Virus record (IMG/VR): IMGVR_UViG_3300025769_000069
Reading direction: 5' to 3' (one strand)
From: a virus
Length of the DNA: 64,000 nucleotides
Shown here: in pieces, positions 1 through 64,000 of the stretch
Layout: every line of letters begins with the position of its first letter
How positions within the stretch are numbered: position 1 is the first letter of the stretch
Position numbers and translations under genes: made by a program
The notes under the pieces: model-generated
Database searches by the model: none
What the model was told of the DNA's origin: nothing
What the model saw: the letters and a program-made list of their open reading frames with translations, nothing else

Positions 1-21
1 AAAAAGAAAAAATTATAGATC

Positions 22-1641
22 ATGAATGAGACCTATCTTGGCAACCCTAACGTTAAACGTGATGGTGTTGTTCAACAGTGGAATGAACATGAAGTTAAAG
101 AATACGCTAAATGTATGAACGATCCTGCATATTTTGCAAAAGAATATTGTAAGATCATATCCCTTGATGAAGGATTAGTTCCATTTGAACTTTATCCATA
201 TCAAGAAAAAATGTTCAACCACTTTAACACAAGTAGATTTAATATTGTATTAGCATGCCGGCAGTCTGGTAAATCCATTTCTTCGGTAGTATATTTGTTG
301 TGGTTTGCTATTTTTAACCCAGAAAAAACAATTGCTATCCTTGCGAACAAAGGAGCAACTGCTCGGGAAATGCTATCTCGAGTAACCATGACACTTGAGA
401 ATCTACCTTTCTTTTTACAACCAGGATGTAAAGCATTAAATAAAGGTTCTATAGAATTTAGTAATAACTCTCGTATTATTGCAGCTGCAACTTCTGGTAG
501 TTCTATTCGTGGTATGTCTGTTAACTTACTCTATCTTGACGAATTTGCTTTTGTTGAAAGAGCAGCTGAATTTTATACCTCAACATATCCAGTTATTTCT
601 TCAGGTAAAGACACTAAAATCATTATTACATCTACTGCAAATGGCATTGGTAATACATTTCAAAAGATATGGGAAGGTGCTGTTCAAAGAACAAATGATT
701 TTATTCCATTTAGAGTTGATTGGTGGGATGTTCCAGGACGCGATGAAAAATGGAAAGAAGAAACAATATCAAATACTTCTCAAATGCAATTTGATCAAGA
801 ATTTGGAAATACATTTTTCGGGACAGGCGATACATTAATATCTGGAAACACATTGCTTAATTTTAGAGCAAAACCACATTCTAATCTATTAGAAAATGAT
901 TCTTTATTTGTATATAAAGAACCAGAAAAAGATCATCAATATGTAATGACTGTAGATGTATCGAGGGGAAGAGGACAGGATTATTCAACTTTTAATTTGA
1001 TCGATATTAGCGTTCGCCCGTTTCAACAGGTTGCTGTATATCGCAACAACACTATCTCTCCATTACTCTTCCCTAATATTATATATAAGTACGCAAACTT
1101 ATATAATGAATCTATGGTAGTAATAGAATCTAATGATCAAGGCATGGTTGTCTGCAATGGTTTATATCATGATCTAGAGTATGAAAATATGTTTATTGAA
1201 TCAGCCATTAAAGCAAATGCTCTTGGAATTGAAATGACTCGTAAAGTAAAACGTATTGGATGTTCAGCAATTAAAGATATTCTAGAAGAAAATAAATTAG
1301 AAATTCACGATGAAAATACTATTATGGAAATATCTACTTTTGTTGCTAAAGGCCAATCCTTTGAAGCATCTGAAGGAAATCATGATGACTTAATGATGAA
1401 TTTAGTGTTATTTGGTTATTTTGCAACTGGAGATTATTTTAAGAACGTGACTGACATCAATTTAAAAGATATGATGTTTAAACAAAGAATGGCAGAAATT
1501 GAAGCAGATATGGTGCCATTTGGAGTTATAGATGATGGATTAGATGATATACCTATAGAACCAGAAGAAAGCCCATGGGCTCTAGATGTATTAGATCCGG
1601 ATGGAAACATAAGATTTGATCCAAAACACACCAATTTTTAA
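22..1641 (+). CDS. gp17: Terminase large subunit
   Basis: Walker A RQSGKS, Walker B LLYLDEFAF, C-terminal nuclease HDDLMM; T4-like synteny. Confidence 0.97.
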   Translation: MNETYLGNPNVKRDGVVQQWNEHEVKEYAKCMNDPAYFAKEYCKIISLDEGLVPFELYPYQEKMFNHFNTSRFNIVLACRQSGKSISSVVYLLWFAIFNPEKTIAILANKGATAREMLSRVTMTLENLPFFLQPGCKALNKGSIEFSNNSRIIAAATSGSSIRGMSVNLLYLDEFAFVERAAEFYTSTYPVISSGKDTKIIITSTANGIGNTFQKIWEGAVQRTNDFIPFRVDWWDVPGRDEKWKEETISNTSQMQFDQEFGNTFFGTGDTLISGNTLLNFRAKPHSNLLENDSLFVYKEPEKDHQYVMTVDVSRGRGQDYSTFNLIDISVRPFQQVAVYRNNTISPLLFPNIIYKYANLYNESMVVIESNDQGMVVCNGLYHDLEYENMFIESAIKANALGIEMTRKVKRIGCSAIKDILEENKLEIHDENTIMEISTFVAKGQSFEASEGNHDDLMMNLVLFGYFATGDYFKNVTDINLKDMMFKQRMAEIEADMVPFGVIDDGLDDIPIEPEESPWALDVLDPDGNIRFDPKHTNF

Positions 1642-1645
1642 TTAT

Positions 1646-1653
1646 TATAAATA
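1646..1653 (+). promoter_or_regulatory. T4-type late promoter
   Basis: Intergenic TATAAATA before gp18. Confidence 0.85.
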
Positions 1654-1718
1654 ATACTAATTGAATATCACCGTATTATGTTCACTTATAATTGGATCAC
1701 TGGAAAAGGAAAACAAAC

Positions 1719-3344
1719 ATGGCAGTAGGCGTACCTTCCGAATCGCCAGCAATTATCATAAAGGAAGTAGATCTAACAGGCGGGGTGCCTAATGTTCAAT
1801 CTACAACTGGAGGATACGCTGGAAAATTTCGTTGGGGACCTGTCGGTAAAGCTACTAAAATCAGTAAAGAAACTGAACTAGCTTCTACTTTCGGGGCACC
1901 TGATGACACACATACAGCCGACTTTCATTCGGCTGCATATTTTTTAAAATATTCTAATGCTTTACAAGTCGTTCGCACATTAGGAGATAGCTCATCTAAT
2001 GCTACAGCAGGATTAAATGTTGGTAGCTATGATTCAGCGGACTTTATCAAAAACGCAGATCACTGGGAAGGCTTATCAGGCCTTAGTAATTGGGTTGCAA
2101 AATATCCAGGAGATATTGGCAACAGCTTGAAGTACGTAGTTATCAACAATAGTGGATGGGCTGCAGCAAATGCAACTTGGAAAGCAGAATTTGATGGACA
2201 ACCTAATACAGGTGAAGTTCACGTACTAGTCGTAGACGAAGATGGCGTGATCACTGGAACATCAAATTCAGCTCTAGAAAGATTTGCATATCTATCTACA
2301 ACTTCAACAGCAACAAACGCAGATGGTTCTACAAACTATGCAAAATCTGTAATTAATGATCGATCAGAATATCTATGGTATAATGGTTCATCTTTCGCAG
2401 ATGCATCAGATTCAGCATCTCTTGCATGGGGTAGATCTACATACAACTCCCCAGTAAGTGAAGCTCTAGCAGGATTTGATAAGTTTGAAGATAAAGATAC
2501 AATTGAACTAGATTTCTTGATTGCTCCTGGTATGAGCAATTCAACAGATCAGCGCACAGTTGTTAATGATCTTGTTACTACAGCATCTTCTACTAGAAAA
2601 GATTGTGTTGTTGTTACATCACCATCAAGCGCATCAGTAGTTAATAATAACACACCTGTGACTAATACAGTAACAGAAGCCGGTGGATATACTTACACTT
2701 CTTATCTAGTTGTAGATAACAACTGGTTAAAAGTATATGATAAGTACAATGATAAGTACATCAATATTCCAGCCGCATCTTCAACAGCAGGTATTATGGC
2801 TGCATCTGATGCTAACACAGCTCCTTGGTATTCACCAGCTGGAGCACGCCGTGGTGCATATCTAGGTATTACAAACCTAGCATACACACCAACAAAAGCA
2901 GAAAGAGACACTCTATATAAAGCAGGGATTAACCCAGTTGCTAATCTTCCTGGACAAGGAGTTCTATTGTTTGGCGATAAAACTCATATGAACAGACCAT
3001 CAGCATTCGATCGTATTAATGTACGTCGTTTGTTCTTGGTAATAGAAAGAGCAATTGCTCTAGCAGCAAGGAACACAATGTTCGAATTCAATGATGAGTT
3101 TACAAGAGCAGAATTTGTAAGCATCGTTGAGCCATTCTTGAGAGAAGTAAAAGGACGTAGAGGTATTACTGACTTCCGTGTCGTTTGTGATACTACAAAC
3201 AATACACCAGCAGTAATCGACAGAAATGAATTTGTTGCTAACATCTTCATCAAACCAGCTCGTTCTATTAACTACATTACTCTCAACTTTGTAGCTGTTA
3301 GAACCGGGGTCGATTTCGAAGAAGTCGCCGGTATTCAGGTATAA
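1719..3344 (+). CDS. gp18: Tail sheath protein
   Basis: SPAIIIKEVDLT, GKFRWGP, PWYSPAG, DRINVRRLF, FIKPARSINYI; ATG 1719 follows an AGGA SD. Confidence 0.96.
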   Translation: MAVGVPSESPAIIIKEVDLTGGVPNVQSTTGGYAGKFRWGPVGKATKISKETELASTFGAPDDTHTADFHSAAYFLKYSNALQVVRTLGDSSSNATAGLNVGSYDSADFIKNADHWEGLSGLSNWVAKYPGDIGNSLKYVVINNSGWAAANATWKAEFDGQPNTGEVHVLVVDEDGVITGTSNSALERFAYLSTTSTATNADGSTNYAKSVINDRSEYLWYNGSSFADASDSASLAWGRSTYNSPVSEALAGFDKFEDKDTIELDFLIAPGMSNSTDQRTVVNDLVTTASSTRKDCVVVTSPSSASVVNNNTPVTNTVTEAGGYTYTSYLVVDNNWLKVYDKYNDKYINIPAASSTAGIMAASDANTAPWYSPAGARRGAYLGITNLAYTPTKAERDTLYKAGINPVANLPGQGVLLFGDKTHMNRPSAFDRINVRRLFLVIERAIALAARNTMFEFNDEFTRAEFVSIVEPFLREVKGRRGITDFRVVCDTTNNTPAVIDRNEFVANIFIKPARSINYITLNFVAVRTGVDFEEVAGIQV

Positions 3345-3355
3345 GGAGATAAAAA

Positions 3356-3883
3356 ATGGCAGTTTTAGGCGTTGATGATTTCAAAGCAAAACTTCGTGGA
3401 GGTGGCGCGCGCCCTAATTTATTTAAGGCGACTATCACTTATCCAGGATATGCTGGAGGAGATGTAGAAACCACATCATTTTTATGTGAAGCAGCTCAAT
3501 TACCTGCATCTACAGTTGGTACAATTATTGTTCCTTTCCGTGGAAGACAGTTAAAAATGGCTGGAGACCGTACTTTTGATACATGGACTCCAACAATTAT
3601 AAATGATACAAACTTTCAAGTTCGTAACGCAATGGAACGTTGGATGAATGGTATGAATGCACATAGTGCAAATACTGGTCTAACTAATCCTATTGATTAC
3701 GAAAAGGATCTGTATGTTGAGCAGCTGGATAAAGATGGAAGCACTTTGAAAACTTATGTTTTCAAAGGTTGTTTCCCAACAGCACTTTCTCCTATTGATC
3801 TTGCATATTCAACAGAAAATGATATTGAAAGATTCACTGTTGAGTTCCAAGTACAATACTGGGAAGCAAGTACTACTTCATAA
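3356..3883 (+). CDS. gp19: Tail tube protein
   Basis: GGARPNLF, PFRGRQLKMAGDRTF; follows the sheath gene. Confidence 0.95.
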   Translation: MAVLGVDDFKAKLRGGGARPNLFKATITYPGYAGGDVETTSFLCEAAQLPASTVGTIIVPFRGRQLKMAGDRTFDTWTPTIINDTNFQVRNAMERWMNGMNAHSANTGLTNPIDYEKDLYVEQLDKDGSTLKTYVFKGCFPTALSPIDLAYSTENDIERFTVEFQVQYWEASTTS

Positions 3884-3887
3884 GTAG

Positions 3888-3895
3888 TATAAATA
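3888..3895 (+). promoter_or_regulatory. T4-type late promoter
   Basis: TATAAATA before the portal gene. Confidence 0.8.
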
Positions 3896-3904
3896 ATATT
3901 TAAA

Positions 3905-3925
3905 AGAGGGGCTAACGGCCCCTCT
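3905..3925. terminator. GC-rich hairpin (terminator or mRNA-stabilising stem)
   Basis: AGAGGGGC-TAACG-GCCCCTCT; no U-tract on the + strand. Confidence 0.5.
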
Positions 3926-3947
3926 AAACTAATTAGGAATTCCTTTT

Positions 3948-5456
3948 ATGGCTGATAATAGTTTTAAATTATTTGGTTTTGAAATAAAAAGAGCTAAAAA
4001 AGTAAGTAATGACCTATTACCATCTGTTGTTCCACCATTGGATCAAGATGGTGCTGGATACGTAACTGCTGCCGGAGCTCACTATGGCACATATGTTGAT
4101 GTAGATGGTGATAAAACCATAAAAGATGAAAGACAATTAATTCTTCAATATAGAGCCGTGGCTACTCATCCAGAAGTTGATGCTGCTGTGGAAGATATTG
4201 TTAATGAATCAGTTTCTTCTTCTCAAGAAGAACAATCTGTGGCTATAGTTTTAGATAAAGTTGAAATTCCAGATAATATTAAAAAAACTATTACTGATGA
4301 ATTTGATAACATTTATAGTTTGTGCCAATTTGCTGAACAAGGACATGATATGTTCAAGCGTTGGTATGTTGATGGAAGAATGTATCATCATTTAGTTATA
4401 GATGAAAAGAATCCAAAAGCTGGAATTCAGGAGATTAGACCTATTGATGCATCTAAAATTCGTAAAGTCAAACAAATTCAAAAAGAAAAAGATCCAAATA
4501 CTGGAATTTCTATTATTAAAAATGTTGACGAATTTTATATCTATCAAGAAAAACCAGGAGCTCAAACTCAAGGTGTAAAACTTTCAAATGATTCTGTTTC
4601 TTATGTAACTTCAGGTCTATTAGATGAACATAGAAAAAGAGTTGTTTCTCATTTACATAAAGCATTAAAACCAATTAACCAACTACGTATGATGGAAGAC
4701 TCTCTTGTCATTTATAGACTAGCTAGAGCACCTGAACGTAGAATTTTCTATATTGATGTTGGTAATTTGCCAAAAGGCAAGTCTGAAGAATATATGAAAA
4801 ATATTATGGCCAAGTACCGTAATAAATTAGTTTATGATGCGTCCACTGGCGCAATCCGCGATGATCGTAAACATATGTCTATGTTAGAAGATTTCTGGCT
4901 TCCAAGACGTGAAGGTGGTAGAGGTACTGAAATTTCTACACTTCCAGGAGGTGAGAACCTAGGGCAGATTGATGATATTCTTTACTTCCAAAAACGCCTA
5001 TATAGATCTTTAAATGTTCCAATTTCCAGACTAGAACAAGATCAAGCCGCAAACTTTTTAGGTAGATCAACAGAAATTAATCGTGATGAGCTTAAATTCC
5101 AAAAGTTTATTGACCGTTTAAGAGCTCGTTTTAATCATTTCTTTTATAATATTCTTAAGAAACAACTTATTCTTAAAGGTATTATCACAGAAGATGATTG
5201 GAAAGAATGGGCAAATGATATTGCAGTTGATTATATAAAAGATAATCACTTTACAGAATTAAGAGATGCTGAACTTCTTCAAGGTAAGTTACAATTACTT
5301 GATCAAGTACAACAATATGTTGGCGAATATTATTCGAAAGAATGGATCATGAAAAACGTGTTGCAATTTGATGATGATGATATTAAGCAAATGAAAGATC
5401 AAATAGCAGATGAACAAAAAAGCGGTGAAATTCCATCGCCTGAACAAATGCAATAG
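3948..5456 (+). CDS. gp20: Portal vertex protein
   Basis: YRLARAPERRIFYIDVGNLP, EDFWLPRREGGRGTEI. Confidence 0.97.
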   Translation: MADNSFKLFGFEIKRAKKVSNDLLPSVVPPLDQDGAGYVTAAGAHYGTYVDVDGDKTIKDERQLILQYRAVATHPEVDAAVEDIVNESVSSSQEEQSVAIVLDKVEIPDNIKKTITDEFDNIYSLCQFAEQGHDMFKRWYVDGRMYHHLVIDEKNPKAGIQEIRPIDASKIRKVKQIQKEKDPNTGISIIKNVDEFYIYQEKPGAQTQGVKLSNDSVSYVTSGLLDEHRKRVVSHLHKALKPINQLRMMEDSLVIYRLARAPERRIFYIDVGNLPKGKSEEYMKNIMAKYRNKLVYDASTGAIRDDRKHMSMLEDFWLPRREGGRGTEISTLPGGENLGQIDDILYFQKRLYRSLNVPISRLEQDQAANFLGRSTEINRDELKFQKFIDRLRARFNHFFYNILKKQLILKGIITEDDWKEWANDIAVDYIKDNHFTELRDAELLQGKLQLLDQVQQYVGEYYSKEWIMKNVLQFDDDDIKQMKDQIADEQKSGEIPSPEQMQ

Positions 5457-5467
5457 GAGAAACAGTG

Positions 5468-5803
5468 ATGAGTGATATTGAAACAATGATTGATTTGGCA
5501 GCAAAACAAGATTTTGCATCTGCTAATAATGTATTTAACGAGTTAATTCAACAAAGAATGGTTGATGCATTAGATCAAGAAAAAGTTGCTTTGGCATCAG
5601 ATATTTTTAATAATGAACCAGAAGATGAAGAACAACTAGAATTAGATCTGGAAGATAAAGATGAAGATACAGATGATATTGAAGATGATGAAGAGCTTAC
5701 AGAATATGAATTTGGTACCGATGAGGATTTTGAAGAGATTCAAGATATGAATCAAGAAGGTAAGATTCAAGCTGAGATGATACGTTTAGGATATAAAGAA
5801 TAA
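5468..5803 (+). CDS. Acidic prohead core protein (gp67-like)
   Basis: Very acidic small ORF right after the portal gene, as in T4-like synteny. Confidence 0.65.
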   Translation: MSDIETMIDLAAKQDFASANNVFNELIQQRMVDALDQEKVALASDIFNNEPEDEEQLELDLEDKDEDTDDIEDDEELTEYEFGTDEDFEEIQDMNQEGKIQAEMIRLGYKE

Positions 5804-5827
5804 ATTTATTTTACAAATTTGAAATGT

Positions 5828-5835
5828 TATAAATA
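5828..5835 (+). promoter_or_regulatory. T4-type late promoter
   Basis: Intergenic TATAAATA. Confidence 0.85.
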
Positions 5836-5856
5836 AATTCAAATGAAAGAATATAA

Positions 5857-6042
5857 ATGAAAACTTTTAGTCAAATACGTGAAAATTCTAAGAAAATGAA
5901 AATCGGTCGGATACCGGTTGAGATTAAAAAGAATAAAAATATGTATGATGTTTTCATTGATGGCGATAAGCTAGACAAATATAAGTCTGAAGCTGAAGCT
6001 ATGAAAATGGCGAAAGAATTCGTCAAACAATATAAAGGTTAA
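5857..6042 (+). CDS. Small basic head-associated protein (gp68 position)
   Basis: N-terminus MKTFSQIRE resembles the T4 capsid-targeting sequence; lies just before gp21. Confidence 0.6.
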   Translation: MKTFSQIRENSKKMKIGRIPVEIKKNKNMYDVFIDGDKLDKYKSEAEAMKMAKEFVKQYKG

Positions 6043-6046
6043 AAAC

Positions 6047-6703
6047 ATGAAGCTGATTGCAGAATATACAGATCAAAGCATAGAGTGTATTGTCGAAGCC
6101 AAAGAAGGCGGCGGTAAAAATCATTTTATTGAAGGCATCTTTATGCAATCAGAAGCAAAGAATAGAAATGGACGTATTTATCCAAAGCAGATCATGGAAT
6201 CAGCCGTTGATAAATATGTCACTGAACAGGTTTCCAAGAACAGAGCGGTTGGTGAATTAAATCACCCAGACGGACCGACTGTTAACTTGGATAAAGTATC
6301 CCATAAAATCACAGCTCTTGAATGGAAGGGCAATGATGTTATTGGGAAGGCACAAGTATTGGATACTCCAATGGGTAATATCGTAAAAGGTTTGCTTGAA
6401 GGTGGTGTTCAATTAGGTGTCTCAACTCGTGGTATGGGTAGCCTTGAGGAACGTAACGGAACAATGTACGTCAAAGATGACTTTATTCTTAATACAGTTG
6501 ATATTGTACAAGATCCATCTGCACCAACAGCTTTTGTTAATGGTATTATGGAAGGTGTTGAGTGGATCTGGAATAATGGCATTATTGAACCTCAAGTAAT
6601 TGAAAAAATGGAGACTGAAATTAAAGGCGCTCCACGTTCTGATCTCTATGAGACTCAGACTCGTGAGTTCAAGAATTTCCTCTCGTTATTGAAAAGATCA
6701 TAA
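6047..6703 (+). CDS. gp21: Prohead protease
   Basis: NRNGRIYP, GELNHP, GVSTRGMGSL, DIVQDPSAP. Confidence 0.96.
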   Translation: MKLIAEYTDQSIECIVEAKEGGGKNHFIEGIFMQSEAKNRNGRIYPKQIMESAVDKYVTEQVSKNRAVGELNHPDGPTVNLDKVSHKITALEWKGNDVIGKAQVLDTPMGNIVKGLLEGGVQLGVSTRGMGSLEERNGTMYVKDDFILNTVDIVQDPSAPTAFVNGIMEGVEWIWNNGIIEPQVIEKMETEIKGAPRSDLYETQTREFKNFLSLLKRS

Positions 6704-6709
6704 TTAGGA

Positions 6710-7666
6710 GTGTCAAACATGACTGATCAAATCGAAGATCTGGATGTAGAGCTCGACGAGGAAATCGAAGAAGCTCATGATCCAAAAAATGCAGAGCAAC
6801 AATCAGTAGCATCTGTATCAGCTGCCGAAGATAAAGGACCAAAGGCGCCTAAGCGTCGTGGTGATAAAGACGGTGGCGACAAAAAACCAATCCCTGCGGC
6901 AACAAAAGCAGTTGCAGCTAAAGCAGAGTCCGTTGAATTTGATGGAGACTTTAGTGAAGACTTAAATGCTTTGGTTGAATCTGAGGCAACACTCAGCGAT
7001 GAGTTCAAAGCCAAAACAGCTGTAATCTTTGAAGCTGCAGTAAAATCAAAACTTTCTGAGGAAATTAATCGTTTGGAAGAAGAGTATAAAACTCAACTAG
7101 ACGAAGAAGTTGCTTCTATTAAAGAAGACCTCGTAGAGAAAGTTGATGGCTACCTCAACTATGTTGTTGAGAATTGGATGGAAGACAATAAACTAGCGAT
7201 TCAATCTGGACTACGTTCAGAAATCGCAGAAGACTTTATGAGTAAGTTGAAAGACCTATTCACAGAGTCTTATATTGAAGTTCCTGAATCCAAAGTCGAC
7301 CTAATTGACGAACTAGCAACTGCTCATGAAGAACTAGAAGAAGAATATAATGAAGTAGTAGCAACAGTAATGGGCTTGAATGAAGAGCTAGAAGGTTATA
7401 AGCGCGAGGCGATTATCCGCGAAGCGTCTAAAGATCTAGCAGAAACTCAAGTTGCAAAACTTAAGTCATTGGTAGAAAGTATTGATTTTGAAGATGAAGA
7501 AGCTTTTACATCGAAAGTTGCAACCATTAAAGAATCATATTTCAAAAAGCAAACAACTGAGTCAGTTATTGTAGATGAAGCAGATGAAGATGGTGAATCC
7601 ATCCAAGAAGAAGTTTCAGATACTATGGCACAGTATATCGCGGCTATCCGCAAAGCAAAACATTAA
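6710..7666 (+). CDS. gp22: Prohead core scaffold protein
   Basis: Acidic coiled coil, IFEAAV, VDGYLNYVVENW; between gp21 and gp23. Confidence 0.92.
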   Translation: MSNMTDQIEDLDVELDEEIEEAHDPKNAEQQSVASVSAAEDKGPKAPKRRGDKDGGDKKPIPAATKAVAAKAESVEFDGDFSEDLNALVESEATLSDEFKAKTAVIFEAAVKSKLSEEINRLEEEYKTQLDEEVASIKEDLVEKVDGYLNYVVENWMEDNKLAIQSGLRSEIAEDFMSKLKDLFTESYIEVPESKVDLIDELATAHEELEEEYNEVVATVMGLNEELEGYKREAIIREASKDLAETQVAKLKSLVESIDFEDEEAFTSKVATIKESYFKKQTTESVIVDEADEDGESIQEEVSDTMAQYIAAIRKAKH

Positions 7667-7681
7667 TTAGGAGATCCAATT

Positions 7682-8998
7682 ATGGAAACTTACGACCGTC
7701 TCGTCGAAAAGTGGTCTCCAGTACTGAACGAATCTGCAGCTGGCGACATTAAAGATGCTCACCGTAAAGCTGTTACTGCAGTTGTACTAGAGAACACAGA
7801 AAAAGCTCTTCGTGAAGAGCGCTCACAAATGAACTTCTTGTCAGAAGCACCAGCAACATCTGTTGGTAACTCTTCTGTACAAAACTGGGATCCAGTTCTG
7901 ATTTCCCTTGTACGTCGTTCAATGCCAAACATGATGGCATACGATGTATGTGGTGTTCAGCCAATGACTGGCCCAACAGGCTTGATCTTCGCAATGAAGT
8001 CACGCTATGGCACAGGTACAACTGGTGCAACTGAAGCGTTGTTCAACGAAGCAGACACTACACAAGCTGGTGATTCTGCAGGTTCACAAAGTGCTGATCC
8101 ATCAGGTCTATCTGGCTTGACAGACTCAAACGGTGACTCTTCGATCGACAACGATCGCGGTTCAAACCCAACATTCGCAACTGGTATGACAACTGCTAAT
8201 GCAGAACTTTCAGGCGCGTTCCGTAACATGGGTTTCACCATTGAGAAACAAACTGTGACTGCAAAATCACGTGCGTTGAAAGCAGAATACAGCCTAGAAC
8301 TAGCACAAGACTTGAAAGCGATCCACGGTTTGGACGCAGAGACAGAATTGTCAAACATTCTGTCAACAGAGATCTTGGCTGAAATCAACCGTGAAGTAAT
8401 TCGTACAATTAACTCACAAGCGAAAACTGGTGCTGGTACAGCTAACACAGCAATCAACGGTATCTTCGATCTATCAACAGATGCTGATGGCCGCTGGTCA
8501 GTTGAAAAATTCAAAGGTCTATTGGTTCAACTAGACCGTGAAGCAAACCAAATTGCAAAAGATACACGTCGTGGTAAAGGTAACTTTGTTATCTGTTCTT
8601 CTGATGTTGCTTCTGCATTGGCAGCTTCTGGTGCTCTAGACTACGCACCTGCGCTTTCAACTAACTTGAACGTTGATGACACAGGCAACACATTTGCTGG
8701 TGTTCTTAATGGCCGCATCAAAGTATACATCGACCCATATGCAACAGCAGATTATATCACTGTTGGATATAAAGGTTCTAACCCATACGATGCTGGTGTC
8801 TTCTACTGCCCATACGTACCACTAACAATGGTTCGTGCAGTTGGTGAGAACGACTTCCAACCAAAAATCGGATTCAAAACTCGTTACGGCATGGCTGCAA
8901 ACCCATTCGTACCTGGTGCGATTTCGAACAATGGTCTTGGAAATGCTCGCGCAAACCAATACTACCGCATCTTCCGTGTGGACAACATCCTACAATAA
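7682..8998 (+). CDS. gp23: Major capsid protein
   Basis: GVQPMTGPTGLIFAM, ELAQDLKAIHGLDAE, FQPKIGFKTRYG. Confidence 0.98.
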   Translation: METYDRLVEKWSPVLNESAAGDIKDAHRKAVTAVVLENTEKALREERSQMNFLSEAPATSVGNSSVQNWDPVLISLVRRSMPNMMAYDVCGVQPMTGPTGLIFAMKSRYGTGTTGATEALFNEADTTQAGDSAGSQSADPSGLSGLTDSNGDSSIDNDRGSNPTFATGMTTANAELSGAFRNMGFTIEKQTVTAKSRALKAEYSLELAQDLKAIHGLDAETELSNILSTEILAEINREVIRTINSQAKTGAGTANTAINGIFDLSTDADGRWSVEKFKGLLVQLDREANQIAKDTRRGKGNFVICSSDVASALAASGALDYAPALSTNLNVDDTGNTFAGVLNGRIKVYIDPYATADYITVGYKGSNPYDAGVFYCPYVPLTMVRAVGENDFQPKIGFKTRYGMAANPFVPGAISNNGLGNARANQYYRIFRVDNILQ

Positions 8999-9053
8999 GA
9001 GATATAAAAAAGGAGGGGAATCAACCCCTCCAATCTATCTTCTTGTTACAACT

Positions 9054-9078
9054 AGGGGCTTTTCAAGCCCCTTTTTTT
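9054..9078 (+). terminator. Rho-independent terminator after gp23
   Basis: AGGGGCT-TTTCA-AGCCCCT followed by a T-run. Confidence 0.85.
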
Positions 9079-9739
9079 ATAAATTTGATGGGCGCTTTGG
9101 TTTTGACAGTGCTTCTTTATTAACGCCTTTAGACGTTTCAATCATTAGTTCTGGCACGTGAGGACGATATCCATATTCATGCGCTGGTTGACAAATCATG
9201 CCATCATCAGTGCATAAACTAAGCCATCCTGTAATAATATATTTTATGGTTGTTTCAGATACTACACCAACGTGAGGATGAGTATACTCGCACGGCCATA
9301 ATACTGTTTTACCTCTTTTTGCTTCTGTAACTAAATCTTGAAAAGGAAAACTTGTTCCACCATCAGGTACGTCATTCAAATAAGTCATAACAGTTACACA
9401 TCTAGATGAATACAATCCATTTCTTTCATAATGAATTTGTTTAAAACCCTGACCCGGCTCATATTTTTGTAAATTTAAAGCTTCTAATACAACTGAATTT
9501 AAATGAAATTCTTGAGCATACTCATAAGTCATGTTTCCTATTTCTTCGATGTATTTTTTATAAACTTTAGTAAAGAGATGACCATTGAAAGGTGCGTCCA
9601 AACTGTCTTTTACTTCAGGTCTAATTTCTTCTCCAGATTCACCTGGTGTTTTCCAGCACACATCACTTTCAAATATTTTTATAGCGTCATCGCATATGGT
9701 TGGATCTTTTAACTGATATTCTCTAATGCAATTTTCCAT
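9077..9739 (-). CDS. 2OG-Fe(II) oxygenase (prolyl-4-hydroxylase-like)
   Basis: LQKYEPGQ..HYE, MTYLNDVPDGGT, HPHVG, KYIITGW. Confidence 0.85.
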   Translation of the reverse strand: MENCIREYQLKDPTICDDAIKIFESDVCWKTPGESGEEIRPEVKDSLDAPFNGHLFTKVYKKYIEEIGNMTYEYAQEFHLNSVVLEALNLQKYEPGQGFKQIHYERNGLYSSRCVTVMTYLNDVPDGGTSFPFQDLVTEAKRGKTVLWPCEYTHPHVGVVSETTIKYIITGWLSLCTDDGMICQPAHEYGYRPHVPELMIETSKGVNKEALSKPKRPSNL

Positions 9740-9750
9740 ATTTTACCTCA

Positions 9751-9758
9751 TATAAATA
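9751..9758 (+). promoter_or_regulatory. T4-type late promoter
   Basis: TATAAATA before the gp3-like gene. Confidence 0.85.
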
Positions 9759-9783
9759 TAACTAAATCCTTTGGAGATTATTT

Positions 9784-10329
9784 ATGCCAGAATTAAATCC
9801 TGATATAAGCATTGCTGTTAGCTCTACAGTTTCTACGAGCAATCTAAATAATTTAAACTTGCTACAGCCTAATGCTTTTAAGTTAATAATTGATAGAAAG
9901 AACTTTAAAAATTTAGAGTTCTTTGCTCAAACTGTTCTTCATCCAGATGTTCAAACAACTCCAGCTGATGTTCCATTTAGAAGAGTAACATCTTTACCTA
10001 TGGCTGCTGACAAATACACATTCGGTGAAATGACAGCTATGATTATCTTAGACGAAAATCTAAACTCGTATACTGAAATGTATAATTGGGTAACTAGAAT
10101 TGTTGAAACAAATAATATCCCTCCATCTAAGAGAGATGAAAACGTTCCTCCAACTTATTCTGATATAACTTTACATATCCTATCTAGCCATAATAATACA
10201 GTCAGAAAAATTAAATATATAGATTGTATACCAACTGGATTAGGTAATATACAATTAGAAGCTACTAGTGGTGAAAACGTAATTACATATCCAGCAACAT
10301 TTAGATTTTCTTATTTTGAACTTGAATAA
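9784..10329 (+). CDS. gp3: Tail completion / sheath stabiliser
   Basis: Tube-like motifs (FFAQTV, LDENLNSYTEMYNW, ATFRFSYF); position before uvsY. Confidence 0.8.
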   Translation: MPELNPDISIAVSSTVSTSNLNNLNLLQPNAFKLIIDRKNFKNLEFFAQTVLHPDVQTTPADVPFRRVTSLPMAADKYTFGEMTAMIILDENLNSYTEMYNWVTRIVETNNIPPSKRDENVPPTYSDITLHILSSHNNTVRKIKYIDCIPTGLGNIQLEATSGENVITYPATFRFSYFELE

Positions 10330-10346
10330 TTTAAGGATTTTATATT

Positions 10347-10790
10347 ATGAATTTAGAAGATATACTAGACCAATGGTCTAAAGAATGTGTTATTGATAAA
10401 ATAAGCTTAGATGAAACATCTAGAAATACACCTAAGCTTCATGCAAAATATTTGCAATTATTAAGTCATGCGAAACTTTTGTTAAAGAGAGCAGAAGCTT
10501 CTCAAAAAATATTACTCAAAGATAAATGGTTGTACTACAATGGAAAACTCGATAAAGAAACTATTGAATCAAAAGGTTGGAAACATGATCCATTTGATGG
10601 TCTCAAAATTCTCAAAGGTGAAATGGACTATTACTACGATGCTGACCCAGACATTCAAAAATCTGAAGAAAAAATTCAGTACTACAAAACAATAATTGAA
10701 ACGTTAACGGAAATCGTAGATTCTTTAAAATGGCGCCACCAAACCATTGGCAATATTATAAGATGGAAACAATTTGAAGCAGGTGGATAA
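10347..10790 (+). CDS. uvsY: Recombination mediator UvsY
   Basis: PKLHAKYL, KWLYYNGK, IGNIIRWKQFEAG. Confidence 0.9.
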   Translation: MNLEDILDQWSKECVIDKISLDETSRNTPKLHAKYLQLLSHAKLLLKRAEASQKILLKDKWLYYNGKLDKETIESKGWKHDPFDGLKILKGEMDYYYDADPDIQKSEEKIQYYKTIIETLTEIVDSLKWRHQTIGNIIRWKQFEAGG

Positions 10791-12284
10791 GTGGAACAAA
10801 TATCCGTACAACTTAATAATTATAGCATGATGAATATAGATTGTAGCCGTGGGATTGCCCAAGAGCTATCAGAATATTTTTCTTTCTATGTTCCTGGTTA
10901 TAAATTCATGCCAGCCTATAAGAATAAAGTTTGGGACGGTAAAATTCGTTTATTTAATAGCATGACTGGTGAGCTTGGCGCAGGGCTATACTCTTATTTG
11001 TTAAAGTTTGCAGCTGAGCGGTCATATACTGTAGACACAGAAGAGTCTCATCAATATGGTTTTCCTGTTCCTCCTCAACAACCTCTTCAATATATGTCTG
11101 ATTTACTAGCTGACGCAAAGCTTCCATTTCAGCCTCGAGACTATCAATACGATGCGATTGAAACAGCCCTAACAAGAAGTCGAGCAATTCTATTATCTCC
11201 TACTGGATCTGGAAAATCATTTATTATTTATCTAATCATGAAATACTGGCTTCAGTATCTGACAGATGGATTCAATTATCCTAAAGCAGGAAGAGTATTA
11301 GTAATTGTTCCAACAACATCTCTAGTTGAACAAATGCACCAAGACTTTTTAGACTATGGTTTCAGTCAAGGTGGTATGCATAGAATATATTCTGGTAGAG
11401 ATAAGAATGCAGATAAAGCTGTTATAATTTCAACTTGGCAAAGTATATATAAATATCCTAAGAAATGGTTTGAACAATTTGGTATGGTAATTGGCGATGA
11501 GTGTCATGGATTTAAATCTAAGTCATTATCATCAATTATGAATAAAGCAACAGAAGCTAAATATCGTTTTGGTCTAACAGGCACTTTAGATGGCACTCAA
11601 ACACACAGACTAGTTCTGGAGGGATTGTTTGGTCCAGTCTATAAAGTTACAACGACCAAAAAGTTGCAAGATGATAATACTTTGGCTCCATTAGATATTA
11701 AAGTACTTTTGTTAAATTATTCCGAAGAAGTAAGGAAAAATTTTGGAAAGAAAACATATCAGGAAGAAATCGATTTTCTTATTGGAAATCCTGCTCGTAA
11801 TCGGCTCATTCGCAATCTCGCTTTGGATGCTGACGGAAATACTCTCGTCTTATTTAATCGTGTTGAAGCTCATGGCAAGCCTCTCTATGAAATGATAAAT
11901 AATAAGGCAGAGGAAGGAAGGAAGATTTTCTTTGTCTCTGGTGAAGTGGCAACAGCTGATAGAGAAGCTATTCGAAAAATTGTAGAAGGTCAAAAAAATG
12001 CAATTGTCGTGGCCTCCTTGGGAACTTTCAGTACTGGTATTAATATTCGCAATCTTCATAATATTATTTTCGCTTCACCATCTAAATCTCAAATCAAAGT
12101 CTTGCAGTCAATTGGCCGAGGACTTAGAAAATCAGACGATGGTAGGATTACGAAGCTCTATGACGTGGCAGACGACTTGCATTGGAAGTCGCAACAAAAC
12201 TATACATTATTACACTCCGCAGAACGTGTAAAAATTTATGATAAAGAACAATTTAAATATAAAATTGTAAAGGTTGATATATGA
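10791..12284 (+). CDS. uvsW: SF2 helicase UvsW
   Basis: PTGSGKS, DECH, GLTGT, QSIGRGLR. Confidence 0.95.
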   Translation: MEQISVQLNNYSMMNIDCSRGIAQELSEYFSFYVPGYKFMPAYKNKVWDGKIRLFNSMTGELGAGLYSYLLKFAAERSYTVDTEESHQYGFPVPPQQPLQYMSDLLADAKLPFQPRDYQYDAIETALTRSRAILLSPTGSGKSFIIYLIMKYWLQYLTDGFNYPKAGRVLVIVPTTSLVEQMHQDFLDYGFSQGGMHRIYSGRDKNADKAVIISTWQSIYKYPKKWFEQFGMVIGDECHGFKSKSLSSIMNKATEAKYRFGLTGTLDGTQTHRLVLEGLFGPVYKVTTTKKLQDDNTLAPLDIKVLLLNYSEEVRKNFGKKTYQEEIDFLIGNPARNRLIRNLALDADGNTLVLFNRVEAHGKPLYEMINNKAEEGRKIFFVSGEVATADREAIRKIVEGQKNAIVVASLGTFSTGINIRNLHNIIFASPSKSQIKVLQSIGRGLRKSDDGRITKLYDVADDLHWKSQQNYTLLHSAERVKIYDKEQFKYKIVKVDI

Positions 12285-12706
12285 ATGATAGTAGAGTAAG
12301 ACAATTTAAACTAACATCAGGCGATGAAATTATTTGTGAAGTCTTAGAATGGGATGACACAGAAAACTCTGAAATTATAGTGCGCCATTTATTTGAAATA
12401 CGTAAAGTAGATATGATGGCTTCTTCTACACGATTATATACAATTCAACCATATGTTTCTTTTCAAGTTGGCGACACAGTAGTATCAAGTATTAATTCTG
12501 ATCATATCTCAGTAGTTTCTCAACCAACGAAAACTTTAATAGATCAGTATAAATCATCAATAAAAAATTATGTTTTAGAAGAAAGTGATTCGGCTGATTT
12601 AGAAGAAAAATTTGAAAATATTAAAAAATTCTTAGATCAATTAGAAGAAGATTACGATTCGGATGTAAGTAATATTATTCATTTTCCACGTGGAACTGTA
12701 CACTAG
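12281..12706 (+). CDS. Conserved T4-like hypothetical protein
   Basis: KLTSGDEIIC N-terminus; lies between uvsW and gp55. Confidence 0.65.
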   Translation: MNDSRVRQFKLTSGDEIICEVLEWDDTENSEIIVRHLFEIRKVDMMASSTRLYTIQPYVSFQVGDTVVSSINSDHISVVSQPTKTLIDQYKSSIKNYVLEESDSADLEEKFENIKKFLDQLEEDYDSDVSNIIHFPRGTVH

Positions 12707-12739
12707 TATATCCACTCCCACCAAAAATCTCTTAGATTT

Positions 12740-12781
12740 ATTATACACTAATTTTCTAGAATGTAAACATGAAAAATGAGC
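12740..12781 (-). promoter_or_regulatory. Antisense early-type promoter
   Basis: Minus strand reads GCTCA-N8-GTTTACA-N16-TATAAT. Confidence 0.65.
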
Positions 12782-12801
12782 AGATAGTAAAAAAAAATTA
12801 G

Positions 12802-12830
12802 TGTACAATAACAGCAAAACATGATAGAAT
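12802..12830 (+). promoter_or_regulatory. Sigma70-like promoter for gp55
   Basis: TGTACA-N17-TAGAAT with TG extension. Confidence 0.6.
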
Positions 12831-12854
12831 AATAAAGAATTGAAGGATTATATT

Positions 12855-13445
12855 ATGTCTAAAAATAAAAATGTGCATTATGTTAATAATAAAGAATTTT
12901 CTCAATCAGTGGTTGAATACTGTAAAAAAGTTCGTGAAGCGAAAGAGACAGATGATCCTTTACCAGTAGTTCCAAATTATATTGCAGAATGTTTTCTTAA
13001 AATTGCTGAAGGCCTATCACATAAGTCAAACTTTATTCGATATACTTATCGTGAAGAGATGGTAATGGATGCAGTTGAAAATTGTTTAAAAGCAATTGAA
13101 AACTATAATATTGATGCAGCAACAAGATCAGGAAATCCAAATGCGTTTGCTTATTTCACTCAAATCTCGTGGTATGCTTTTCTACGCCGTATTGCCAAAG
13201 AAAAGAAACAGCAAGACATCAAGCTCAAATACTTATCTGAAAGTGGTATCGAACAGTACATAATGACTTCTGAAAATGATGCTGCTGCTAATAACGTTAT
13301 CAATAGTTTTATTGACACATTAAAAGATCGTATTGATAAGGTAAAAGAAAAAGATACAGAATTTAAAATGTATCTTAAAGACGAAAAATTACGTAAAAAA
13401 CGTATTGTGAAAGTAGATTCTGATTTACAAGATTTTATGGAATGA
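12855..13445 (+). CDS. gp55: Late-transcription sigma factor
   Basis: HYVNNKEF, YTYREEMVMDAVENC, NAFAYFTQI. Confidence 0.95.
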   Translation: MSKNKNVHYVNNKEFSQSVVEYCKKVREAKETDDPLPVVPNYIAECFLKIAEGLSHKSNFIRYTYREEMVMDAVENCLKAIENYNIDAATRSGNPNAFAYFTQISWYAFLRRIAKEKKQQDIKLKYLSESGIEQYIMTSENDAAANNVINSFIDTLKDRIDKVKEKDTEFKMYLKDEKLRKKRIVKVDSDLQDFME

Positions 13446-13451
13446 TATTTA

Positions 13452-14513
13452 ATGAAGTTGGCAATTTTAAATGATACACATTGTGGCATCCGCAATAGCT
13501 CTGACATATTTCTCGATAATGCAGAGAAATTTTATGATGATATATTTTTTCCTTATCTTTTGGAAAATAATATTCGCCATATCATTCACCTTGGTGATTA
13601 CTACGATAATAGAAAGTTCATTAATTTCAGGGCTCTTAATCGGAATAGGAGTCACTTTCTTAAACAACTTCGAGATCGCGGGATCACGATGGACATTATC
13701 TGCGGTAATCATGACACTTATTATAAAAACACTAATAATTTAAATAGTCTCAAAGAACTACTTGGCCATTATATGAATGAAGTTAGTATTATTCATGAGC
13801 CAAGAGTTATGGAATATGGATCTCTTAAAATGGGTTTAGTACCCTGGATCTGTAATGATAACGAAAAAGACACGATTAATTTTCTAAAAAATTGTAAAGC
13901 TGATGTTATTGGCGGTCACTTTGAGCTCACCGGCTTTGAAGTTATGAAGGGTTTAGAACATCATGGTGGTATGGATCCAAAGATCCTTGAGAGATTTGAA
14001 CTTGTTTTAAGTGGACACTTTCATACAAAATCTAATAAAGGTAATATTCACTACCTTGGATCTCAAATGGAATTTTATTGGAATGATGCACATGATAAAA
14101 AATATTTTCACGTATTGGATACAGAAACACGTGAACTCACACCTATTCATAATCCCCATACTCTTTTCCATCGTATCTATTATGATGATACCAAATATGA
14201 TTTTAATGATTATGACTTATCCAACTTAGATAATAAATTTGTAAAAATAGTTGTAATTAATAAAAAAGACCTGTTTACATTTGATCGCTTTGTTGATAGA
14301 ATACAAAATAAGAAGATTCATGAGTTAAAGATTCAAGAAAATTTCTCAGAATTTATTGGTTCAAGTGTTGATGATGATAATATTTCACTAGAAGATACAA
14401 CTACTCTATTAAATTCTTATATTGATAATGTAGAAACTGAATTAGATAAAGATCGTATTAAAAAAGAAATGTATGATTTGATGATTGAGGCGCAAACGCT
14501 CGAAATAGCATGA
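13452..14513 (+). CDS. gp47: Recombination endonuclease subunit (Mre11-like)
   Basis: Metallophosphoesterase motifs DTH, GDYYD, GNHD, GHFH. Confidence 0.95.
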   Translation: MKLAILNDTHCGIRNSSDIFLDNAEKFYDDIFFPYLLENNIRHIIHLGDYYDNRKFINFRALNRNRSHFLKQLRDRGITMDIICGNHDTYYKNTNNLNSLKELLGHYMNEVSIIHEPRVMEYGSLKMGLVPWICNDNEKDTINFLKNCKADVIGGHFELTGFEVMKGLEHHGGMDPKILERFELVLSGHFHTKSNKGNIHYLGSQMEFYWNDAHDKKYFHVLDTETRELTPIHNPHTLFHRIYYDDTKYDFNDYDLSNLDNKFVKIVVINKKDLFTFDRFVDRIQNKKIHELKIQENFSEFIGSSVDDDNISLEDTTTLLNSYIDNVETELDKDRIKKEMYDLMIEAQTLEIA

Positions 14514-16231
14514 TTTTATTTAAAAGTTTAAAATGGAAAAATTTCCTTTCAACTGGAAATTCGTGGACTAGCATTGACTTTAATACACATAAAACTACTC
14601 TTGTTGTTGGACACAATGGAGCTGGTAAGTCTACAGTATTAGATGCATTAGCATTCGCTTTATTTGGAAAAGCACACCGTAATATTAGTAAGCCACAATT
14701 AGTGAATACTATTAATAATAAGAATTGCTTGGTTGAAGTTGAATTCAACGTATCAGGTTCAGAACTTAAAATAGTTCGTGGTATTAAACCAAACATATTT
14801 GAAATTTGGAAAGATGGGACAATGATGAATCAGTCCTCTCATTCCAAAGAGTACCAAAAGATCCTCGAACAAAATATCTTGAAGCTTAATCATAAAAGCT
14901 TTCATCAAATTGTTGTGTTGGGATCCTCCTCCTTCATTCCTTTCATGCAGCTTCCAGCGCAGCATAGAAGAGATGTTATCGAGGATCTTTTGGACATTAA
15001 TGTATTTTCTAAAATGAATCAGCTCTTAAAAGAAAAGAATGGCCTTTTAAAAGATCAATTAAAAGATGTAGACTATTCCCTTGAACTATCAAAGGAAAAG
15101 ATTGACTTACAGTCTAAGTACATTAAAGAAGTAGAGGCACTTAGCAATGATCAGATTGAAGAAAAAGAAAACCAAATTTTCCTCGCAGAAGATTCCATCA
15201 ACCTCCTCCACCATGAAAATAGTGTCATTTCCGAAGAAATCGAAAAGCTCTCCGAGGGCCTTGAAGAAAGTCTCAAGAAAAGTCATAATAAAAAACAAGC
15301 TCTCTTACAGTACAAAGCGGAGTTCAATCAAAAAATCTCAACACTTGTCAAGGATTCAAAATTCTACGAGGAAAATGATACTTGCCCCACATGTTCCCAA
15401 GATATTAGTGGAGACCTTCGATCGGAGAAACTCTCCACCGCCAAATCCAAAGCATCGGAGATACAAAAAGCTTTGGACGATGTCTCTCAGCAGTCGGCTA
15501 TTGTGGAATCAGATATTGAACGGCTCAACGCCTGCTCTAATGAGATCAGAGAAAAAACCTCACTTATATCGAGCCATAATCGTGAAATCGTACGGTTGCA
15601 AGGACAGATTACAAGTCTTTCCGCTGCCATATCAAACATACGCGGCAATGATGGTGACGTAGCAAAATCTAAATTAGATTTAGAAAATTTAAAGAATCAA
15701 AAAGCTGACTTGTTTGAAAATAAATTGTACATTTCTGAATCTTTAAATTATAATACTGTAATATTAGAGATGTTAAAAGATACTGGAATTAAAACAAAAA
15801 TTGTAAAAGAATATTTACCTGTTATAAATAAACTCGTAAATCAATATTTACAAATATTAGATTTCTACGTTTCATTTCATCTAGATGAAGCATTCTCCGA
15901 AACAATTCGTTCAAGACATAGAGATAATTTCTCTTATGATTCTTTTTCTGAAGGTGAAAAGCAACGTATTGATCTGGCTCTTTTATTTACTTGGCGACAA
16001 ATAGCCAAGATGAAGAATTCAGTATCTACTAATCTATTAGTACTTGATGAAACTTTTGATTCATCACTTGATTATGAAGGAGTAGATAATCTTATGAAGA
16101 TTATTCATACTCTGGATGATGATACTAATGTCTTTGTTATTAGTCACAAAGGCGATATTCTTGAAGGTAAATTTCAAAACAAATTGGAATTCTTTAAAGA
16201 AAAAAACTTTAGCAAACTAAAAGGAAATTAA
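14510..16231 (+). CDS. gp46: Recombination ATPase subunit (Rad50-like)
   Basis: GHNGAGKS, CPTC zinc hook, FSEGEK, LVLDE. Confidence 0.96.
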   Translation: MILFKSLKWKNFLSTGNSWTSIDFNTHKTTLVVGHNGAGKSTVLDALAFALFGKAHRNISKPQLVNTINNKNCLVEVEFNVSGSELKIVRGIKPNIFEIWKDGTMMNQSSHSKEYQKILEQNILKLNHKSFHQIVVLGSSSFIPFMQLPAQHRRDVIEDLLDINVFSKMNQLLKEKNGLLKDQLKDVDYSLELSKEKIDLQSKYIKEVEALSNDQIEEKENQIFLAEDSINLLHHENSVISEEIEKLSEGLEESLKKSHNKKQALLQYKAEFNQKISTLVKDSKFYEENDTCPTCSQDISGDLRSEKLSTAKSKASEIQKALDDVSQQSAIVESDIERLNACSNEIREKTSLISSHNREIVRLQGQITSLSAAISNIRGNDGDVAKSKLDLENLKNQKADLFENKLYISESLNYNTVILEMLKDTGIKTKIVKEYLPVINKLVNQYLQILDFYVSFHLDEAFSETIRSRHRDNFSYDSFSEGEKQRIDLALLFTWRQIAKMKNSVSTNLLVLDETFDSSLDYEGVDNLMKIIHTLDDDTNVFVISHKGDILEGKFQNKLEFFKEKNFSKLKGN

Positions 16232-16232
16232 T

Positions 16233-16907
16233 ATGGAATTATCCAATTTTACTATGACTCTCTTGAAAAACTATTCTGGGATTAATCCTAATTTGGTTAT
16301 TCGTGAAGGTAATTCTATTATGACTGTATCAGAAGCAAAGAATGTTTTGGCTCAAGCTACTATTCCTGAAACATTTAATAAGCAAGTGGGTATTTATGAT
16401 TTATCAGAATTCTTATCAGTTTTAAATCTTTTTGAAACATCTAACATTAAGTTAGAAGAAAAGTTTATGACTATTAGTGATACTTCTGGTAGATCAAAAA
16501 TTAAATATTTTATGTCTGATGCCGACATTCTAACTTCACCAACAAAACCAATTATCATGCCAGATCCGGAAGTTAGTTTTCACCTTGATCAAGATACTCT
16601 TGCGCGTATTAAAAAAGCAGCATCAGCTCTTGGGCATGACCAACTATCAATTATTCCAGGTGATGGTGTAATTACATTGTCTGTAGTTAACATTGATAAT
16701 GCAACATCTAATACGTACTCCATTGATGTTGCTGGCAAATCAACTGGAGACTACAATTTTATTCTTAATATTAAGAATCTGCAGATGATTCCTGGAAACT
16801 ATAATGTGGCCATTTCATCTAAACTTATTTCTCAATTTACGCTGGATCAAGAAAATACTGATCTTAAATATTGGGTTGCTCTAGAAAAAACATCGACATA
16901 CAAATAG
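16233..16907 (+). CDS. gp45: Sliding clamp
   Basis: LKNYSGIN, GIYDLSEFL, YWVALE; synteny. Confidence 0.92.
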   Translation: MELSNFTMTLLKNYSGINPNLVIREGNSIMTVSEAKNVLAQATIPETFNKQVGIYDLSEFLSVLNLFETSNIKLEEKFMTISDTSGRSKIKYFMSDADILTSPTKPIIMPDPEVSFHLDQDTLARIKKAASALGHDQLSIIPGDGVITLSVVNIDNATSNTYSIDVAGKSTGDYNFILNIKNLQMIPGNYNVAISSKLISQFTLDQENTDLKYWVALEKTSTYK

Positions 16908-16917
16908 GAGAAAACAT

Positions 16918-17112
16918 ATGTCTGACGATACTCAAATTTATCAACTTGCGGGTCGCACATCTCGTAGTACTGTAGCTGTAATCGATGCAATTGTTCAACG
17001 AGGAGGCTTCCGCGGTGAAGAACTTAGTTCTATTGGCCAACTACGTGATCAGTGCATTCAAATAATTCAACTATGCGAAAATCAAGCTCAAGAGGCGGCA
17101 CAAGAAGAATAG
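16918..17112 (+). CDS. Hypothetical protein
   Basis: SD GGAG; IDAIVQRGGFRGEEL. Confidence 0.65.
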   Translation: MSDDTQIYQLAGRTSRSTVAVIDAIVQRGGFRGEELSSIGQLRDQCIQIIQLCENQAQEAAQEE

Positions 17113-17113
17113 T

Positions 17114-17142
17114 TTTACAATTATTATATTATTGATTATAAT
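17114..17142 (+). promoter_or_regulatory. Sigma70-like early/middle promoter
   Basis: TTTACA-N17-TATAAT before gp44. Confidence 0.7.
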
Positions 17143-17169
17143 AGACATATTATATTATGGAGTACGTGA

Positions 17170-18108
17170 ATGTCTAATTTTTTATGGGTCGAGAAGTATC
17201 GACCAAAAACTATTTCTGAAACTATCCTTCCTTCATCATTAAAACAAACGTTTCAGAATATGGTAGATGCTGGCGAATTGCAGAATATGCTTTTCGCTGG
17301 CACTGCCGGTCTTGGTAAGACTACAGTGGCTAGAGCTCTGTGCAATGAGATCGGCGCTGATTATATTGTAATCAATGGTTCTGAAGAAGGTAACATTGAT
17401 ACACTTCGCGGTAAGATAAAACAATTTGCGTCTACTGTATCATTACAAGGAGGAGTTAAAGTTGTTATTCTCGACGAAGCAGATTATCTCAATCCACAAT
17501 CAACTCAACCAGCTCTTCGTGGATTCATTGAAGAGTTTTCTAACAATTGCAGATTCATTCTCACATGTAACTTTAAAAATCGTATTATTGCTCCTTTGCA
17601 TTCTCGTTGCGGAGTATATGAATTTAATACCACAAAGAAAGATTTAGCCGATCTTGCTAGTCAGTTTTTTGCTCGTTTTAAATATATACTAGACCAGGAA
17701 GGTGTGGAATATAACAATAAGGGCATGGCAGATCTCATTCTCAAGTATGCCCCCGATTGGAGGAGGGTATTAAATGAAGGACAACGCGCCGCTGCTAGTG
17801 GTCTTCCTATTGATGGGAGCAATAGTGGGTCTATCAATAACAACTCTGTTAATGACTTAGTAATTTATCTTAAAGAAAAAAACTTTAAGAAGATGCGTCA
17901 ATGGGTTGTAAATAATATGGATGTTGAGCCACAAGCTATTATTCGTCAGTTATATGATAACATGAATGAATCTGTGGCTCCTCAATCAATTCCTCAGCTA
18001 GTATTAGTTTTGGCTGAATATCAATATAAAAATGCTTTTGTGGCAGATCATGAATTAAATATGGTAGCCATGATGACTGAAATTATGGCACAGGTGAATT
18101 TTAAATGA
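17170..18108 (+). CDS. gp44: Clamp loader large subunit
   Basis: WVEKYRP, GLGKTT, DEAD, SRC. Confidence 0.96.
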   Translation: MSNFLWVEKYRPKTISETILPSSLKQTFQNMVDAGELQNMLFAGTAGLGKTTVARALCNEIGADYIVINGSEEGNIDTLRGKIKQFASTVSLQGGVKVVILDEADYLNPQSTQPALRGFIEEFSNNCRFILTCNFKNRIIAPLHSRCGVYEFNTTKKDLADLASQFFARFKYILDQEGVEYNNKGMADLILKYAPDWRRVLNEGQRAAASGLPIDGSNSGSINNNSVNDLVIYLKEKNFKKMRQWVVNNMDVEPQAIIRQLYDNMNESVAPQSIPQLVLVLAEYQYKNAFVADHELNMVAMMTEIMAQVNFK

Positions 18109-18689
18109 ATTGCGTAATATATGATTTTGAAACTTTTAGTGGCGTTCCTGCAACCGGGGCTGCTATTTCAATGGCAGTACTTAAGTTTGATGAGAATCGC
18201 TATGAATCTAATCCATACACATATGAAGAATTATTAGAACAAACTGATTACATTAAGTTTGACGTAAAAGAACAAGTGCATAAGTACAAACGTGTTGTTG
18301 ATATGGAAACTGTTAAATGGTGGAACTCTCAAGGTGAGTCAGCCAAGAAACTAATTAAACCATCTCCTGAAGACAGATCAATTGAAGACCTTTGGCAGTT
18401 TTTTGTAGACTATACAAAAGGTATGGATATTAAAAAAGTCTATACTCGTGGTAATGGCTTTGATCCTATTATCTTTGAAAGTATTGTACATTCGTTTGGA
18501 AAAGGTGTACCATACCCTTGGTGGACTATTCGCGATACACGTTCAATGCTAGATGGTTTATTATGGGGATCTGGTGCTGATAATAAATTTATTCCAAACG
18601 GACTAGAAGAAAAATTTATCCACCATGATCCTCGCCATGATATTGTTATGGATGTTATGCGCATGCAAACTGTAGTAGGTTGTCTATGA
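18105..18689 (+). CDS. dexA: DEDDh 3'-5' exonuclease (DexA-like)
   Basis: DFET, RGNGFD, RDTRS, HDPRHD. Confidence 0.8.
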   Translation: MNCVIYDFETFSGVPATGAAISMAVLKFDENRYESNPYTYEELLEQTDYIKFDVKEQVHKYKRVVDMETVKWWNSQGESAKKLIKPSPEDRSIEDLWQFFVDYTKGMDIKKVYTRGNGFDPIIFESIVHSFGKGVPYPWWTIRDTRSMLDGLLWGSGADNKFIPNGLEEKFIHHDPRHDIVMDVMRMQTVVGCL

Positions 18690-19066
18690 ATCACTTTGAT
18701 TATTTAAAAGCAATTAATGAAACAAAAGAAGATATTATGATAACTGAAGAATGCGAAAAAGCATATAATCCATTTATGGTAAATCGCGGTCTTAGTTACT
18801 TTTATGATACTGCAGCCATAGCTAATATGCTAAATCAATACCATCATACTGATAAAAAACTTCAATTTCACTTTCTTATAAATACGATTAGAAAACGTAG
18901 ACGATTTTCGAAATGGAATAAACCTGAGTCAGATAATGATATTGGAGCGATTAAAGAGTATTATGGCTATAGTAATAAACAAGCTAAACAAGTTCTCTCC
19001 CTGTTATCACCTGACCAAATTAAAAATATAAAAGAGAAGGTGAGTAAAGGTGGAAGAAGAAAATAA
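18686..19066 (+). CDS. gp62: Clamp loader small subunit
   Basis: YNPFMVNRGLS, RKRRRFSKW, EYYGYS. Confidence 0.9.
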   Translation: MNHFDYLKAINETKEDIMITEECEKAYNPFMVNRGLSYFYDTAAIANMLNQYHHTDKKLQFHFLINTIRKRRRFSKWNKPESDNDIGAIKEYYGYSNKQAKQVLSLLSPDQIKNIKEKVSKGGRRK

Positions 19067-19460
19067 TTTAGTAGAATGGTCTCCAGATAAAATGCTGGAA
19101 ATAACCATTAATCAACCAGACGATTTTTTAAAAGTTAGAGAAACTCTTACAAGAATGGGAGTTGCTTCTCGTAAAGATAAAAAATTATTTCAATCATGCC
19201 ATATCTTACATAAACAAGGTCGATATTTTATAGTTCACTTTAAAGAGTTGTTTATGCTAGACGGAAAGAAAGCTAATTTAGAATCTAATGACATTGCTCG
19301 TAGAAATACTATTGTAACATTATTGAGCGATTGGGGATTAGTTGATATGGTTAAAAATGAAGAATTAGAAGTTGCTCCATTACGTCAAATTAAAGTAATT
19401 TCTTTCAAAGAAAAAGATCAATGGGAACTTTGTCCAAAATATAATATTGGAAATAAGTAA
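19050..19460 (+). CDS. regA: Translational repressor RegA
   Basis: DDFLKVRETLTRMG, CHILHKQGRYFIVHFKELF. Confidence 0.96.
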   Translation: MEEENNLVEWSPDKMLEITINQPDDFLKVRETLTRMGVASRKDKKLFQSCHILHKQGRYFIVHFKELFMLDGKKANLESNDIARRNTIVTLLSDWGLVDMVKNEELEVAPLRQIKVISFKEKDQWELCPKYNIGNK

Positions 19461-19466
19461 AAAAAA

Positions 19467-19481
19467 TGCATAGCGGCTATG
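19467..19481. promoter_or_regulatory. Palindromic LysR-type (T-N11-A) candidate operator
   Basis: TG-CATAGC-G-GCTATG, with a second GCATAGC half-site at 19490. Confidence 0.45.
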
Positions 19482-19504
19482 TACATTTGGCATAGCAATA
19501 ACTA

Positions 19505-19512
19505 TATAAATA
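19505..19512 (+). promoter_or_regulatory. T4-type late promoter
   Basis: TATAAATA before the hsp20 leader. Confidence 0.75.
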
Positions 19513-19517
19513 TTATC

Positions 19518-19574
19518 GGAGTGCGGATGGTCCGGCTCCACTTTAATCTTGCTTGACATAAGGAGATAACAATG
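19518..19574 (+). promoter_or_regulatory. ROSE-like RNA thermometer in the hsp20 5' UTR
   Basis: AUCUUGCUU pairs with AAGGAGAU (the SD) leaving a bulged G; UUGCU ROSE motif; a second hairpin upstream. Confidence 0.75.
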
Positions 19575-20036
19575 ACAGGCTTACAAACACTATTCCCGCG
19601 TTCATCTTTTGTTGGTTTTGACCATCTATTTAATGAGCTTGAGTTTACAGCAAAACATGCTCAAGATCACTACCCACCCCACAACATTCTTAAGACCGGC
19701 GATACCGAATATCTTATCGAATTGGCTGTGGCCGGATTTAGCAAAGATGAATTAAATATTGAATTCAAGGATCGTACCTTGACAGTGACAGGGGAACACG
19801 AATCAAAAGGTCGCGAATACATTCATCGTGGTATTTCCACCAAGAAGTTCAAACGCACCTTCAGGCTGTCTGAGCACGTAAAAGTGCATGGAGCAGATCT
19901 TAAAGACGGAGTATTGTCAATTGACTTGAAATATGAAGTTCCAGAAGAAATGCGTCCTCGTAAAATCGCAATTGGTCATTACGAGGAACTAACAAATGAC
20001 ACAGACACTAAACAGCTTCTTCAAGAAGCTAATTAA
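19572..20036 (+). CDS. hsp20: Small heat-shock protein (Hsp20/IbpA-like)
   Basis: YPPHNI, ELAVAGF, HRGIS, DGVLSI, PRKIAI. Confidence 0.95.
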   Translation: MTGLQTLFPRSSFVGFDHLFNELEFTAKHAQDHYPPHNILKTGDTEYLIELAVAGFSKDELNIEFKDRTLTVTGEHESKGREYIHRGISTKKFKRTFRLSEHVKVHGADLKDGVLSIDLKYEVPEEMRPRKIAIGHYEELTNDTDTKQLLQEAN

Positions 20037-20220
20037 CGATTATTATGTAGCTAAAGCAATTAAACAAACAGAAAATGAATTGCGTAAGCTAACTGATAAA
20101 GAATTGAACGATATTGGTATTAGCAGAAGTGAAATTTATGCTATTGCTAGACAAGATGCAGATATGAGAAGATCCCATCTCATAGCGCCTTTTAACCCTA
20201 ACCTAAGAGGATTTGTCTAA
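19996..20220 (+). CDS. DUF1127 (YjiS-like) small protein
   Basis: ELRKLTDKELNDIGISRSEI signature. Confidence 0.85.
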   Translation: MTQTLNSFFKKLINDYYVAKAIKQTENELRKLTDKELNDIGISRSEIYAIARQDADMRRSHLIAPFNPNLRGFV

Positions 20221-20402
20221 TGGCTTTCTTAGTAGATACAGTTATTATCGATCATCGTTCATTTGCTCAAAAACTTTGGGTTGGTTTTCAAAACTGGTGT
20301 GAAGTTGTTGGGTATAGCAGAGCGTCATCACATCTTGCGTCTCTTGGCTATCATAAGGAAGCTAAAGAATGTATGATGCAAATCGCAAAGCTGAAACGCT
20401 AA
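20220..20402 (+). CDS. Small hypothetical protein
   Basis: TAATG coupling, SD GAGG; GYSRASSHLASLGY. Confidence 0.65.
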   Translation: MAFLVDTVIIDHRSFAQKLWVGFQNWCEVVGYSRASSHLASLGYHKEAKECMMQIAKLKR

Positions 20403-20470
20403 TAGAAGAATCTTAGCAAAGGGGCTGTAATGGCCCCTTCGATCACACACACATAACAGGAGGAACTATT

Positions 20471-20683
20471 ATGTTCTCAACAGACTATCTTACAAACGTA
20501 TGGATCGATGCGATCCAAAATGCAAAAACAACTTGGGTTAACACTTGGGTTAAAGATGAAGCAATGAGCAAGCCTCTACATGATTTCATCAAAACACAAA
20601 CAGAGTTTACCAAAGATGCGATGAAACAAACCACTACATTTGCAAATGCTGCGGGTGAAGCAATGGCGAAAATGGTAAAATGA
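20471..20683 (+). CDS. Small helical hypothetical protein
   Basis: Strong SD AGGAGG; amphipathic helical pattern. Confidence 0.65.
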   Translation: MFSTDYLTNVWIDAIQNAKTTWVNTWVKDEAMSKPLHDFIKTQTEFTKDAMKQTTTFANAAGEAMAKMVK

Positions 20684-20898
20684 ATAAGAATCCATTTGAA
20701 ATCAGAGCTGAAATGCTTCAACTAGCAAAAGAATATATGGACAAGCAACATGAACTAAACATTCAATTTGCTAAAGACATGTATCACCAAGGCAAAATCC
20801 AATGGGAACAAGTTCAAGATTCATATAAGATGTATTCTATGAGCGATCTTATGAATAAAGCGAAAGAAATGTATAGCTTCGTTTCAGAAAAAAAATAA
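20680..20898 (+). CDS. Phage hypothetical protein
   Basis: NPFEIRAEMLQLAKEY; ATGA overlap with the previous gene. Confidence 0.65.
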   Translation: MNKNPFEIRAEMLQLAKEYMDKQHELNIQFAKDMYHQGKIQWEQVQDSYKMYSMSDLMNKAKEMYSFVSEKK

Positions 20899-20901
20899 AT
20901 T

Positions 20902-20922
20902 AAGGGCTTCGGCCCTTTTTTT
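20902..20922 (+). terminator. Rho-independent terminator
   Basis: AAGGGC-TTCG-GCCCTT followed by a T-run. Confidence 0.9.
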
Positions 20923-20923
20923 A

Positions 20924-20952
20924 TTTACAATATAAGCTAAATATGATAGAAT
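20924..20952 (+). promoter_or_regulatory. Sigma70-like promoter for gp43
   Basis: TTTACA-N17-TAGAAT with TG extension. Confidence 0.7.
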
Positions 20953-20974
20953 ATACCAAACGGAGGTATTTCAT

Positions 20975-23560
20975 TTGGAATTCTATACATCAGTATATCG
21001 TTACGGTAATTCTATTCTATATCGTGGCTATAGTGCTAACGGTAGTCCTATTCAAAATAAAATTAAATTTGTTCCTACTTTATATCGGGCATCTCAAAAT
21101 AAATCTGAAATTAAGTCTTTGTTTGGTCATAATCTAGTGCCAGTACAAAACATTAATAGTATGCGTGATGCTAAAGAATATGTTGAACAATATAAAGATG
21201 TAAGTGATGTTAGTATTTTTGGTACAACAAATTACATTCATCAGTTTATTACCGAAAAATTTCCAACCAATATTGATTTTAACGTTAAGCATATTAATGT
21301 TATAAACTTTGATATTGAGGTTGCTTCAGATGATGGCTTTCCAACGCCAGAAGAAGCGGCTTATCCAATTATTTCCATTGCACTTAAATCTAGTAAGTCG
21401 TCAGTCTATCAAGTTTGGGGACTAGATGCTTATGATCCGTCTAAGTCTGAAATTGATTTACATGGTGATCAAGTCCAGTATCACTATTGTTCTTCTGAAG
21501 AAGAATTGCTAGCAAAGTTTCTTGGTTATTGGACTAAAAATTATCCTGACGTAATTACTGGTTGGAACTCTCGTTTCTTTGATATTCCATATCTTATAAA
21601 CCGTATTACATTAATTGGTTCTGAAACAGCAGCCAGACGTCTTTCTCCTTGGAACATGGTAAATCCACGTGATGTAAAGAAAATGCAACGAATGCTTCCA
21701 GCATATGAAATTGTTGGTATCCAACAGGCAGACTATCTTGAACTATTTCAAAAGTTTGGTTACTCATATGGCCCACAAGAATCATATAAACTTGACCATA
21801 TAGGCTATGTAGTAGTTGGAGAAAAAAAGCTATCATATGAAGAACATGGTAATCTATATACGTTATATAAAGAAGACCATCAAAAGTTTATTGATTATAA
21901 CATTAAAGATGTTCAACTAGTAGATCGCATTGATCAAAAGATGGGCCTGATTTCTTTGGCTTTAACTATGGCATACAAAGGCGGTGTAAATCTTGGTGAT
22001 ACATTTGGTACTACTAATATTTGGGAATCAATTATCTATCGTCGATTATTAAGTAAAAATATTATTTGTCCAGTTGAGCAAATCAAAAAGGTTCCATATT
22101 CTATTGTTGGTGCTACAGAAACTTCTATTAGACACCCTGGCCCTAGGGCAAGAGATAAGGACCAACCCCATACTATTGCAGGCGGTTATGTAAAAGAGCC
22201 ACAAGTTGGATCTCACAACTGGGTAGTATCATTTGACCTTAATTCTCTATATCCTAATATTATTGTTCAACAAAACATTTCGCCTGAAACACTTATTAAA
22301 GATTACACTATACGCTTTCCACAAGGCGTAGATTATTATCTTTTCAACCATGATCGTACAAAGCAAGTTAGTGATACCTATGCTCTCGCCTCATCTGGTG
22401 TACCCTATGACCGGACAAAACAGGGTATTATTCCCGAATTGATTGTTGATTACTATGCTGAGCGTAAAGCCATTAAACGTCAAATGCTTGATGCGCAATC
22501 TGCATATGAGAAAACAAAAGATAAATCTCTTCTTTCTAAGATTAACCAAGCTGAAAACAATCAGATGGCCATTAAAATCTTGCTTAACTCTTTATATGGC
22601 GCTCTTGCTAATAAGTACTTTAAATATTTTGATAATGCACTGGCAGAATCTGTTACACTTACTGGCCAGACTGTTATCAAGTGGGCCGAGCAATGTATGA
22701 ACAAAGCCATGAACGATATTACAAAAGCCGATAAAGATTATATTGTTGCTATTGATACCGATTCGATCTATGTCAATATGGGTCCTCTTGTTGAAAAGTT
22801 TAAACCAAAAGATCCTGTTAAGTTTTTAGATAAAATATGTAAAGATCATTTTGAAAAAATTATGGCAAAATCATATGATGAGTTTTTCTTTATCATGAAT
22901 GGCTATACTCCTCGTATGGAAATGGCTCGAGAAGTTATTGCTGATCGTGGCATATGGACAGCAAAGAAACGCTATATTCTTAATGTGCACAATTCAGAGG
23001 GTGTACAATATGCTGAACCAAAACTCAAGATGATGGGTATTGAAGCTATTAAATCTTCAACACCCGAAGTGGTTCGTAATAAATTCAAAGAAGTCTTTAA
23101 AGTAATCATAAATAGCTCTGAATCTGAAACTCAATCTTTCATTGCTGACTTCAAACGACAATTCAATAGCTTACCGCCTGAAGATGTGGCATTTCCTCGT
23201 GGAGTATCTGAAGTTGAAAAATGGAAAGATCGTAGAACAATATATGCAAAAGGCACACCAATTCACGTAAGAGGATCACTACTATATAATAATAAGTTGA
23301 ATGATCTAAATCTTACTAAACGATATGAAACAATCAAGAATGGCGAGAAGATTAAGTTCTTATATTTAAAAAAACCAAACCCTATCAAAGAAAATGTTAT
23401 TTCATTTCCAGGGATCTTGCCTAAAGAATTTGGTGTACATCAGCATGTAGATTATGGTATAATGTTTGAGAAGACATTTATTGAGCCATTGAAACCAATC
23501 CTTGACGCTATGGATTGGACACACGAACCAATGGCTACACTGGAGGATTTCTTTGCATAA
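20975..23560 (+). CDS. gp43: Family B DNA polymerase
   Basis: DIEV exonuclease [24 protein letters not shown]; TTG start after GGAGG. Confidence 0.97.
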
Positions 23561-24492
23561 TGTATTCTTTGACTGTATTTACTAGTAGATTTGATAATAA
23601 AACAGATAAGCGATTTGACTTTGAAACATGGGATAAGTTTTCAAGGTTTTTGTATAAACTATCTGAGCGACCATTAGGAGGTAAGACTGATGCAGAACTT
23701 ATATCACCGGCTGTTTATAACATTGGCACAACTAGGGCAAACAAGAATGTATTGGCTTGGGCAGGTTGGTGTGCTGTTGACGTTGATGATTGGACACCTG
23801 AAGGAGATCTAAATGATACCCTTATCAATAAGTTTGGTCTATGGGACTTCATTTGCTATAGTACTGCTTCTAGTTTGGAAGAACTACCCAAGTTCCGGCT
23901 TGTATTTAGACTTGATAGAAATATACACCAAGATGAAATCAAGCATTTTTGGTGGGCACTCAACACTGAACTTGACAGCATCGGAGATCGCCAAACTAAA
24001 GACCTCAGCAGAATGTATTATGTCCCTGCGAATTACAGTGGTGCTTTTAACTTTATTTTCAGCAATTCTGGTGTTCCTATTGATGTGGACGAGTTACTTG
24101 CTCGACATAGATACGATGATAAAAGAGATTCCGGAAATTTTCTCGACCGTCTCCCAGACGAATGGCGAAAGCAAATAATTGAACATCGTAAAAGCTCACT
24201 AGAAAATACAGACTATAGCTGGTCTAGTTATCATGATTGTCCATTTTGGCCAAAGAGTCTAGCATCAGATTATATGACGATAAATAAGACGGGCTGGTAT
24301 CATAAAATGTATCAAATTATGATTGCTGTTGCTGGTCGAGCTGTAGAAAAAGGTTATCCAATTACAGCTAAAGAAATTGAAGACTTATGCCGTGCTTTTG
24401 ATAATGACACTGGCCGTTGGTATGAAAATCGTGCTATTGAAAAAGAAGCAAACAATGCTTTAGAATATGTGTATAGAAATGGAGTTTTTTAA
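23560..24492 (+). CDS. AEP-type primase / prim-pol-like protein
   Basis: AVDVDD, YSTAS, KFRLVF, KDLSRMYYVP; helical C-terminal domain; TAATG-coupled to gp43. Confidence 0.65.
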   Translation: MYSLTVFTSRFDNKTDKRFDFETWDKFSRFLYKLSERPLGGKTDAELISPAVYNIGTTRANKNVLAWAGWCAVDVDDWTPEGDLNDTLINKFGLWDFICYSTASSLEELPKFRLVFRLDRNIHQDEIKHFWWALNTELDSIGDRQTKDLSRMYYVPANYSGAFNFIFSNSGVPIDVDELLARHRYDDKRDSGNFLDRLPDEWRKQIIEHRKSSLENTDYSWSSYHDCPFWPKSLASDYMTINKTGWYHKMYQIMIAVAGRAVEKGYPITAKEIEDLCRAFDNDTGRWYENRAIEKEANNALEYVYRNGVF

Positions 24493-25070
24493 TGGAAAGC
24501 TATGTGTTAAAAAAATCTTCTTTTGTTGTGGATAATCAAAAACATATTATTCAAGCATGTGAGTTATGTAAATACTCATTAACAAATTATTTGGAAGATA
24601 ATGGAAAGTCGGATAGTACTACAAGAAACTATATGGATTATAATATCTTTTCATGGTCTTCAACTGATCAATATATGTATGATTTATTTAAAGAAATTAG
24701 AAATGAAATACGTTCTTATGTAGGAAACGACAAAAGAATGTGGTTTCAATCTTGGTTAAATTATTCTACTTATAGCGATCTTAGAACTGATCTAGGGCCT
24801 CATCAACATGATTGGGATATTCATGGTTATGTTACTATAGAACCAAAGCATACTATCACTTCATTTTATGACCAAACAGTTGATACTCCAAAATTTCAAA
24901 TAAAGAATGAAATTGGAAACATTTATATTGGTCCGGCCGGTCCAGATTATAAACATCAAGTAATAAATACGAAACCTTGGTCCGGATCAAGAATTACTAT
25001 TGCTTTTGATTGTACTTTTGATCCTAACTATATTGTAGCTAATAATAATGTACTGTTTCCACTATTGTAA
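24492..25070 (+). CDS. Putative 2OG-Fe(II) oxygenase-like protein
   Basis: SWLN..HQH, HGYV, HQV, RITIAFD. Confidence 0.6.
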   Translation: MESYVLKKSSFVVDNQKHIIQACELCKYSLTNYLEDNGKSDSTTRNYMDYNIFSWSSTDQYMYDLFKEIRNEIRSYVGNDKRMWFQSWLNYSTYSDLRTDLGPHQHDWDIHGYVTIEPKHTITSFYDQTVDTPKFQIKNEIGNIYIGPAGPDYKHQVINTKPWSGSRITIAFDCTFDPNYIVANNNVLFPLL

Positions 25071-25081
25071 AGGAAAAACTA

Positions 25082-25237
25082 ATGTTACCAGATGAAATGG
25101 AAGCTGAGAAGAATAGAAAGATTATCATATCTCAGGCAGAAACTATTGAAATTTTAAAACAGAATGTTCTAGATTTACAAGAGCAATTGAACAATGCATA
25201 TATTCGTATTAGAAAATTAACGGAGAATAAATTATGA
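25082..25237 (+). CDS. Small coiled-coil protein (51 aa, not in ORF track)
   Basis: SD AAGGA; MLPDEMEAEKNRK...LQEQLNNAYIRIRKLTENKL. Confidence 0.55.
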   Translation: MLPDEMEAEKNRKIIISQAETIEILKQNVLDLQEQLNNAYIRIRKLTENKL

Positions 25238-25632
25238 AAGCAGGTAAAGTGTGGGGAACAACTGAATTAATTGAAGCAAATTGCGCTTTAGAATTTCATC
25301 GTATTGAAATGGAAGCAGGTGGGGTATGCTCTAAGCATATGCATCGTTATAAATGGAATGGATTCTATGTAGAGTCTGGACGTATGCTTATTCGTACATG
25401 GCAAAAAGACTATAATCTGGTAGATGTAACCGAACTTCAAATAGGTGAATATCATAAAGTAAAACCAGGTTTGTACCATCAATTTGAATGTATCGAATCA
25501 GGTGTTGCATATGAACTATATTGGGCTGAGTTTAATCATAATGATATTGTAAGAGAGACTGTAGGACATATGGGTAATATAAAACCTGAACCCAACATCC
25601 CAATAGCACCATATGATATTGGACATCAATAA
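25234..25632 (+). CDS. Cupin (sugar-phosphate isomerase-like)
   Basis: KVWG, CSKHMH..K...FYVESG, PGLYHQF. Confidence 0.75.
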   Translation: MKAGKVWGTTELIEANCALEFHRIEMEAGGVCSKHMHRYKWNGFYVESGRMLIRTWQKDYNLVDVTELQIGEYHKVKPGLYHQFECIESGVAYELYWAEFNHNDIVRETVGHMGNIKPEPNIPIAPYDIGHQ

Positions 25633-25634
25633 CC

Positions 25635-26339
25635 ATGCATTATATTTTCGATGTAGATGGCACATTAACTCCATCTAGACAATTAATGAATAAACATTTT
25701 GAAAAGTGGTTTGAAAACTTTTCAGCACACCATAATGTGTATCTTGTAACTGGATCTGACCGTGATAAAACTTTGGCTCAAGTGGGAGATGTTATTTACA
25801 ATCTAGCTAAAACAGTATATAATTGTTCTGGTAATGATGTTTGGAAACAAGATAAAAATATTAGATCAAATTACTTTCAATTGCCAGATAATGTAAAAAA
25901 AGATCTAACAATAGAAGCGAATGATTCCAGATTTCATGCAAAGAATGGTGACCATTTTGATGAACGTCCGGGGTTAGTCAACTTTAGCGTTGTAGGAAGA
26001 AACTGTAGTCTTGAAAATAGATTTCTATATGTGCAATGGGATGAGCATAAAAATGAAAGAGAAATCATAGCTGAAAAAATGAGAGAGAAATATCCCGATC
26101 TTAATTTTCAAGTGGCAGGAGAAACTGGAATTGATATTACTCTAAAGGGTTTAGACAAATCTCAAATTTTAAAAGATTTTATCACTCACGATGGGGCTAT
26201 ATACTTCTTTGGAGATAAGATGGAATATGGCGGAAATGATTATGAACTCGGCTTGGCAGTCGCTAGATCTGGAAACCATGTCCATCAGGTTAAAGATTGG
26301 AGACATACATGGAAAATTCTAAAAGAATTATCGGCTTAA
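25635..26339 (+). CDS. HAD-IIB phosphomannomutase-like protein
   Basis: FDVDGTLT, VTGSD, NFSVVGR, FFGDK..GGND. Confidence 0.85.
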   Translation: MHYIFDVDGTLTPSRQLMNKHFEKWFENFSAHHNVYLVTGSDRDKTLAQVGDVIYNLAKTVYNCSGNDVWKQDKNIRSNYFQLPDNVKKDLTIEANDSRFHAKNGDHFDERPGLVNFSVVGRNCSLENRFLYVQWDEHKNEREIIAEKMREKYPDLNFQVAGETGIDITLKGLDKSQILKDFITHDGAIYFFGDKMEYGGNDYELGLAVARSGNHVHQVKDWRHTWKILKELSA

Positions 26340-26743
26340 CTGCTTCCACATTTGATTTGTTACACGCTGGCCATTGCGCAATGCTTCGTGAAGCAAAAGA
26401 TCATTGTGATTATTTGATTTGTGCTTTACAGGTAGATCCATCTATAGATAGAGCAGAAAAAAATGCACCCGTTCAAACATTGGTTGAGCGTTGGCTGCAA
26501 TTGCAAAGTGTAAAATATGTTGATGAAATTATTCCATATCAAACTGAAGAAGATTTAAAAGATATTTTACAAATGTTTGATTTAGATTTACGTATTATTG
26601 GCCAAGAATATAAGTCAATGAAATTTACTGGACGTGACATTTGTTCACAGCGCAATATTGAAATTTATTACAACAAAAGAGATCATAGATTTTCTACATC
26701 TGATCTACGTAAACGCGTTTTTGAAACGGAGAAAACAAAATGA
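26309..26743 (+). CDS. TagD-like cytidylyltransferase
   Basis: STFDLLHAGH, YVDEIIPY, RFSTS. Confidence 0.85.
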   Translation: MENSKRIIGLTASTFDLLHAGHCAMLREAKDHCDYLICALQVDPSIDRAEKNAPVQTLVERWLQLQSVKYVDEIIPYQTEEDLKDILQMFDLDLRIIGQEYKSMKFTGRDICSQRNIEIYYNKRDHRFSTSDLRKRVFETEKTK

Positions 26744-27546
26744 ATATTTTAATCGTTGGTCATGGTTTTGTAGGACAAGCTGTGGATTATGGTTTCCAAC
26801 ATCCGGACATTGAAAAGACTATTATTGATCCAAAATATGGAACAACAATAGATGAAATTGACCAAACAAAATATAGTGCAGCTTTTGTTTGTGTACCTAC
26901 ACCAATGGGCGATGATGGTCGTGTAAATTATTCTATAGTAAGAGATGTTGTTAATAAATTAAAAGATAAAATGGTTGTTATTATCAAATCAACTATTACG
27001 CCAGATTTTTTTGATTTATATGCTGACGCAAATCACATTGTTTATAATCCAGAATTTTTAACTGAAAAATCTGCAAAAGAAGATTTTGTAAATCCTCCTT
27101 TCCATATCTTAGGTGGTTCAGAGTTTTCTATTGATTATGTAGAAAAACTATATGATAATTATAGTCTGTGTAATCCGTGTCCAGTATTCAAAGTAAGCCA
27201 TAAAGAAGCAAGTTTAATTAAATATGGTATCAATAATTTCTTATCTATGAAAGTTACATTTTTCAATCAACTGTACGACTTGGCTCAAAAAGAGGGTGTA
27301 AACTTTAATAAAATTTCTCGTGTAATTGGGTCAGATCCTCGCATTGGTCAATCACACACTAAAGTTCCAGGGTTTGATGGTAAACAAGGTTATGGTGGAG
27401 CATGTTTCCCAAAAGATACTTCAGCACTATTTAATTATGATAAGGGGTTTACAATCATTGGAGAATGTATTAGAATTAATAATGGATACAGATCTCAATA
27501 TGATTTAGATGAAAGAGAAAGAGAGCAGAATGTTAAGTTTTCTTAG
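26740..27546 (+). CDS. UDP-glucose/GDP-mannose 6-dehydrogenase family, short form
   Basis: GHGFVG, CVPTP, KST, NPEFL, DPRIG, GYGGACFPKD; usual C-terminal domain absent. Confidence 0.88.
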   Translation: MNILIVGHGFVGQAVDYGFQHPDIEKTIIDPKYGTTIDEIDQTKYSAAFVCVPTPMGDDGRVNYSIVRDVVNKLKDKMVVIIKSTITPDFFDLYADANHIVYNPEFLTEKSAKEDFVNPPFHILGGSEFSIDYVEKLYDNYSLCNPCPVFKVSHKEASLIKYGINNFLSMKVTFFNQLYDLAQKEGVNFNKISRVIGSDPRIGQSHTKVPGFDGKQGYGGACFPKDTSALFNYDKGFTIIGECIRINNGYRSQYDLDEREREQNVKFS

Positions 27547-28369
27547 TAAGAAACCTAAAACCGAAAATATTCGTTGGGGTTGGGATCATCAATGGGATCC
27601 TGCAGTGGATCTGATGATGCCACAAGGAGGTAGTGGTACGTCTCTACAACTAGACGACTTTTTGGATGTTAAACCAATTCCAAAATGGTTTAAAAACATG
27701 CCAACTCTTGTGGATGAAGTGCGCCATCATCCTGGCAATAATTCAAATGAAAAACTTATGAATTGGTTTTATCAACCCAATAATTGGAACGCATTATTCG
27801 ACAAGAGACTAGATCAACATACAACTTTCCGTACAATGAAAGGATGCCCTGCTGTATTAAATCAATTTACTCATAGTGTTTTAATTAAAACTCCTAGTGA
27901 TTTGTTTATTGAAGTTCACGAAAAATATGGACCAAGATTTAAATCGCATTTAGATTGTATGTCTTTCACAGGTCATGCTCCAAACCAAACTGAAGGGAGC
28001 CCACTGGATAAAAATTTTTGGATTATAAAAGCACATACACCACTAATTTTTTCTTCAGAAGTTGGCAATCGCGTTTTCTATCAAGATTGTTTATGGGAAA
28101 AAATATATGATTTTAGAATTGTTCCAGGTCACATTGGAATCAAGACAAAAGAAATAGTTCCAATAACATTCTTTATGGCTTTCCCAAGAAATCTACCTAC
28201 TGCTAAATATGTTTTAAAACGTGGCGAGCCATTAGCTTATATTACTTTTATGAATAAATTTAAAAAATTTATTTATGACGAATCGCTATTTAAAAAACAT
28301 AGAAGAGATCAATATCAAAGGCATTTTTCTTATTTCGAAAAGCCCAAAATATCATATGAGGAAAACTAA
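27530..28369 (+). CDS. Hypothetical protein
   Basis: Long ORF; PKWFKNMP, TMKGCPA, LKRGEPLAY. Confidence 0.6.
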   Translation: MLSFLSKKPKTENIRWGWDHQWDPAVDLMMPQGGSGTSLQLDDFLDVKPIPKWFKNMPTLVDEVRHHPGNNSNEKLMNWFYQPNNWNALFDKRLDQHTTFRTMKGCPAVLNQFTHSVLIKTPSDLFIEVHEKYGPRFKSHLDCMSFTGHAPNQTEGSPLDKNFWIIKAHTPLIFSSEVGNRVFYQDCLWEKIYDFRIVPGHIGIKTKEIVPITFFMAFPRNLPTAKYVLKRGEPLAYITFMNKFKKFIYDESLFKKHRRDQYQRHFSYFEKPKISYEEN

Positions 28370-28371
28370 TA

Positions 28372-29418
28372 ATGTCAATTATGGACAAACTTAAAAAGAA
28401 CAGTAAGATTAAAACTACCGAAGTTTTATCTGAATCTAAGTTCTTTACAGAAAAAGACATGGTTCCAACAGATGTGCCAATGATTAATGTAGCACTATCT
28501 GGTTCAGTTGATGGTGGACTTACACCAGGAATGACTGTGCTTGCTGGACCATCTAAACATTTTAAAACATCATTTGCATTATTGATGGCAGCTGCTTATT
28601 TGAAAAAATATCCAGATGCTGTAATGCTATTTTATGATTCCGAGTTTGGCTCACCACAATCTTACTTTACTCAATTTGGTATTGATACTGCAAGAGTGTT
28701 ACATACACCAATTGCAAACGTTGAAGAGTTAAAGTTTGATTTGGTGGGTCAATTAGAAGAAATTGAACGCGGTGATCGCGTAATTATTGTGATTGACTCT
28801 ATTGGTAACCTTGCATCAAAGAAAGAATTGGAAGACGCCTTGAATGAAAAATCTGTGGCGGATATGTCACGGGCTAAAGCGCTCAAAGGCTTGTTCCGTA
28901 TGACTACTCCATATTTAACTATGAAAGATGTGCCATTATTGGCCGTCAATCATACGTATAAAGAAATTGGTCTATTTCCTAAAGATGTTGTTGGTGGAGG
29001 TACTGGTATCTATTATTCAGCAGATAATATTTGGATTATTGGTCGCCAACAAGATAAAAAGGGAACTGAGATTCAAGGTTATCATTTTGTAATTAATGTA
29101 GAGAAAAGCAGATATGTTAAAGAAAAATCTAAGATTCCTATTACTGTTTCCTGGGACGGTGGTGTCCGTAATTACTCTGGGCTGCTCGATTGTGCTCTTG
29201 CTGGCGGTTATGTTACTAAGCCTTCCAATGGCTGGTATGCTACAGTTGATCAGGATACTGGTGAAATTGGAGCAAAAGTTCGGTACGATACAACTCTTGG
29301 TAAGTCTTTCTGGGACCCAATATTTGCTGAAACAGATTTTAAAACTTTCCTAAATAAACAATATAGTATAGGACACCAATCCTTGGTGGACATGGACGAA
29401 ATTGTTGAGGAAGTATGA
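28372..29418 (+). CDS. uvsX: RecA-like recombinase UvsX
   Basis: AGPSKHFKT, FYDSEFG, IDSIGNL. Confidence 0.96.
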   Translation: MSIMDKLKKNSKIKTTEVLSESKFFTEKDMVPTDVPMINVALSGSVDGGLTPGMTVLAGPSKHFKTSFALLMAAAYLKKYPDAVMLFYDSEFGSPQSYFTQFGIDTARVLHTPIANVEELKFDLVGQLEEIERGDRVIIVIDSIGNLASKKELEDALNEKSVADMSRAKALKGLFRMTTPYLTMKDVPLLAVNHTYKEIGLFPKDVVGGGTGIYYSADNIWIIGRQQDKKGTEIQGYHFVINVEKSRYVKEKSKIPITVSWDGGVRNYSGLLDCALAGGYVTKPSNGWYATVDQDTGEIGAKVRYDTTLGKSFWDPIFAETDFKTFLNKQYSIGHQSLVDMDEIVEEV

Positions 29419-29618
29419 CAAAATATAAAGTAATATATCCCCCGGATGGGCATGCATATGGATTTCCCCGTTTGATGCCAGAACATATAAATCCAAAAAC
29501 TCCAGCTTTTAATGAGTTTTTAAAAACCAATGGGTATCCATCTCACAAGATACCTATTGCCAATGATTTTACTGAAATGTGGAGTTTAGACAGCGATGAA
29601 AGAAAACATAGATTATGA
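29415..29618 (+). CDS. Hypothetical protein
   Basis: PPDGHAYGFP; overlap-coupled. Confidence 0.55.
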   Translation: MTKYKVIYPPDGHAYGFPRLMPEHINPKTPAFNEFLKTNGYPSHKIPIANDFTEMWSLDSDERKHRL

Positions 29619-29862
29619 GTTGATCCCTATTGAGGATGCTGAACATTGGAATGTCAGAATCAAAACAGGTGATTACATTGAAACAGTTTTTCAGTTCGGA
29701 GCTTTAAAAGTAAATGATGACATAGACAGTATGACTTTTAATTTTGATATTGTTTCTACACCAGATGATACTTTAACTACTGAAGATATTGGTTTACAAA
29801 ATCACGTAGGTATGATATTATCATCTATATTAGAATCAGCTATAGGTCAAGCTCAAGGATGA
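29596..29862 (+). CDS. Hypothetical protein at the gp40 position
   Basis: Between uvsX and gp41; acidic. Confidence 0.55.
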   Translation: MKENIDYELIPIEDAEHWNVRIKTGDYIETVFQFGALKVNDDIDSMTFNFDIVSTPDDTLTTEDIGLQNHVGMILSSILESAIGQAQG

Positions 29863-31229
29863 ATATTAATATTGAACAAACAGTCTTGCGCAATGTTCTT
29901 ACAAATGAGAAATATATGCGCAAGGTTTTACCATTTGTAAAACCAGAATATTTTGAAGGTGTTTATCGACAACTATTTAAAGAAGTAGCTAAATATGTTG
30001 CAAAATATAATCGCTTGCCAACAATGGAATCATTTAAGATTGAAGTAGATCAATCAGATAAATTCAATGACGAACAATACCAGCATGCCGTAGAAATTAT
30101 TCCAAATGTATTTACTCATGAAAAAGTAGATGACAAGTGGCTTATAGATACTACTGAGAAATGGTGCCAAGATCGTGCTGTTTATAATGCAATCATGGAA
30201 TCCATTAGTATTATTGATGGTAAACATCAGAGCTTAACTAAGAATGCTTTACCAGATATTCTTACCAAAGCTTTGGCGGTATCCTTTGACACTAACATTG
30301 GCCATGATTATATTGAAAACGCTGATAGTCGATATGAGTTTTATCATGAAAAAGAAGAACGTCTTCCATTCGATTTAGAATATTTTAATAAAATTACAAA
30401 GGGTGGTCTTCCTAATAAAACACTGAATATTGCTCTTGCTGGCACTGGTGTTGGTAAATCTCTCTTTATGTGTCATGTAGCTGCAGCAGCATTAACTCAA
30501 GGTAAGAACGTACTTTATATTACATTAGAAATGAGTGAAGAGCGTATCGCTGAACGCATAGATGCCAATCTTTTAGATGTGCCAATAGATCAATTAGAAT
30601 CATTATCAAAAGAAATGCTGTTGAATAAAGTTTCTACTATTGCTGCTCGTACTAATGGGAAATTAATTATAAAAGAATATCCAACTGGCCAAGCACATGC
30701 TAATCATTTCAGAGGCTTATTAAATGAGCTCAAGTTAAAAAAGAATTTTGTTCCAGAGATTATTTTTATTGACTATTTAAATATTTCTGCATCAGCAAGA
30801 ATGAAAGGTATGGGAGGTGCTATTAACTCTTATTCTTATATTAAAGCGATTGCTGAAGAAATTCGTGGTTTGGCTGTGGAATTTAATGTGCCAATTATGT
30901 CAGCTACTCAAACAACTCGTTCTGGATATTCTAATTCAGATGTTGGTTTGGAAGATACTTCAGAATCATTTGGCTTACCGGCAACCGCTGATTTAATGTT
31001 TGCTTTAATTTCTAATGACGAGCTAGCTGCGAATGGCCAAATTATGGTAAAGCAATTAAAGAATAGATACAACGATCCAAATATAAATAAACGATTTGTT
31101 GTAGCTGTGGATAGATCTAAAATGAGACTATTCGATGTAGACAATCCAGATGCTGGATTAGTTGATGATACTCCGGCTTTTGATAAGTCGGAAGTAAATA
31201 AAAGATTTGAAGATTTTAAATTGGAGTAA
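29859..31229 (+). CDS. gp41: Replicative DnaB-like helicase
   Basis: AGTGVGKS, IDYLNI, SESFGLPATAD, KQLKNRY. Confidence 0.96.
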   Translation: MNINIEQTVLRNVLTNEKYMRKVLPFVKPEYFEGVYRQLFKEVAKYVAKYNRLPTMESFKIEVDQSDKFNDEQYQHAVEIIPNVFTHEKVDDKWLIDTTEKWCQDRAVYNAIMESISIIDGKHQSLTKNALPDILTKALAVSFDTNIGHDYIENADSRYEFYHEKEERLPFDLEYFNKITKGGLPNKTLNIALAGTGVGKSLFMCHVAAAALTQGKNVLYITLEMSEERIAERIDANLLDVPIDQLESLSKEMLLNKVSTIAARTNGKLIIKEYPTGQAHANHFRGLLNELKLKKNFVPEIIFIDYLNISASARMKGMGGAINSYSYIKAIAEEIRGLAVEFNVPIMSATQTTRSGYSNSDVGLEDTSESFGLPATADLMFALISNDELAANGQIMVKQLKNRYNDPNINKRFVVAVDRSKMRLFDVDNPDAGLVDDTPAFDKSEVNKRFEDFKLE

Positions 31230-31232
31230 ATT

Positions 31233-31349
31233 ATGGCTAAAGGTTTTACTAATGCAAAGAAGACGTCCATTGGTCGTCGTAATATCAAAACATCATCTAT
31301 GAACAAAGGTAAAAAACGTTCATTTAAAAAATATCGAGGTCAAGGTTAA
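31233..31349 (+). CDS. 38-aa basic peptide (not in ORF track)
   Basis: SD GGAG; MAKGFTNAKKTSIGRRNIKTSSMNKGKKRSFKKYRGQG; coupled to thyX. Confidence 0.65.
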   Translation: MAKGFTNAKKTSIGRRNIKTSSMNKGKKRSFKKYRGQG

Positions 31350-32029
31350 TGCATGCAAAGCTCATTTCCTATAGCCAACCCGGCGGTCGTATCCACGCAG
31401 GCGAACCAGCTTACAGGGGATTGGATAACATCCAAGACCTCATTGCCTATTGCGCCCGTGTCTCCAATCCATCCAACCAAGCTAACACCAAAACAACGGC
31501 AAAGTTACTTGACTATCTCATCAAGCACAAACACTGGTCACCATTCGAAATGGCAAGCGCCTGCATCGAAGTCGAAACCACCAGAGACATTGCAAGACAA
31601 CTCCTCCGCCACCGTTCCTTTAGTTTCCAAGAGTTTTCTCAGCGGTATGCTGACATCCGCGATCTTAATGATAATTTTGTAATTCGTGATGCACGTCTTC
31701 AAGACACTAAGAATCGACAAAATAGTATTGATACTACAGACGTTGAATTGCAACAACAATGGGAAGGTTATCAAAAAGGAGTTATCAATGCAGCAAAACA
31801 AGCATATGAATGGGCAATCGAAAATGGAATTGCCAAAGAACAAGCAAGAGTCGTTCTTCCAGAAGGTAACACGGTATCTCGTCTCTATGTTAATGGTACT
31901 ATTCGCTCCTGGATACATTATGTCGAGCTACGTTCGGCAAATGGAACCCAAAAAGAGCATATGGAACTGGCGAGGGCGATAGCAGAAGCTATAAGTAAGA
32001 TATATCCAAAGATAAATATATTTTTATAA
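31349..32029 (+). CDS. thyX: Flavin-dependent thymidylate synthase
   Basis: HWSPFE, RHRSFSFQEFSQRY, EQARVVLP. Confidence 0.95.
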   Translation: MHAKLISYSQPGGRIHAGEPAYRGLDNIQDLIAYCARVSNPSNQANTKTTAKLLDYLIKHKHWSPFEMASACIEVETTRDIARQLLRHRSFSFQEFSQRYADIRDLNDNFVIRDARLQDTKNRQNSIDTTDVELQQQWEGYQKGVINAAKQAYEWAIENGIAKEQARVVLPEGNTVSRLYVNGTIRSWIHYVELRSANGTQKEHMELARAIAEAISKIYPKINIFL

Positions 32030-32040
32030 GGAGGAAAAAC

Positions 32041-32220
32041 ATGAAACAAAATTTTATAAATGATCCAGATAAAGCAGGTAAAGTTTCTTATAAGTTTGTA
32101 GGAGAAGCTGAGACGTTTGAGTATCACTATGCAGCAGATGATACAGAAGCTGAGCAAATTAGAGTGGAGAATGGATATGACTCTTTTTCAGTTGCAACTA
32201 TTCTTAAAACTGTAGCTTAA
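32041..32220 (+). CDS. Small hypothetical protein (59 aa)
   Basis: SD AGGAGG; MKQNFINDPDKAGK... Confidence 0.55.
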   Translation: MKQNFINDPDKAGKVSYKFVGEAETFEYHYAADDTEAEQIRVENGYDSFSVATILKTVA

Positions 32221-32223
32221 ACT

Positions 32224-32442
32224 ATGGGTAAAAAGCTTCAAACTTGGCATACTGATAATGATACTGGTTATTGTGAAATTCATTTCAGCCCCAAAGATGA
32301 AATGTTTTATATTAAATACTTTGATGAAAATAATAAATGCTTTTTTTCAGAGGATTTTCCAAATAAAAGTTTACATTATGTTGAAGATGCAGCGGAAAAC
32401 TGGTGTACAGGTATTAAAAAATTGGATATAATAAATGCATGA
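32224..32442 (+). CDS. Hypothetical protein
   Basis: KSLHYVEDAAENW. Confidence 0.6.
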   Translation: MGKKLQTWHTDNDTGYCEIHFSPKDEMFYIKYFDENNKCFFSEDFPNKSLHYVEDAAENWCTGIKKLDIINA

Positions 32443-32590
32443 ATTAGAAGTTCAATCCGATTCAGATGGACAACTATTTCTAGAATTTCCAAGTGCTCTT
32501 CTCAATCAAGTTGGTTGGGATGCCGGTGACACTCTTCTATGGGAGGAATTACCTGATGGCAATTGGAAAATAGAAAAGGATGAAGAATGA
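32435..32590 (+). CDS. AbrB/MazE-like small protein
   Basis: LEFPSALLNQVGWDAGDTLLW pattern. Confidence 0.55.
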   Translation: MHELEVQSDSDGQLFLEFPSALLNQVGWDAGDTLLWEELPDGNWKIEKDEE

Positions 32591-32635
32591 ATTATGGGTT
32601 GGTGGAAACAAAAAGATTTAATGAGGAAAAAATAT

Positions 32636-33088
32636 ATGTCTGAGAATTGGGTTGCAGATATCAACAAAATGCACGACAAGTTTGGTGTGCATAAATGGTT
32701 TGAAGAAAACAAAGATAACAAAGATCTGATGCGTAAGTATCTGATGTTTCGTTTGTTGATGTGTCAGGAGGAGTTAAGTGAAACACTCGCTGCTTATAAT
32801 AATGGAGATGCTGAAGAAGTTGTTGATGGTCTCATTGATCTTTGCGTTTTTGCTATTGGCACTCTCGACGTATTTGGTGTTGATGCTTGGGACGCTTGGA
32901 ATCGTGTCCATAGTGCTAATATGGCAAAAGAGCCAGGAGTTAAGCCGGGACGTCCTAATCCGTTTGGGCTACCGGATCTACTGAAGCCGGGTGGTTGGAT
33001 TGGTCCAAACCACGAAGGTAATCACGGTAATCTTAATGCAGCTATTGACGATCGTCCAGAACCAAATATTGATCGTAATGCTTGGTAA
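32636..33088 (+). CDS. MazG-like / all-alpha NTP pyrophosphohydrolase
   Basis: QEELSE, EEVVDGLIDL, VHSANMAK, DLLKP. Confidence 0.8.
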   Translation: MSENWVADINKMHDKFGVHKWFEENKDNKDLMRKYLMFRLLMCQEELSETLAAYNNGDAEEVVDGLIDLCVFAIGTLDVFGVDAWDAWNRVHSANMAKEPGVKPGRPNPFGLPDLLKPGGWIGPNHEGNHGNLNAAIDDRPEPNIDRNAW

Positions 33089-33255
33089 TGGTTTGGTTTT
33101 TTGGCCCTATCCTATCCTATTTTGTACTACTTTTATATGCAGGATTAGGATTTGATTCTGGATCTGATAAAAATCTTTTGAATGAGTATCTCATAATCGC
33201 TAGCTGCTATTATCAAATCTTAATTTTTTACACAATATTCAAGAAAAAAAAGTGA
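33088..33255 (+). CDS. Small putative membrane protein
   Basis: TAATG-coupled; two hydrophobic stretches and a basic tail. Confidence 0.35.
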   Translation: MVWFFGPILSYFVLLLYAGLGFDSGSDKNLLNEYLIIASCYYQILIFYTIFKKKK

Positions 33256-33303
33256 GCTACTGCTCACTTTTTTGTTTACAATTGATATGAAATAGTGTAG
33301 TAT
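33246..33303 (+). promoter_or_regulatory. Early promoter with upstream palindrome (copy 1)
   Basis: GTGAGC-N4-GCTCAC, T6, GTTTACA-N17-TAGTAT, then AATGAAGGAGA. Confidence 0.8.
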
Positions 33304-33331
33304 GGTCTTAGGTAATGAAGGAGAATATATC

Positions 33332-33529
33332 ATGACTAAACAACAAATCTTTGACCAAACATTCGACATTGCTTGGGATTGTCCTCTTGGTGACTTCCTT
33401 AAAACACTCGAAGATTTTAACCTTACTCTAAAATCTTTCATCGCTGAAGGTCCTGGTGGTGGAAATCCCACTATTACTCTTTCCGGTACACCAACTAACC
33501 TTTCACTCTTTGAATTCCACATCGGATAA
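33332..33529 (+). CDS. Early hypothetical protein
   Basis: SD AAGGAG; EGPGGGNP. Confidence 0.65.
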   Translation: MTKQQIFDQTFDIAWDCPLGDFLKTLEDFNLTLKSFIAEGPGGGNPTITLSGTPTNLSLFEFHIG

Positions 33530-33540
33530 GGATTTATATC

Positions 33541-33822
33541 ATGGCTTATGTTACTTACAAAAATCGCTCATCATCAGACTATCGTTTTACTTGTAAATCT
33601 CTTGATGATCCTGAGATTGCAAATCTTAAAGAAATACTTGTCAACCGCAACAGTTTCATTAAACATGCCCGCAAACAAATGGGTATGATGAGTTTTTACG
33701 GTCAACAAAAAACACAAGGCCTTCGTATCCGTCCTCGTGGCCCTCGTCCGTCTCAGTGGGCAAAAGATACACCTTGGGAAAATGCAACTCATTATGATGT
33801 TTACATACGGGAGTATATGTGA
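33541..33822 (+). CDS. Early hypothetical protein
   Basis: RIRPRGPR, ATHYDVY. Confidence 0.65.
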   Translation: MAYVTYKNRSSSDYRFTCKSLDDPEIANLKEILVNRNSFIKHARKQMGMMSFYGQQKTQGLRIRPRGPRPSQWAKDTPWENATHYDVYIREYM

Positions 33823-33852
33823 TAGAATACTATTATCCACAACAATTGAGGT

Positions 33853-34206
33853 ATGATTATGCGTGAATCGCTAAAAGTATTACAAGAATGTGCTGAACTC
33901 CAGCAACAAAAATCGCGTGACTATCAAAATGATAAATCACGTATTGTTCAAGCTGATTACTATCCACGTGGTGTAGCTTCAATTATGGATATTATCCATG
34001 CTAAAACTCTTCGACTTTGGTCAGTACTTGAAGCTATGGAAAATGATCCTGAATATAAACCAAACTTTGAGTCTATGGAAGACTCATTCAAAGATCTAAT
34101 CAACTATTCTAGTTTTGGCGTAGCATTCTGTCGTGGTAAAATTCCAGGTCAACGTACTGATCGTGACTTTCTAAATCGTGAGATCCGTAATAATGAAACT
34201 GAATAA
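33853..34206 (+). CDS. Nucleotide-modification-associated helical protein (DUF1599-like)
   Basis: KSRDY, K..RL, EDSFKDLINY; adjacent to the hydroxymethylase. Confidence 0.65.
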   Translation: MIMRESLKVLQECAELQQQKSRDYQNDKSRIVQADYYPRGVASIMDIIHAKTLRLWSVLEAMENDPEYKPNFESMEDSFKDLINYSSFGVAFCRGKIPGQRTDRDFLNREIRNNETE

Positions 34207-34888
34207 TGTAAACGATATCCGCCAATTCTTTATTGATGAACTTAAAGATGAAGCTTACACCATTGATAAAACTGGTCAAAAGACTATTGAATTAATTGGT
34301 GCTCAGTTTGTTGCAGATGAACCATCAATATTTGGTGTACCTAACCAAGAATACATTGATGCTGAACTGGCTTGGTATGAAAGCCAATCAACTAACATTT
34401 ATGATATTAATGGTAAAATAAAAGCACCACCTGCTGCATGGAAATATACAGCTAATACTCATGGTGAAATCAATTCTAATTATGGCCATTTGATTTTTTC
34501 TGATAAGTATTACAATCAGTACGGTATGGTTCTAGATGAGCTACAGACTCATCCAGATGGCCGTAGAGCCACTATAGTATACAATAGGCCGTCTATTTGG
34601 ATAGAATTTTGTGAAAATGGCAAGAATGACTTTATTTGCACAAATGCAGTAACTTATTATATTCGAGATAATTTATTACATTCCGTAGTCCAAATGCGTT
34701 CCAATGATGTCATCTATGGATACAAGAACGATTTTGCGTGGCAGCTTTATGTAATGAAAAAATTAGTAAGTGATTTTAATAGTATCGCTAGAATGACCGG
34801 CGATCATGCTGAAATAGAACTTGGCCATATCATCTGGCAAGTTCAAAACTTACACGTATATGAAAGGCATTTTCACCTTGTCAAATAA
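34193..34888 (+). CDS. gp42: dCMP hydroxymethylase (thymidylate synthase fold)
   Basis: DFICTN, MRSNDVIYGYKNDFAW closely matches T4 gp42 MRSNDVVFGFRNDYAW, including the dCMP-specifying Asp; NLHVY. Confidence 0.85.
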   Translation: MKLNNVNDIRQFFIDELKDEAYTIDKTGQKTIELIGAQFVADEPSIFGVPNQEYIDAELAWYESQSTNIYDINGKIKAPPAAWKYTANTHGEINSNYGHLIFSDKYYNQYGMVLDELQTHPDGRRATIVYNRPSIWIEFCENGKNDFICTNAVTYYIRDNLLHSVVQMRSNDVIYGYKNDFAWQLYVMKKLVSDFNSIARMTGDHAEIELGHIIWQVQNLHVYERHFHLVK

Positions 34889-35339
34889 ATGGGATAAACG
34901 TTATCTTAACCTTGCTAGAGAAATCAGCACGTGGTCTAAAGATCCATCATCTAAAATTGGAGCTGTAGCAATTGGCTCCAAAGGTCAAGTACTCGCTCAA
35001 GGATATAATGGTTTGCCTCGAGGCATCTTTGATGGAGAGTCTAGGCTTAGAGATAAAGAAGTAAAATATCAGTATGTTGTTCATGCTGAAATGAATTTAA
35101 TTTATAATGCTACGTATAATGGCGTCTCATTAGATGGTTCGACTTTATACGTATGGGGATTGCCGATTTGTAGTGAGTGCGCAAAAGGCGTGATCCAAGT
35201 TGGGATTTCTAGAGTAGTTATGCCAGATCATGATTTTCCAAAAAAATGGAAAAGTTCTTGGGAGATATCCCGTGTTCTATTTAACGAAGCAGGAATAAAA
35301 TATGACTTTGTTGATATGTGGTCTAAGTCCATCGAATAA
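34878..35339 (+). CDS. cd: dCMP deaminase
   Basis: WSKDPS, GYNG, HAEMN, PICSEC; start position uncertain. Confidence 0.9.
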   Translation: MSNKWDKRYLNLAREISTWSKDPSSKIGAVAIGSKGQVLAQGYNGLPRGIFDGESRLRDKEVKYQYVVHAEMNLIYNATYNGVSLDGSTLYVWGLPICSECAKGVIQVGISRVVMPDHDFPKKWKSSWEISRVLFNEAGIKYDFVDMWSKSIE

Positions 35340-35646
35340 GTTCACACCAAAATTAAATGAAGTTCCATCCTTTAAAAAACTAAACAAATGGATGGATTAT
35401 TTTGGATATAAGTACTATTCATTCACCAACATAAAACCTGATGGAAAAAATGTGTACATTGATGCAATAATAGATTATAATCTTATTATAGCATTGGGCA
35501 ATGAAGCTTCAACTATCTTGAAAAAATTTGGTATTGAACATTTTTCTTTACCACATCCATCGCCCTTAAATAGAAAACTAAATGATAATGATTATGAAAT
35601 GCAATGTTTAAAAGAGTGTAAAGAATGGCTAAGAAAAAAATTTTAG
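35302..35646 (+). CDS. Minimal uracil-DNA-glycosylase-fold protein
   Basis: GLSPS, FTN, IIALGNEA, LPHPSPLNR. Confidence 0.65.
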   Translation: MTLLICGLSPSNKFTPKLNEVPSFKKLNKWMDYFGYKYYSFTNIKPDGKNVYIDAIIDYNLIIALGNEASTILKKFGIEHFSLPHPSPLNRKLNDNDYEMQCLKECKEWLRKKF

Positions 35647-36734
35647 TAACTGGATTTAATCACGAGCAAACAAGATACGACGGTTATTTAAGAAAACGAG
35701 TTGGTGTTATTCTTTGTCACTATGGACTTGTTCGTTGTCTTGAAGATATGGACTTTGAACTTACTCAAACATACACTGAGCCAGGAACAGATATTTCTGA
35801 ATACGATCATGTGATTGTTTTTCTACATAATCCACAAGGATTTTGTCAACGCTTATTTGATGGTCTTTGGGCCCTATCTCAAAGACCAGATGCTATTGTT
35901 GCCTTTGATGACTGGCAAGTAAAAGACATATATAATGGTATCATCCAGTATGGTAAAACTTTACGTGAACGTCCTGAGTCAGCATATCGTGGTCATATTT
36001 TAGATCAGTATCATACAATTAAAGATGAGGCAAAAGTAAAATCATTCAATCAAGCATATCTCGATGCAATTGATATGTTAGAGGAAAAAAAGAATAAAGT
36101 TTTACTTTGTACGTTTAGTGGCGGTGATGTAGAAAAATTTGGATTAGACTGGAATAAAGATTTACTATATACTTTTAATCCTAATCCATATCACTTAAGC
36201 AGATCATATAAAAACAATTATGGTATTGAAGAAAGCAATGATTTAACTTCTTTCTTTGATGATTCTCCTGTTGGTCCAAATAAAGAAACAAAAGAAAAAG
36301 TTTGGATATTTAGTTCTCTAGTTCAAACAAAAACTCGTAAGTGGTTAACAAAACTAGATACGCAGTGGGATGTTAGAATTTATGGTGCGCAGCGGGGTGC
36401 TTATAAGTCTGAACGTTTAACCGAAGATAAGATGGTTCAGGAATATGAAAGTGTATGGGGTAATTTGATGCCAGCATATGATAACATTGGTTCTGGTTGG
36501 TGGAGAACTCGAGTGTTGCAGTGTGCTGAAGCATTCTGTATTACATATTGCGATTATAATGAGGGAATCATCTATGGTGAAGAATATTGTAATTTTACTC
36601 CAGCAGATCTAGAACAAATGGATAAAGAACAACTGTGGAATAAAGCGATTGCTCAGTACGAATGCTTACTAGATAATCACCCACTAAATAAAGATGTAAC
36701 AAAGAAAGAATTATTGGAGGTCCTTCATGGCTAA
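35625..36734 (+). CDS. Putative DNA glycosyltransferase (GT-B-like)
   Basis: 369 aa; DDWQ, GSGWWRTR; sits between hydroxymethylase and NDP-sugar epimerases (mostly a context call). Confidence 0.55.
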   Translation: MAKKKILVTGFNHEQTRYDGYLRKRVGVILCHYGLVRCLEDMDFELTQTYTEPGTDISEYDHVIVFLHNPQGFCQRLFDGLWALSQRPDAIVAFDDWQVKDIYNGIIQYGKTLRERPESAYRGHILDQYHTIKDEAKVKSFNQAYLDAIDMLEEKKNKVLLCTFSGGDVEKFGLDWNKDLLYTFNPNPYHLSRSYKNNYGIEESNDLTSFFDDSPVGPNKETKEKVWIFSSLVQTKTRKWLTKLDTQWDVRIYGAQRGAYKSERLTEDKMVQEYESVWGNLMPAYDNIGSGWWRTRVLQCAEAFCITYCDYNEGIIYGEEYCNFTPADLEQMDKEQLWNKAIAQYECLLDNHPLNKDVTKKELLEVLHG

Positions 36735-37683
36735 GGTGTTAATTACTGGTGGAGCTGGTTTTATTGGTTTTCATTTGGCGCAGTCAATGCAAGATGATGG
36801 ATGGGATGTAGCCTGTCTAGATGATTTTAATGGATTTTATTATGATCCGAATATGAAAGCTGATCGTTCAGAAATCCTAGCAGAACGTGGAATTAAAACA
36901 TGGGCAGTTGATATTAAAGAAAAATCAAAGCTTGTCAACGCGTTGGATGCTGAGAAACCGGATGTTGTAATGCATCTTGCTGCTCACGCCGGCGTGCGTC
37001 ACTCTCTGGACTATTCTAGACAGTATATTGACAACAATATCTATGGTACGCAAAACTTAATTGAAGCATGTGAAATTGTTGGAGTTGATAATGTAGTATA
37101 TGCTTCGACTTCATGTGTTATGGCTGGCAATCAACTACCTTGGAAAGAAGATGATCCAACAAGACATCAACTCAATCCATATGGCTATACCAAAATGACA
37201 AATGAATGTCAGATGATGGTATCAAAAATCAACAATACAATTGGTCTTCGTTTCTTTACAGTCTATGGACCTTGGGGTCGACCAGACATGGCATTGTTTA
37301 AATTCACAAAAGGTATCCTTGATGGATCAAAAATTGATGTCTTTAATTATGGTGATATGAAACGAGACTTTACGTATGTAGATGATATTGTTGCTGGGAT
37401 TAAAGTTCTGATTCAACGCACTATGGATAGTGACGGTTTAAAGGAAATCTATAATATTGGAAGAGGCGAACAAGTTCAGCTTATGGATTTCATTACTGAA
37501 ATTGAAAAGAATTTTGGTCGCAAGGCTGAGAAAAATTTGTTACCAAAACATCCAGCTGATACTCAAGAAACATGGTCAGACACAACTAAACTCCGGTCTT
37601 TAGGTTGGAAACCTACTACTTCAATCTCTGAAGGCATTGAAAAATTTGCTGAATGGTATAAGTCATATTATGGAGTAAATTGA
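36727..37683 (+). CDS. NAD-dependent epimerase (UDP-glucuronate 4-epimerase-like)
   Basis: GGAGFIG, HLAAHAGVRHS, YGYTK, FTVYGPWGRPDMA, RDFTYVDD. Confidence 0.9.
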   Translation: MAKVLITGGAGFIGFHLAQSMQDDGWDVACLDDFNGFYYDPNMKADRSEILAERGIKTWAVDIKEKSKLVNALDAEKPDVVMHLAAHAGVRHSLDYSRQYIDNNIYGTQNLIEACEIVGVDNVVYASTSCVMAGNQLPWKEDDPTRHQLNPYGYTKMTNECQMMVSKINNTIGLRFFTVYGPWGRPDMALFKFTKGILDGSKIDVFNYGDMKRDFTYVDDIVAGIKVLIQRTMDSDGLKEIYNIGRGEQVQLMDFITEIEKNFGRKAEKNLLPKHPADTQETWSDTTKLRSLGWKPTTSISEGIEKFAEWYKSYYGVN

Positions 37684-37714
37684 ATAAATAGATAAAAATA
37701 TTTAGAGGTACCTC

Positions 37715-38683
37715 ATGGCAAAAATTCTAATTACGGGCGGCGTAGGTTTTATTGGTTATCATTTAGCTCTGGCATTAAATAGTGATGGCCATCAAATTTG
37801 GCTTTTGGATAATTTTAATTTATGGGATTCTGTCAAAGGAATAAAAAGAGATAGAAAAAATTTGTTAACAGAGGTCGATGGAATTGACTTTATGCGTATG
37901 GACATTAGAAGTCAAGATGAAATTTGGCCGTGGTTCGAAGCACATCAATTTGATACCGCTGTTCACTTAGCTGGCCATGGGATGATAAGAACATCTGCAG
38001 AAGCTGGGAATAAACTTCCGTACGTTATGACTGGAATAGCAGGAGTAACTGAATTAATTGAAATGTTTGAAAGATTTGGTGTTAACAATGTTTTCTATGC
38101 ATCTACTGGTGAAGTTGGTCAGGGTAACGCTTTACCTTGGTCAGAATCCGTTCCAATTCAACCAGCATTGAATCATTATACTTTAAGTAAAATTGCAAAT
38201 GAAATGCAGTTTAATATGTCAGATATTCAAAAAACTGTTGGATTGAGACTATTTAATACATATGGTCCATATGGTAGAATTGATATGGCCCCAACTAAAT
38301 TTGCAACATGTTTACAAGACAATCTTCCTATTCAAGTGCACAACGAAGGAAATATGTCTAGAGATTGGATATATATTGATGATGCTATAAATGGTATTAA
38401 AACTATTATGAATCATACTTGGAATACTGATGGTCAAGTACGAGAAATATATAATATTGGTTCTGGAACAAAGACAAGTCTAAATGATTTTATAACTAAA
38501 TTAGAAACGGCTTATGGAGTAACAGGCACTAAAGAATTAGTGGATATGGCTTCAGGTGAAGTTCAAGATACACAAGCAGACATTACAAAATTACAAGCGC
38601 TTGGCTGGTCTCCTACTACATCATTAGATGATGGACTAACAAGTTTTGTAACGTGGTTTAAAACTTACTATGGAGTTAGTTAA
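37715..38683 (+). CDS. Second, divergent NAD-dependent epimerase paralog
   Basis: GGVGFIG, YTLSK, NTYGPYGRIDMA, RDWIYIDD. Confidence 0.85.
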   Translation: MAKILITGGVGFIGYHLALALNSDGHQIWLLDNFNLWDSVKGIKRDRKNLLTEVDGIDFMRMDIRSQDEIWPWFEAHQFDTAVHLAGHGMIRTSAEAGNKLPYVMTGIAGVTELIEMFERFGVNNVFYASTGEVGQGNALPWSESVPIQPALNHYTLSKIANEMQFNMSDIQKTVGLRLFNTYGPYGRIDMAPTKFATCLQDNLPIQVHNEGNMSRDWIYIDDAINGIKTIMNHTWNTDGQVREIYNIGSGTKTSLNDFITKLETAYGVTGTKELVDMASGEVQDTQADITKLQALGWSPTTSLDDGLTSFVTWFKTYYGVS

Positions 38684-38685
38684 AT

Positions 38686-39060
38686 ATGATAGTTGACGTT
38701 GAATTGAATTTTTTACATAAATTTTTTGATGAAGTAGAAGAATATGCGCAGATAGATCGCGACATGCTGCATTGCAAAATGTGGGACGGCGCGCCCTGGC
38801 CGTGTCAGCCTGGAGATCAAAGACTTTATCTTTTTAATCACAGAGGACATAAGTCTTTAGCACTTCAAAGTGATATTGAAATAATAGGTAAATGGTTAGA
38901 AGAAATAAATCCAAACACACTAACTTTTTTATCTTTTCCTTGGCACGAGGATAAGGAAGGGGTTGAACCTAATACATGGCCATGTATTCTTCATGTACAT
39001 TATGATAGATGCCATGAGGGTGTTGTTCCAAACCCGCACTGGAATGAACCCAACTACTAG
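38686..39060 (+). CDS. Hypothetical protein
   Basis: ORF within the modification cluster. Confidence 0.5.
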   Translation: MIVDVELNFLHKFFDEVEEYAQIDRDMLHCKMWDGAPWPCQPGDQRLYLFNHRGHKSLALQSDIEIIGKWLEEINPNTLTFLSFPWHEDKEGVEPNTWPCILHVHYDRCHEGVVPNPHWNEPNY

Positions 39061-39068
39061 TTGACAGC

Positions 39069-40256
39069 ATGATTTATTCTAGTATTGTTCCGTTAATTGG
39101 CGGTGAAACAATTGCAATGGAAAAAGTCTTTGGAAAAAGACCTGAGTACATTCTTTCATATTCAGACTTTACAGCTAATGATAGCCAGCTTCTTCACTAT
39201 TACAATCATTCTGTTCCTTATCTTCTTCTCGATAAAGGTGGCCTTGCTCCTAGTCAGGTTGATGTGGTCAATACTGTCTGTCCTTGTGCAGGTCTTAGTT
39301 CCCTTAGCCCTTCTAGCAGTGGTGATAGTACTACTAATGATTGGATGGTCAAGTCTGCAGAGTATGTGCTCGAATCAGTCCAACCAACTGTGTTCTGGGG
39401 TGAAAACGCTCCACGTCTCGCTAGTAAAATGGGAGCACCAGTTGTCGCAAAGTTACGAAAACTTGCAAAGAAATATGGATACACATTCTCCATCTACAAA
39501 ACAAAATCAATCCTCCACGGACTAAGTCAAATAAGAGATCGTACTTTCTATTTCTTTTGGAAAGGCAATCATGTTCCAATTTTTAAATACTACAATAGAC
39601 CATATACAACTATTGAAGATCAAATCAGATCATCTGCAACAAATGAACTTGATCCAATGTTTGAACAAGTAAATAATAAAGGGAAACCTTCTGAAGATCC
39701 AATGTATAGATTTGTTCTAGAAGAAATTGAAGGTGGTATGTCTCATTTTGATTATGTAAAGAAAACAAAGAAAACTCATAATCCGTATGATGCTATTGAA
39801 AGAGCTCAGATTAAATATTCTACTGTTGCAGAATGGATGAAATCTGAAGGATATGATCGTGTTGGAGAACGAATGATGCGCATTAATGAAAAGCTTGAAT
39901 CAGGCGGAAACATTATGCGTAAAGGTGTTGAGATTGGAAAAGATTACATTGGCGCATTTGTTGGACATAATCCAACTAGCTTAGTACATCCTGATGAAGA
40001 CAGATTTATTAATACTCGCGAAGCTTTAGACATAATGAAAATGCCAAAAGACTTTATGTTACAAGGTGGGATTAAGAATTTAAATATGATTTGCCAGAAT
40101 GTTCCCGTTACGACAGCAATGGATATGGCAGAGAATGTAAAAGATTTTCTTGGAGGATCTATTCAAACAATTGAAGCTGATTATATTCTTCAAGATAATA
40201 AAACACAAACTTACAACGTCGAAAGAGTTATGAATACTCTAGAAGCTTTTATCTAA
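39069..40256 (+). CDS. C5-cytosine DNA methyltransferase-like protein
   Basis: PC motif IV (CPCAGLS), ENA motif VI, QxRxR motif VIII, RFINTRE motif IX; motif I atypical (IVPLIGG). Confidence 0.8.
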   Translation: MIYSSIVPLIGGETIAMEKVFGKRPEYILSYSDFTANDSQLLHYYNHSVPYLLLDKGGLAPSQVDVVNTVCPCAGLSSLSPSSSGDSTTNDWMVKSAEYVLESVQPTVFWGENAPRLASKMGAPVVAKLRKLAKKYGYTFSIYKTKSILHGLSQIRDRTFYFFWKGNHVPIFKYYNRPYTTIEDQIRSSATNELDPMFEQVNNKGKPSEDPMYRFVLEEIEGGMSHFDYVKKTKKTHNPYDAIERAQIKYSTVAEWMKSEGYDRVGERMMRINEKLESGGNIMRKGVEIGKDYIGAFVGHNPTSLVHPDEDRFINTREALDIMKMPKDFMLQGGIKNLNMICQNVPVTTAMDMAENVKDFLGGSIQTIEADYILQDNKTQTYNVERVMNTLEAFI

Positions 40257-40416
40257 CTTCAACGTATAAGCATTCCATACTCTGGTTCTTACCAGTAACT
40301 AATACAATAGCTTTTTCATAAGCTACTTTACAATCTCGTTCTTGTTCATAGCTTCCCACGTGATAAAAGTTAATGTTTTGCGCAGCCGCTAATTCTAACC
40401 ATACTAGTATCCACAT
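40249..40416 (-). CDS. Small exported/membrane protein with two Cys (55 aa)
   Basis: MWILVWLELAAAQNINFYHVGSYEQERDC...EC; directly follows the 40417-40899 gene. Confidence 0.55.
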   Translation of the reverse strand: MWILVWLELAAAQNINFYHVGSYEQERDCKVAYEKAIVLVTGKNQSMECLYVEVR

Positions 40417-40899
40417 TTACCATTTCCCTTGTATTCCTCCAACATACCAAATTACAAATCCTATTATAATAATAGCTACACCTGCAGCTAATATTCCTAC
40501 AATCCATTCAAGTATCAATTGTTTTCTCTCTTCAGCTTCGTATATAGCTTGTTTGCGATCTTTACGCATCTGCGCTTCAATGCGAACTATTTCGTCCCAA
40601 GCAGATGGTCCATAGTATAAGCTAATATAACTTCTTAGTTCATTACGCATTTCTTGGGCTTTTTGCTTTTGAGCCCAAACCTCCAACGCGTTTTGTTGTA
40701 TATCACTAGCACCAAACATCTTTTTAAAGAATGGTGGATTCTCTGCTTGTTTATGAGCAAAGTCTAAGTCAGCTATTGATGAGGCCCACTGGTTAAGAGT
40801 GGATCCCATTTCTGTTATTTCTTTACCTGTGGCTATAGCACTTTTGATTCCATTATATGCAGCGGTAGCCATTCCAACCGCAGTAATTGGGTCTATCAT
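40417..40899 (-). CDS. Membrane-anchored coiled-coil protein
   Basis: MIDPITA N-terminus, C-terminal TM, SD AGGAGAGG, own late promoter. Confidence 0.75.
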   Translation of the reverse strand: MIDPITAVGMATAAYNGIKSAIATGKEITEMGSTLNQWASSIADLDFAHKQAENPPFFKKMFGASDIQQNALEVWAQKQKAQEMRNELRSYISLYYGPSAWDEIVRIEAQMRKDRKQAIYEAEERKQLILEWIVGILAAGVAIIIIGFVIWYVGGIQGKW

Positions 40900-40918
40900 G
40901 CGCCCTCTCCTTATTGCA

Positions 40919-40926
40919 TATTTATA
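40919..40926 (-). promoter_or_regulatory. T4-type late promoter (minus strand)
   Basis: TATTTATA on + equals TATAAATA on -. Confidence 0.75.
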
Positions 40927-40984
40927 AAAAAATGAGCTGACTGCTCATTTTTTTGTTTACAATTCATGCGTAATAGTGTAGTAT
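40926..40984 (+). promoter_or_regulatory. Early promoter with upstream palindrome (copy 2)
   Basis: TGAGC-N5-GCTCA, T7, GTTTACA-N17-TAGTAT, AATGAAGGAGA. Confidence 0.8.
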
Positions 40985-41013
40985 AATAATATAAAGAATG
41001 AAGGAGACATATC

Positions 41014-41262
41014 ATGGAATTCAACTGGATGGTTACAGCTACAAACGCAAAAGGCGATTTTGTTGAAGAATATTTTGTAGAGGCTAAAGAAGCTGATATT
41101 CGTCATAAGCAACTTTACAACGAAGTTGATGATCGTGGTCTTTGGATGTGGGGTACAATCCGTACTATCAATCTTGACTATAATCGTGATGATTTAATCA
41201 CTGGCATTCTTGGTCAACCTCGTGAAGGTAAAGTTCCTAGCTGCGTAGCGGAGGTAGCATAA
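41014..41262 (+). CDS. Early hypothetical protein
   Basis: Strong SD after early promoter. Confidence 0.65.
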   Translation: MEFNWMVTATNAKGDFVEEYFVEAKEADIRHKQLYNEVDDRGLWMWGTIRTINLDYNRDDLITGILGQPREGKVPSCVAEVA

Positions 41263-41477
41263 TGCAAAGAGCAGGCAAAACACATAAAGCCGCTATGGGT
41301 GGTGATGGTCGTATCGATCTTCGTGAGTTGATTGATTTTATGGAGCGTTGTGAAAATGTTCTAGAACGTGAAAATGAACCTGATGTTGCATTTTATTTTG
41401 GTCAAATAAAAGAATTTCTACGGGACAATCCACATAAAGGCTTAAAGGAAGACGCAGGTAGAATTCTAGGACTATAA
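41262..41477 (+). CDS. Hypothetical protein
   Basis: SD GGAGG; coupled. Confidence 0.6.
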   Translation: MQRAGKTHKAAMGGDGRIDLRELIDFMERCENVLERENEPDVAFYFGQIKEFLRDNPHKGLKEDAGRILGL

Positions 41478-41479
41478 AT

Positions 41480-41950
41480 ATGAATAAGAAATATGTCCAT
41501 ATAGCGAGCGGGTTTTTAACAATGGCAGGCTTAACAATACTTGGCCTTACGGCAATGATGTCATTGCCTGAGGTCGATCCAAAACAACATGAATGTATGG
41601 CACTTAACATTTATCACGAAGCTCGTGGCGAACGTTGGGAAGGCCAAATTGCTGTAGCACATGTAACAATGAATAGAGTTAACCATCAAAATTGGCCAAA
41701 TTCTATTTGTGATGTAGTATATGAATCAAAACAATTTAGTTGGACTCATATGATTAAAGATCATACTCCAACTGAAGAAAAAGCTTGGAAAGAAGCAAAA
41801 GTTATTGCACGTGATGTTATGATTGGCAATACTGAAGATCCTACAAAAGGTGCTGAGTTTTATCATGCTAATTATGTAAATCCGTGGTGGGCAAAGGAAT
41901 ATAAACTTACCAAAGTAATTGGTAATCATTTATTTTACAGTTTAGACTAA
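41480..41950 (+). CDS. Cell wall hydrolase (SleB/Hydrolase_2), N-terminal membrane anchor
   Basis: CMALNIYHEARGE, VTMNRV, QFSW, IGNHLFY. Confidence 0.92.
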   Translation: MNKKYVHIASGFLTMAGLTILGLTAMMSLPEVDPKQHECMALNIYHEARGERWEGQIAVAHVTMNRVNHQNWPNSICDVVYESKQFSWTHMIKDHTPTEEKAWKEAKVIARDVMIGNTEDPTKGAEFYHANYVNPWWAKEYKLTKVIGNHLFYSLD

Positions 41951-41951
41951 A

Positions 41952-42128
41952 ATGTACATTACGCCCTGTGTACAAATCTGTAAAATTGATATAGAATTAA
42001 AAACATGTATTGGCTGCGGTCGTACTATTGATGAAATTAAAGAATGGATGTCATACACTGAAGAAGAACGTATGGCAATAATGAGGAGACTTGGTTATGG
42101 CAAAAGACGCAAACGTGATAAACTATAA
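41952..42128 (+). CDS. DUF1289 Cys-rich protein (not in ORF track)
   Basis: TPCVQICKID..CIGCGRTIDEIKEW. Confidence 0.8.
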   Translation: MYITPCVQICKIDIELKTCIGCGRTIDEIKEWMSYTEEERMAIMRRLGYGKRRKRDKL

Positions 42129-42387
42129 ATTTGATGAAGCGAATTTAATTGCAGAATTTAAAGAATATATTGACGCTACTTATGGACAGCATTATGCCAA
42201 AGACAAGTTTCAAGCAACAGAATTTATTATTGATGGTGGTCATGGCACTGGCTTTTGTGTGGGTAACGTTTTAAAGTATGCACAGCGATATGGTAAAAAA
42301 GGAACTCATGCAGATGCACGTAAAGATCTAATGAAGGTGTTGCATTATGCCCTCATCCAATTATACATTCACGATAGAGACTATTAA
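42097..42387 (+). CDS. DUF3310-like protein
   Basis: HY, GFCVGNVLKYAQRYGKK, DLMKVLHY. Confidence 0.7.
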   Translation: MAKDANVINYKFDEANLIAEFKEYIDATYGQHYAKDKFQATEFIIDGGHGTGFCVGNVLKYAQRYGKKGTHADARKDLMKVLHYALIQLYIHDRDY

Positions 42388-42474
42388 GATCAATAATAAA
42401 ACAAAATTCATTGCTTATGACGGCAATAAACGTGTAATAATTATGTCACGCAGTAGGAAAATCGTCGTGGGGTA

Positions 42475-42503
42475 TTTACAATCTTTGGGATATGTGATAT
42501 AAG
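42475..42503 (+). promoter_or_regulatory. Promoter for tmRNA
   Basis: TTTACA-N17-TATAAG. Confidence 0.55.
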
Positions 42504-42508
42504 TATAC

Positions 42509-42750
42509 TCGTAGATGTTAGAGGGTATTCAGGACCGCGGGGCGGTACCGCGCAGCTCCACCAAATTTACTCTCTAGAGTAAAAAATGATAATTTACTTT
42601 GTAGAGTAAATTTGATGGGGCTGAAATAGGATCGACTGGTATTTGAGTCTACGAAACACAACTGCAAACGATAACTTTGCACCTTCTGGTTTTGCTCTAG
42701 CAGCATAATTAAGGGAGCTGGCCACTTGCTTAGCAACAGAAAAGTGGCAC
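42509..42750 (+). ncRNA. ssrA: Permuted two-piece tmRNA (alphaproteobacterial type)
   Basis: Acceptor piece ends CAGCTCCACCA (42563) with T-loop GGCGGTA; intervening segment; coding piece starts GGGGCTGAAATAGGATCGAC (42617); G3:U70 pair; tag ANDNFAPSGFALAA* at 42664-42708. Confidence 0.93.
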
Positions 42751-42788
42751 CATTTATAATGTTTTAACTCAATCTAGGAAAAAGTAAA

Positions 42789-43148
42789 ATGAAACTCGCA
42801 GTAATCGCAACAGCAGCAACTCTTTTGGTTGCAACACAAGCATCAGCAATCGATCTTGGCAATGGTATGACAGTAGGTGGCGAAGTAGATATGAACTACA
42901 CCACTGGTACAGAACTTTGGGCACTTGAAGCAACTCCTGAAGTTGGCATGGGCTTGATGGGTGCACAAGTAACGGTAGGATCTACCTTTGATCTAATGAA
43001 CCTTAATGGTGATGATGTATTTAAAGGTTTGGACTTCTCAGCTGAGTATGCAGTTGGCACTACAGGTCTGACTGCATATGGTGAGGTTGCCACTGACTCA
43101 GATTTTGAGTTTGGTGACTTTAAAGTAGGCGCTAAATTCGCGTTCTAA
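42789..43148 (+). CDS. Small outer-membrane beta-barrel / porin-like protein
   Basis: Signal peptide ending QASA, amphipathic strands, C-terminal GAKFAF. Confidence 0.7.
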   Translation: MKLAVIATAATLLVATQASAIDLGNGMTVGGEVDMNYTTGTELWALEATPEVGMGLMGAQVTVGSTFDLMNLNGDDVFKGLDFSAEYAVGTTGLTAYGEVATDSDFEFGDFKVGAKFAF

Positions 43149-43191
43149 TTAATCATATATACTATATAGGGTCACTACTTAATAAGTGCGC

Positions 43192-43219
43192 GAGGGGCCA
43201 TGGTTAGCCCCTCTTTCTT
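43192..43219 (+). terminator. Rho-independent terminator
   Basis: GAGGGGC-N8-GCCCCTC-TTTCTT. Confidence 0.65.
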
Positions 43220-43236
43220 ATGGAAAGGACTATAAT

Positions 43237-43581
43237 ATGAAAAAAATATTATTAGCTTTAGGGTTAATATCTAGTCCTGTGTATGCGGATACGCTTCAGA
43301 TTAATATTCCCTGTGATCCTGCACCCGTTGTAATGGGGATAATGGCACAATATAGGAATGCCTTGCTTCTTCAAGGAATGGGGACTATTAAATTAAAAGA
43401 TGGGAAAACTGTTACTTCTGCTACTCAGATATTTATAAATCAAGATACTGGGACGTTAGCTGTATTAATATCTTTCCCAAATGGGGATAACTCTCCTATG
43501 TCTTGTCTAGTTATTGCAGGTGATAAATGGGAGCCATATGGAGGCGGTCAGCCTTGGGATAAAAAGAAAGAAGATCTGTAA
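43237..43581 (+). CDS. Exported hypothetical protein
   Basis: Signal peptide MKKILLALGLISSPVYA; two Cys. Confidence 0.7.
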   Translation: MKKILLALGLISSPVYADTLQINIPCDPAPVVMGIMAQYRNALLLQGMGTIKLKDGKTVTSATQIFINQDTGTLAVLISFPNGDNSPMSCLVIAGDKWEPYGGGQPWDKKKEDL

Positions 43582-43757
43582 TGTGGATTTTGTTATTTGT
43601 CTATATGTACGACGCCAAGCCTTATGTAGAAGAACATAGTAGGCATAGTACTATGGTAAAATGCTTTCAAGCTAGAGAAGCTCTAGGCAAAGAATTAACT
43701 AACCGTTATGGGTATTTTGGTCCTGGCCAGCAAGCTATTTGTGTTGAAGCAGTATAA
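43581..43757 (+). CDS. Small protein with two Cys (58 aa, not in ORF track)
   Basis: MWILLFVYMY...CFQAREAL...QAIC; TAATG-coupled. Confidence 0.55.
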   Translation: MWILLFVYMYDAKPYVEEHSRHSTMVKCFQAREALGKELTNRYGYFGPGQQAICVEAV

Positions 43758-43769
43758 AATTTTAATTTT

Positions 43770-43777
43770 TATAAATA
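43770..43777 (+). promoter_or_regulatory. T4-type late promoter
   Basis: TATAAATA before the exported-protein operon. Confidence 0.8.
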
Positions 43778-43797
43778 GAGTTGAAATGGAGTATAAT

Positions 43798-44373
43798 ATG
43801 ATAGATAAGTTATTTGGAATTTTAGTATTAATAATTTGTGTATTTTTTGCACAAACAAGTTTTGCTCAAGATGCAGTTGAATGCCCTGATGGATATGTTT
43901 GTACATTATCGGGCACAGACTCTAATATTACTACTAATGGTCAGATGACCACAACAATTGAGCAACCACCCCCATCAGCAATTGCTCCGCAATTTAGTGC
44001 AGGTAACAATTCTGACTTGTGTACTATTGGTGCATCTGCCTCTGTGCAAACACAAATCCTAGGTATTTCTGCCGGTGGTACATACACTGAAGAAAACTGT
44101 AAACGATTAAAGAATGCAAAGGTTCTTTATGATATGGGAATGAAAGTAGCTGCGGTATCTACAATGTGTCAAGATGAAAATGTATTTAAAGCAATGATGA
44201 ACGCCGGCACACCTTGCCCTTATAATGGTTTAATTGGTGAAGCTGCTAAACTTGGTTGGGAAAGCCATGTTGAAGAAACTGAAGAAGAACTTAATTTGAT
44301 GGGACCTATAGATGCAGAAAAAGTTGCTCCTGTTATTGGCGCTGGTATGCTGGCCTGGTTACTCTTACTCTGA
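43798..44373 (+). CDS. Exported Cys-rich protein with hydrophobic C-terminus
   Basis: Signal peptide, PPPSAIAP, AGTPCP, six Cys after the signal. Confidence 0.7.
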   Translation: MIDKLFGILVLIICVFFAQTSFAQDAVECPDGYVCTLSGTDSNITTNGQMTTTIEQPPPSAIAPQFSAGNNSDLCTIGASASVQTQILGISAGGTYTEENCKRLKNAKVLYDMGMKVAAVSTMCQDENVFKAMMNAGTPCPYNGLIGEAAKLGWESHVEETEEELNLMGPIDAEKVAPVIGAGMLAWLLLL

Positions 44374-45217
44374 GAGTATAGCGCCATACTTTGGATATAC
44401 AGGCAATGCAATTACAGACCAGTCTTTAGCTTGGTCTATGCCTAGCGTATTGCCTAATCCACCTGGATTAGATATTCAAAATGTAATATATAGCTACAAA
44501 ATTCAAAAAGAAACTGGTGAGTGGGTTACAGTTCATGTGCAGAATGAAAATGCAAATGGTACTGGATATATTTTTAGAGAAACTGATGAGTGGAAACCTG
44601 GGTCTATAGCTGGTACAGGAATTAGTAAAGCTGTTCCTGTAGGAAACTTGCCAAGAGAAGCTTGGGGTGACGGCAGCATTGATGTTGACGGTAATGGCTC
44701 AGTCTATGATGCGAGTATCGTTTATACATACAGAGTTACGCCATGCTATGATCCTCAATTTGATCCTAACTGTCCTGGTTATGTTGTACAGATCCCTGAT
44801 ATTCCTGAAGTTGATTATGAAGTGTATGATGTGTTTGATGATGAGAATGTTGACATGGAACGCAATAAAACAATTGAGCAGGATGAGATAAATAGAGAAC
44901 AGGCCAGAGAAGATGAGGAAGAAGAGGAAGAAGAGCGTAAAAGAAAATACAGACTTGAAAAACTTTTGACCTCTCTACAAGCGGCTCAATTAGCAAATGA
45001 AAATTTAGTTATTCGTCAAATGAATGCTGCGGCAAATAGTGAGATAAATAGGTTATATAAGTCAAAAGAAATACCAGGTAAAGAATATAGTGATACAGTG
45101 ACTTTAGTAGATTCGAAATTACCTGATTCGAATAGAGGCTTACGTAATGGACTAGCACAGCAACTGCTGCATAATCAAATGGTAGAAATGCAGTATAGCT
45201 TAACAGACGAAAAATAA
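44312..45217 (+). CDS. Exported protein
   Basis: Signal peptide, beta-rich N-half, CYDPQFDPNCPGY, acidic coiled coil. Confidence 0.7.
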   Translation: MQKKLLLLLALVCWPGYSYSESIAPYFGYTGNAITDQSLAWSMPSVLPNPPGLDIQNVIYSYKIQKETGEWVTVHVQNENANGTGYIFRETDEWKPGSIAGTGISKAVPVGNLPREAWGDGSIDVDGNGSVYDASIVYTYRVTPCYDPQFDPNCPGYVVQIPDIPEVDYEVYDVFDDENVDMERNKTIEQDEINREQAREDEEEEEEERKRKYRLEKLLTSLQAAQLANENLVIRQMNAAANSEINRLYKSKEIPGKEYSDTVTLVDSKLPDSNRGLRNGLAQQLLHNQMVEMQYSLTDEK

Positions 45218-45232
45218 ACTAAGGAGACTTAA

Positions 45233-45748
45233 ATGTCTAATATTAAAACATGCTTGGTTGCTCTGTCTATCACGACTATGGCAAGCACAGGTAGTGGACA
45301 AAGTAATGATACACCAATTAATGGTACCGTGCAATCTCGATGTGTAATTCAAACCGATACTCCGGGCACATATGGTAACCCTAATGCATATGAATTAAGT
45401 ACAAGAGCAAATGCTGGCGGCGATAATGCTGTTATTCGAGTAGATGTTACACTGGCCAATTCTTATTATGTTAATATTACAGCACCATCTGAATTTGCAA
45501 GCAGCCCCACATTACCAGATGTAGTAACATGGACTGGTGATACAACTGTAAAAACATTATCTGATGCGACCGGAATGAGTGCATATGAATCAAGCAAACA
45601 AGAGCTAGGGATGACAGATAAGTACGATCTAACTGCTACTGGTTCAACGTGGTTTGAAACAGAATCAGTTGCTACATTAGGTGGCTCTCGAGCTTTTCCA
45701 GGAGGTAATTATACGGCATTAGTAGAAGCTGAGTGCATCGCTAAGTAA
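45233..45748 (+). CDS. Exported fimbrial-subunit-like protein
   Basis: Signal peptide, INGTVQSRC near the N-terminus, GGNYTALV near the C-terminus, Thr/Ala-rich. Confidence 0.5.
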   Translation: MSNIKTCLVALSITTMASTGSGQSNDTPINGTVQSRCVIQTDTPGTYGNPNAYELSTRANAGGDNAVIRVDVTLANSYYVNITAPSEFASSPTLPDVVTWTGDTTVKTLSDATGMSAYESSKQELGMTDKYDLTATGSTWFETESVATLGGSRAFPGGNYTALVEAECIAK

Positions 45749-45757
45749 GGAATAATT

Positions 45758-46147
45758 ATGTTACGTTATGTTTTGTTATTAGCTACTATATTAGTAGGTA
45801 TGAAAGCGCATGCTCATGAAATGGTTCCTACATACCCTAAGTTGAATCCATCTTATATTAACGGGCTACAGTCAACTACTGTTACTATTTTTAATAAAAG
45901 AGAAGATGTTGAATATTACGAAATTGGTGTATTCACTAAAGACTGGAATCCTATTCCATTTGTTACTGCGTATAAAGTTATTCCAGTACCTTATTTAAGC
46001 ACCGTTAGTGTTGATTTATTTATCAGAGATAAAGATAAATTGATTGTGACTTACATATGTTCAAAATCTAAACTTCGTAAATCTTATGAAACACAAACAA
46101 TTATATCATCTAGGATATGCTCTAAAGTGAAAAGGCTGGGAGAATGA
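45758..46147 (+). CDS. Exported Ig-fold / PapD-N-like protein
   Basis: Signal peptide ending AHA; PT, TVTIFN, YEIGV beta pattern. Confidence 0.45.
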   Translation: MLRYVLLLATILVGMKAHAHEMVPTYPKLNPSYINGLQSTTVTIFNKREDVEYYEIGVFTKDWNPIPFVTAYKVIPVPYLSTVSVDLFIRDKDKLIVTYICSKSKLRKSYETQTIISSRICSKVKRLGE

Positions 46148-46566
46148 AAAAACATTTTATAATATTAGCTATGTTATTACCTACATATACTTTAGCAGAC
46201 AATAGTGGTATTGGATTATCCTTACCTGGAGCATCTCAATCATATGGACAAGACAGTATTCGAGCAGGAGACTTAGATTGTAAGAACTCTATTGGAGGCG
46301 CTACAACTTTTGAGTTTGGAGTGACAGGGGTTATTGATAATTATAGCAGCCCATTTGGCGAACCGGATTATGGAAATGAAGAGAAGGATGTAGGGTTATA
46401 TGCAAGAATAGTTATACCACTTGATAAGCCTAAGGAAAGAATTAACTGTAATAGCCTATACCAATTAGAATTAAGAAAAAAACGATTAGAAGTTTTAAAA
46501 TTGCAACAAGAATTAGAAGCGTTAAGGCGTTTAAACGAAGCTGGCGGCGTTGAGTTTGAGAACTAG
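46144..46566 (+). CDS. Exported protein with C-terminal coiled coil
   Basis: Signal peptide; LYARIVIPL, NCNSLYQLEL. Confidence 0.65.
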   Translation: MKKHFIILAMLLPTYTLADNSGIGLSLPGASQSYGQDSIRAGDLDCKNSIGGATTFEFGVTGVIDNYSSPFGEPDYGNEEKDVGLYARIVIPLDKPKERINCNSLYQLELRKKRLEVLKLQQELEALRRLNEAGGVEFEN

Positions 46567-46576
46567 GAGTTAATAG

Positions 46577-47155
46577 ATGGCTGAATTTGAATTCGCTGGA
46601 ACCACGTTTAGAGGTGGTAAAATGTTTGTTGTGCTCACGGCACTATCAACATTAGGTGGTGGTGCATGGGGCGGCTTTGAGTTCTACAATGATTATAGAA
46701 ATATGAAAGAGATTGTAGAGAACATCGACGTAGATGCTATTGCAGCTGAGAACGAAAAAGTTATTCTTAAAATGGAAGAGAACCTAGCTCGTATCAATGA
46801 AGCTATTGAGTACACCCGTGATATTAAAACTGGTCTTAGAGATGATATACTTGGCATTGAAAAGCAAGTGGATCGCACAGAGGATAAGCTACGCGAAAGT
46901 GAAGAAAAGACTAGAGAAATTGTTCAAAACGCAGAAGAGCGTTTTGAGAATAAACGAGATGCATTGCAAAATGATTACGATGAAAAAGCAAATAGTCTAA
47001 GAAACTCGAACAATACTCGCATGAATGATCTGGAAACTAAAGTTGAGCGTGACCTTGAATCACTTCGAGCAACGATTGAAAGAGATATGAGAGAGCTTGA
47101 CACTCTATTGAGTGATAAATTACAGAGGGCACTAAACAATCCATTAGCGAACTAA
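46577..47155 (+). CDS. Membrane-anchored coiled-coil protein
   Basis: N-terminal TM (LSTLGGGAWGGF), long coiled coil, ends ALNNPLAN. Confidence 0.7.
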   Translation: MAEFEFAGTTFRGGKMFVVLTALSTLGGGAWGGFEFYNDYRNMKEIVENIDVDAIAAENEKVILKMEENLARINEAIEYTRDIKTGLRDDILGIEKQVDRTEDKLRESEEKTREIVQNAEERFENKRDALQNDYDEKANSLRNSNNTRMNDLETKVERDLESLRATIERDMRELDTLLSDKLQRALNNPLAN

Positions 47156-47156
47156 T

Positions 47157-47816
47157 ATGGCATTTTTAGTACATCCCTTACCACCAGTAGCCGTATACGT
47201 TAAGATGGAATACCTATACGATTTAGAACCTGGGCATCCTAGTTGGGGTAACTTAACTCCTGGTATTTGGATTAGTGTTAAATCAACTCAATCAAAAGCA
47301 CTATATTTTGAAACACTTCTTACAGATTACGGAGCGCTATATGATAAACTACCTATATCAGCTTTTGTTTGGAAAGAAGACTTCAATCCTGACGACCACC
47401 TTCCGCTTGATGTTCTTCAGCTTTGGGATTGTTTTGATTATGATATTACTGTTATTCAAAAGCCAATCCTGTGTAGATGCGAGTTTTTCGGTAAAGACAA
47501 AAAAATGCATGCAGGAGAATACGAGTTCACAATTGATAATTGTCACCGCGATCCTTCCGTCCTCGACACAAATTTCAGTGAACAAGATCCCGAACACAAG
47601 TCTTTCAATGTTATACGACTTGACAACGGTCAATTCGCTGCTCAGCCAAACAATAGGGTTATCTGGCGTGATAGCTCCTTAACACCGGCAGATTTGAAAC
47701 GTCCTGATTTTAAAGTGTGTACACAAAATTATGCTGTTGAAACTGAACCAAAATGGTCAGTTGGTCATACTGATGAGTGGCAGTATAAGACCAAGGATGA
47801 AGAGTCTATTAAATGA
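47157..47816 (+). CDS. Phage hypothetical protein
   Basis: YDKLPISAF, LQLWDCF, GQFAAQPNNR. Confidence 0.7.
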   Translation: MAFLVHPLPPVAVYVKMEYLYDLEPGHPSWGNLTPGIWISVKSTQSKALYFETLLTDYGALYDKLPISAFVWKEDFNPDDHLPLDVLQLWDCFDYDITVIQKPILCRCEFFGKDKKMHAGEYEFTIDNCHRDPSVLDTNFSEQDPEHKSFNVIRLDNGQFAAQPNNRVIWRDSSLTPADLKRPDFKVCTQNYAVETEPKWSVGHTDEWQYKTKDEESIK

Positions 47817-47998
47817 CAATATATCTGTCTGCAATTTTAGCAACACATATTTGGGTAAATAACCAAAACATATTTGTTAAAGTTTGTGAGTACAGACCAA
47901 AAAAAGAAATCAGCAATTGGTACAATCATTATCCTCCAAGGCGCTATGTTGCTTGGGAAAGCGATTGTCCCTACTATATTACAGTTTCTAAAAAATAA
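47813..47998 (+). CDS. Hypothetical protein
   Basis: ATGA overlap. Confidence 0.45.
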   Translation: MTIYLSAILATHIWVNNQNIFVKVCEYRPKKEISNWYNHYPPRRYVAWESDCPYYITVSKK

Positions 47999-48062
47999 TT
48001 TTTATGTTACCGGTAACGTTAGCACTAACATTTTATACATAAGCAATAAAAGGAGATTGTTT

Positions 48063-48308
48063 ATGTGTTCCCCATTTGTTCGCAAAGAAGCCAATCGTTT
48101 TTACTGGTTAGTAAAAGGAATGTTAATACCAGAGAGTTGGCCGGACAAGGATGTAGAACGTATATACGACTCTTATATGGTACGTTTGTGGGGTAACCAT
48201 GAAAGAATTGCATATGGCTCAACTGGATTTGAAGCTGCATATAAAGCCAGAGAAGCAAAGATAATAAATGACAGTTTAGAAAAAGTTGCTGTACTAGGTT
48301 ACAATTAA
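48063..48308 (+). CDS. Hypothetical protein
   Basis: SD AAGGAG before MCSPFVRKEANR. Confidence 0.6.
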   Translation: MCSPFVRKEANRFYWLVKGMLIPESWPDKDVERIYDSYMVRLWGNHERIAYGSTGFEAAYKAREAKIINDSLEKVAVLGYN

Positions 48309-48313
48309 AATGA

Positions 48314-48371
48314 AAAAAAGTGAGCAGTAGCTCACTTTTTTGTTTACATCCTATTTGATATAGTGTAGTAT
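48314..48371 (+). promoter_or_regulatory. Early promoter with upstream palindrome (copy 3)
   Basis: GTGAGC-N4-GCTCAC, T6, GTTTACA-N17-TAGTAT, AATGAAGGAGA. Confidence 0.8.
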
Positions 48372-48399
48372 AATTATATCAAATGAAGGAGATTATATT

Positions 48400-49353
48400 A
48401 TGGCACATGAAATTGAATTTGTAGACGGTGTAGCACAAATGGCGTATGCTGGTGAAACACCTTGGCATGGTTTAGGAGCACAGGTCTCGAATGATCTTAC
48501 TCCTCGCCAGATCATGCAAAAAGCTGGACTTGATTGGTCAGTAGAAAAAGAAGATGTATTTACTGCATCAGGCGTCAAAGTTCCTGGTAAAAAGGCTTTG
48601 GTACGCGAGGATGGTAAAATCCTAGATATGGTCGGTGACGACTGGAACCCAATCCAAAATGATCAAGCATTTGAATTCTTTTCTGAATTCGTACTTGCTG
48701 GTGATATGGAAATGAATTGCGCAGGATCTTTAAAGGATGGAAAAAATGTATTCGCTCTCGCAAAAATCAAAGAGTCATTCTCAATTCTTGGAGACGACCA
48801 AGTGGACTCCTATCTTTTGTTTAGCAATCCTCACCAATATGGTAAAGCTGTTGATATTCGCTTTACTCCCATTCGTGTTGTATGCAATAATACGCTCACA
48901 TTTTCTTTAAACTCAGCCTCTAATAACTTTGTAAAAGTTGGACACCGTTCAACATTCGATGCTGATATTGTAAAAGAGCAAATGGGTCTTGCATCTGAAA
49001 AGTTTGCTAAGTACAAAGAGATGGCTGAGTTCCTTTCAACTCGTAAGTTCTCAACTGAAACATTGCTTCAATACTACAATGAAGTATTCAGCCACCGTGA
49101 AAAGCGTGAAGTATCTACTGTCAAAGATCTTTCACGCACAGCACAACAAGCATTTGAATTGCTTGAAACACAACCTGGTGCTGAGTTTGGCGCCGGCACT
49201 TGGTGGCAGGCTTTTAACTCTGTAACTTATCTTACAGACCACAAGCTTGGTCGTTCAGACGATGCTCGTATGGAGTCTGCATGGTTTGGTGTCAATCAGT
49301 CTCGTAAACTTAAAGCAGCAAACAAGGCTGTAGAATTTGCGACTGCATCATGA
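48400..49353 (+). CDS. DUF932 family protein
   Basis: PWHGLG, AGLDW, TPIRVVCNNTL, GTWWQAFNSVT. Confidence 0.85.
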   Translation: MAHEIEFVDGVAQMAYAGETPWHGLGAQVSNDLTPRQIMQKAGLDWSVEKEDVFTASGVKVPGKKALVREDGKILDMVGDDWNPIQNDQAFEFFSEFVLAGDMEMNCAGSLKDGKNVFALAKIKESFSILGDDQVDSYLLFSNPHQYGKAVDIRFTPIRVVCNNTLTFSLNSASNNFVKVGHRSTFDADIVKEQMGLASEKFAKYKEMAEFLSTRKFSTETLLQYYNEVFSHREKREVSTVKDLSRTAQQAFELLETQPGAEFGAGTWWQAFNSVTYLTDHKLGRSDDARMESAWFGVNQSRKLKAANKAVEFATAS

Positions 49354-49532
49354 GACTAATTAAAGATAAAGATAATCCCGGTCTTCTCGGGATTATCGAA
49401 ACCGCAGATGAAATTGTCGACTTTAAAAAAATGGTCGACAATTTAAATAATGATCTTATAGACTCTGGTTTCGACCAATATAAGTTTAAATTTATTCGAC
49501 GAGGCGATAAAGCTTATATTGAAAGAGTCTAA
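49350..49532 (+). CDS. Hypothetical protein
   Basis: ATGA overlap; ends before a terminator. Confidence 0.55.
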   Translation: MRLIKDKDNPGLLGIIETADEIVDFKKMVDNLNNDLIDSGFDQYKFKFIRRGDKAYIERV

Positions 49533-49557
49533 GGGAATTTCGGTTCCCTTTCTTTTT
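49531..49557 (+). terminator. Rho-independent terminator
   Basis: AAGGGAA-TTTCGG-TTCCCTT followed by TCTTTTT. Confidence 0.75.
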
Positions 49558-49558
49558 A

Positions 49559-49566
49559 TATAAATA
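49559..49566 (+). promoter_or_regulatory. T4-type late promoter
   Basis: TATAAATA heading the internal-protein block. Confidence 0.8.
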
Positions 49567-49590
49567 TGGTTATACTTTCGGAGGTATGCA

Positions 49591-50367
49591 ATGAAACGCT
49601 TAAAAGGATACATCACAGAAATGTCAGCAGAAGAATTAGATGCAGAGTTTCTTAACAGAGCAATGGTACGTACAGCATTTAATTTAAATGCTAAAGATTT
49701 CGAATCATTGAAATATAAAAAAGAAATACAGCATTTATTTCACCTGCATTTCTTTCCATCATTGGACTTAAGTAAACTGCTAGACAAAGTTACTGAAAAG
49801 GGGCTAGATGCCGCAATTAAAGCAGTAAGAGCATCAAATCCAGCAAACTTCAATTCACTTTATAAGTATAATATTAAAGGAGTTGGTCCTGGTGAAGTGA
49901 TGTTGTATTTTATATTGAATAATGGCCATCTAGGCGGTGGAAGTTCAGCTGGTCTAGACCTTGTCGATAAAGCTGGAAATTTTGAAGTAAAAGCAGTAGA
50001 TTATTCCGCAGCCGGCAAATATGTAAATAACTTTAAAGTTGGTGGCACATTCTCTATGGCTAATATTATTAGAGGCGTTCAAGATTTAAAGAAACAAACT
50101 GGACTTGGCGCTGGATCTGAAGTTAATACTGGTGATTTAACAAAAATTGAACAACGCTTTCCAGATGCACTTAAAAAATTAAAACAGCAATATGTAGATT
50201 TGACATATGATGAGTACTTCAAAAATCATAAGATCATATTCTTATCTAACAAAACTGGTGGTGGTTTCCAACTTGGTGATTTAATTGCAATCAAACAAGT
50301 TCAAAAGAAAGATATTATGTTTGAAAGAATTACATCTGGAACAATTAAGCCTAGAGTTAAAATTTAA
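49591..50367 (+). CDS. Putative head-packaged protein, possible PD-(D/E)xK fold
   Basis: MKRLKGYITE N-terminus; GPGE..., DL..., EVKA. Confidence 0.5.
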   Translation: MKRLKGYITEMSAEELDAEFLNRAMVRTAFNLNAKDFESLKYKKEIQHLFHLHFFPSLDLSKLLDKVTEKGLDAAIKAVRASNPANFNSLYKYNIKGVGPGEVMLYFILNNGHLGGGSSAGLDLVDKAGNFEVKAVDYSAAGKYVNNFKVGGTFSMANIIRGVQDLKKQTGLGAGSEVNTGDLTKIEQRFPDALKKLKQQYVDLTYDEYFKNHKIIFLSNKTGGGFQLGDLIAIKQVQKKDIMFERITSGTIKPRVKI

Positions 50368-50368
50368 A

Positions 50369-51598
50369 ATGGAAAACTTTAAAACACATATAACAGAACA
50401 AAAGAATACACATATGACTCACATTGAAGACAGAGTTCTTTATGGTGGAGTTAATGGTACGCGTCAAGCTATACTGGCTCTTAGAAATTTAAGAGACATG
50501 TTGAAAGGTGAACACGATGGTAATATATCTGTTAAGTGGGACGGCGCTCCTTCTGTTTTTGCTGGCATTGACCCTAGTGACGGTAAATTTTTTGTCGCCA
50601 AAAAAGGCATTTTTAATAAGAACCCTAAAGTATATAAGTCTCCTGCTGACGTGGATGCTGATACTTCTGGTGATTTGGCTGTTAAGCTTAAGCTCGCGCT
50701 GAAGCATTTATCTGGTCTTGGAATAAAAGGAGTCATCCAAGGGGATTTTTTATTTGGGCCTGGAGACGTTAAGAATAAAAAAATTAAGGGTGATGATTAT
50801 ATTACATTCCACCCTAACACTATTGTTTATGCAGTACCAGCAAACTCTGAAGCTTCAAAAGAAATTTTATCGGCAGAGATTGGAATTGTATGGCATACCA
50901 GTTATACTGGTAGTACCTTTGAAACTATGAAAGCTTCATATGGCGTAAATGTTTCAGCTTTGAAAAAATCAAAAAATGTTTGGTCTCAAGATGCGATGCT
51001 TCGCGACATGACAAAAGTAACATTATCTAAAAAAGAAACGGAGGAAGTCAATGCAGCCTTATCTAGTGCAGGGAAGTTGTTTAATCAAATCAGTGGCACA
51101 ACACTGCGTCAATTGGAAGCGAACAAAGAACTCGCCACCCTCATTGAGCAGTTCAATAACAAATATGTCAGAAGAGGTGAGACCATACGGGATACAGCAC
51201 GTCATACCGAGTTACTCATCAGATGGATCAAAAAGAAATTTACACGTGAGCGAATGGCACGTAAATCGGACAGGGGCAAAGCCAACGTCCAACAAAAACT
51301 AGATAATATTTTAAAGTTTTTTTCACAAAGTAATAAAAAATCATTAAAGTTAATGTTTGATTTGCAAAAAGTAATTATTTTAGCAAAATTAAAACTTATA
51401 AATAAACTTAATACTTTGCAAAAAATCAAAACATTTGTAAAGACTAGTAATGGATTTAAAGTAACCGGCGCAGAAGGCTTTGTTGCTATTGATAAATTAG
51501 GTGGTGATGCTGTAAAACTTGTTGATAGAATGGAATTTTCTTACAACAACTTCAGCAAAGATGTATTAAAAGGATGGGACAAACCGGGAAGAAACTAA
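50369..51598 (+). CDS. Ligase-like nucleotidyltransferase-fold protein (DUF6267-like)
   Basis: HMTHIED, VKWDGAP (KxDG), QGDFLF, EGFV, KLVDR; N-terminus MENFKTHITE. Confidence 0.65.
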   Translation: MENFKTHITEQKNTHMTHIEDRVLYGGVNGTRQAILALRNLRDMLKGEHDGNISVKWDGAPSVFAGIDPSDGKFFVAKKGIFNKNPKVYKSPADVDADTSGDLAVKLKLALKHLSGLGIKGVIQGDFLFGPGDVKNKKIKGDDYITFHPNTIVYAVPANSEASKEILSAEIGIVWHTSYTGSTFETMKASYGVNVSALKKSKNVWSQDAMLRDMTKVTLSKKETEEVNAALSSAGKLFNQISGTTLRQLEANKELATLIEQFNNKYVRRGETIRDTARHTELLIRWIKKKFTRERMARKSDRGKANVQQKLDNILKFFSQSNKKSLKLMFDLQKVIILAKLKLINKLNTLQKIKTFVKTSNGFKVTGAEGFVAIDKLGGDAVKLVDRMEFSYNNFSKDVLKGWDKPGRN

Positions 51599-52068
51599 TG
51601 GCTAAGAAATTAGGTTTTAAAGATTTTTTAAATGTTGACTATGCACCAGGGATGCCTGATGAAGTCAAAAGAAACGCAAAGAAACGTAAAGTTGATGCAC
51701 CAACCGGAAACACTAATGAAGAGTTAGAGGTTGATGAAGCTTTAGATCTTACACAAAGACGTAAGAGAGCAAGACAACTTGTAAAATATAAATCTCGTAT
51801 TAAGATTGGCCGCGAACGCGCAAAAAGACGAGTAGCATCTCCAGCAAAATTAAAAAGACGTTCTAGAAAAAACGCTAGAGATATGATTGTCAAGAAAATT
51901 ACAAAAGATATACCTAAAGGTGAGTTAACATACGCTCGCCGGCAAGAGATAGAAAAGCGTATGGAAACATCTGCTATGAAATCAAAAATTGATAGATTGG
52001 CCAGAAAATTACTTCCAAGCATTCGTAAAGCTGAATTAGCAAAGCATCGAGGTAAATCTCAAAAATGA
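51598..52068 (+). CDS. Basic putative internal head protein
   Basis: GFKDFL, EELEVDEA followed by a K/R-rich domain. Confidence 0.6.
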   Translation: MAKKLGFKDFLNVDYAPGMPDEVKRNAKKRKVDAPTGNTNEELEVDEALDLTQRRKRARQLVKYKSRIKIGRERAKRRVASPAKLKRRSRKNARDMIVKKITKDIPKGELTYARRQEIEKRMETSAMKSKIDRLARKLLPSIRKAELAKHRGKSQK

Positions 52069-53630
52069 TTAATTCATTTAGCCAATATTTAATTGAAGAA
52101 CAGAAAACTGTTTATTTTACATTTGGTAGATTAAATCCGCCAACAATGGGCCATGAGATGCTTTTAAATAAACTTGCAAAAGCTGCAGGTAAAAATCCAT
52201 ATAAGATTTATCTTTCTAAATCTAATGATCCAAAAAAGAATCCATTGTCTTATAATGATAAAATTAAATTTGCTCGTAAAATGTTTCCAAAACATGCACG
52301 GCAAATTATTAAAAATAATAAAATCAATACAATTATGGATATTGCTTCAGCTCTTTTTTCTGAAGGTTATATAAACGTTGTCATGGCCGTTGATGGCCCT
52401 CGTTCTCGTGAGTTTGATATTCTATTAAACAAATATAATGGAGTTAAAGGCAGACACGGATTTTATAACTTTAAGTCAATTAAGTTTGTTAATGTTGGTG
52501 AGCGTAATGATTCGTCTGAAGGTATTGACGGAGTCTCAGCCACTAAACAACGTAATGCAGCAAAGGATAATGACTTTGTAGCATTTACACAAGGTCTCCC
52601 TAAATCAATGTCAAATAAAGATGCGAAGCAATTATTTAATGCTGTTCGTAAAGGCATGGGATTAAAAGAAGCAAAAGAATTTAAACGCCATATTCAATTA
52701 GAACCAGTTTCAGAATTAAGAGAAGCTTATATTCGTGATAATATTTTTGAAGAAGGTGAACGAGTTGTTATGACTAAAAAAGGTATTGTTGGGAACATCA
52801 AATATCTTGGTACTAATTATTTGATTGTAGAGTCAAAAGGCGAAACATGGAGATGCTGGCTAGATGAAGTTTCAAAGGTAGATCCAAATGCTAGACCACC
52901 ACACGTAGAAGCTGATTATGGAGCAACTATAGACGCTGGACCATATAAATTAAGCGAATCAGTGGATTGGGTATGTGGTAAATGTAATTGTGAACCTTGT
53001 AGATGTAGTGAAATTAATGAAGCTCAAAAGTGGAAAAAAGGTGGACCTGACGGAGAAATTCATACTCAGCATAAAGGTACAACCTGGAGAGTTCGCAAAG
53101 ATTATAACCATAATGATCGTCATGTTGGTGAATATCGTATCGAGTATAAAAAGAAAAATCCATACGGTGCCCACGATTGGGAATGGCATGATACAGTTCA
53201 GGGTAAAGAGCATGCTAAGTCACGTTTGCCAGAAGCAAACCAACCTGAATGGGGAACACCTGAGTCAACTAAAAAAGCAAAAGGTATTACTCCTGGTGAA
53301 AAGAATGAAGGGCTTTGGGATAACATCCGAGCACGTCGTGCTGCTGGAAAGCCAAAATTAAAACCTGGTGATAAAAACTATCCAAAAACTTTGAAGATAG
53401 AAACTCAACAAGATCCAGATATTAAAGATCGCCCAGGTTCGCAGCCTGCTGGTTATCATAAAGGATTGTCTAGAGCACAGAAAATTGCTAGAGATAGACA
53501 ATTTAAACGCCAGACCAAAATGAGCGATAATGATCCAAAGGCATATAAGCTAGCACCGGGTGATAAAACAAGTAAAACAAGATTATCAAAACATACTCTA
53601 AAGTATAGAAAAATGTATGGAGAAGACTAA
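52065..53630 (+). CDS. HxGH nucleotidyltransferase (cytidyltransferase-like) with modular C-terminal extensions
   Basis: FGRLNPPTMGH, KKNPL, GVSATK; N-terminus MINSFSQYLIEE. Confidence 0.75.
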   Translation: MINSFSQYLIEEQKTVYFTFGRLNPPTMGHEMLLNKLAKAAGKNPYKIYLSKSNDPKKNPLSYNDKIKFARKMFPKHARQIIKNNKINTIMDIASALFSEGYINVVMAVDGPRSREFDILLNKYNGVKGRHGFYNFKSIKFVNVGERNDSSEGIDGVSATKQRNAAKDNDFVAFTQGLPKSMSNKDAKQLFNAVRKGMGLKEAKEFKRHIQLEPVSELREAYIRDNIFEEGERVVMTKKGIVGNIKYLGTNYLIVESKGETWRCWLDEVSKVDPNARPPHVEADYGATIDAGPYKLSESVDWVCGKCNCEPCRCSEINEAQKWKKGGPDGEIHTQHKGTTWRVRKDYNHNDRHVGEYRIEYKKKNPYGAHDWEWHDTVQGKEHAKSRLPEANQPEWGTPESTKKAKGITPGEKNEGLWDNIRARRAAGKPKLKPGDKNYPKTLKIETQQDPDIKDRPGSQPAGYHKGLSRAQKIARDRQFKRQTKMSDNDPKAYKLAPGDKTSKTRLSKHTLKYRKMYGED

Positions 53631-53875
53631 TGCAAAGCTTTAAGACATTTAGTGAAAATACTGAAGGGCTAAAAAATAAAGCCGAAAAGTCAGGTATGCC
53701 TCTTGGTGTTCTTCGGAAAGTATACAACCGTGGAGTTGCTGCTTGGAGAACTGGTCATAGACCTGGTACAACTCCTGAACAATGGGGTATGGCAAGAGTA
53801 AATTCATTTGTAACTAAATCTTCCGGAACATGGGGCAAGGCAGACAAAGATCTGGCGGCGAAAGTAAGAGGCTAA
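53630..53875 (+). CDS. Small virion-type protein (DUF5824-like)
   Basis: LRKVYNRGVAAW..GHRPG..QWGMARVNSF. Confidence 0.65.
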   Translation: MQSFKTFSENTEGLKNKAEKSGMPLGVLRKVYNRGVAAWRTGHRPGTTPEQWGMARVNSFVTKSSGTWGKADKDLAAKVRG

Positions 53876-53876
53876 A

Positions 53877-55706
53877 ATGGAATACGATTTAAGATCCCAC
53901 TCAAATAAAAGATTAGGAAGCATCCTAGCTAATCCTAGACATCCAGCTCATTCTGCAGCAAAAGCTGAGCGCGATAGGCGTCTTGCTATGAGAAATGAAG
54001 CATACGATGAGCCTCAAGGGCAAGCAAAAAGAATGATGTCACCATTACAGAAAATGAGAATGGATAAAGAAAAAGCTGATCGTGATCGTGATGGTAAACT
54101 AAAACCAGGTGTCGTAAAAAGAGGTAAGTCAACCATGAATAGACTAAAAGATATTAGACAAAGAGCTGATGCTTTTGCTGTTAAATCCCGTAAAGAAGAA
54201 GTTGATCTTGATGAAATGAAGGATGAATGGAAGACTGATACTGGATGGAAAAAACCAGAAACTATTAGAAAAGATAGATTCGGAAATGTGATTAAGAATC
54301 TTCCCAAACATCTTGCGAAAGCTGCGGCTAAAAAATCTGCTGAAATGAATAAAGAAGAAGTAGAACAAGTTGATGAAGTTCTAGATCGTCCAGGTGCAAT
54401 GGATAAGTATCATAATAAAGCTAAAGCGCAAAGCGACAGGGCACGCAACTCTGCAACAGCTAAAATTCTTCGTGGTAATTCTGACATTTCAAAAGAAAAA
54501 GAAACTATCCGCAAGCGCGAAAAAGGTATGGACATGGCTACAAATGTGAGAGCCAAACAGTTTCGCAGAGCAGTTACTGGTAGGCCTTATGGCGAAGCAG
54601 TTGAAGAAGACATGAATCCTTATCTAAAGCATTCCACAGATAAATTAAAAAATAAGCATGCTAGTTTTAGTAGACAAATTGGTGATCTTCAAACTAAAAA
54701 ATTAAAAGGTGCAAAAAATCCGTCTATTGATCAAGAGATTGCTAAGTATCAACAAAAACTGCGGCATGTAAAAAATGCGATGAAAAATGAATCGATTGAA
54801 GAAGCAAAGCGTAAAGGCGCTCCAAAGATGCAAGGTGATTGGCTGAAGAAAGAGCGTGAAAAGAACCGTGCTCATGATGCAGCGATGGGTCGTACACCAA
54901 CCGGTCGTAAAAAACCAGAACGCGCTATGACTTCTACTCAGCGTTCACTTGCTAAAATGCGTGCTGAAGATGTTGAATACGTAAATGAAAAGAAACTTAC
55001 ACCTAAAGAAGTTAAAAGAGCTTTAGCATCTATTAAACCTCCTAAGAAAAAGCCAACACTACCAAAAGCTCCCTGGGAAAAAGAAAAGACAGAAGAAGGA
55101 TTTGTGTCTCATGCACAGCGTAAAGCAGTATGGGCTACTAAAAAAGATGGTGGTAAAGGTCATCCAGATAATAAAAAGAAAAATGAAGCTTATGTTCCAG
55201 AAGGACTAACTGTTGGTGATGGTATGGGTTCTTGGATCAAAGATTTCCAAGCATCTGATGCTCCACAATTCGCAGGAAAATCTCAAAAGAAAAAAAGAGA
55301 TATGGCGATTGCGGCATATTTAGATGCAAAGAGAAGTAAAAAAGAATCAGTAGAAGAAGCTTCTGTTATCAATGGGAAAAAACAAGACCCTAATAGCACT
55401 AGATGGAAAAGCACTTCTTTGTCCCATGCAGATGCGGTTGCAAAACATGGAAAGGATAATGTCCGTAAAGGAATGTTTAAACGTGGAGATGGAAGTCATG
55501 ATGTTCAAGTCAAATCTAAATTAGGCGAAGAAAATATAGACGAAAAAAAAGGTCTGACAATCCCTAAGTTTAGAAGTGCTTTATATAAAGGCGCAAAAGC
55601 ATTAGGTGATGTTCAAGCTGTAAAAAAGAAAAAAGTTGGTAAACGTATCGGTAGAAGAGTTGTTGGAAAAATGGCCGGAAGACTTTTAGGAAAGATGTTC
55701 AGATGA
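53877..55706 (+). CDS. Modular Lys/Arg-rich polyprotein-like internal protein
   Basis: Basic segments separated by acidic linkers (EEVDLDE, EEVEQVDE, ESIEE, ESVEE, EENIDE). Confidence 0.6.
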   Translation: MEYDLRSHSNKRLGSILANPRHPAHSAAKAERDRRLAMRNEAYDEPQGQAKRMMSPLQKMRMDKEKADRDRDGKLKPGVVKRGKSTMNRLKDIRQRADAFAVKSRKEEVDLDEMKDEWKTDTGWKKPETIRKDRFGNVIKNLPKHLAKAAAKKSAEMNKEEVEQVDEVLDRPGAMDKYHNKAKAQSDRARNSATAKILRGNSDISKEKETIRKREKGMDMATNVRAKQFRRAVTGRPYGEAVEEDMNPYLKHSTDKLKNKHASFSRQIGDLQTKKLKGAKNPSIDQEIAKYQQKLRHVKNAMKNESIEEAKRKGAPKMQGDWLKKEREKNRAHDAAMGRTPTGRKKPERAMTSTQRSLAKMRAEDVEYVNEKKLTPKEVKRALASIKPPKKKPTLPKAPWEKEKTEEGFVSHAQRKAVWATKKDGGKGHPDNKKKNEAYVPEGLTVGDGMGSWIKDFQASDAPQFAGKSQKKKRDMAIAAYLDAKRSKKESVEEASVINGKKQDPNSTRWKSTSLSHADAVAKHGKDNVRKGMFKRGDGSHDVQVKSKLGEENIDEKKGLTIPKFRSALYKGAKALGDVQAVKKKKVGKRIGRRVVGKMAGRLLGKMFR

Positions 55707-56332
55707 TTAAGTTTAGGGATTTCACTAATCATAATTCATCTACTAATCTTGGTGGGACTGAAACGTTAAAAAAAGACCTTGAGGCAATGAAAAGGAAGCT
55801 AGCAACAGAAGCTAAAGATCCTGGTGAATATGACTACGAAGGTGAGATGGCAAAGGTTCAACTTAGAGCTATGATCGATCAAGCAGAAGACTTAGTCGAA
55901 AAGTTTGAGGACAACGAGAACTTGCCTGAATGGGTACAAAATAAAATCACAAAAGCTTCTGACTATATCAAAGATGTATATTCTTACATGGAAGGTCAAG
56001 AGGACGAAGAAGAAGACGATACGCAGAATGAATCTGCCACGAATGTGAGTGAGGAAAAACATCCAGCACTAAAAAGAGCTGGAGTTTCTGGATTTAGTAA
56101 GCCAAAAAGAACATCAGGGCATCCAACTAGTAGCCACGTCGTTGTTGTAAGAGATGGTGGTAAAGTAAAAACAATTCGTTTTGGCCAACAAGGCGTATCT
56201 GGATCTCCTAAGAAAGAGGGAGAATCAAAATCATATGCAGCCAGAAGAAAATCATTTAAAGCTAGACATGCTAAAAATATAGCAAAAGGAAAATCATCTG
56301 CTGCGTATTGGGCAAATAAAGTAAAGTGGTGA
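55703..56332 (+). CDS. Two-module putative internal protein
   Basis: EGEMAK..LPEWVQNKI module plus KTIRFGQQG..SFKARH..AAYWA module. Confidence 0.6.
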   Translation: MIKFRDFTNHNSSTNLGGTETLKKDLEAMKRKLATEAKDPGEYDYEGEMAKVQLRAMIDQAEDLVEKFEDNENLPEWVQNKITKASDYIKDVYSYMEGQEDEEEDDTQNESATNVSEEKHPALKRAGVSGFSKPKRTSGHPTSSHVVVVRDGGKVKTIRFGQQGVSGSPKKEGESKSYAARRKSFKARHAKNIAKGKSSAAYWANKVKW

Positions 56333-56335
56333 TAT

Positions 56336-57106
56336 ATGGCACAAAAATCAAAATACCTTTCAAACACTCGGATTGCTGAAAAAATAGATGTATCGGAAGG
56401 TAGAGTTCTTAACACAGATTATATCCATAAGTTTGGCAGAAATCCAAGTGTAGGTGGTGCACCTGAAACTATTTGGATGCAAGGTGGAGTTTACGAATAT
56501 TTGACTTCTCCTTCTACTGTTTATGCTACAAGTGATAATGCTGCTGATGCTGCTGCTGGAACTGGAGCAAGGACCGTTACAGTTCAAGGATTGGATGTAA
56601 ACTATCTTAATGTACAGGAAACATTAACAGTAGGTGGACCTGCTTCAACAGTAGAATTTTTAAGAGTGTTCCGAGCTTTTGTTGCCGAGTCAGGATCTGT
56701 TGGAACAAATGTCGGTAATGTGTTAATTACAACAGGAGCTGGTGGAAGCGGAACAGTATTAGCAGATATTGGCACCATAGGAACTGGAACAACTTTTGGA
56801 TTAGGGCAGACACAACTTGCTTTATATACAATTCCAGCACATTGTACTGGATACTTAACAACTTGGAATGTTGGTATAGGAGCTTATAACAATAGTGCTA
56901 CGGTTTCGTTGTATACTCGAGTATTTGATACTGGATATCTGAGTTTTAGAACAAGAGATATTATGGATGTGCCTGGAGGTTATCACACAAGAAATTATGG
57001 TATACCATTGAAAATCCCGACAAAAACTGATATTGAAGTAAGGGGTATTGCTTCAACTGGTACTTCAATTAGTGCATCTTTTGATCTTATACTAGTGAAA
57101 AAATAA
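56336..57106 (+). CDS. Gly/Thr-rich beta protein, probably structural
   Basis: HKFGRN, GTGARTVTVQGLD, FLRVFRAFV. Confidence 0.6.
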   Translation: MAQKSKYLSNTRIAEKIDVSEGRVLNTDYIHKFGRNPSVGGAPETIWMQGGVYEYLTSPSTVYATSDNAADAAAGTGARTVTVQGLDVNYLNVQETLTVGGPASTVEFLRVFRAFVAESGSVGTNVGNVLITTGAGGSGTVLADIGTIGTGTTFGLGQTQLALYTIPAHCTGYLTTWNVGIGAYNNSATVSLYTRVFDTGYLSFRTRDIMDVPGGYHTRNYGIPLKIPTKTDIEVRGIASTGTSISASFDLILVKK

Positions 57107-57143
57107 ATGAACTTTTTCGATATTATCTTAACTAATAAATAAT

Positions 57144-57151
57144 TATAAATA
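57144..57151 (+). promoter_or_regulatory. T4-type late promoter
   Basis: Intergenic TATAAATA. Confidence 0.8.
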
Positions 57152-57174
57152 AGATTAAACTTAAAGAGAAAATA

Positions 57175-57453
57175 ATGGCAGAGACTACAAATAATCGACT
57201 GGATCGTATCGAAGAAAAGCTCGACAAGCTTGGTGATGTAATAGTCTCTATTGCTCGCTTTGAAGAGAAGATGGATGCTTATAATGAGTATCGTGAACGA
57301 TCATGGGAACGTATGAACAAGTTTTCAGAAAAACTTGACATAATAGAAAAAAAAGTTGAAGATAACTGTCGTACGGTACACACAATAAACAAATTATTCT
57401 GGATAGGATTAATAGCTATTTCAGGATCTATCGCAGCCCAATTATGGATGTAA
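57175..57453 (+). CDS. Coiled-coil protein with C-terminal TM (XhlA/holin-like architecture)
   Basis: RLDRIEEKLDKL; hydrophobic C-terminus. Confidence 0.55.
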   Translation: MAETTNNRLDRIEEKLDKLGDVIVSIARFEEKMDAYNEYRERSWERMNKFSEKLDIIEKKVEDNCRTVHTINKLFWIGLIAISGSIAAQLWM

Positions 57454-57463
57454 GGAAACAAAA

Positions 57464-58624
57464 ATGAAAACAGAAGATATTAAAAACATCGCGAGGGCTT
57501 GGCAACAGGTCCAAGAAAAACTAACTGGTAATCAACATAAAATTGACCATAATAAAAATGGAAAAATTGATGCTGGAGATTTTGAACACCTGCGCTCCAA
57601 AAAGAAAAAAGTTGGAGAAGATGAAGAAGTAGAAATCAATCCTAAAATGAAAACAAAGAAAAAAACAGATACAGAAATGGCTACTGAAGCCAAACTTAGT
57701 GAAGGCGTGACGAGTAGAGATGCAATCGACGAGATTTCAAAAGATCTGGCTCAGCGTTATTATACTAAATCATACGATGCTCAGCGAAAAGCCATGAATA
57801 CCATGATCGATACTGAAAAAGCGAGAAAGCCTGAAAAGAAAAAAGCATATGATGACGCCAGAGCAACATTCCGCAAGCGTGGAAAAGGCTCAGACATGGC
57901 TGCTAAGCGTTTAGCCTATAAAGGTAAAAATGAAGAAGCAGAGCAAATCGACGAGATCTCTATGGATAAAGCAACTCGTACTTATGCAGCTCGCAAATCT
58001 CAAGCACAATCAGCGGCTCATCAGGGTTCAATGGATTATGCTAAAAAGCAAATGGCAAAAGCTCGTAAGACAAAAGCCTACATGGATAAACGTGAATCAG
58101 TAGAGCAAGTCGACGAGATCTCAAAAGATCTAGCAGGTCGTTATATCAAAAAAGCTCAAATAGATACAGCACACGCAGGCGATCAAATTGCTACAGGGAG
58201 CATGGGTCAAATGGGTGCATCTCCTGATGTTAAAAAAGGTTATGAAAAGCAACGCCAAAGAGGTATTGCTAAACTCGTTCGCCGTCGTATGGGTACGTCA
58301 GATGCTGTTCGTAAACTAACCGGTAAAGCTCGTGTTGCAGCAACAGAAGAAACAAATGAATGGCCAATTTATGCACGTATCAAAGAAGCTCGTGATGCGC
58401 ATATGAAAGGTGCTACGCCACCAGAAGCAATCGACTCTAAAGCTTCAAAGGGTGAAAAAGATTTTAAGGCAATGCATAAGGTAGATGACAAACGTGGAAT
58501 GGAAGATCAATCACATGATGATGTTTCCAAAGCAGGTCGTGTAACTAAAAAGGCTCCTGGAAGAAATGGAGATAATAAAGCTGGTGATAAAATGCAAGCG
58601 CCAGTAGATACAACGAAAGGTTAA
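57464..58624 (+). CDS. Modular basic internal protein with repeated DEIS units
   Basis: IDEISKDLAQRY, IDEISMDKATRTY, VDEISKDLAGRY; DHNKNGKIDAGDF EF-hand-like loop. Confidence 0.65.
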   Translation: MKTEDIKNIARAWQQVQEKLTGNQHKIDHNKNGKIDAGDFEHLRSKKKKVGEDEEVEINPKMKTKKKTDTEMATEAKLSEGVTSRDAIDEISKDLAQRYYTKSYDAQRKAMNTMIDTEKARKPEKKKAYDDARATFRKRGKGSDMAAKRLAYKGKNEEAEQIDEISMDKATRTYAARKSQAQSAAHQGSMDYAKKQMAKARKTKAYMDKRESVEQVDEISKDLAGRYIKKAQIDTAHAGDQIATGSMGQMGASPDVKKGYEKQRQRGIAKLVRRRMGTSDAVRKLTGKARVAATEETNEWPIYARIKEARDAHMKGATPPEAIDSKASKGEKDFKAMHKVDDKRGMEDQSHDDVSKAGRVTKKAPGRNGDNKAGDKMQAPVDTTKG

Positions 58625-58628
58625 GATA

Positions 58629-58976
58629 ATGATTAAAGGTCCAAAAGGTGCAGTTCCAACTCTGCGTGGATGGGCTCATGAACGTACTGGTGAGCTACTT
58701 AAAAGTCAAAAAATTTCTCAAAAAGCAATTGATGAATGGTATGGAATACGAGTTGAAGAACATGTTGAGCCTGCTCCAGAACCAGTTGTTGAACCAATTA
58801 TTGTAGATGAAAATGATGTTATTTCTGATTTAAATGAAGATGGTATAATTGATGAATTAGAAAGCATGACAAAAAATGAATTAGAAGAATATGGTAGAGA
58901 ACACGGTGTCGAACTAGATCGTCGTAAGAATAAAAAAACAATGATTGAAGATTTGAGAGCGCATTTAGAGACTTAA
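58629..58976 (+). CDS. Hypothetical protein with C-terminal HeH/Rho-N-like motif
   Basis: MTKNELEEYGREHGVELDRRKNK. Confidence 0.55.
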   Translation: MIKGPKGAVPTLRGWAHERTGELLKSQKISQKAIDEWYGIRVEEHVEPAPEPVVEPIIVDENDVISDLNEDGIIDELESMTKNELEEYGREHGVELDRRKNKKTMIEDLRAHLET

Positions 58977-58980
58977 ATGA

Positions 58981-59343
58981 ATGAAATTTGAGCTGACAGA
59001 AGAAAATCTTTTCTTATATGCAGCCAAGAATTATTATAATCCTAAGTATATTGATGCTGAATCGTTTGAAGAAGATTTAAAAAGATTTAAATATATTAAA
59101 AGACTGTGTAATAGATATATAGAATCTGATAAATTATCTGAAAGACTTTTATTGAATCATTTGATCGTAGTGTTTAATGTTTTTGGTGTTGAAGCTGCAA
59201 AGAAAATATTGAATTTAAAATTAGATAATGAGCATTGGCCAATAGTAAAACCATTTTTATTATATCTAAATTATATTAAAAATAATGAATATGTCGATGT
59301 ATCTATGGATCAATATGTAGTAAGCGCTTTAAGGAAAATTTGA
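58981..59343 (+). CDS. Conserved T4-like hypothetical protein
   Basis: YAAKNYYNP, FEEDLKRFKYIKRL, LNHLIVVFNVFG. Confidence 0.7.
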   Translation: MKFELTEENLFLYAAKNYYNPKYIDAESFEEDLKRFKYIKRLCNRYIESDKLSERLLLNHLIVVFNVFGVEAAKKILNLKLDNEHWPIVKPFLLYLNYIKNNEYVDVSMDQYVVSALRKI

Positions 59344-59942
59344 TGGGAATAATTAAAAGAGCTGGTGACTTAGTCTATACGTTTAGATTTTTAAGGCTTC
59401 TTACAACTAATTTTGAAGATACCGAAGCTTTTAAATTAGGCATCATTGATAAAGATGGTAAAAGACTAAAATCTTTCAATCTAAACGACATGGAGAATAG
59501 AGATAATTATAGAGATTACTATACTCCATTCCACAGACTAGTCTTTAATATAAAAAAATTACTTTCTAAAGCTCCTGGTGGGGATACTAAAATTGCATCT
59601 TATGCAGCAGCTTTATATTTACTTAAAGAAAAATTTGGTGTAAGTGAAACTCAGATAGAGCATGGTTTAAAAAAATCAGGTATAAATACAATTGATTTTA
59701 TGACCGAAGGATCTAAATGGTTTTTGCTTGAAAACAATCAACTGTCTCCAGGACGTTATAAAATTAAACATGCTAAAGTTTTATCCAATACCCTAGATGA
59801 TATTGTCAGAGAAAAAGATTGGATTATAGTAGGTGAAGATGCATATCCAATTGGAACCATTTTTGGATTAAATATTTATGAAGTAAAACACAAAAGCACA
59901 AACCAAAATATTTATGTAACAGTAGACGAGTTGTTAGCATGA
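59343..59942 (+). CDS. Conserved T4-like putative structural protein
   Basis: YTFRFLRLL, AFKLGIIDKDG, YTPFHRLVFNIK, YAAALYLLKE. Confidence 0.7.
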   Translation: MGIIKRAGDLVYTFRFLRLLTTNFEDTEAFKLGIIDKDGKRLKSFNLNDMENRDNYRDYYTPFHRLVFNIKKLLSKAPGGDTKIASYAAALYLLKEKFGVSETQIEHGLKKSGINTIDFMTEGSKWFLLENNQLSPGRYKIKHAKVLSNTLDDIVREKDWIIVGEDAYPIGTIFGLNIYEVKHKSTNQNIYVTVDELLA

Positions 59943-60109
59943 CAAAAATTAAAGAAGAATCACCGGCAACTTCTATTGGAAACGCTTCAGTTTCTTTACC
60001 ACCAACAGCTAAATTTAATCCAAAGGTTGTAGTTGATCGCCGGCATAAAAAAGGTAAAACTGTTTTACTAAAAAGGTTCAGAAAGTATATGGACGATAAA
60101 AATGGCTAA
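59939..60109 (+). CDS. 56-aa peptide resembling the mature gp23 N-terminus (not in ORF track)
   Basis: MTKIKEESPATSIGNASV...; overlaps both neighbouring genes. Confidence 0.6.
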   Translation: MTKIKEESPATSIGNASVSLPPTAKFNPKVVVDRRHKKGKTVLLKRFRKYMDDKNG

Positions 60110-60551
60110 ATTATATTTGATGCTACTTTTAGTAAGTTTATTCAGCGGAGTTGGATATGCTGGATATTCTTATTATATGTGGTCTCAAGAAACAATTGGA
60201 ACTTTACGTGAAAATAATGTAAAGTTAAAGACAGCTGCAGAGACACTACAAAACACTGTAGAAAAAATGGCAGCTGATGCTAAAAAGAATGAAGAACTAA
60301 ATCGTAACTTGACTAAAAGATTGCAACAATCGCAAGAACACCTAGACAAATTAAGAGGTGTATTTGCTAAAATTGATTTGACTATGGAGGCATTAACAAA
60401 TGCACAAGGACTTGAAGACAGAGTTAACAACGCCGTTAACAAACTTATTGGGCGGATCCAAGATGAAACTACTCCTCCTAGCGATGAGCCCGCTTCTACT
60501 GACAGCGTGCGGGGTGAGGACGCCGGAGCCGGAAGTAGTAGTAACAACTGA
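60102..60551 (+). CDS. Inner-membrane spanin (Rz-like)
   Basis: N-terminal TM plus coiled coil; overlaps a lipoprotein gene. Confidence 0.75.
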   Translation: MAKLYLMLLLVSLFSGVGYAGYSYYMWSQETIGTLRENNVKLKTAAETLQNTVEKMAADAKKNEELNRNLTKRLQQSQEHLDKLRGVFAKIDLTMEALTNAQGLEDRVNNAVNKLIGRIQDETTPPSDEPASTDSVRGEDAGAGSSSNN

Positions 60552-60840
60552 ATACCAGGAACAAAATATTCCTATTCAAGAACGACCTAAAGCTGTAGAG
60601 TTTCCTCCAGTTGATTGGTATGTCATAACAGAAGAAAACCTTGAAGAAAAAATTCAAGAAATTAATTCAAAAACTGGTAATGTAGTTGTCTTTGCTATTA
60701 CACCAAAAGGTTATGAAAATCTTGCACTTGGTATTGCAGAATTGCGGCGCTATGTAAAAGATCAGCAAGCAATCATTGGATATTATGAAGAAGCTTTAAC
60801 TCCTACTGAGCCTACTCCATCCACTTCAGAAAATCAGTAG
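60463..60840 (+). CDS. Outer-membrane spanin lipoprotein (Rz1-like)
   Basis: MKLLLLAMSPLLLTAC lipobox; Pro-rich; YENLA..IAELRRY. Confidence 0.78.
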   Translation: MKLLLLAMSPLLLTACGVRTPEPEVVVTTEYQEQNIPIQERPKAVEFPPVDWYVITEENLEEKIQEINSKTGNVVVFAITPKGYENLALGIAELRRYVKDQQAIIGYYEEALTPTEPTPSTSENQ

Positions 60841-60844
60841 ATTT

Positions 60845-60886
60845 ATTATAACACATATTTTTAAGATGTAAACATGCTAAATGAGC
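60845..60886 (-). promoter_or_regulatory. Antisense early-type promoter
   Basis: Minus strand reads GCTCA-N8-GTTTACA-N16-TATAAT. Confidence 0.65.
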
Positions 60887-61401
60887 TGAGTGATTATTTT
60901 TTTAGTAATAAAATCTATGAAAAACTTCATATTGACAAAGAAGGCTCTTTAGAAGAAGATGATAAGTTTTCTTTTGATACGCCAAGAGTAGTATCTCCAA
61001 ATTTTTGCTCATCAATGATTTATTTTGAGCCATTTATTTTTGATTGGTGTCAACAAGTAGCATCAATAACAAATGCAATAGGGACTGCGTTAGCAGTATA
61101 CTATCCACCTGGAGGCTATCTTGGCTGGCATACAAATGATGATTGTGTTGCTCATAATTTAATACTAACATATAGTGCTTCTGATAAAAGTTATTTTGAA
61201 TCAAGACAAAAAAGAATATATGATACTAAAGGATGGTCTATAAAAATTAATGAATTTAATAGAGATTCTTCTTGGCATCGAGCTATAGCAATAGACCATC
61301 GGATAACTTTTGCTTTCATCTATGATACTAAAGAAAAAAGGGATATAGCAGTAAAAAAATTCAATTTTACCGATGTTCAAAATTGGAAATCAAATATATA
61401 A
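60874..61401 (+). CDS. 2OG-Fe(II) oxygenase-like protein
   Basis: YYPPGGYLGWHTN, WHRA, RITFAF. Confidence 0.6.
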   Translation: MLNELSDYFFSNKIYEKLHIDKEGSLEEDDKFSFDTPRVVSPNFCSSMIYFEPFIFDWCQQVASITNAIGTALAVYYPPGGYLGWHTNDDCVAHNLILTYSASDKSYFESRQKRIYDTKGWSIKINEFNRDSSWHRAIAIDHRITFAFIYDTKEKRDIAVKKFNFTDVQNWKSNI

Positions 61402-61483
61402 TACTACCAGAAAATAATGCTACTAATATGCGCAAACAAATTTTGTGCATGTTATTTTTTACACATTTAAAGAGGTTCTCTCC

Positions 61484-63712
61484 ATGCTAAAAGTTGTTCC
61501 ATCAAATTCAGACGTAAATACAAGACACCTAATGTCACAAACAAAGTTTTATGAAGGATATAGTAGATGGAATGATGAAAAAGACCGATATGAAACATGG
61601 GAAGAAGCAGTAACTCGTGTAATGAATATGCACCGAGAAACTTACAAAGACAAAATGTCTCCTGAATTATCTTTACTTATTGACGAAGCAGAATCACTAT
61701 ATAAACTACAATATGCTCTAGGGGCTCAACGTGCATTGCAATTCGGCGGTGAACAACTGAAAAAACATCAGATGAGAATGTACAATTGTACTTCATCATA
61801 TGCAGATCGTCCAGCATTCTTTGGCGAGCTATTTTATATCCTTCTCTGTGGGGCTGGCGCCGGCTTCTCAGTGCAGAATCATCACGTTGCTAAGTTGCCT
61901 GATGTCGCGGAGAGAAAGAAACAGGCAAAGGGCTACGTGATTGAGGACTCAATTGAAGGTTGGGCAGATTCGCTATCAGTTTTAATGTCATCATACTTTG
62001 TTGGTGGTGGTACTCACCCAGAGTTTGAAGGTCGTAAAGTTTATTTTGATTTGCAAAACATTCGTCCAAAAGGCGCTAAGATTTCTGGTGGATTTAAAGC
62101 ACCAGGACCAGAGCCACTACGTAAGGCCTTAGATAAAATTGAACATATGATTCAGGGTGTTGTACTATCTGGACGTAATAGACTAAAACCAATTGAAGTA
62201 TATGATATTGCTATGCATGCTGCGGATGCAGTGTTGGCAGGTGGCGTTCGTCGATCCGCAACAATTTGTTTATTCAGCCCAGATGATGAGGAGATGATTA
62301 ATGCTAAAACTGGTAATTGGTTTACTGATAATCCTCAGCGTGGCCGTTCTAACAATAGTGCAGTTATTGTTAGAGATGAGATCACAAAAGAAGAATTTAA
62401 AAAGATTATGGGCTCGATCAAAGAGTTCGGTGAACCTGGTTTCTACTTCGTCGAAGATAAAGACTTCACCACAAATCCTTGCGTGGAGATTGGAATGTAT
62501 CCGCAGCTTGATGGACAATCCGGATGGCAAGGATGTAACCTCACAGAAATTAATGGTGGAAAGTGTACAACAAAAGAAGAGTTCTTTAAAGCCTGTCGAG
62601 CAGGAGCAATCATGGGAACTCTCCAAGCTGGATACACAGACTTCAAATATCTTAGTGAAACATCTAAAGCAATCTTTGAACGCGAAGCGCTCTTAGGCGT
62701 ATCAATTACTGGTTGGATGAATAATCCTGATGTATTGCTTGATAGCGATATTCAGCAACAAGGCGCGGAAATCGTAAAGGCAGTAAATAAAGAAGTAGCA
62801 GAACTAATTGGTATTAATCCAGCAGCTCGTACTACTTGCGTTAAGCCATCTGGTAACGCCTCAGTTCTACTCCAGACGGCCTCTGGCATTCACGCAGAGC
62901 ACGCTCCAATGTACCTAAGACACATTCAGTTGAACAAAGAATCAGAAGTAGCGCAACTCATCTCGAAGGCAAATCCTTACATGGTTGAAGAATCAGTATG
63001 GTCTTCAAACAATACTGATTATTGTATTGCTTTCCCAATTATATCACCAGAAGATTCAATTTATCGTGAAGAGCTTTATGGCGTAGATCTTTTAGAAAAA
63101 GTTAAAAAGGTTCAACAAAACTGGGTAGAAGCAGGTACTAATGAAGAGTTATGTGCTGATCCTCGTGTTCGTCATAACGTATCAAATACAGTTACAGTAA
63201 TGCCACATATGTGGTCTCAAGTAGAGGATTATGTATATGACAACCGCCATAGTTTTGCTGGTATTAGTTTCTTGGCTGGGTCTGGTGATAAAGACTTTGC
63301 TCAAGCCCCAATGACTGAAGTAATGTCTGAAGAAAAGATTGTAAAGAAATATGGTAAAGCTGCTCTTTTTGCATCTGGCCTTATTGTTGATACTCGTAAG
63401 CAAGGATTCAGAGATTTATGGGAAGCTTGTTCAGTAGCACAAATGCCAGAAGAATGGAGAGGAGAAGTTTCTGATATTCGAGCCGAATGGATCCGTAGGT
63501 TTAAAAAGTTTGCAGACAACTATTTTATGGGTGATACGAAAGAAGCTGAATATTGTTTAAAGGATGTATTTAATCTTCATAAATGGTCTAAGATTCAACA
63601 AAACTTTTCTCCAGTAGATTTTGTTACTCAACTAAGTGAAAAACGTTTTACAGATATAGATACAATGGGTGCCGCGGCATGTCAAGGCGGCGCCTGCGAA
63701 ATTACATTTTAG
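61484..63712 (+). CDS. nrdJ: Class II (B12-dependent) ribonucleotide reductase
   Basis: YNC, GGVRRSA, TNPCVEI, CNLTEIN, TTCVKPSG, C-terminal CQGGAC. Confidence 0.9.
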   Translation: MLKVVPSNSDVNTRHLMSQTKFYEGYSRWNDEKDRYETWEEAVTRVMNMHRETYKDKMSPELSLLIDEAESLYKLQYALGAQRALQFGGEQLKKHQMRMYNCTSSYADRPAFFGELFYILLCGAGAGFSVQNHHVAKLPDVAERKKQAKGYVIEDSIEGWADSLSVLMSSYFVGGGTHPEFEGRKVYFDLQNIRPKGAKISGGFKAPGPEPLRKALDKIEHMIQGVVLSGRNRLKPIEVYDIAMHAADAVLAGGVRRSATICLFSPDDEEMINAKTGNWFTDNPQRGRSNNSAVIVRDEITKEEFKKIMGSIKEFGEPGFYFVEDKDFTTNPCVEIGMYPQLDGQSGWQGCNLTEINGGKCTTKEEFFKACRAGAIMGTLQAGYTDFKYLSETSKAIFEREALLGVSITGWMNNPDVLLDSDIQQQGAEIVKAVNKEVAELIGINPAARTTCVKPSGNASVLLQTASGIHAEHAPMYLRHIQLNKESEVAQLISKANPYMVEESVWSSNNTDYCIAFPIISPEDSIYREELYGVDLLEKVKKVQQNWVEAGTNEELCADPRVRHNVSNTVTVMPHMWSQVEDYVYDNRHSFAGISFLAGSGDKDFAQAPMTEVMSEEKIVKKYGKAALFASGLIVDTRKQGFRDLWEACSVAQMPEEWRGEVSDIRAEWIRRFKKFADNYFMGDTKEAEYCLKDVFNLHKWSKIQQNFSPVDFVTQLSEKRFTDIDTMGAAACQGGACEITF

Positions 63713-63722
63713 GAGTTAATGT

Positions 63723-63953
63723 ATGATTAGTGAATTAGGCGAGAACCCAAATTCTTGGTATGCGCAATGTGATGCGTGTAACGTTGTAACACTCGTGATT
63801 TTTAATAAAAAAGAGTATAATGCGGAATATTGTCCGAGCTGTGGACATCTTGCTGATTGGGGTAAAAGTGATGATTTTGATGAGGCTTCAGAGGAGTTTT
63901 ACTTGATGGCTAAAGCAGCGGTGGATGATGATGGTCCAGAGTCGTGGGTATAA
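63723..63953 (+). CDS. Small zinc-ribbon protein
   Basis: CDAC...CPSCG, acidic tail. Confidence 0.65.
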   Translation: MISELGENPNSWYAQCDACNVVTLVIFNKKEYNAEYCPSCGHLADWGKSDDFDEASEEFYLMAKAAVDDDGPESWV

Positions 63954-64000
63954 ACTAGAGAAAATATAATATAAATGTGGTATTATAACGGACAGCCTTT

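Follow-up and report, generated by a model that had tools for sequence, protein, structure and literature searches.

The two-hairpin ROSE-like leader and its U(U/C)GCU motif were defined for Pseudomonas ibpA (Krajewski, Nagel and Narberhaus 2013, PMC3669281). Heat is reported to melt hairpin II of these leaders, and not hairpin I (PMC3669281). The same paper states that G-C pairs flank the core in all Pseudomonas leaders, and that opening of the upper flanking G-C pair abolished repression in P. putida (PMC3669281). Thermometers have also been described for the cyanobacterial hsp17/hspA genes, and one of these, avalong in Anabaena, is termed 'ROSE-like' (Cimdins et al. 2014, PMC4152365); the word 'phage' is absent from the text of that paper. 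The blyA gene of the phage SPbeta is reported to carry a fourU RNA thermometer (PMC10586365).

In the papers that could be searched, we found no description of ROSE-like leaders on phage hsp20 or of what controls this gene in phages. The cIII mRNA of lambda is a phage RNA thermometer. Few 'host-like' genes are shared by nearly all T4-like cyanophages; hsp20 is among them, and it is also common in pelagiphages. Here, we analyse a stretch of 64,000 nucleotides (the window) from the IMG/VR virus record IMGVR_UViG_3300025769_000069. Its source is a marine T4-like phage, in which the Shine-Dalgarno (SD) sequence of hsp20 lies inside a two-hairpin leader resembling a bacterial thermometer. We read the site as a late promoter followed by a ROSE-type leader for translational control, and to this reading, which comprises both the anatomy and the proposed thermometer mechanism, we assign a probability of roughly 0.6.

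The gene downstream of the leader (19572..20036, + strand; ATG at 19572-19574) encodes an IbpA-like small heat-shock protein of 154 amino acids (Pfam PF00011, HSP20, E = 8.4e-19; PHROG 432, E = 6.5e-36), which confirms its original designation as hsp20. The gap between regA and hsp20 measures 111 nt, and both the promoter octamer and the leader sit inside it. The phage origin originally claimed for the site is borne out by the T4-like structural and replication genes that ring it, including a gene for a gp55-like late sigma factor (12840..13442, + strand; PHROG 234, 'late sigma transcription factor', E = 2.1e-52), the machinery that would read TATAAATA. Close relatives of the window Hsp20 number more than 1300 in metagenomes. 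Its nearest cellular relatives are alphaproteobacterial proteins of only 43-53% identity, and no host donor can be named.

For comparison, we assembled 80 related loci, 78 of which have at least 72 nt of upstream sequence, giving 49 distinct leaders. The octamer TATAAATA (19505..19512, + strand) had been put forward as a late promoter, and it proves to be nearly invariant among these relatives: 39 of the 49 distinct leaders carry TATAAATA, five carry GATAAATA, four carry TATATATA and one carries none. Across 44 distinct upstream contexts the octamer columns are conserved at 91-100%, and the region farther upstream is without conservation. The window holds 17 copies of TATAAATA against 8.7 expected; 15 of them are on the + strand, and most of these lie directly upstream of structural genes. 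The octamer, the lack of a conserved -35 element and the gp55-like gene in the same phage together mark a promoter of the T4 late type. T4 late transcripts start about 6 nt 3′ of the promoter octamer. By analogy, the hsp20 transcript is predicted to start at, or adjoining, the first base of hairpin I, about 6 nt past the octamer.

All elements of the original prediction were recovered by sequence inspection and RNAfold. Hairpin I (19518..19539, + strand), GGAGU[G]CGGA-UGG-UCCGGCUCC, is a G+C-rich stem of 9 bp in which G19523 is bulged; its pairs run from 19518-19539 through 19527-19531, with UCCG-GCUCC as the 3′ strand. Hairpin II (19546..19567, + strand), the presumed sensor, pairs the anti-SD AUCUUGCUUG with UAAGGAGAU around an ACA loop, through the pairs A46-U67, U47-A66, C48-G65, U49-A64, U50-G63, C52-G62, U53-A61 and U54-A60, plus G55-U59 (numbers stand for 195xx). 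The predicted pairing over the SD with one bulged G is thus seen, and the bulge is G19551. It lies within the ROSE motif U(U/C)GCU, here UUGCU (19549..19553, + strand), and the SD itself, AAGGAG (19560..19565, + strand), is invariant in the clade and located 6 nt upstream of the ATG.

Folding of the leader up to the AUG by RNAfold gives exactly hairpins I and II, a single-sequence result that is not beyond chance (z -1.2 to -1.5 against shuffles). The whole leader folds at -14.9 kcal/mol (z -1.2), and 22 of 200 shuffles are as stable; the corresponding values are -3.2 kcal/mol at 37 °C and 29/200 for the hairpin II region, while the -10.2 kcal/mol of hairpin I is equalled by 7/200. It is comparison among relatives, and not single-sequence folding, that places the structure beyond chance. 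In the 49 clade leaders, 95.5% of 803 pair cells hold standard pairs, as opposed to 41-58% when the partners are slid by 1-3 columns, and the observed covariation was reached by none of 500 shuffles. RNAalifold independently predicts both helices from the same 49 leaders. Hairpin I shows compensatory double changes in seven of its nine pairs. A strict pattern for this hairpin missed two phage groups owing to an inner stem of just 2 bp; with a looser pattern and shuffled controls, the hairpin I form precedes hairpin II in 50/50 leaders of the clade and 69/77 of the bacterial relatives, compared with 0-11% of shuffles. In hairpin II, the anti-SD octamer UCUUGCUU and AAGGAGA are invariant across the 49 leaders, and the closing position holds AU in 25, UA in 12 and no pair in 12. 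Seven of its eight pairs never vary within the clade, and are therefore uninformative either way on pairing.

Variation in hairpin II becomes visible among viral hsp20 leaders at large, and sequence comparison indicates that a ROSE-like leader is kept on hundreds of other phage hsp20 genes. A motif-anchored test covered 214 distinct viral hsp20 leaders; in 194 of them (91%; shuffles 3.6%) a bulged-G SD hairpin with at least six of seven pairs was present, and these include leaders of cyanophages, pelagiphages and one methylophage. A model built solely from the window's clade (R1) gives a single strong match in the 64-kb window, and elsewhere matches the hsp20 leaders of Methylophilales phage Melnitz (53 bits), phage C48C1 (33.9), Synechococcus phage S-SM2 (25.4) and the Pelagibacter phages HTVC103P (25.4) and HTVC115P (21.2). 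Altogether, 15 loci from the GenBank phage collection were searched (L081-L084, L165-L174) and 11 of them matched, as did, at E ≤ 1, 71 of 100 diverse viral hsp20 loci. R1 search and inspection yielded no convincing leader element for hsp20 of Vibrio phage PWH3a-P1. Weak R1 matches in the window at 41389-41445 (- strand; 15.2 bits) and 29866-29918 (11.9 bits), and others in L428-L430, are not upstream of chaperone genes and were discarded as noise.

An alignment of 72 diverse viral leaders shows double changes in 13 of 17 pairs, including all nine of hairpin I, and the six core pairs of hairpin II are 99.8% paired with alternatives such as CG/AU/GC and UA/AU/CG; these wider counts come from an alignment fitted to a model (A5) or from a motif-anchored script, both of which are biased toward the structure. 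Compensatory changes between anti-SD and SD can also be found by eye, as in CCACGCUU/AAGGUGG of the S-TIM5 group, UUUACGCUU/GAGGUAAA of S-B68 and AUAACGCUU/GGAGGUUAU of L311. The leader is kept throughout while the promoter differs between phage groups, for myoviruses have TATAAATA, the HTVC podoviruses TTGACA..TATAAT and Atu_ph07 CTTGAAA. If the leader works like its bacterial relatives, its outlasting of promoter exchange means that regulation must act on the RNA.

The leader appears to be of the short two-hairpin ROSE type, akin to the ROSE leaders that precede proteobacterial ibpA/hsp20 genes. It occupies the 5′ UTR of an hsp20 gene and consists of two hairpins, the first conserved and G+C-rich and the second containing the SD; UUGCU with its bulged G stands opposite the SD, and the AUG is unpaired. 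In these respects the originally proposed ROSE type holds, but neither the G-C clamps nor a sigma-32 promoter of the bacterial systems is present. The core is flanked by U47-A66/A46-U67 below and U54-A60/G55-U59 above, and a T4-like phage late promoter stands in place of the sigma-32 promoter; the Pseudomonas comparison locus has CTTGAAA..CCCTATCTA. Classical ROSE (RF00435) has three to four hairpins, the leader here only two.

Searches with Infernal, which had been suggested for this site, gave a divided outcome. Among 4227 Rfam families, ROSE_3 (RF02523) was the sole plausible match and aligned in full (model 1-69) on the leader, but its 21.7 bits (E 0.034) lie below the gathering score of 43. 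In 20 of the 80 related loci that were searched, ROSE_3 gave eight matches of 20.5-28.8 bits, always on the hsp20 leader, and no match at E ≤ 10 in the other 12. ROSE (RF00435, cut-off E ≤ 10) and ROSE_2 had no match in the window or in these 20 relatives. Certified membership of ROSE_3 was accordingly rejected, since the window and all 20 relatives score under 43 (best 28.8), and because of this sub-threshold score we call the leader ROSE-type rather than a member of the family. The Pseudomonas comparison locus reaches 69.2 bits on ROSE_3. The Rfam models are narrow: on classical ROSE (RF00435), whose gathering score is 45, even clear leaders of Rhodobacteraceae score no more than 32.9-37.4 bits. 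The kinship of the motif with bacterial ROSE is apparent in the bacterial relatives, whose leaders carry AUCGCU..GGAGGAU, and most closely in an alphaproteobacterial chromosome of 29% GC (G013). It has the same short leader (46.2 bits) with an identical AAUCUUGCUU..AAGGAGAU before its own hsp20. Though this leader is the most similar one, its Hsp20 is only 37% identical to that of the window.

The proposed mechanism would begin late in infection, when gp55-RNA polymerase would start the transcript at or adjoining hairpin I. As a stable 5′-terminal stem, hairpin I would probably protect the mRNA and aid the folding of hairpin II. There, the invariant UCUUGCUU would pair imperfectly with AAGGAGA with its G bulged, hiding the ribosome binding site and leaving the AUG free. 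With six core pairs and A-U flanks, and without G-C clamps, this helix would be weak enough for warming to shift it toward the open form, so that more Hsp20 would be made at higher sea temperature. In this scheme the SD would be occluded in vivo and the leader would respond to temperature within some range, which would amount to the temperature-gated chaperone translation during virion assembly that had been envisaged originally.

Thermodynamic predictions were made for hairpin II alone, for the leader alone and for the leader with part of the coding sequence (CDS). For hairpin II on its own, the predicted melting temperature is 50-56 °C in the phage groups, compared with 68 °C in bacterial relatives, 74 °C in Salmonella ibpA and 76 °C in Pseudomonas (L084), which puts the phage hairpin about 20 °C below the Pseudomonas type. 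Predicted occlusion of the SD, however, shifts strongly with the length of CDS included. When only the leader is folded, the probability of the ROSE pair exceeds 0.5 in 46-47 of the 49 sequences at 10-30 °C and in 44 at 37 °C, and the median probability of an unpaired SD rises from 0.02 at 10 °C to 0.10 at 37 °C. Adding 15 nt of CDS lowers this to 0-1 of the 49, since codons 2-3 take over the anti-SD, and the window SD is predicted to be about 80% unpaired at every temperature; because of this dependence on CDS length, such melting curves of the SD are not counted as support. With 30 nt, the ROSE pair exceeds 0.5 in 28/49 at 10 °C and in 4/49 at 37 °C. Nearest-neighbour folding that includes the CDS therefore does not consistently predict occlusion of the SD. 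As a separate observation that speaks against temperature gating, sea temperature varies little within one infection cycle.

Codons 2-3, ACA GGC (19575..19580, + strand), are complementary to the anti-SD GCUUG(U) and could be its alternative partner. Both codons are invariant (ACA 46/46 and GGC 46/46 distinct CDS variants); Gly15, by contrast, appears in four codons. A duplex of codons 2-3 with the anti-SD of -6 kcal/mol or below is found in 74% of 50 clade leaders, compared with 15% for later windows of the same CDS, and the alternative fold has the minimum free energy when 15 nt of CDS are included. This combination of invariance and complementarity, which is new here, suggests a two-state switch, in which the anti-SD GCUUG(U) would pair with the SD in the off state and with ACAGGC of codons 2-3 in the on state. 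The two folds are near-isoenergetic, with a predicted crossover near 20-26 °C. A wider reading would treat the phage leaders as a cold-tuned branch of ROSE, kept through repeated promoter exchange in cyanophages too, with a two-state switch in the window's clade; we offer it tentatively, as a real but minority chance.

The leader might instead be a fixed structural element and not a sensor, in which hairpin I stabilises the late mRNA and a weak SD hairpin damps translation to a set level, any change in output over the phages' temperatures being physiologically meaningless. Hairpin I is indeed the better supported helix, its Pseudomonas counterpart is described as temperature-unresponsive and is thought to stabilise the mRNA (PMC3669281), and the predicted accessibility of the SD in the leader alone shifts little between 10 and 37 °C. 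However, a perfect helix would repress better, and yet the bulged G and imperfect pairing are kept in the 194 of 214 viral leaders noted above. The same architecture has been demonstrated experimentally to be a thermometer in Pseudomonas (PMC3669281), and hairpins of the phages are in every case weaker than their counterparts in bacterial relatives, which looks like tuning and not neglect. We regard a fixed element as rather unlikely.

A protein feedback loop is another reading of the ROSE-type leader. Here, the leader would be the operator at which free Hsp20 binds and represses translation, as E. coli IbpA does, and unfolded or aggregating proteins would titrate Hsp20 away, such that the leader would sense the folding load of virion assembly instead of, or besides, temperature. 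IbpA proteins of E. coli, Cedecea and Vibrio are reported to repress their own translation via thermometer-type 5′ UTRs (Cheng, Miwa and Taguchi 2023, PMC10474464). The window Hsp20 is IbpA-like and keeps Y34 and R97, and most other aligned phage Hsp20s (Melnitz, HTVC115P, S-SM2, S-TIM5 and S-B68) keep R93. In the window's clade, however, Lys stands at the R93 position (RGISTKKFKRTF) and Thr at that of K98, and the window protein therefore lacks the full residue set of IbpA self-repression (R93, aromatic Y34 and cationic R97/K98). According to the same study, the R93K change in E. coli IbpA abolishes both self-repression and RNA binding (PMC10474464). Because R93 is Lys, IbpA-type self-repression is weakened for this clade, and we consider it quite improbable as an account of the leader.

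That TGCTT is a DNA-level signal (a MotA-box-like middle promoter or another protein site) with a coincidental SD complementarity is very improbable, and we reject a MotA-box/sigma-70 promoter here: UCUUGCUUGA does contain TGCTTGA, resembling the T4 MotA box TGCTT(T/C)A (a search query in the Melnitz paper), and a sigma-70-like TTGGCA-18-TATTAT at 19487-19516 overlaps the site, but no -10 element follows at a suitable distance and transcription from there would begin within the CDS, the -35-like TTGGCA lacks conservation in the clade, SD and anti-SD covary in other phage groups, bacterial ROSE leaders have the same motif without MotA, and HTVC phages carry CUCGCUU, a misfit to the MotA box.

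Should the ROSE-type leader work like its bacterial relatives, these phages would own a temperature or protein-folding sensor independent of the host heat-shock regulon. The thermometer reading, if true, would provide a direct and testable molecular link from sea temperature to phage production; if the leaders are also cold-tuned, the amount of chaperone made by ocean phages would be set directly by water temperature. A leader that works like its bacterial relatives would also supply synthetic biology with a ready low-temperature series of RNA thermometers, drawn from hundreds of weak ROSE variants in nature, and the invariant codons 2-3 in the window's clade offer a specific and cheap handle on the switch-like variant.

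Among known systems, SPbeta blyA and lambda cIII resemble the phage leader as phage mRNA structures proposed or shown to respond to temperature. They differ in that they belong to other structural classes, act on genes of lysis or lysogeny control and concern single phages, whereas a ROSE-type chaperone leader is common to hundreds. In Anabaena avalong, too, a short 3′ hairpin with a ROSE-like anti-SD holds the SD of a small heat-shock gene, but the bulged base is a U and the first hairpin is long (PMC4152365); the hsp20 leaders of cyanophages follow the proteobacterial bulged-G pattern and not that of avalong. Classical alphaproteobacterial ROSE (RF00435) has in common a bulged-G first hairpin (69/77) and an (A)UCGCU..GGAGGA(U) SD hairpin, but its leaders are longer and G+C-rich, contain an extra middle hairpin and stand behind heat-shock promoters. 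E. coli and Salmonella ibpA likewise place an IbpA-like protein with conserved Y34 and R97 behind a thermometer-type leader, unlike the window's clade in having the essential R93, here Lys, and K98, here Thr. The closest likeness is to Pseudomonas ROSE_3: a leader of about 55-60 nt before an IbpA-type gene, a G+C-rich hairpin I with a bulged G and an AUGC..GG(U/C) core, and an SD in the 3′ hairpin, imperfectly paired with U(U/C)GCU, next to an unpaired AUG. In contrast to Pseudomonas, the phage leader stands behind a T4 late promoter with A-U/U-A flanks in place of sigma-32 and G-C clamps, and in the window's clade codons 2-3 provide a second, conserved partner for its anti-SD.

The window comes from a marine myovirus of the T4-like type, with genes for terminase, portal, major head protein, sheath, tube and a gp55-like late sigma factor (12840-13442, + strand), as well as for sliding clamp, clamp loader, RegA, DNA polymerase, UvsX and UvsY. 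Cultured relatives are found at the DNA level via regA only, at ~70% identity (Pelagibacter phages HTVC008M and Mosig, Methylophilales phage Melnitz, and cyanophages). The regA gene stops at 19460 and an IbpA-like hsp20 gene follows at 19572-20036 (+ strand, ATG at 19572; Pfam HSP20, E 8.4e-19). Between the two, the elements of the original prediction, a ROSE-type thermometer on a late hsp20 transcript, were confirmed. The proposed late promoter is TATAAATA at 19505-19512, upstream of the hairpins and of hsp20; T4 late transcripts start ~6 nt after the octamer. The 5′ hairpin (hairpin I) occupies 19518-19539 with G19523 bulged, and is separated by a 6-nt spacer from hairpin II (19546-19567), where AUCUU[G]CUUG pairs with UAAGGAGAU over the SD and leaves one bulged G, as had been described. 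RNAfold of the leader up to the AUG yields both hairpins at -14.9 kcal/mol; this single-sequence fold is not better than shuffles, 22/200 of which fold as well.

Several features of the neighbourhood were recorded alongside the leader. Inverted-repeat words CATAGCGGCTATG ... GGCATAGC at 19468-19498 (+), between the regA stop and the late promoter, are conserved no further than the nearest sub-clade of relatives. For the regA transcript they could serve as a weak terminator or as a hairpin for processing, and a protein site is another reading; no T-run comes after them, and a terminator scan had no hit there. Downstream, an ORF of 74 amino acids (19996-20220, +; Pfam PF06568, E 3.1e-8) shares the last 41 nt of hsp20 and sits between it and the DNA polymerase gene. 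It encodes a DUF1127 protein, a small and mainly proteobacterial type, which here has a host-like chaperone gene of a phage as its neighbour. Upstream, an exonuclease-like gene (18105-18689, +; Pfam Rv2179c-like 3′-5′ exoribonuclease, E 2.3e-12; PHROG 255 exonuclease) lies between the gp44-like (17170-18108) and gp62-like (18680-19066) clamp-loader genes, overlapping both by a few bases.

On comparative sequence evidence, the element is a well-supported and widely conserved ROSE-type leader. The Hsp20 of the window belongs to an uncultured family of more than 1300 proteins, with 585 confirmed viral-contig matches. From the best 80 of these 585 (the clade), 78 loci with at least 72 nt upstream gave 49 distinct leaders, which were aligned with MAFFT and not fitted to any structure. 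Standard pairs fill 95.5% of the 803 pair cells of this alignment, compared with 41-58% for slid partners. Double-sided changes occur in 7/9 hairpin I pairs, one of which is G-C in 21, A-U in 25 and U-G in 3 leaders, and the observed covariation was reached by 0/500 shuffles. RNAalifold on the clade leaders returned the same helices. In hairpin II, UCUUGCUU and AAGGAGA are invariant, and 7/8 pairs therefore give no covariation signal inside the clade; at the closing position, 25 leaders have AU, 12 have UA and 12 have no pair. An invariant 8-nt non-coding word amid variable flanks needs explanation, and this is supplied by the wider comparison.

A covariance model built from the clade leaders only (R1) has a single strong match in the 64-kb window. 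It also detects the hsp20 leaders of phages Melnitz (53 bits), C48C1 (33.9), S-SM2 and HTVC103P (25.4 each), HTVC115P (21.2), AG-345-P14 (20.4) and S-SSM5 (17.5), the weakest found being P-TIM40 (16.6), Atu_ph07 (14.7) and Phosso (14.1). R1 misses the hsp20 leaders of S-TIM5, S-B68 and Vibrio phage PWH3a-P1. By eye, the element is present in the first two with SD and anti-SD changed together (CCACGCUU/AAGGUGG in S-TIM5, UUUACGCUU/GAGGUAAA in S-B68), and nothing convincing was seen in PWH3a-P1. Four further viral-contig scans added 246 loci. After pooling with the initial 80 and with the cultured phages, there were 326 loci with at least 80 nt upstream; these gave 214 leaders distinct in their last 50 nt, 203 of them anchorable on [A/C/U]GC...GG. 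The bulged-G SD hairpin, with at least 6/7 pairs, is found in 194 of the 214, compared with 3.6% of 5′-side shuffles. Among 100 diverse loci (12 GenBank records and 88 of 147 representatives, near-duplicates left out), R1 matches 71 at E<=1. In the alignment of these loci, which was fitted to the R1 model, 13/17 pairs carry double changes, including 9/9 in hairpin I. Pairing reaches 99.8% over the six core pairs of hairpin II, where CG/AU/GC and UA/AU/CG occur as alternatives, and only 52% over the two outer ones; the conserved device is therefore a helix of 6 bp in which one G is bulged, CU(C/U)[G]CUU over AAGGAG.

In 48/49 clade leaders, hairpin I has TATAAATA, or a variant differing by one base, 0-5 nt ahead of its first paired base, and the octamer columns are 91-100% conserved over 44 distinct and otherwise unrelated upstream contexts. 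The window contains 17 copies of the octamer (8.7 expected), 15/17 on the coding strand, and several of them closely precede genes for sheath, portal, protease, tube and endolysin. In other phage groups this leader stands behind different promoters (TTGACA-N17-TATAAT in HTVC103P/115P, CTTGAAA in Atu_ph07), an argument for selection on the RNA. A sigma-70-like match, TTGGCA-18-TATTAT (10/12), overlaps the late promoter at 19487-19516 (+); its -35-like word is common to some relatives, not to the whole clade.

The leader likely acts as a thermometer. Its simplest reading is the mechanism of Pseudomonas: a stable hairpin I would stand at the 5′ end, and hairpin II would cover the SD and open with heat. 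The predicted melting of hairpin II alone is 50-56 °C in the phages, 68 °C in bacterial relatives, 74 °C in Salmonella ibpA and 76 °C in the Pseudomonas ibpA locus L084, a ROSE_3 match above the gathering score. Pseudomonas thermometers respond between 25 and 42 °C in the account drawn from PMC3669281, and from these relative numbers, with melting ~20 °C lower, we infer that the phage device would work in the surface-water temperature range. Absolute fold predictions are unreliable for this leader: a ROSE pair probability above 0.5 is predicted for 46-47/49 leaders at 10-30 °C and 44/49 at 37 °C with the leader alone, for 0-1/49 with 15 nt of coding sequence added, and for 28/49 at 10 °C and 4/49 at 37 °C with 30 nt.

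A competing helix is predicted between the anti-SD GCUUG(U) and hsp20 codons 2-3, and it may be real. These codons, ACA and GGC, are invariant in 46/46 distinct CDS variants; Gly15 and Pro36 each use four. Of 50 clade leaders, 74% are predicted to form this duplex at -6 kcal/mol or below; the figure is 15% when windows further along these genes are used instead, and 0-9% for the other groups of phages. When each fold is imposed in turn, ROSE is the more stable one in 36/49 leaders at 5 °C, in 28 at 20 °C and in 5 at 37 °C. For the window, the difference is +0.8 kcal/mol at 5 °C and -1.5 kcal/mol at 37 °C; such values lie within energy-model error and come from one clade, hence one evolutionary event. 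The fold with codons 2-3 is a possible second state. Synonymous variation in the 46 variants is low in codons 4-7 (19581-19592) too (GTA in 30/31 Val, CAA in 30/30 Gln, TCA in 26/28 Ser, CTA in 42/45 Leu), and from codon 8 onwards synonymous sites vary freely; RNA-level constraint seems to extend to ~+21.

Alternatively, the phage Hsp20 could repress its own translation via the leader, as the IbpA proteins of E. coli, Cedecea and Vibrio are described to do through thermometer-type leaders in the relevant sections of PMC10474464, where R93 is required and even Lys is no substitute. Numbered against a Salmonella IbpA, Y34 and R97 are retained in the window protein, but positions 93 and 98 are Lys and Thr. 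The Melnitz, HTVC115P, S-SM2, S-TIM5, S-B68 and Pseudomonas proteins all have Arg93, and such feedback is therefore a less probable reading for this clade than for the other phages.

Full-text searches over the main texts of openly available papers turned up no account of a thermometer, ROSE-type or otherwise, on an hsp20 of a phage. The passages on hsp20 in the Melnitz paper name the gene without regulation, and those in a cyanomyovirus comparison count it among the core genes, with capsid maturation as a possible role. Thermometers and untranslated regions are absent from two papers that deal with the sHSPs of cyanophages. A 2024 review, in its passage on viral RNAs, offers only the speculation that they might respond like thermometers.

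Among known families, the Rfam search proposed in the original prediction fell short: the sole sensible match of the window leader is ROSE_3 (full model, E 0.034), at 21.7 bits against a gathering score of 43. ROSE_3 also falls on the hsp20 leader in 8/20 relatives (20.5-28.8 bits, all below gathering), and ROSE and ROSE_2 gave nothing on the window or the 20 relatives. These models have a narrow reach. On ROSE_3, 69.2 bits are scored by a Pseudomonas ibpA locus whose record is an unverified 'phage' entry; Rhodobacteraceae leaders with obvious ROSE features reach just 32.9-37.4 of 45 bits, and 16/19 of the bacterial loci searched had no hit to any ROSE model.

R1 at E<=0.01 has matches in 5 of 151 sampled alphaproteobacterial genomes, cellular short-form examples included. 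One leader (L426, C4:404127-404190; 29% GC), on a chromosomal contig of at least 404 kb in the 1.6-Mb genome G013, scores 46.2 bits and precedes an hsp20 of that genome; it has exactly the AAUCUUGCUU..AAGGAGAU of the window, and a TTGACA-type promoter lies ahead of it. The G013 Hsp20 most resembles the protein from Pelagibacter phage HTVC103P, at 46.5% identity, and shares only 37% with the window's, so no donor can be named. G088 (~2 Mb) has short two-hairpin ROSE-like leaders at L427 (C6:6478-6545; 33.8 bits) and L431 (C24:9260-9326; 27.4 bits), which precede rpoH-like sigma factor and clpB-like genes and no hsp20. Separately, Verrucomicrobiales and Marinovum MAG contigs (L085/L423 and L086/L422) encode Hsp20s 48-51% identical to the window's over the full length, acidic C-terminal tail included, with leaders after TATATATA-like words that score 41-50 bits on R1; these could be contigs of phages that ended up in bacterial bins.

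Among cellular Hsp20s, the nearest relatives come from alphaproteobacteria (43-53% identity). Their leaders carry AUCGCU(C/U)...GGAGGAU and, in 69/77, the phage-type bulged-G first hairpin (11% in shuffles), but have an extra middle hairpin that the phages lack. The window leader has the anatomy of Pseudomonas leaders as described in the corresponding part of PMC3669281, but lacks their G-C clamps around the core, sigma-32 promoter and passing Rfam score. The setting of this ROSE-type leader is new: a phage, a late promoter and a weak, A-U-flanked sensor helix.

Follow-up and report, generated by a model that had tools for sequence, protein, structure and literature searches.

A nine-gene operon of a marine T4-like phage that may direct the synthesis of an acidic, uronosyl form of 5-hydroxymethylcytosine

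Phages classically protect their DNA from restriction enzymes and CRISPR nucleases with sugars on 5-hydroxymethylcytosine (hmC), and each new hmC sugar has defined new patterns of escape from, or sensitivity to, defence systems. The hmC glucosylation system of T4 comprises gp42, the gp56 dCTPase, the Cd deaminase and the α- and β-glucosyltransferases. In RB69, DLP3 and Rhizobium phage RL38J1, which carry glycosylated 5-hydroxycytosine (5hoC), a thymidylate synthase (TS) homologue lies beside a GT-B 'transferase 1' and phage sugar-nucleotide genes (PMC13326640). A C5-methyltransferase fold is also tied to phage DNA hypermodification in CmoX, the DNA cytosine C5-carboxymethyltransferase of Synechococcus phage S-B43 (PDB entry 8yf3; PMC12783734). 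Bacillus phage SP-15 is the one precedent that we found for phage DNA with a glucuronic acid moiety: glucuronolactone phosphate is carried there on dihydroxypentyl-uracil (PMC5977210); this is not an O-glycosidic linkage on hmC and the genes are unrelated to those described here. A literature search returned no report of galacturonic or glucuronic acid on cytosine.

The stretch of viral DNA analysed here (64 kb, referred to as the window) contains at positions 33853–40256 a single operon of nine co-directional genes from a marine T4-like phage. All of the reading frames lie on the + strand and neighbours overlap or abut. A promoter-like site (33800–33828) precedes the first gene, and a convergent gene follows beyond the end of the operon at 40256. 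The order is a DUF1599-like gene, the hydroxymethylase, a dCMP deaminase, a mini-UDG, a 369-aa protein, two SDR proteins (SDR1 and SDR2), a 124-aa protein and a C5-methyltransferase-fold enzyme. This order recurs in the 84 loci, related by the 369-aa protein, that we compared for synteny, which indicates that the arrangement is more than chance. A preliminary description of the window had proposed this cluster and guessed at an alphaproteobacterial host; the cluster is confirmed, and an alphaproteobacterial tmRNA identified with Rfam in the window supports the host. Every gene that it listed is present, including a MazG-like pyrophosphatase upstream, but it overlooked the frame encoding the 124-aa protein (38686–39060, +).

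The second gene (34178–34888, +; translation may in fact begin from the ATG at 34193) encodes a dCMP hydroxymethylase of the T4 gp42 type, as had been proposed from an Asp specificity residue. Residues 10–235 match T4 dCMP hydroxymethylase (PDB entry 1b49) with an E value of 2.7e-69, and the two enzymes share the same active-site signature. The phage protein has the motifs DFICTN, in which the catalytic cysteine is kept, and MRSNDVIYGYKND. Asp is found at all three of the ThyA positions L143, where NDFIC supplies the acidic residue, D169 (MRSND) and N177, the dCMP-specificity position, which is the final Asp of GYKND. Asp at D169 and N177 together with Asp at L143 is the signature of hmC, not of 5hoC (PMC13326640), and this Asp-type signature is common to all 66 of the 66 TS homologues found beside this transferase family. 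In contrast, the RB69 5hoC synthase, which is only 25% identical, has Asn at D169 (MRSQN), and identity as a 5-hydroxy-dCMP synthase of the RB69 gp48 type was rejected since the diagnostic Asn is replaced by Asp. The predicted product is 5-hydroxymethyl-dCMP, and a role in hmC synthesis is well supported in silico.

As in T4, a dCMP deaminase is present (34821–35339, +; PF00383, E = 1e-16; phrog_174, E = 2e-38), in agreement with the preliminary assignment. The DUF1599-like protein (117 aa; nucleotide-modification-associated domain; 33853–34206, +) matches PF07659 at an E value of 6e-4, its 20.5 bits falling under the cut-off of 25, so that its earlier naming holds weakly; further matches are to phrog_18404 and phrog_1485, and a syntenic homologue carries PF07659. 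One half of phrog_18404 matches this protein and the other half the MazG-like nucleotide pyrophosphohydrolase encoded upstream of the operon (32594–33088, +; PF01503, E = 1e-9; phrog_671), which has a weak match to DR2231 and which we infer to be a candidate dCTPase. The mini-UDG-like protein (114 aa; 35302–35646, +) has GLSPS and HPSPLN motifs. Its match to PF03167 spans the C-terminal motif only and, at 19.8 bits, is under the cut-off of 24.3, but the nearest Atlas clusters, all viral and of 116–124 aa, have PF03167 in 20–70% of their members and compare structurally with a TM of 0.86. Among the 84 related loci a TS homologue occurs in 68, directly upstream of the transferase in the loci read, and a deaminase in 64; the DUF1599-like gene lies upstream of the TS homologue in 52, the MazG-like gene upstream of the module in 34, and the mini-UDG is found at the same position in 29.

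The 369-aa protein (35625–36734, +), previously called a putative transferase, belongs to an unnamed family (phrog_14998), of which public data contain about 600 cluster representatives. It has no Pfam or NCBIfam match, and no Pfam family was recovered even at E values up to 10. Its AF2 model (pLDDT 92.4) has the GT-B fold. The best VIA match among ~48,000 representative chains is T4 BGT (Z 17.1, rmsd 3.5, 286 residues aligned); T4 AGT (Z 15.3) and the phage HY126 glycosyltransferase (Z 13.9) also match, as do dozens of GT-B enzymes over residues 1–369 at Z 12–16, and Foldseek returned SenB and T4 BGT. Assignment as a GT-B nucleotide-sugar glycosyltransferase with two Rossmann-like domains is well supported by the model. 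Unlike the T4 enzymes, with which it shares a fold and a presumed post-replicative role, the transferase has no detectable sequence-family relation to BGT or AGT; identity to T4 BGT is 12% in the structural alignment, and membership of the BGT sequence family was rejected on this lack of homology. Comparison of its profile with those of RB69 gp46/47 likewise gave no similarity (hhalign probability below 1%). We predict that it is an hmC-DNA glycosyltransferase, genomic context suggesting DNA as the acceptor: the gene lies beside one of the gp42 type even in loci that differ widely, one of them on a 304-kb jumbo-phage contig.

A further difference from T4, besides the mini-UDG, is that this phage brings its own sugar-nucleotide enzymes: an epimerase and its paralogue in the operon and a dehydrogenase elsewhere. 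SDR1 (36727–37683, +) matches the Klebsiella enzyme of PDB entry 5u4q with an E value of 3.7e-80 and about 55% identity, as estimated by eye from the alignment, and also BcUGAepi (PDB entry 6zl6; 3e-49) and MoeE5 (9e-35). With the residue roles of BcUGAepi as reference (PMC12338863), SDR1 retains T126, S127, Y149, K153, T178, R185 and the FTVYGPWGRPDMA motif, while S128 is a cysteine. It thus has the GxxGxxG motif, the catalytic Tyr/Lys pair, the carboxylate-binding Thr/Ser network and Arg185 of the UDP-glucuronate 4-epimerases, and its placement as a genuine, canonical member of that family is well supported in silico. It differs from the described enzymes in being encoded in a phage DNA-modification operon and in having a second copy beside it.

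The NDP-sugar 6-dehydrogenase that the preliminary description had placed upstream is present at 26740–27546 (+), but is a short protein of 268 aa. It is closest to UDP-glucose dehydrogenases (TIGR03026, E = 2e-40; PDB entry 4a7p, 5e-26), with an N-terminal GHGFVG motif for NAD and a GGACFPKD motif aligned to the catalytic cysteine of 4a7p. The TIGR03026 match spans model positions 73–295 of 413 and stops there, so that the C-terminal UDP-binding domain is missing, a feature which the preliminary description overlooked; the following reading frame does not contain it either. The substrate is therefore uncertain. The short form is conserved (282 aa in the related locus L010, within its hmC operon; 319 aa in the complete phage C48C1), and the enzyme is the probable supplier of UDP-glucuronate. 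Next to it, genes for a cupin, a PMM-like HAD-IIB protein and an RfaE/TagD-like nucleotidyltransferase (25234–26743, +; Pfam, NCBIfam and PHROG matches) possibly form a sugar-1-phosphate activation cassette. In L010 the cupin and the nucleotidyltransferase sit within the hmC operon. That the nucleotidyltransferase is RfaE/TagD-like and not a UDP-sugar pyrophosphorylase counts against a uronic acid.

The last gene (39069–40256, +) encodes a divergent enzyme of the C5-cytosine methyltransferase fold, a type of gene that T4 lacks. The earlier assignment is borne out by PF00145 (E = 7e-13) and by an AF2 model (pLDDT 86.5) with VIA matches to CmoX (Z 21.6) and M.HhaI (Z 20.6). The Pro-Cys of motif IV, Glu-Asn of motif VI, QxRxR of motif VIII (QIRDR) and Asn of motif X are present, with candidate motifs II (D33-F34) and III (D55). 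Motif I has the conserved sequence IVPLIGG in place of the canonical SAM-binding FxGxG. The motifs PLIGG, VCPCAGLS, WGENAP, QxRxRxFYFFW and CQNVP are invariant among homologues of 42–84% identity. CmoX is the nearest solved relative in sequence (E = 8e-5) as well as in structure (21% identity) and is defined by an SPPC motif and by Arg350, which binds the carboxymethyl group (PMC12783734). The present protein has VCPC instead, and an Asn, as in the SAM-using M.HhaI, is aligned to Arg350; identity as a CmoX carboxymethyltransferase was rejected for these reasons. No CmoA was found among the annotated genes of the window. The gene occurs in 65 of the 84 related loci and, being almost always paired with the transferase, looks like an obligate partner of the module.

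In our view, the operon somewhat more probably than otherwise encodes a T-even type of DNA hypermodification pathway that includes new components. The gp42-type enzyme would convert dCMP to 5-hydroxymethyl-dCMP, with nucleotide pools balanced by the dCMP deaminase, ThyX and probably the MazG-like and DUF1599 pyrophosphatases, and hmC would be incorporated during replication. After replication, with a nucleotide sugar as donor, the GT-B enzyme would glycosylate the hydroxyl group of hmC in DNA. The donor would most likely be UDP-galacturonate, or UDP-glucuronate, for which the short dehydrogenase (or host Ugd) and the UDP-glucuronate 4-epimerase encoded directly after the transferase would start from UDP-glucose, and the final product would be an acidic uronosyl-hmC, where T4 has glucose. 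The preliminary suggestion of a uronic acid on hmC is supported in part, by hmC synthesis, the GT-B transferase and the adjoining epimerase, while DNA as acceptor, the donor and above all the identity of the sugar are what we infer. The suggestion is weakened by the missing UDP-binding domain of the dehydrogenase, by the loss of carboxylate-binding residues in SDR2, which could change the product, and by phage C48C1, which has the epimerase and the dehydrogenase but no hydroxymethylase.

The last of these points bears on an alternative in which the transferase puts glucose, galactose or another neutral sugar of the host on hmC, and the epimerase, the dehydrogenase and the upstream cassette are auxiliary metabolic genes for remodelling the surface polysaccharide of the host or for some other glycosylation. 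In C48C1, which has a 29%-identical transferase homologue, the epimerase and the dehydrogenase occupy the gp43-uvsX slot, and no TS-family gene was found in this complete phage by a search whose positive control worked; such sugar genes can therefore serve something besides hmC. In a survey of pelagimyophages, rfaE and UDP-glucose dehydrogenase were interpreted as LPS-related (PMC7029224), and in loci L018 and L020–L024 the methyltransferase-like gene directly follows the transferase with no sugar gene between. The operon structure argues against this alternative: here, in L007 and in L009–L016 the epimerase gene begins before the end of the transferase gene or immediately behind it, belongs to the same operon and precedes the methyltransferase-like gene. 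In L009–L016, the closest relatives, the order is transferase, epimerase (57–62% identical to SDR1), short dehydrogenase (52–54%) and methyltransferase-like gene. Other loci follow the same logic with different genes. UDP-galactopyranose mutase, which RL38J1 also uses (PMC13326640), occurs in 59 of the 84 loci, often with a GalE-like SDR (231 bits); dehydrogenase and uronate epimerase here also contrast with the arabinose pathway of the 5hoC systems. The transferase clade tracks the type of sugar gene, the nine epimerase-adjacent transferases, with or without the dehydrogenase, forming one clade (SH-aLRT 100, stem length 1.11), which represents essentially one evolutionary event and not repeated co-variation. 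Comparative genomics establishes both the linkage of transferase and hydroxymethylase and a cassette-like exchange of the sugar-supply genes beside the transferase, GalE and mutase in most loci and uronate epimerase and short dehydrogenase in the transferase clade of this phage. We consider a neutral sugar unlikely.

A uronic acid could also be an intermediate only, with SDR2, possibly together with the 124-aa protein, turning UDP-GlcA or UDP-GalA into another donor, by decarboxylation to a UDP-pentose or through a 4-keto or reduced derivative. SDR2 (37715–38683, +) is a divergent tandem paralogue, 43% identical to SDR1 and, like it, closest to the UDP-glucuronate 4-epimerases (5u4q, BcUGAepi and MoeE5). 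It keeps R185, the NAD motif and YxxxK, but in BcUGAepi numbering Gly replaces S127, Glu replaces S128 and Asn replaces T178, so that three residues of the carboxylate-binding Thr/Ser network are lost and the earlier mention of two glucuronate epimerases, which is sound for SDR1, was overstated. BcUGAepi mutants disturbed in carboxylate handling become primitive UDP-xylose synthases (PMC12338863), and pentosylated cytosines occur in other phages (PMC13326640). Among 5.8 billion proteins none but SDR2 itself exceeded 43% identity, which suggests lineage-specific fast evolution. The 124-aa protein is rich in Cys and His, matches nothing in Pfam, PHROG or Atlas, and has a 31%-identical homologue at the same position in L007. 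Against the alternative, the retained R185 is the residue whose loss favours decarboxylation, and L007 and L009–L016 lack SDR2, which marks it as an add-on; its function is also not readable from sequence alone. We regard a purely intermediate role as quite improbable, although SDR2 and the 124-aa protein may make further changes to the sugar. That the acceptor of the transferase is not DNA but protein, lipid or some small molecule, its adjacency to the hydroxymethylase reflecting a shared early-gene neighbourhood, is highly improbable: the acceptor does not follow from a GT-B fold by itself, Z values of 14–16, close to those of the T4 enzymes, are reached by many GT-B enzymes that do not act on DNA, and sequence-level similarity to T4 BGT and RB69 gp46/47 is absent, but the pairing with gp42-type genes persists across very divergent loci, T4 BGT is the best structural match, and an hmC phage without a transferase, while possible, would to our knowledge be unusual among T4-like phages.

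Returning to the uronosyl-hmC pathway, we tentatively put forward a fuller statement, which may well not hold in every part: that hmC in the virion DNA of this uncultured marine myophage bears galacturonic or glucuronic acid in O-linkage, or else a derivative made by the fast-evolving SDR2, which would be the first acidic sugar reported on cytosine; that it is installed by an unnamed GT-B family with swapped sugar cassettes (GalE and mutase for galactofuranose, dehydrogenase and uronate epimerase for uronic acid); and that this family is almost always paired with a divergent C5-methyltransferase-fold enzyme, which would have a new function on DNA blocked at C5. That conserved partner is a testable puzzle, as the C5 of cytosine should already be occupied in such genomes. 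hmC-specific transferases with new donors would be useful for hmC labelling and sequencing chemistry. If the pathway is as proposed, a negative sugar on every cytosine would alter the charge density of the DNA, how it is packaged and how type IV restriction enzymes and glycosylases recognise it. As the comparative data suggest, hmC decoration in abundant aquatic T4-like phages is diversified by an unnamed transferase family together with exchangeable sugar cassettes, the genes of which had earlier been interpreted as LPS-related auxiliary genes.

The window is a piece of a T4-like myophage genome (GC content about 35%), in which T4-type structural genes (terminase, sheath, tube, portal, prohead protease, scaffold and gp23 capsid) are accompanied by genes for UvsW, RegA, UvsX, gp46/47, the clamp and its loader, the gp43 polymerase and the gp41 helicase. 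A 2OG-Fe(II) oxygenase gene (9077–9739, − strand) is located on the opposite strand inside the structural module. The capsid protein shares 66% identity with that of phage C48C1 (Kyanoviridae) and 62–64% identity with those of Methylophilales phage Melnitz and Pelagibacter phage HTVC008M. Directly 3' of the gp43 polymerase is a 325-residue protein (23515–24492, + strand) which matches phrog_9765, 'DNA primase' (E = 1e-37), has no Pfam family and may be a non-gp61 primase. The preliminary description placed the host among the alphaproteobacteria. The phage encodes a tmRNA of its own at 42471–42751 (+ strand), permuted and alphaproteobacterial in type (Rfam RF01849, 75.1 bits; RF04321, 90.5 bits; both above the gathering score), although ARAGORN detected no tmRNA in the window. 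The tmRNA type supports such a host but falls short of proof.

The cluster at 33853–40256 was confirmed and each gene identification was checked. It consists of nine abutting or overlapping ORFs, all on the + strand, with a promoter-like site ahead of it (33800–33828) and a convergent gene downstream. The dCMP deaminase is clear. The DUF1599-like gene does match its family, but weakly (20.5 bits, below the cut-off of 25), and a PDB sequence search with its product gave chance-level matches only; its syntenic homolog in a related locus (L002) carries PF07659, and PHROG profile 18404 spans both this protein and the upstream MazG-like one, each being matched by a different half of the profile. 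Similarly, the UDG match of the 114-residue protein described as UDG-fold is sub-threshold, but its group, which is exclusively viral and 116–124 residues in length, has many members with PF03167. A 124-residue ORF (38686–39060, + strand) between SDR2 and the methyltransferase-like gene had been overlooked. It has a homolog with 31% identity at the corresponding position in locus L007, while an Atlas search gave no usable match. ThyX, the flavin-dependent thymidylate synthase (31349–32029, + strand), lies upstream of the operon and a class II (B12-type) ribonucleotide reductase (61445–63712, + strand) further downstream; these are nucleotide-pool genes alongside the modification pathway.

The thymidylate synthase (TS) homolog of the operon matches the structure of T4 dCMP hydroxymethylase (PDB entry 1b49) with E = 2.7e-69. 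In RB69, DLP3 and RL38J1 the base is not hydroxymethylcytosine (hmC) but 5-hydroxycytosine, made by a flavin-using TS homolog for which Asn at Escherichia coli ThyA position 169 is diagnostic (2026, PMC13326640). The window protein reads MRSND...GYKND and DFICTN, which places Asp at ThyA positions 169, 177 and 143, exactly as in T4 gp42. RB69 gp48, in contrast, reads MRSQN and is just 25% identical to the window protein. The hmC signature is common to all 66 of the 66 TS homologs encoded beside transferase relatives. The Asp at position 169 led us to reject 5-hydroxycytosine chemistry, and the three Asp residues and the shared signature together identify hmC as the predicted product, bearing out the earlier assignment of a hydroxymethylase.

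The 369-residue transferase (35625–36734) belongs to no Pfam or NCBIfam family. Its AlphaFold2 model, built from an alignment of 33 homologs, is a confident GT-B fold (pLDDT 92.4, pTM 0.89). In an exhaustive structural comparison, with which Foldseek agrees, the top match is T4 β-glucosyltransferase (Z = 17.1, r.m.s.d. 3.5 Å over 286 residues); T4 α-glucosyltransferase (Z = 15.3) and the phage HY126 DNA glycosyltransferase (Z = 13.9) also match, and many GT-B enzymes score Z = 12–16. No sequence-level relationship to the T4 β-enzyme was detected, and homology to RB69 gp46/47 was excluded with the family profile (hhalign probability <1%). Searched by profile, a set of 1.84 billion cluster representatives yielded 618 family members with E ≤ 1e-3, of which 144 reach E ≤ 1e-30; some members are part of fusion proteins of 800–1400 residues. 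Homologs in cultured phages are weak (24–29% identity) and nearly all labelled hypothetical; they come from C48C1 and from T4-like phages infecting Aeromonas, Stenotrophomonas, Erwinia, Providencia and Morganella, with partial matches in three actinobacterial phages. Full-text literature searches yielded no description of this family. In our view, it is very likely that the operon encodes an hmC pathway whose transferase is DNA-type and represents a new family.

SDR1 (36727–37683) matches PDB entry 5u4q with E = 3.7e-80, Bacillus cereus UDP-glucuronate 4-epimerase (BcUGAepi) with 3e-49 and MoeE5 with 9e-35, compared with about 1e-29 or weaker for GalE-type enzymes. It retains BcUGAepi residues Thr126, Ser127, Tyr149, Lys153, Thr178 and Arg185, counted along the printed alignment, as well as the FTVYGPWGRPDMA motif. 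In BcUGAepi the Thr/Ser residues and Arg185 grip the substrate and product carboxylates (PMC12338863), and their retention marks SDR1 as a predicted canonical UDP-GlcA/UDP-GalA 4-epimerase. Of the two glucuronate-epimerase-like proteins proposed, the second departs from the canonical type. SDR2 (37715–38683) is a tandem paralog of equal length (43% identity to SDR1) that has kept the NAD motif, YxxxK and Arg185, but in which Ser127 is replaced by Gly, Ser128 by Glu and Thr178 by Asn. Among 5.8 billion database sequences, its best non-self match is 43% identical, and the cluster of the identical SDR2 protein includes a 150,503 bp contig. By its sequence, SDR2 looks like a lineage-specific, fast-diverging copy.

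The gp43–uvsX slot (25234–28369, + strand), which also houses arabinosylation genes in RB69, is filled by a cupin, a PMM-like HAD-IIB protein, an RfaE/TagD-like nucleotidyltransferase, a short NDP-sugar dehydrogenase and a 286-residue protein (phrog_7084). The dehydrogenase (26740–27546, + strand; 4a7p, 5e-26; TIGR03026, 2e-40) is nearest to UDP-glucose 6-dehydrogenases and has a GHGFVG NAD motif and a catalytic Cys in GGACFPKD, but it stops at model position 295 of 413 and therefore lacks the UDP-binding C-terminal domain. A frameshifted gene running on into the 286-residue ORF (27509–28369) was excluded, as that ORF has no dehydrogenase domain. The short form recurs at 268–319 residues (282 in L010, 319 in C48C1) and therefore does not stem from a broken gene. 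We initially suspected a UDP-xylose/UDP-arabinose route through the dehydrogenase and two SDRs, as in arabinosylated phages, but dropped it because both SDRs match the uronate 4-epimerase 5u4q far better (E of about 1e-80 and 1e-49) than UDP-xylose synthases (about 1e-19); the RB69 arabinose genes are unrelated to the sugar genes found here.

We mapped the window proteins onto 80 IMG/VR and four assembly loci encoding transferase relatives; many of these end at contig edges, so that every count is a lower bound. The hydroxymethylase is present in at least 68 of the 84, the dCMP deaminase in at least 64, DUF1599 in at least 52, the mini-UDG in at least 29 and the methyltransferase-like gene in at least 65. 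The recurring order is DUF1599, hydroxymethylase, dCMP deaminase, mini-UDG, transferase, sugar gene(s) and methyltransferase-like gene, with sugar genes that vary from locus to locus. In L027 a 200-residue ORF (4683–5285, + strand) that weakly resembles a group I intron endonuclease (E = 2e-4) lies between hydroxymethylase and deaminase. In loci L009–L016, whose transferases are 71–72% identical to that of the window, the transferase is followed by a uronate-epimerase homolog (57–62% to SDR1), a short dehydrogenase (52–54%) and the methyltransferase-like gene; in L010 a cupin, an RfaE/TagD-like nucleotidyltransferase and a dehydrogenase lie inside the hmC operon and not in the gp43–uvsX slot. 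In L007 and L008 (transferase 82% identical) there follow an epimerase, the 124-residue homolog and the methyltransferase-like gene.

A UDP-galactopyranose mutase (TIGR00031, 290 bits) follows the transferase in at least 59 of the 84 loci, often with a GalE-like epimerase (TIGR01179, 231 bits) ahead of it; the pair would convert UDP-Glc by way of UDP-Galp into UDP-Galf, a coherent route. A gp42-type hydroxymethylase, transferase and mutase, often also with GalE, are found in L019, L025–L034, L037–L075 and others, and from this gene content we predict that many aquatic T4-like phages carry galactofuranosyl-hmC. The mutase has so far been known solely beside a 5-hydroxycytosine system (RL38J1). 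A maximum-likelihood tree built from 60 distinct transferases unites the nine epimerase-linked enzymes in one clade (SH-aLRT 100, long stem of 1.11 changes per site), with the GLF-linked majority outside it; such a pattern would be expected of a transferase that has adapted to a donor made by the products of neighbouring genes. The clade is a single evolutionary event and not repeated independent co-variation. Its specific residue changes, which include otherwise near-invariant positions, were not counted as donor evidence.

A uronic acid (GalA or GlcA) is the best single reading for the sugar on hmC, and one towards which we lean only modestly; this part of the earlier interpretation is less secure than the hmC pathway itself. 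Uronic acid on hmC was not reported in full-text literature searches, and the sole glucuronic acid that we found on phage DNA is the phosphoglucuronolactone on dihydroxypentyl-uracil of Bacillus phage SP-15 (PMC5977210). A neutral host sugar on hmC is a less likely rival reading. SDR2 might also tailor the sugar further, its catalytic motifs being intact and its carboxylate site altered. The third rival, an acceptor other than DNA, stands against the match to T4 β-glucosyltransferase and the recurrent hydroxymethylase. C48C1 (OQ984149.1, L001) calls for caution about the uronic acid. In this complete 156 kb genome an epimerase and a short dehydrogenase lie between the genes for primase and UvsX, and a transferase homolog (29% identical) is located elsewhere, flanked by two other hypothetical genes of 336 and 472 residues. 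Protein and Pfam searches of the whole record found no thymidylate-synthase-family gene, while the dehydrogenase, as a positive control, was matched in the same record at 2.8e-78. Uronate genes can therefore occur without hmC, which keeps alive the view of a pelagimyophage survey that such sugar genes are LPS-related auxiliary genes (PMC7029224).

The last gene of the operon (39069–40256) was described as C5-MTase-like, and its motifs and model agree. PLIGG, VCPCAGLS, WGENAP, QxRxRxFYFFW and CQNVP are invariant among homologs of 42–84% identity, and the AlphaFold2 model (pLDDT 86.5) matches C5-methyltransferases over residues 1–364. The phage carboxymethyltransferase CmoX (8yf3) ranks first (Z = 21.6), ahead of M.MpeI, M.HhaI and M.HaeIII (Z of about 20–21). 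Identity with CmoX was rejected on both counts considered, as the SPPC motif and Arg350 of CmoX are replaced by VCPC and Asn. The only homologs in cultured phages (27–34% identity) are those of Cyanophage S-TIM5 (gp080, L087), where the gene lies about 2.4 kb away from an annotated thymidylate synthase, Pseudoalteromonas phage vB_Psh_XG4 (L088) and Bacillus phage G (gp301). Judged by motifs and model, the protein looks like an active, sequence-specific enzyme attacking cytosine C6, and is possibly SAM-dependent despite an odd motif I. Such an enzyme is a puzzle in a genome whose cytosines are expected to carry a C5 substituent already; it may methylate residual or host cytosines, or it may catalyse a new reaction on hmC.

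Follow-up and report, generated by a model that had tools for sequence, protein, structure and literature searches.

A cassette of six tightly spaced genes, g1 to g6, lies at 43798–47155 on the + strand of the viral DNA analysed here (64,000 nucleotides, the window) and is conserved as a block far above chance. Our analysis newly shows that the cassette is a composite of a trio, g3-g4-g5, and a set consisting of g1, g2 and g6. Its genomic associations point to a step in lysis rather than to a surface pilus, and we tentatively read it as encoding an envelope complex that acts in the periplasm around lysis, at somewhat less than an even chance. Among the gene blocks of ocean T4-like phages that still lack an explanation, this cassette is one of the more widespread; parts of it reach podophages of SAR11 and roseobacters, Vibrio T5-like phages and Mesorhizobium chromosomes. 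No description of the six-gene cassette was found in a literature search. The features of the locus and its surroundings are as follows:

41480: hydrolase of the SleB type with a signal anchor, 1.8 kb 5' of the cassette, present in the window and in close relatives
43770–43777, + strand: TATAAATA, a motif resembling T4-type late promoters, ending 21 nt ahead of the g1 ATG at 43798
43798–44373, + strand: g1, exported protein with a four-cysteine core of ~100 aa and a hydrophobic C-terminal tail (type I membrane anchor)
44312–45217, + strand: g2, exported protein of 301 aa, overlapping g1 by 62 nt
45233–45748, + strand: g3, exported beta-sandwich with an invariant cysteine pair
45758–46147, + strand: g4, exported single Ig-like domain of the PapD N-domain/MSP type
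46144–46566, + strand: g5, small exported protein, overlapping g4 by 4 nt
46577–47155, + strand: g6, bitopic inner-membrane protein with a TM helix and a periplasmic coiled coil
60102–60840: canonical overlapping i-/o-spanin pair of the same phage, 13 kb 3' of the cassette

The preliminary description had reported one promoter followed by six packed genes, five with signal peptides and cysteine pairs and the sixth encoding a TM-anchored coiled coil, and this layout was confirmed. Signal-peptide-like N-termini are present on g1 to g5, each of which has an even number of invariant cysteines. The motif TATAAATA occurs 17 times in the window (8.7 expected), 15 of these copies being on the + strand, and the copies at 1646, 3888 and 9751 are situated just 5' of the sheath, portal and 9784 ORFs, respectively. 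Within 200 nt 5' of g1 it is present in 39 of 54 distinct related loci. Searches of Pfam and NCBIfam with all six proteins gave nothing except coiled-coil noise on g6, and sequence and profile searches of the PDB with g1 to g5 returned no match. A further gene, starting at 47157 and thus 2 nt past g6, may share its transcript, but conservation of the block does not extend to it.

Gene-order conservation, which had been proposed as a check, was found: in one scan, every one of the 75 related viral loci that offered enough space for g1 to g5 has them co-linear, g6 comes next in most, and the flanks of the cassette vary among these loci. Both the strict gene order and the overlaps of 62 nt and 4 nt persist in the 75 loci, down to about 35–45% identity. 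The g1/g2 overlap measures 62 nt in 47 of the 54 distinct loci and 59 or 65 nt in the remaining ones. In two loci, L096 and L097, the order is permuted to g1-g2-x-g6-g3-g4-g5 and all six genes are still there. In the ESM Atlas, three virus-only clusters were found, with 92, 407 and 333 members. A scan of genome contigs found seven loci, all of them in MAGs of incoherent taxonomy and with five copies in one 'Rhodobacteraceae' bin, and 400 genomes sampled from the class of that bin gave no g3-like match; we read these seven loci as mis-binned phage contigs.

The two parts of the cassette were also observed apart from each other. In Vibrio T5-like phages the trio g3-g4-g5 stands alone, after two fibre-like genes (835 and 861 aa) and just 5' of holin and endolysin genes; in pVp-1 its genes are gp077–079. 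In another phage, L093, it directly follows genes for two membrane proteins, a Phage_lysozyme protein and an Rz/embedded-Rz1 pair. In Mesorhizobium the trio forms a chromosomal operon, g3a-g4-g5-g3b, with two g3 paralogues flanking g4 and g5; in Mesorhizobium sp. B2-4-15 it comprises WP_141835683, WP_141835686 and WP_141835688, with g3a 5' of them. The neighbours of this operon are housekeeping genes and a lysis context is absent, so that the native function of the trio is not lysis as such. The adjacency of g3 and g4 is kept in every setting. The other part, in the form of g1, a middle protein and a g6-like protein, stands alone in seven genomes of pelagiphages and roseophages (podophages of SAR11 and roseobacters) and in one uncultured podovirus record. 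In HTVC023P this set is located directly 5' of a peptidase M15 (endolysin) gene, the g6-like gene being the one directly upstream of it, and in ctXG6705 and HTVC033P the set lies at most about 1 kb from a lysozyme gene. Several carriers are culturable and allow direct testing, among them Mesorhizobium isolates, Vibrio phage pVp-1 and its relatives, and the pelagiphages HTVC023P and HTVC033P.

Lysis-related genes were also found around the complete cassette. In the flanks examined, the SleB-type hydrolase is present at 10 loci and a spanin ORF lies a few kb 3' at six. Related phage genes annotated as 'OmpA family', 'tonB' or 'lysozyme' either lack Pfam support or encode g6-like proteins, and we did not count these annotations as evidence.

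The protein g6 consists of a short N-in segment, a Gly-rich TM helix and a periplasmic coiled coil of varying length. At the C-terminus it carries an invariant NPL motif (Q183, L186 and N188-P189-L190; mostly ...LQRALDNPLAN), and g6-like proteins with the ending NPL(A/G/S)x adjoin g1-like genes in podophages. With its N-terminal TM helix and periplasmic coiled coil g6 has the form of an i-spanin, a correspondence at the level of topology. Two-component spanins such as lambda Rz/Rz1 and T4 PseT.3/PseT.2 resemble the cassette in the N-in TM helix, the coiled coil and the conserved tip of g6, and the context is similar as well, with a late promoter motif and recurrence near endolysin and holin genes. 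Unlike these spanins, the cassette has no lipoprotein partner: a lipobox scan of the ORFs in the window identified only 60463–60840 (LTAC), with none in g1 to g5 and none embedded in g6. Moreover, g6 did not match the spanin PHROGs. As the phage has a canonical spanin pair of its own, the cassette does not simply serve as its spanin. The idea that g1, g2 and g6 are the phage's spanin equivalent was downgraded when the canonical pair was found.

How the six genes may work together can be outlined as follows. They would constitute a composite, late-expressed envelope cassette instead of a classical pilus operon, with all six products predicted to lie in, or face, the periplasm. The trio would be a self-contained module of bacterial type, in which g4 probably binds g3 through beta-strand augmentation at the conserved free N-terminal strand of g3 or at the g3 C-terminus. 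The set shared with SAR11 and roseobacter podoviruses would comprise g1 as a Cys-rich domain anchored by its C-terminal tail, g2 as a secreted protein with a C-terminal helix, and g6 as a coiled coil anchored in the inner membrane and conserved at its tip. Together they may build a periplasm-spanning assembly that would act on the envelope as infection ends and would aid or tune lysis or release beside the ordinary endolysin and spanins of the phage. The export signals, the conservation of the block, the late motif, the folds, the separate distribution of the two parts and the recurrent adjacency to lysis genes are observations; the physical complex and its role in lysis are inferred.

Consistent with this reading are the conservation across 75 loci, the retention of all six genes under permutation, the late motif in 39/54 loci, the paired invariant cysteines with signal peptides, the proximity of lysis genes and the i-spanin topology of g6. 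However, physical interaction of the products is putative, and a canonical spanin pair in the window as well as Rz-type spanins in L093 and pVp-1 mean that a spanin-like role is not needed. The adjacency to lysis genes could also just result from a permissive accessory region, the Mesorhizobium operon is surrounded by housekeeping genes, and a lysis accessory of six genes would be a large one. If true, a lysis role would add a new component to the scheme of envelope disruption in hosts that dominate the ocean.

Since the preliminary description had proposed a pilin-like and a chaperone-like protein in the cassette, we assessed the folds of g4 and g3. The mature g4 protein has ~110 aa and forms one domain (AF2 model, pLDDT 85); its cysteines C101/C121 are invariant in the family alignment, and its mature N-terminus, HEM.PTYP, is invariant among marine phages. 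Top Foldseek matches were mostly the N-domains of PapD, FaeE, DraB, Caf1M and SafB (E about 2-5e-3, TM 0.4–0.5). VIA Z-scores were 8.8 for FimC and SafB, 8.4 for YadV, 8.2 for FaeE, 7.8 for PapD, 7.7 for CsuC and 8–9 for MSP domains; the match to chaperone N-domains is one of fold only, in a middling Z range. The ESM-feature clusters closest to g4 are all PapD_N. The resemblance to a PapD N-domain therefore stood with respect to fold, but not with respect to sequence or profile kinship: none of 53 members of the g4 family matched PapD_N (PF00345) at E up to 10, and hhalign of the family against 30 PapD N-domains gave a probability of 1.2%. PapD_C is absent from g4, which is thus not a two-domain boomerang chaperone. 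No g4 relative of at least 285 aa was found, which is weak evidence for absence of a two-domain form. The invariant N-terminal His was considered as part of a copper-binding histidine brace, a reading that was set aside: no other His is invariant, and this one is missing in the Vibrio phage and Mesorhizobium homologues.

For g3 (AF2 model, pLDDT 85; match to phrog_25895) a fimbrial-subunit pattern had been claimed. The quoted motifs do occur and are conserved (towards the N-terminus I29, G31, V33 and C37; towards the C-terminus G158, Y160 and C168), but the best folds are CBM2 modules and MSCRAMM Ig domains. CBM2 modules matched with Z 6.1–6.9 over the full module of 87–100 aa, values within the range of chance fold resemblance. 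Chaperone-usher pilins reached TM 0.34–0.46 in a fold search and are absent from the top 50 by Z. A Pfam scan of 53 + 23 members of the g3 family gave no consistent match to Fimbrial (PF00419) or SCPU (PF05229), the lone SCPU match having a non-significant E of 1.5, and hhalign against 26 SCPU sequences gave a probability of 0.5%. On its modelled structure g3 is a generic beta-sandwich and not specifically pilin-like. CBM2 modules have a cysteine pair close to their two chain ends, as does g3, in which the invariant pair C37/C168 joins the first and last strands; unlike them, g3 is ~45 residues longer, and no g3 member matched Pfam CBM_2. When g3 was searched against 50,697 phage records by tblastn no match was obtained; the Vibrio phage homologues were found by profile only.

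The absence of an usher, also claimed previously, was confirmed: the only ORFs above 700 aa in the window encode DNA polymerase and ribonucleotide reductase. In five bacterial genomes with the g3a-g4-g5-g3b operon, usher PF00577 was likewise not found, the E. coli control being positive. What held of the preliminary description is therefore a real, co-conserved cassette of exported proteins with a late motif and no usher. Of its pilus reading the PapD/MSP-type fold of g4 stood; a pilin-like g3 and kinship by sequence or profile did not, and g4 is single-domain. The cassette does resemble the chaperone-usher pathway in its periplasmic location, in the Ig fold of g4 and in g3, whose gene adjoins g4 and whose beta-sandwich is disulfide-bonded, with a conserved strand at the N-terminus and the pattern G.Y.A.V..C at the C-terminus; the bacterial operon, moreover, has two subunit paralogues. 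It differs from that pathway in the missing usher and PapD_C, in the lack of PapD_N, Fimbrial or SCPU similarity, in the closeness of g3 to CBM2 and in four conserved partners (g1, g2, g5 and g6) that have no counterpart there.

A possible but rather doubtful interpretation is that the trio represents an undescribed envelope assembly route common to bacteria and phages, in which a single-domain PapD-like handler would serve beta-sandwich subunits without an usher and with g5 as membrane partner. Marine T4-like phages would then have coupled the trio to the inner-membrane-anchored g1, g2 and g6, giving a trans-periplasmic structure late in infection.

It seems unlikely that the trio makes a specific fibre in which g4 would cap g3, the g3 subunits would be linked via their conserved N-terminal strands by donor-strand exchange, giving a polymer in the periplasm or on the cell surface, and g5 would stand in for the usher as outer-membrane partner. 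The N-terminal strand of g3 (residues 24–36), with the alternating sequence PINGTVQSRC (I29, G31, V33, S35 and C37), is invariant yet left unmodelled and unpaired in the monomer model (pLDDT 57–77), and the C-terminus is of fixed length. Together with the chaperone-like fold neighbours and ESM features of g4 and the constant adjacency of g3 and g4, this favours such a fibre, and the two Mesorhizobium paralogues resemble the major and minor subunits of pilus operons. Donor-strand polymers without an usher are known: in TasA fibres, Pyrodictium CanA cannulae and archaeal bundling pili, beta-sandwich subunits polymerise via an N-terminal strand, and CanA is itself a weak structural neighbour of g3 (Z 5.7, 135 residues aligned, rmsd 5.7). 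These systems, however, have no PapD-like partner, and polymerisation of g3 is putative. The fibre is further opposed by the missing PapD_N, Fimbrial and SCPU kinship, by the ranking of CBM2 above any pilin and by the lack of a second chaperone domain in g4 or of longer relatives. With its first and last strands tied by the cysteine pair, g3 would seem to form a closed sandwich and not an open groove, and we know of no route across the outer membrane for a g3-g4-g5 system. If true, usher-free assembly by a PapD-like protein and its subunit would represent a novel branch of chaperone-assisted assembly.

Superinfection exclusion or receptor masking, by which exported proteins would coat or block receptors and so shield the infected cell or keep progeny off debris, we regard as quite improbable. 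It would fit the export of the products, the resemblance of g3 to the CBM2 binding module and the position of the Vibrio T5-like trio after two fibre-like genes, comparable to llp in T5, which comes after the receptor-binding gene. Exclusion genes, however, do not usually have a late promoter motif; the phages that share this strongly conserved cassette differ in its flanks and presumably also in their receptors; and the chromosomal operon of Mesorhizobium has no phage context.

Control of lysis timing was an option already named in the preliminary description. Here g6 would be a single-TM, class III-like holin or holin partner, and the exported proteins would bind its coiled coil as antiholin-like sensors, as in T4 T and RI. 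The single N-in/C-out, Gly-rich helix, the g6-like gene directly 5' of the endolysin gene in HTVC023P and the late motif agree with this; but similarity to T or RI is absent, a coiled coil of variable length with a conserved tip resembles a spacer to a partner more than a globular sensor domain, and the trio occurs without g6 in Vibrio phages and bacteria, which together make such control very improbable. That the six are unrelated accessory genes travelling together without joint function is extremely unlikely, since the separate distribution of the two sub-modules is outweighed by the strict order and overlaps kept in 75 loci, by the persistence of all six genes when the order is permuted and by the fusion of g1 and g2 in some contigs.

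The remaining proteins have characteristic conserved features of their own. The family alignment of g1 (match to phrog_20531) shows 42 invariant columns including C75/C101/C124/C140 and a conserved ending ...G.G.LALLLLL; long forms carry N/T-rich repeats, and the very conserved core occurs alone in pelagiphages, roseophages and Ralstonia phage RSP15. In g5 (match to phrog_37374) a beta-hairpin bracketed by the invariant C46/C102 is followed by a charged coiled-coil helix, and homologues were found in 50 Vibrio phage records, L093 and Mesorhizobium. The two are not paralogues, since their hhalign alignment covers the signal peptides only. g2, which gave no match in Pfam or the PDB and none usable in the ESM Atlas, has a beta-rich N-terminal domain closing with PCxDPQxDPxCPGY (invariant C145/C154), an acidic linker and a conserved C-terminal helix (...LAQQLLH.QMV.MQY). 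Its cysteine motif is also present in P0013, and its C-terminal motif in HTVC115P gp53.

The following features occupy one stretch of the + strand of this marine T4-like virus; g1–g6 are referred to as the cassette and g3–g5 as the trio.

43770-43777, + strand: late-promoter motif TATAAATA, 21 nt 5' of the ATG at 43798
43798-44373, + strand: g1
44312-45217, + strand: g2
45233-45748, + strand: g3
45758-46147, + strand: g4
46144-46566, + strand: g5
46577-47155, + strand: g6

After the motif the six genes are separated by gaps of 9–15 nt or overlap by 4 and 62 nt. The window contains 17 copies of TATAAATA versus 8.7 expected, 15 of them on the + strand and several just 5' of late structural genes, e.g. 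sheath and portal. Signal-peptide-like segments are present at the N-termini of g1–g5, and the number of invariant cysteines is even in each of these proteins (47–53 homologues), as expected for periplasmic disulfides. g6 starts with a short segment and a Gly-rich TM helix, followed by a coiled coil whose length differs among homologues by block indels, and ends in an invariant NPL motif (mostly ...LQRALDNPLAN). Motif, ORF spacing and alignments thus confirm the preliminary description of a late motif with six packed genes for exported, Cys-paired proteins and a TM-anchored coiled coil. Two small exported proteins are encoded 5' of the cassette, one with a signal peptide and a C-terminal Phe (42789-43148) and one matching phrog_25396 (43237-43581), with a terminator-like hairpin between their genes (43192-43213); the ~4.4 kb from 42789 through the cassette code for exported proteins only. 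The window itself comes from a marine T4-like myovirus and codes for terminase, tail sheath, portal, major head protein, gp43-type polymerase and DnaB-like helicase. Its G+C content is ~36%, and 50,697 deposited phage genomes included no close relative.

Scanning IMG/VR with g3 yielded 75 loci, whose synteny was checked by tblastn with all six cassette proteins and seven flanking proteins. The order g1–g5 was identical in every locus with enough room, g6 came directly afterwards or beyond an insertion of 1–2 kb, and the flanking genes were common to the closest relatives only. This co-linearity within differing flanks bears out the earlier view of the genes as one block. Of 54 distinct loci, 39 retain the late motif 5' of g1. 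The g1/g2 overlap measures 62 nt in 47 of the 54 and 59 or 65 nt in the remainder; in the window the same 62 nt (44312-44373) encode, in two frames, the C-terminal hydrophobic anchor of g1 and the signal peptide of g2. Some contigs (P0005, P0013) have g1 and g2 fused into a single reading frame, where one hydrophobic segment would be both anchor and internal signal peptide. Two divergent T4-like contigs show the order g1-g2-x-g6-g3-g4-g5, so all six genes survive rearrangement. We conclude that this is a real, very widespread and undescribed late envelope cassette.

The cassette is also a composite of separately occurring parts. Vibrio T5-like phages carry the trio alone, corresponding to pVp-1 gp077-079 (hhalign 96% and 81%), and tblastn found g5 in 50 Vibrio phage records. 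In pVp-1-like genomes the genes just before the trio encode two fibre-like proteins that lack signal peptides, and holin and endolysin follow ~600 nt 3'. On a 52-kb phage contig (L093) the genes directly before the trio code for two multi-TM proteins, a Phage_lysozyme and an Rz-like product, the last of these genes containing an embedded lipobox ORF. A profile search detected the trio in 7/400 sampled Pseudomonadota genomes; in five large genomes, none with an usher, it takes the form of a four-gene operon g3a-g4-g5-g3b. In Mesorhizobium sp. B2-4-15 (L118, 8968-10826) this operon is chromosomal, lies among the housekeeping genes nth, ada/ogt-like, ribokinase and amidase, and includes WP_141835683, WP_141835686 and WP_141835688, annotated as hypothetical proteins. 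A Pseudomonadota MAG contains a tandem pair of g3-like genes beside ddl-ftsQAZ (L094).

A separate arrangement without the trio consists of a g1-like gene, a variable secreted protein of 260–610 aa and a g6-like protein of 107–193 aa. Its carriers are the pelagiphages HTVC023P, 033P, 115P and 202P, Mosig, and the roseophages CRP-207 and CRP-810; g1-like and g6-like genes are present too in the record of an uncultured podovirus. The g6-like proteins combine a TM helix with a coiled coil and end in NPL(A/G)x or NPL in six of the seven named phages and in NPLSK in the podovirus. In HTVC023P the g6-like gene abuts a peptidase M15 endolysin.

Sequence searches of Pfam, NCBIfam and PDB gave no match for any cassette protein, and in PHROGs g1, g3 and g5 belong to families of unknown function. 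The AF2 model of g3 (pLDDT 85) shows a beta-sandwich beginning at residue 37, with the invariant N-terminal PINGTVQSRC unpaired and of low confidence. Foldseek returned nothing with E < 1e-3 for g3, its matches being CBM2 modules mixed with chaperone-usher pilins (TM 0.3–0.46). An exhaustive aligner gave a top Z of 7.4; a second look placed CBM2 chitin-/xylan-binding modules nearest (Z 6.1–6.9), then MSCRAMM Ig domains and CanA (5.7), with no chaperone-usher pilin among the best 50 structural neighbours. In the ESM Atlas the g3 family forms three virus-only clusters, next to CBM_2 proteins. g4 is modelled as a seven-strand Ig domain (pLDDT 85). Its best Foldseek matches are mostly PapD-like chaperone N-domains, VIA gave Z 7.7–8.8 against six different chaperones and 8–9 against MSP domains, and every one of the closest named clusters by ESM features is PapD_N (0.78–0.81), a lead only. 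At fold level, Foldseek and VIA support the predicted chaperone-like character of g4. No g3- or g4-family member matched PapD_N, Fimbrial or SCPU, which counts against homology to chaperone-usher families. Profile-profile probabilities against 30 PapD N-domains (1.2%) and 26 SCPU proteins (0.5%) from sampled genomes were no better than signal-peptide controls. g4 itself lacks a second domain, and a search for longer relatives found none. The analysis does not support the proposed pilin identity of g3, membership of the chaperone-usher family or the building of a pilus. The mature N-terminus of g4 (residues 20-26, 45815-45835; HEM.PTYP) opens with a His that is invariant across the 53 homologues from marine phages and in L093, and is missing from those of Vibrio phages and Mesorhizobium.

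The window has a spanin pair and a candidate endolysin of its own:

41480-41950: SleB-type cell-wall hydrolase (Pfam Hydrolase_2, E 2.6e-28)
60102-60551: i-spanin, TM + coiled coil, phrog_739
60463-60840: o-spanin, lipobox LTAC, phrog_812

The hydrolase is a candidate SAR-type endolysin with a Gly/Ala/Thr-rich, signal-anchor-like N-terminus, and TATAAATA overlaps its start. The spanins form a canonical overlapping two-component pair; in six related loci an o-spanin ORF lies 2–5 kb 3' of the cassette.

Endolysin, holin and spanin genes recur nearby in unrelated phage lineages; this, the late motif and the resemblance of g6 to an i-spanin are pointers to the final stage of infection. Our tentative preference is that the products would assemble into a structure spanning the periplasm, which assists or fine-tunes envelope breakdown or release. 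The main rival, an usher-less chaperone-subunit fibre, fits the g4 fold but not the structural neighbours of g3; we consider it rather unlikely, and the two readings are not mutually exclusive. Receptor masking, proposed in the preliminary description, is improbable, and holin/antiholin-type timing control slightly more so. The cassette cannot simply be the phage's spanin, since the window has its canonical pair (60102-60840) and the trio is found in a bacterial chromosome away from any phage context; for the trio, a broader function in the envelope must be assumed.

Two g6-like TM/coiled-coil proteins carry lysozyme labels that are probably misannotations: CRP-810 gp51 'lysozyme' (L086, 4360-4782; C-terminus NPLGR) and CRP-207 gp73 'putative lysozyme' (L108, 3292-3873; C-terminus NPL). 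The labels 'OmpA family' (CRP-810 gp53) and, nearby, 'tonB' have no Pfam support. In the MAG 'Rhodobacteraceae bacterium Water_Bin34' (G001) the full cassette is present on five or more separate contigs (L079-L082, L099-L103); the bin seems to be full of contigs from T4-like phages.
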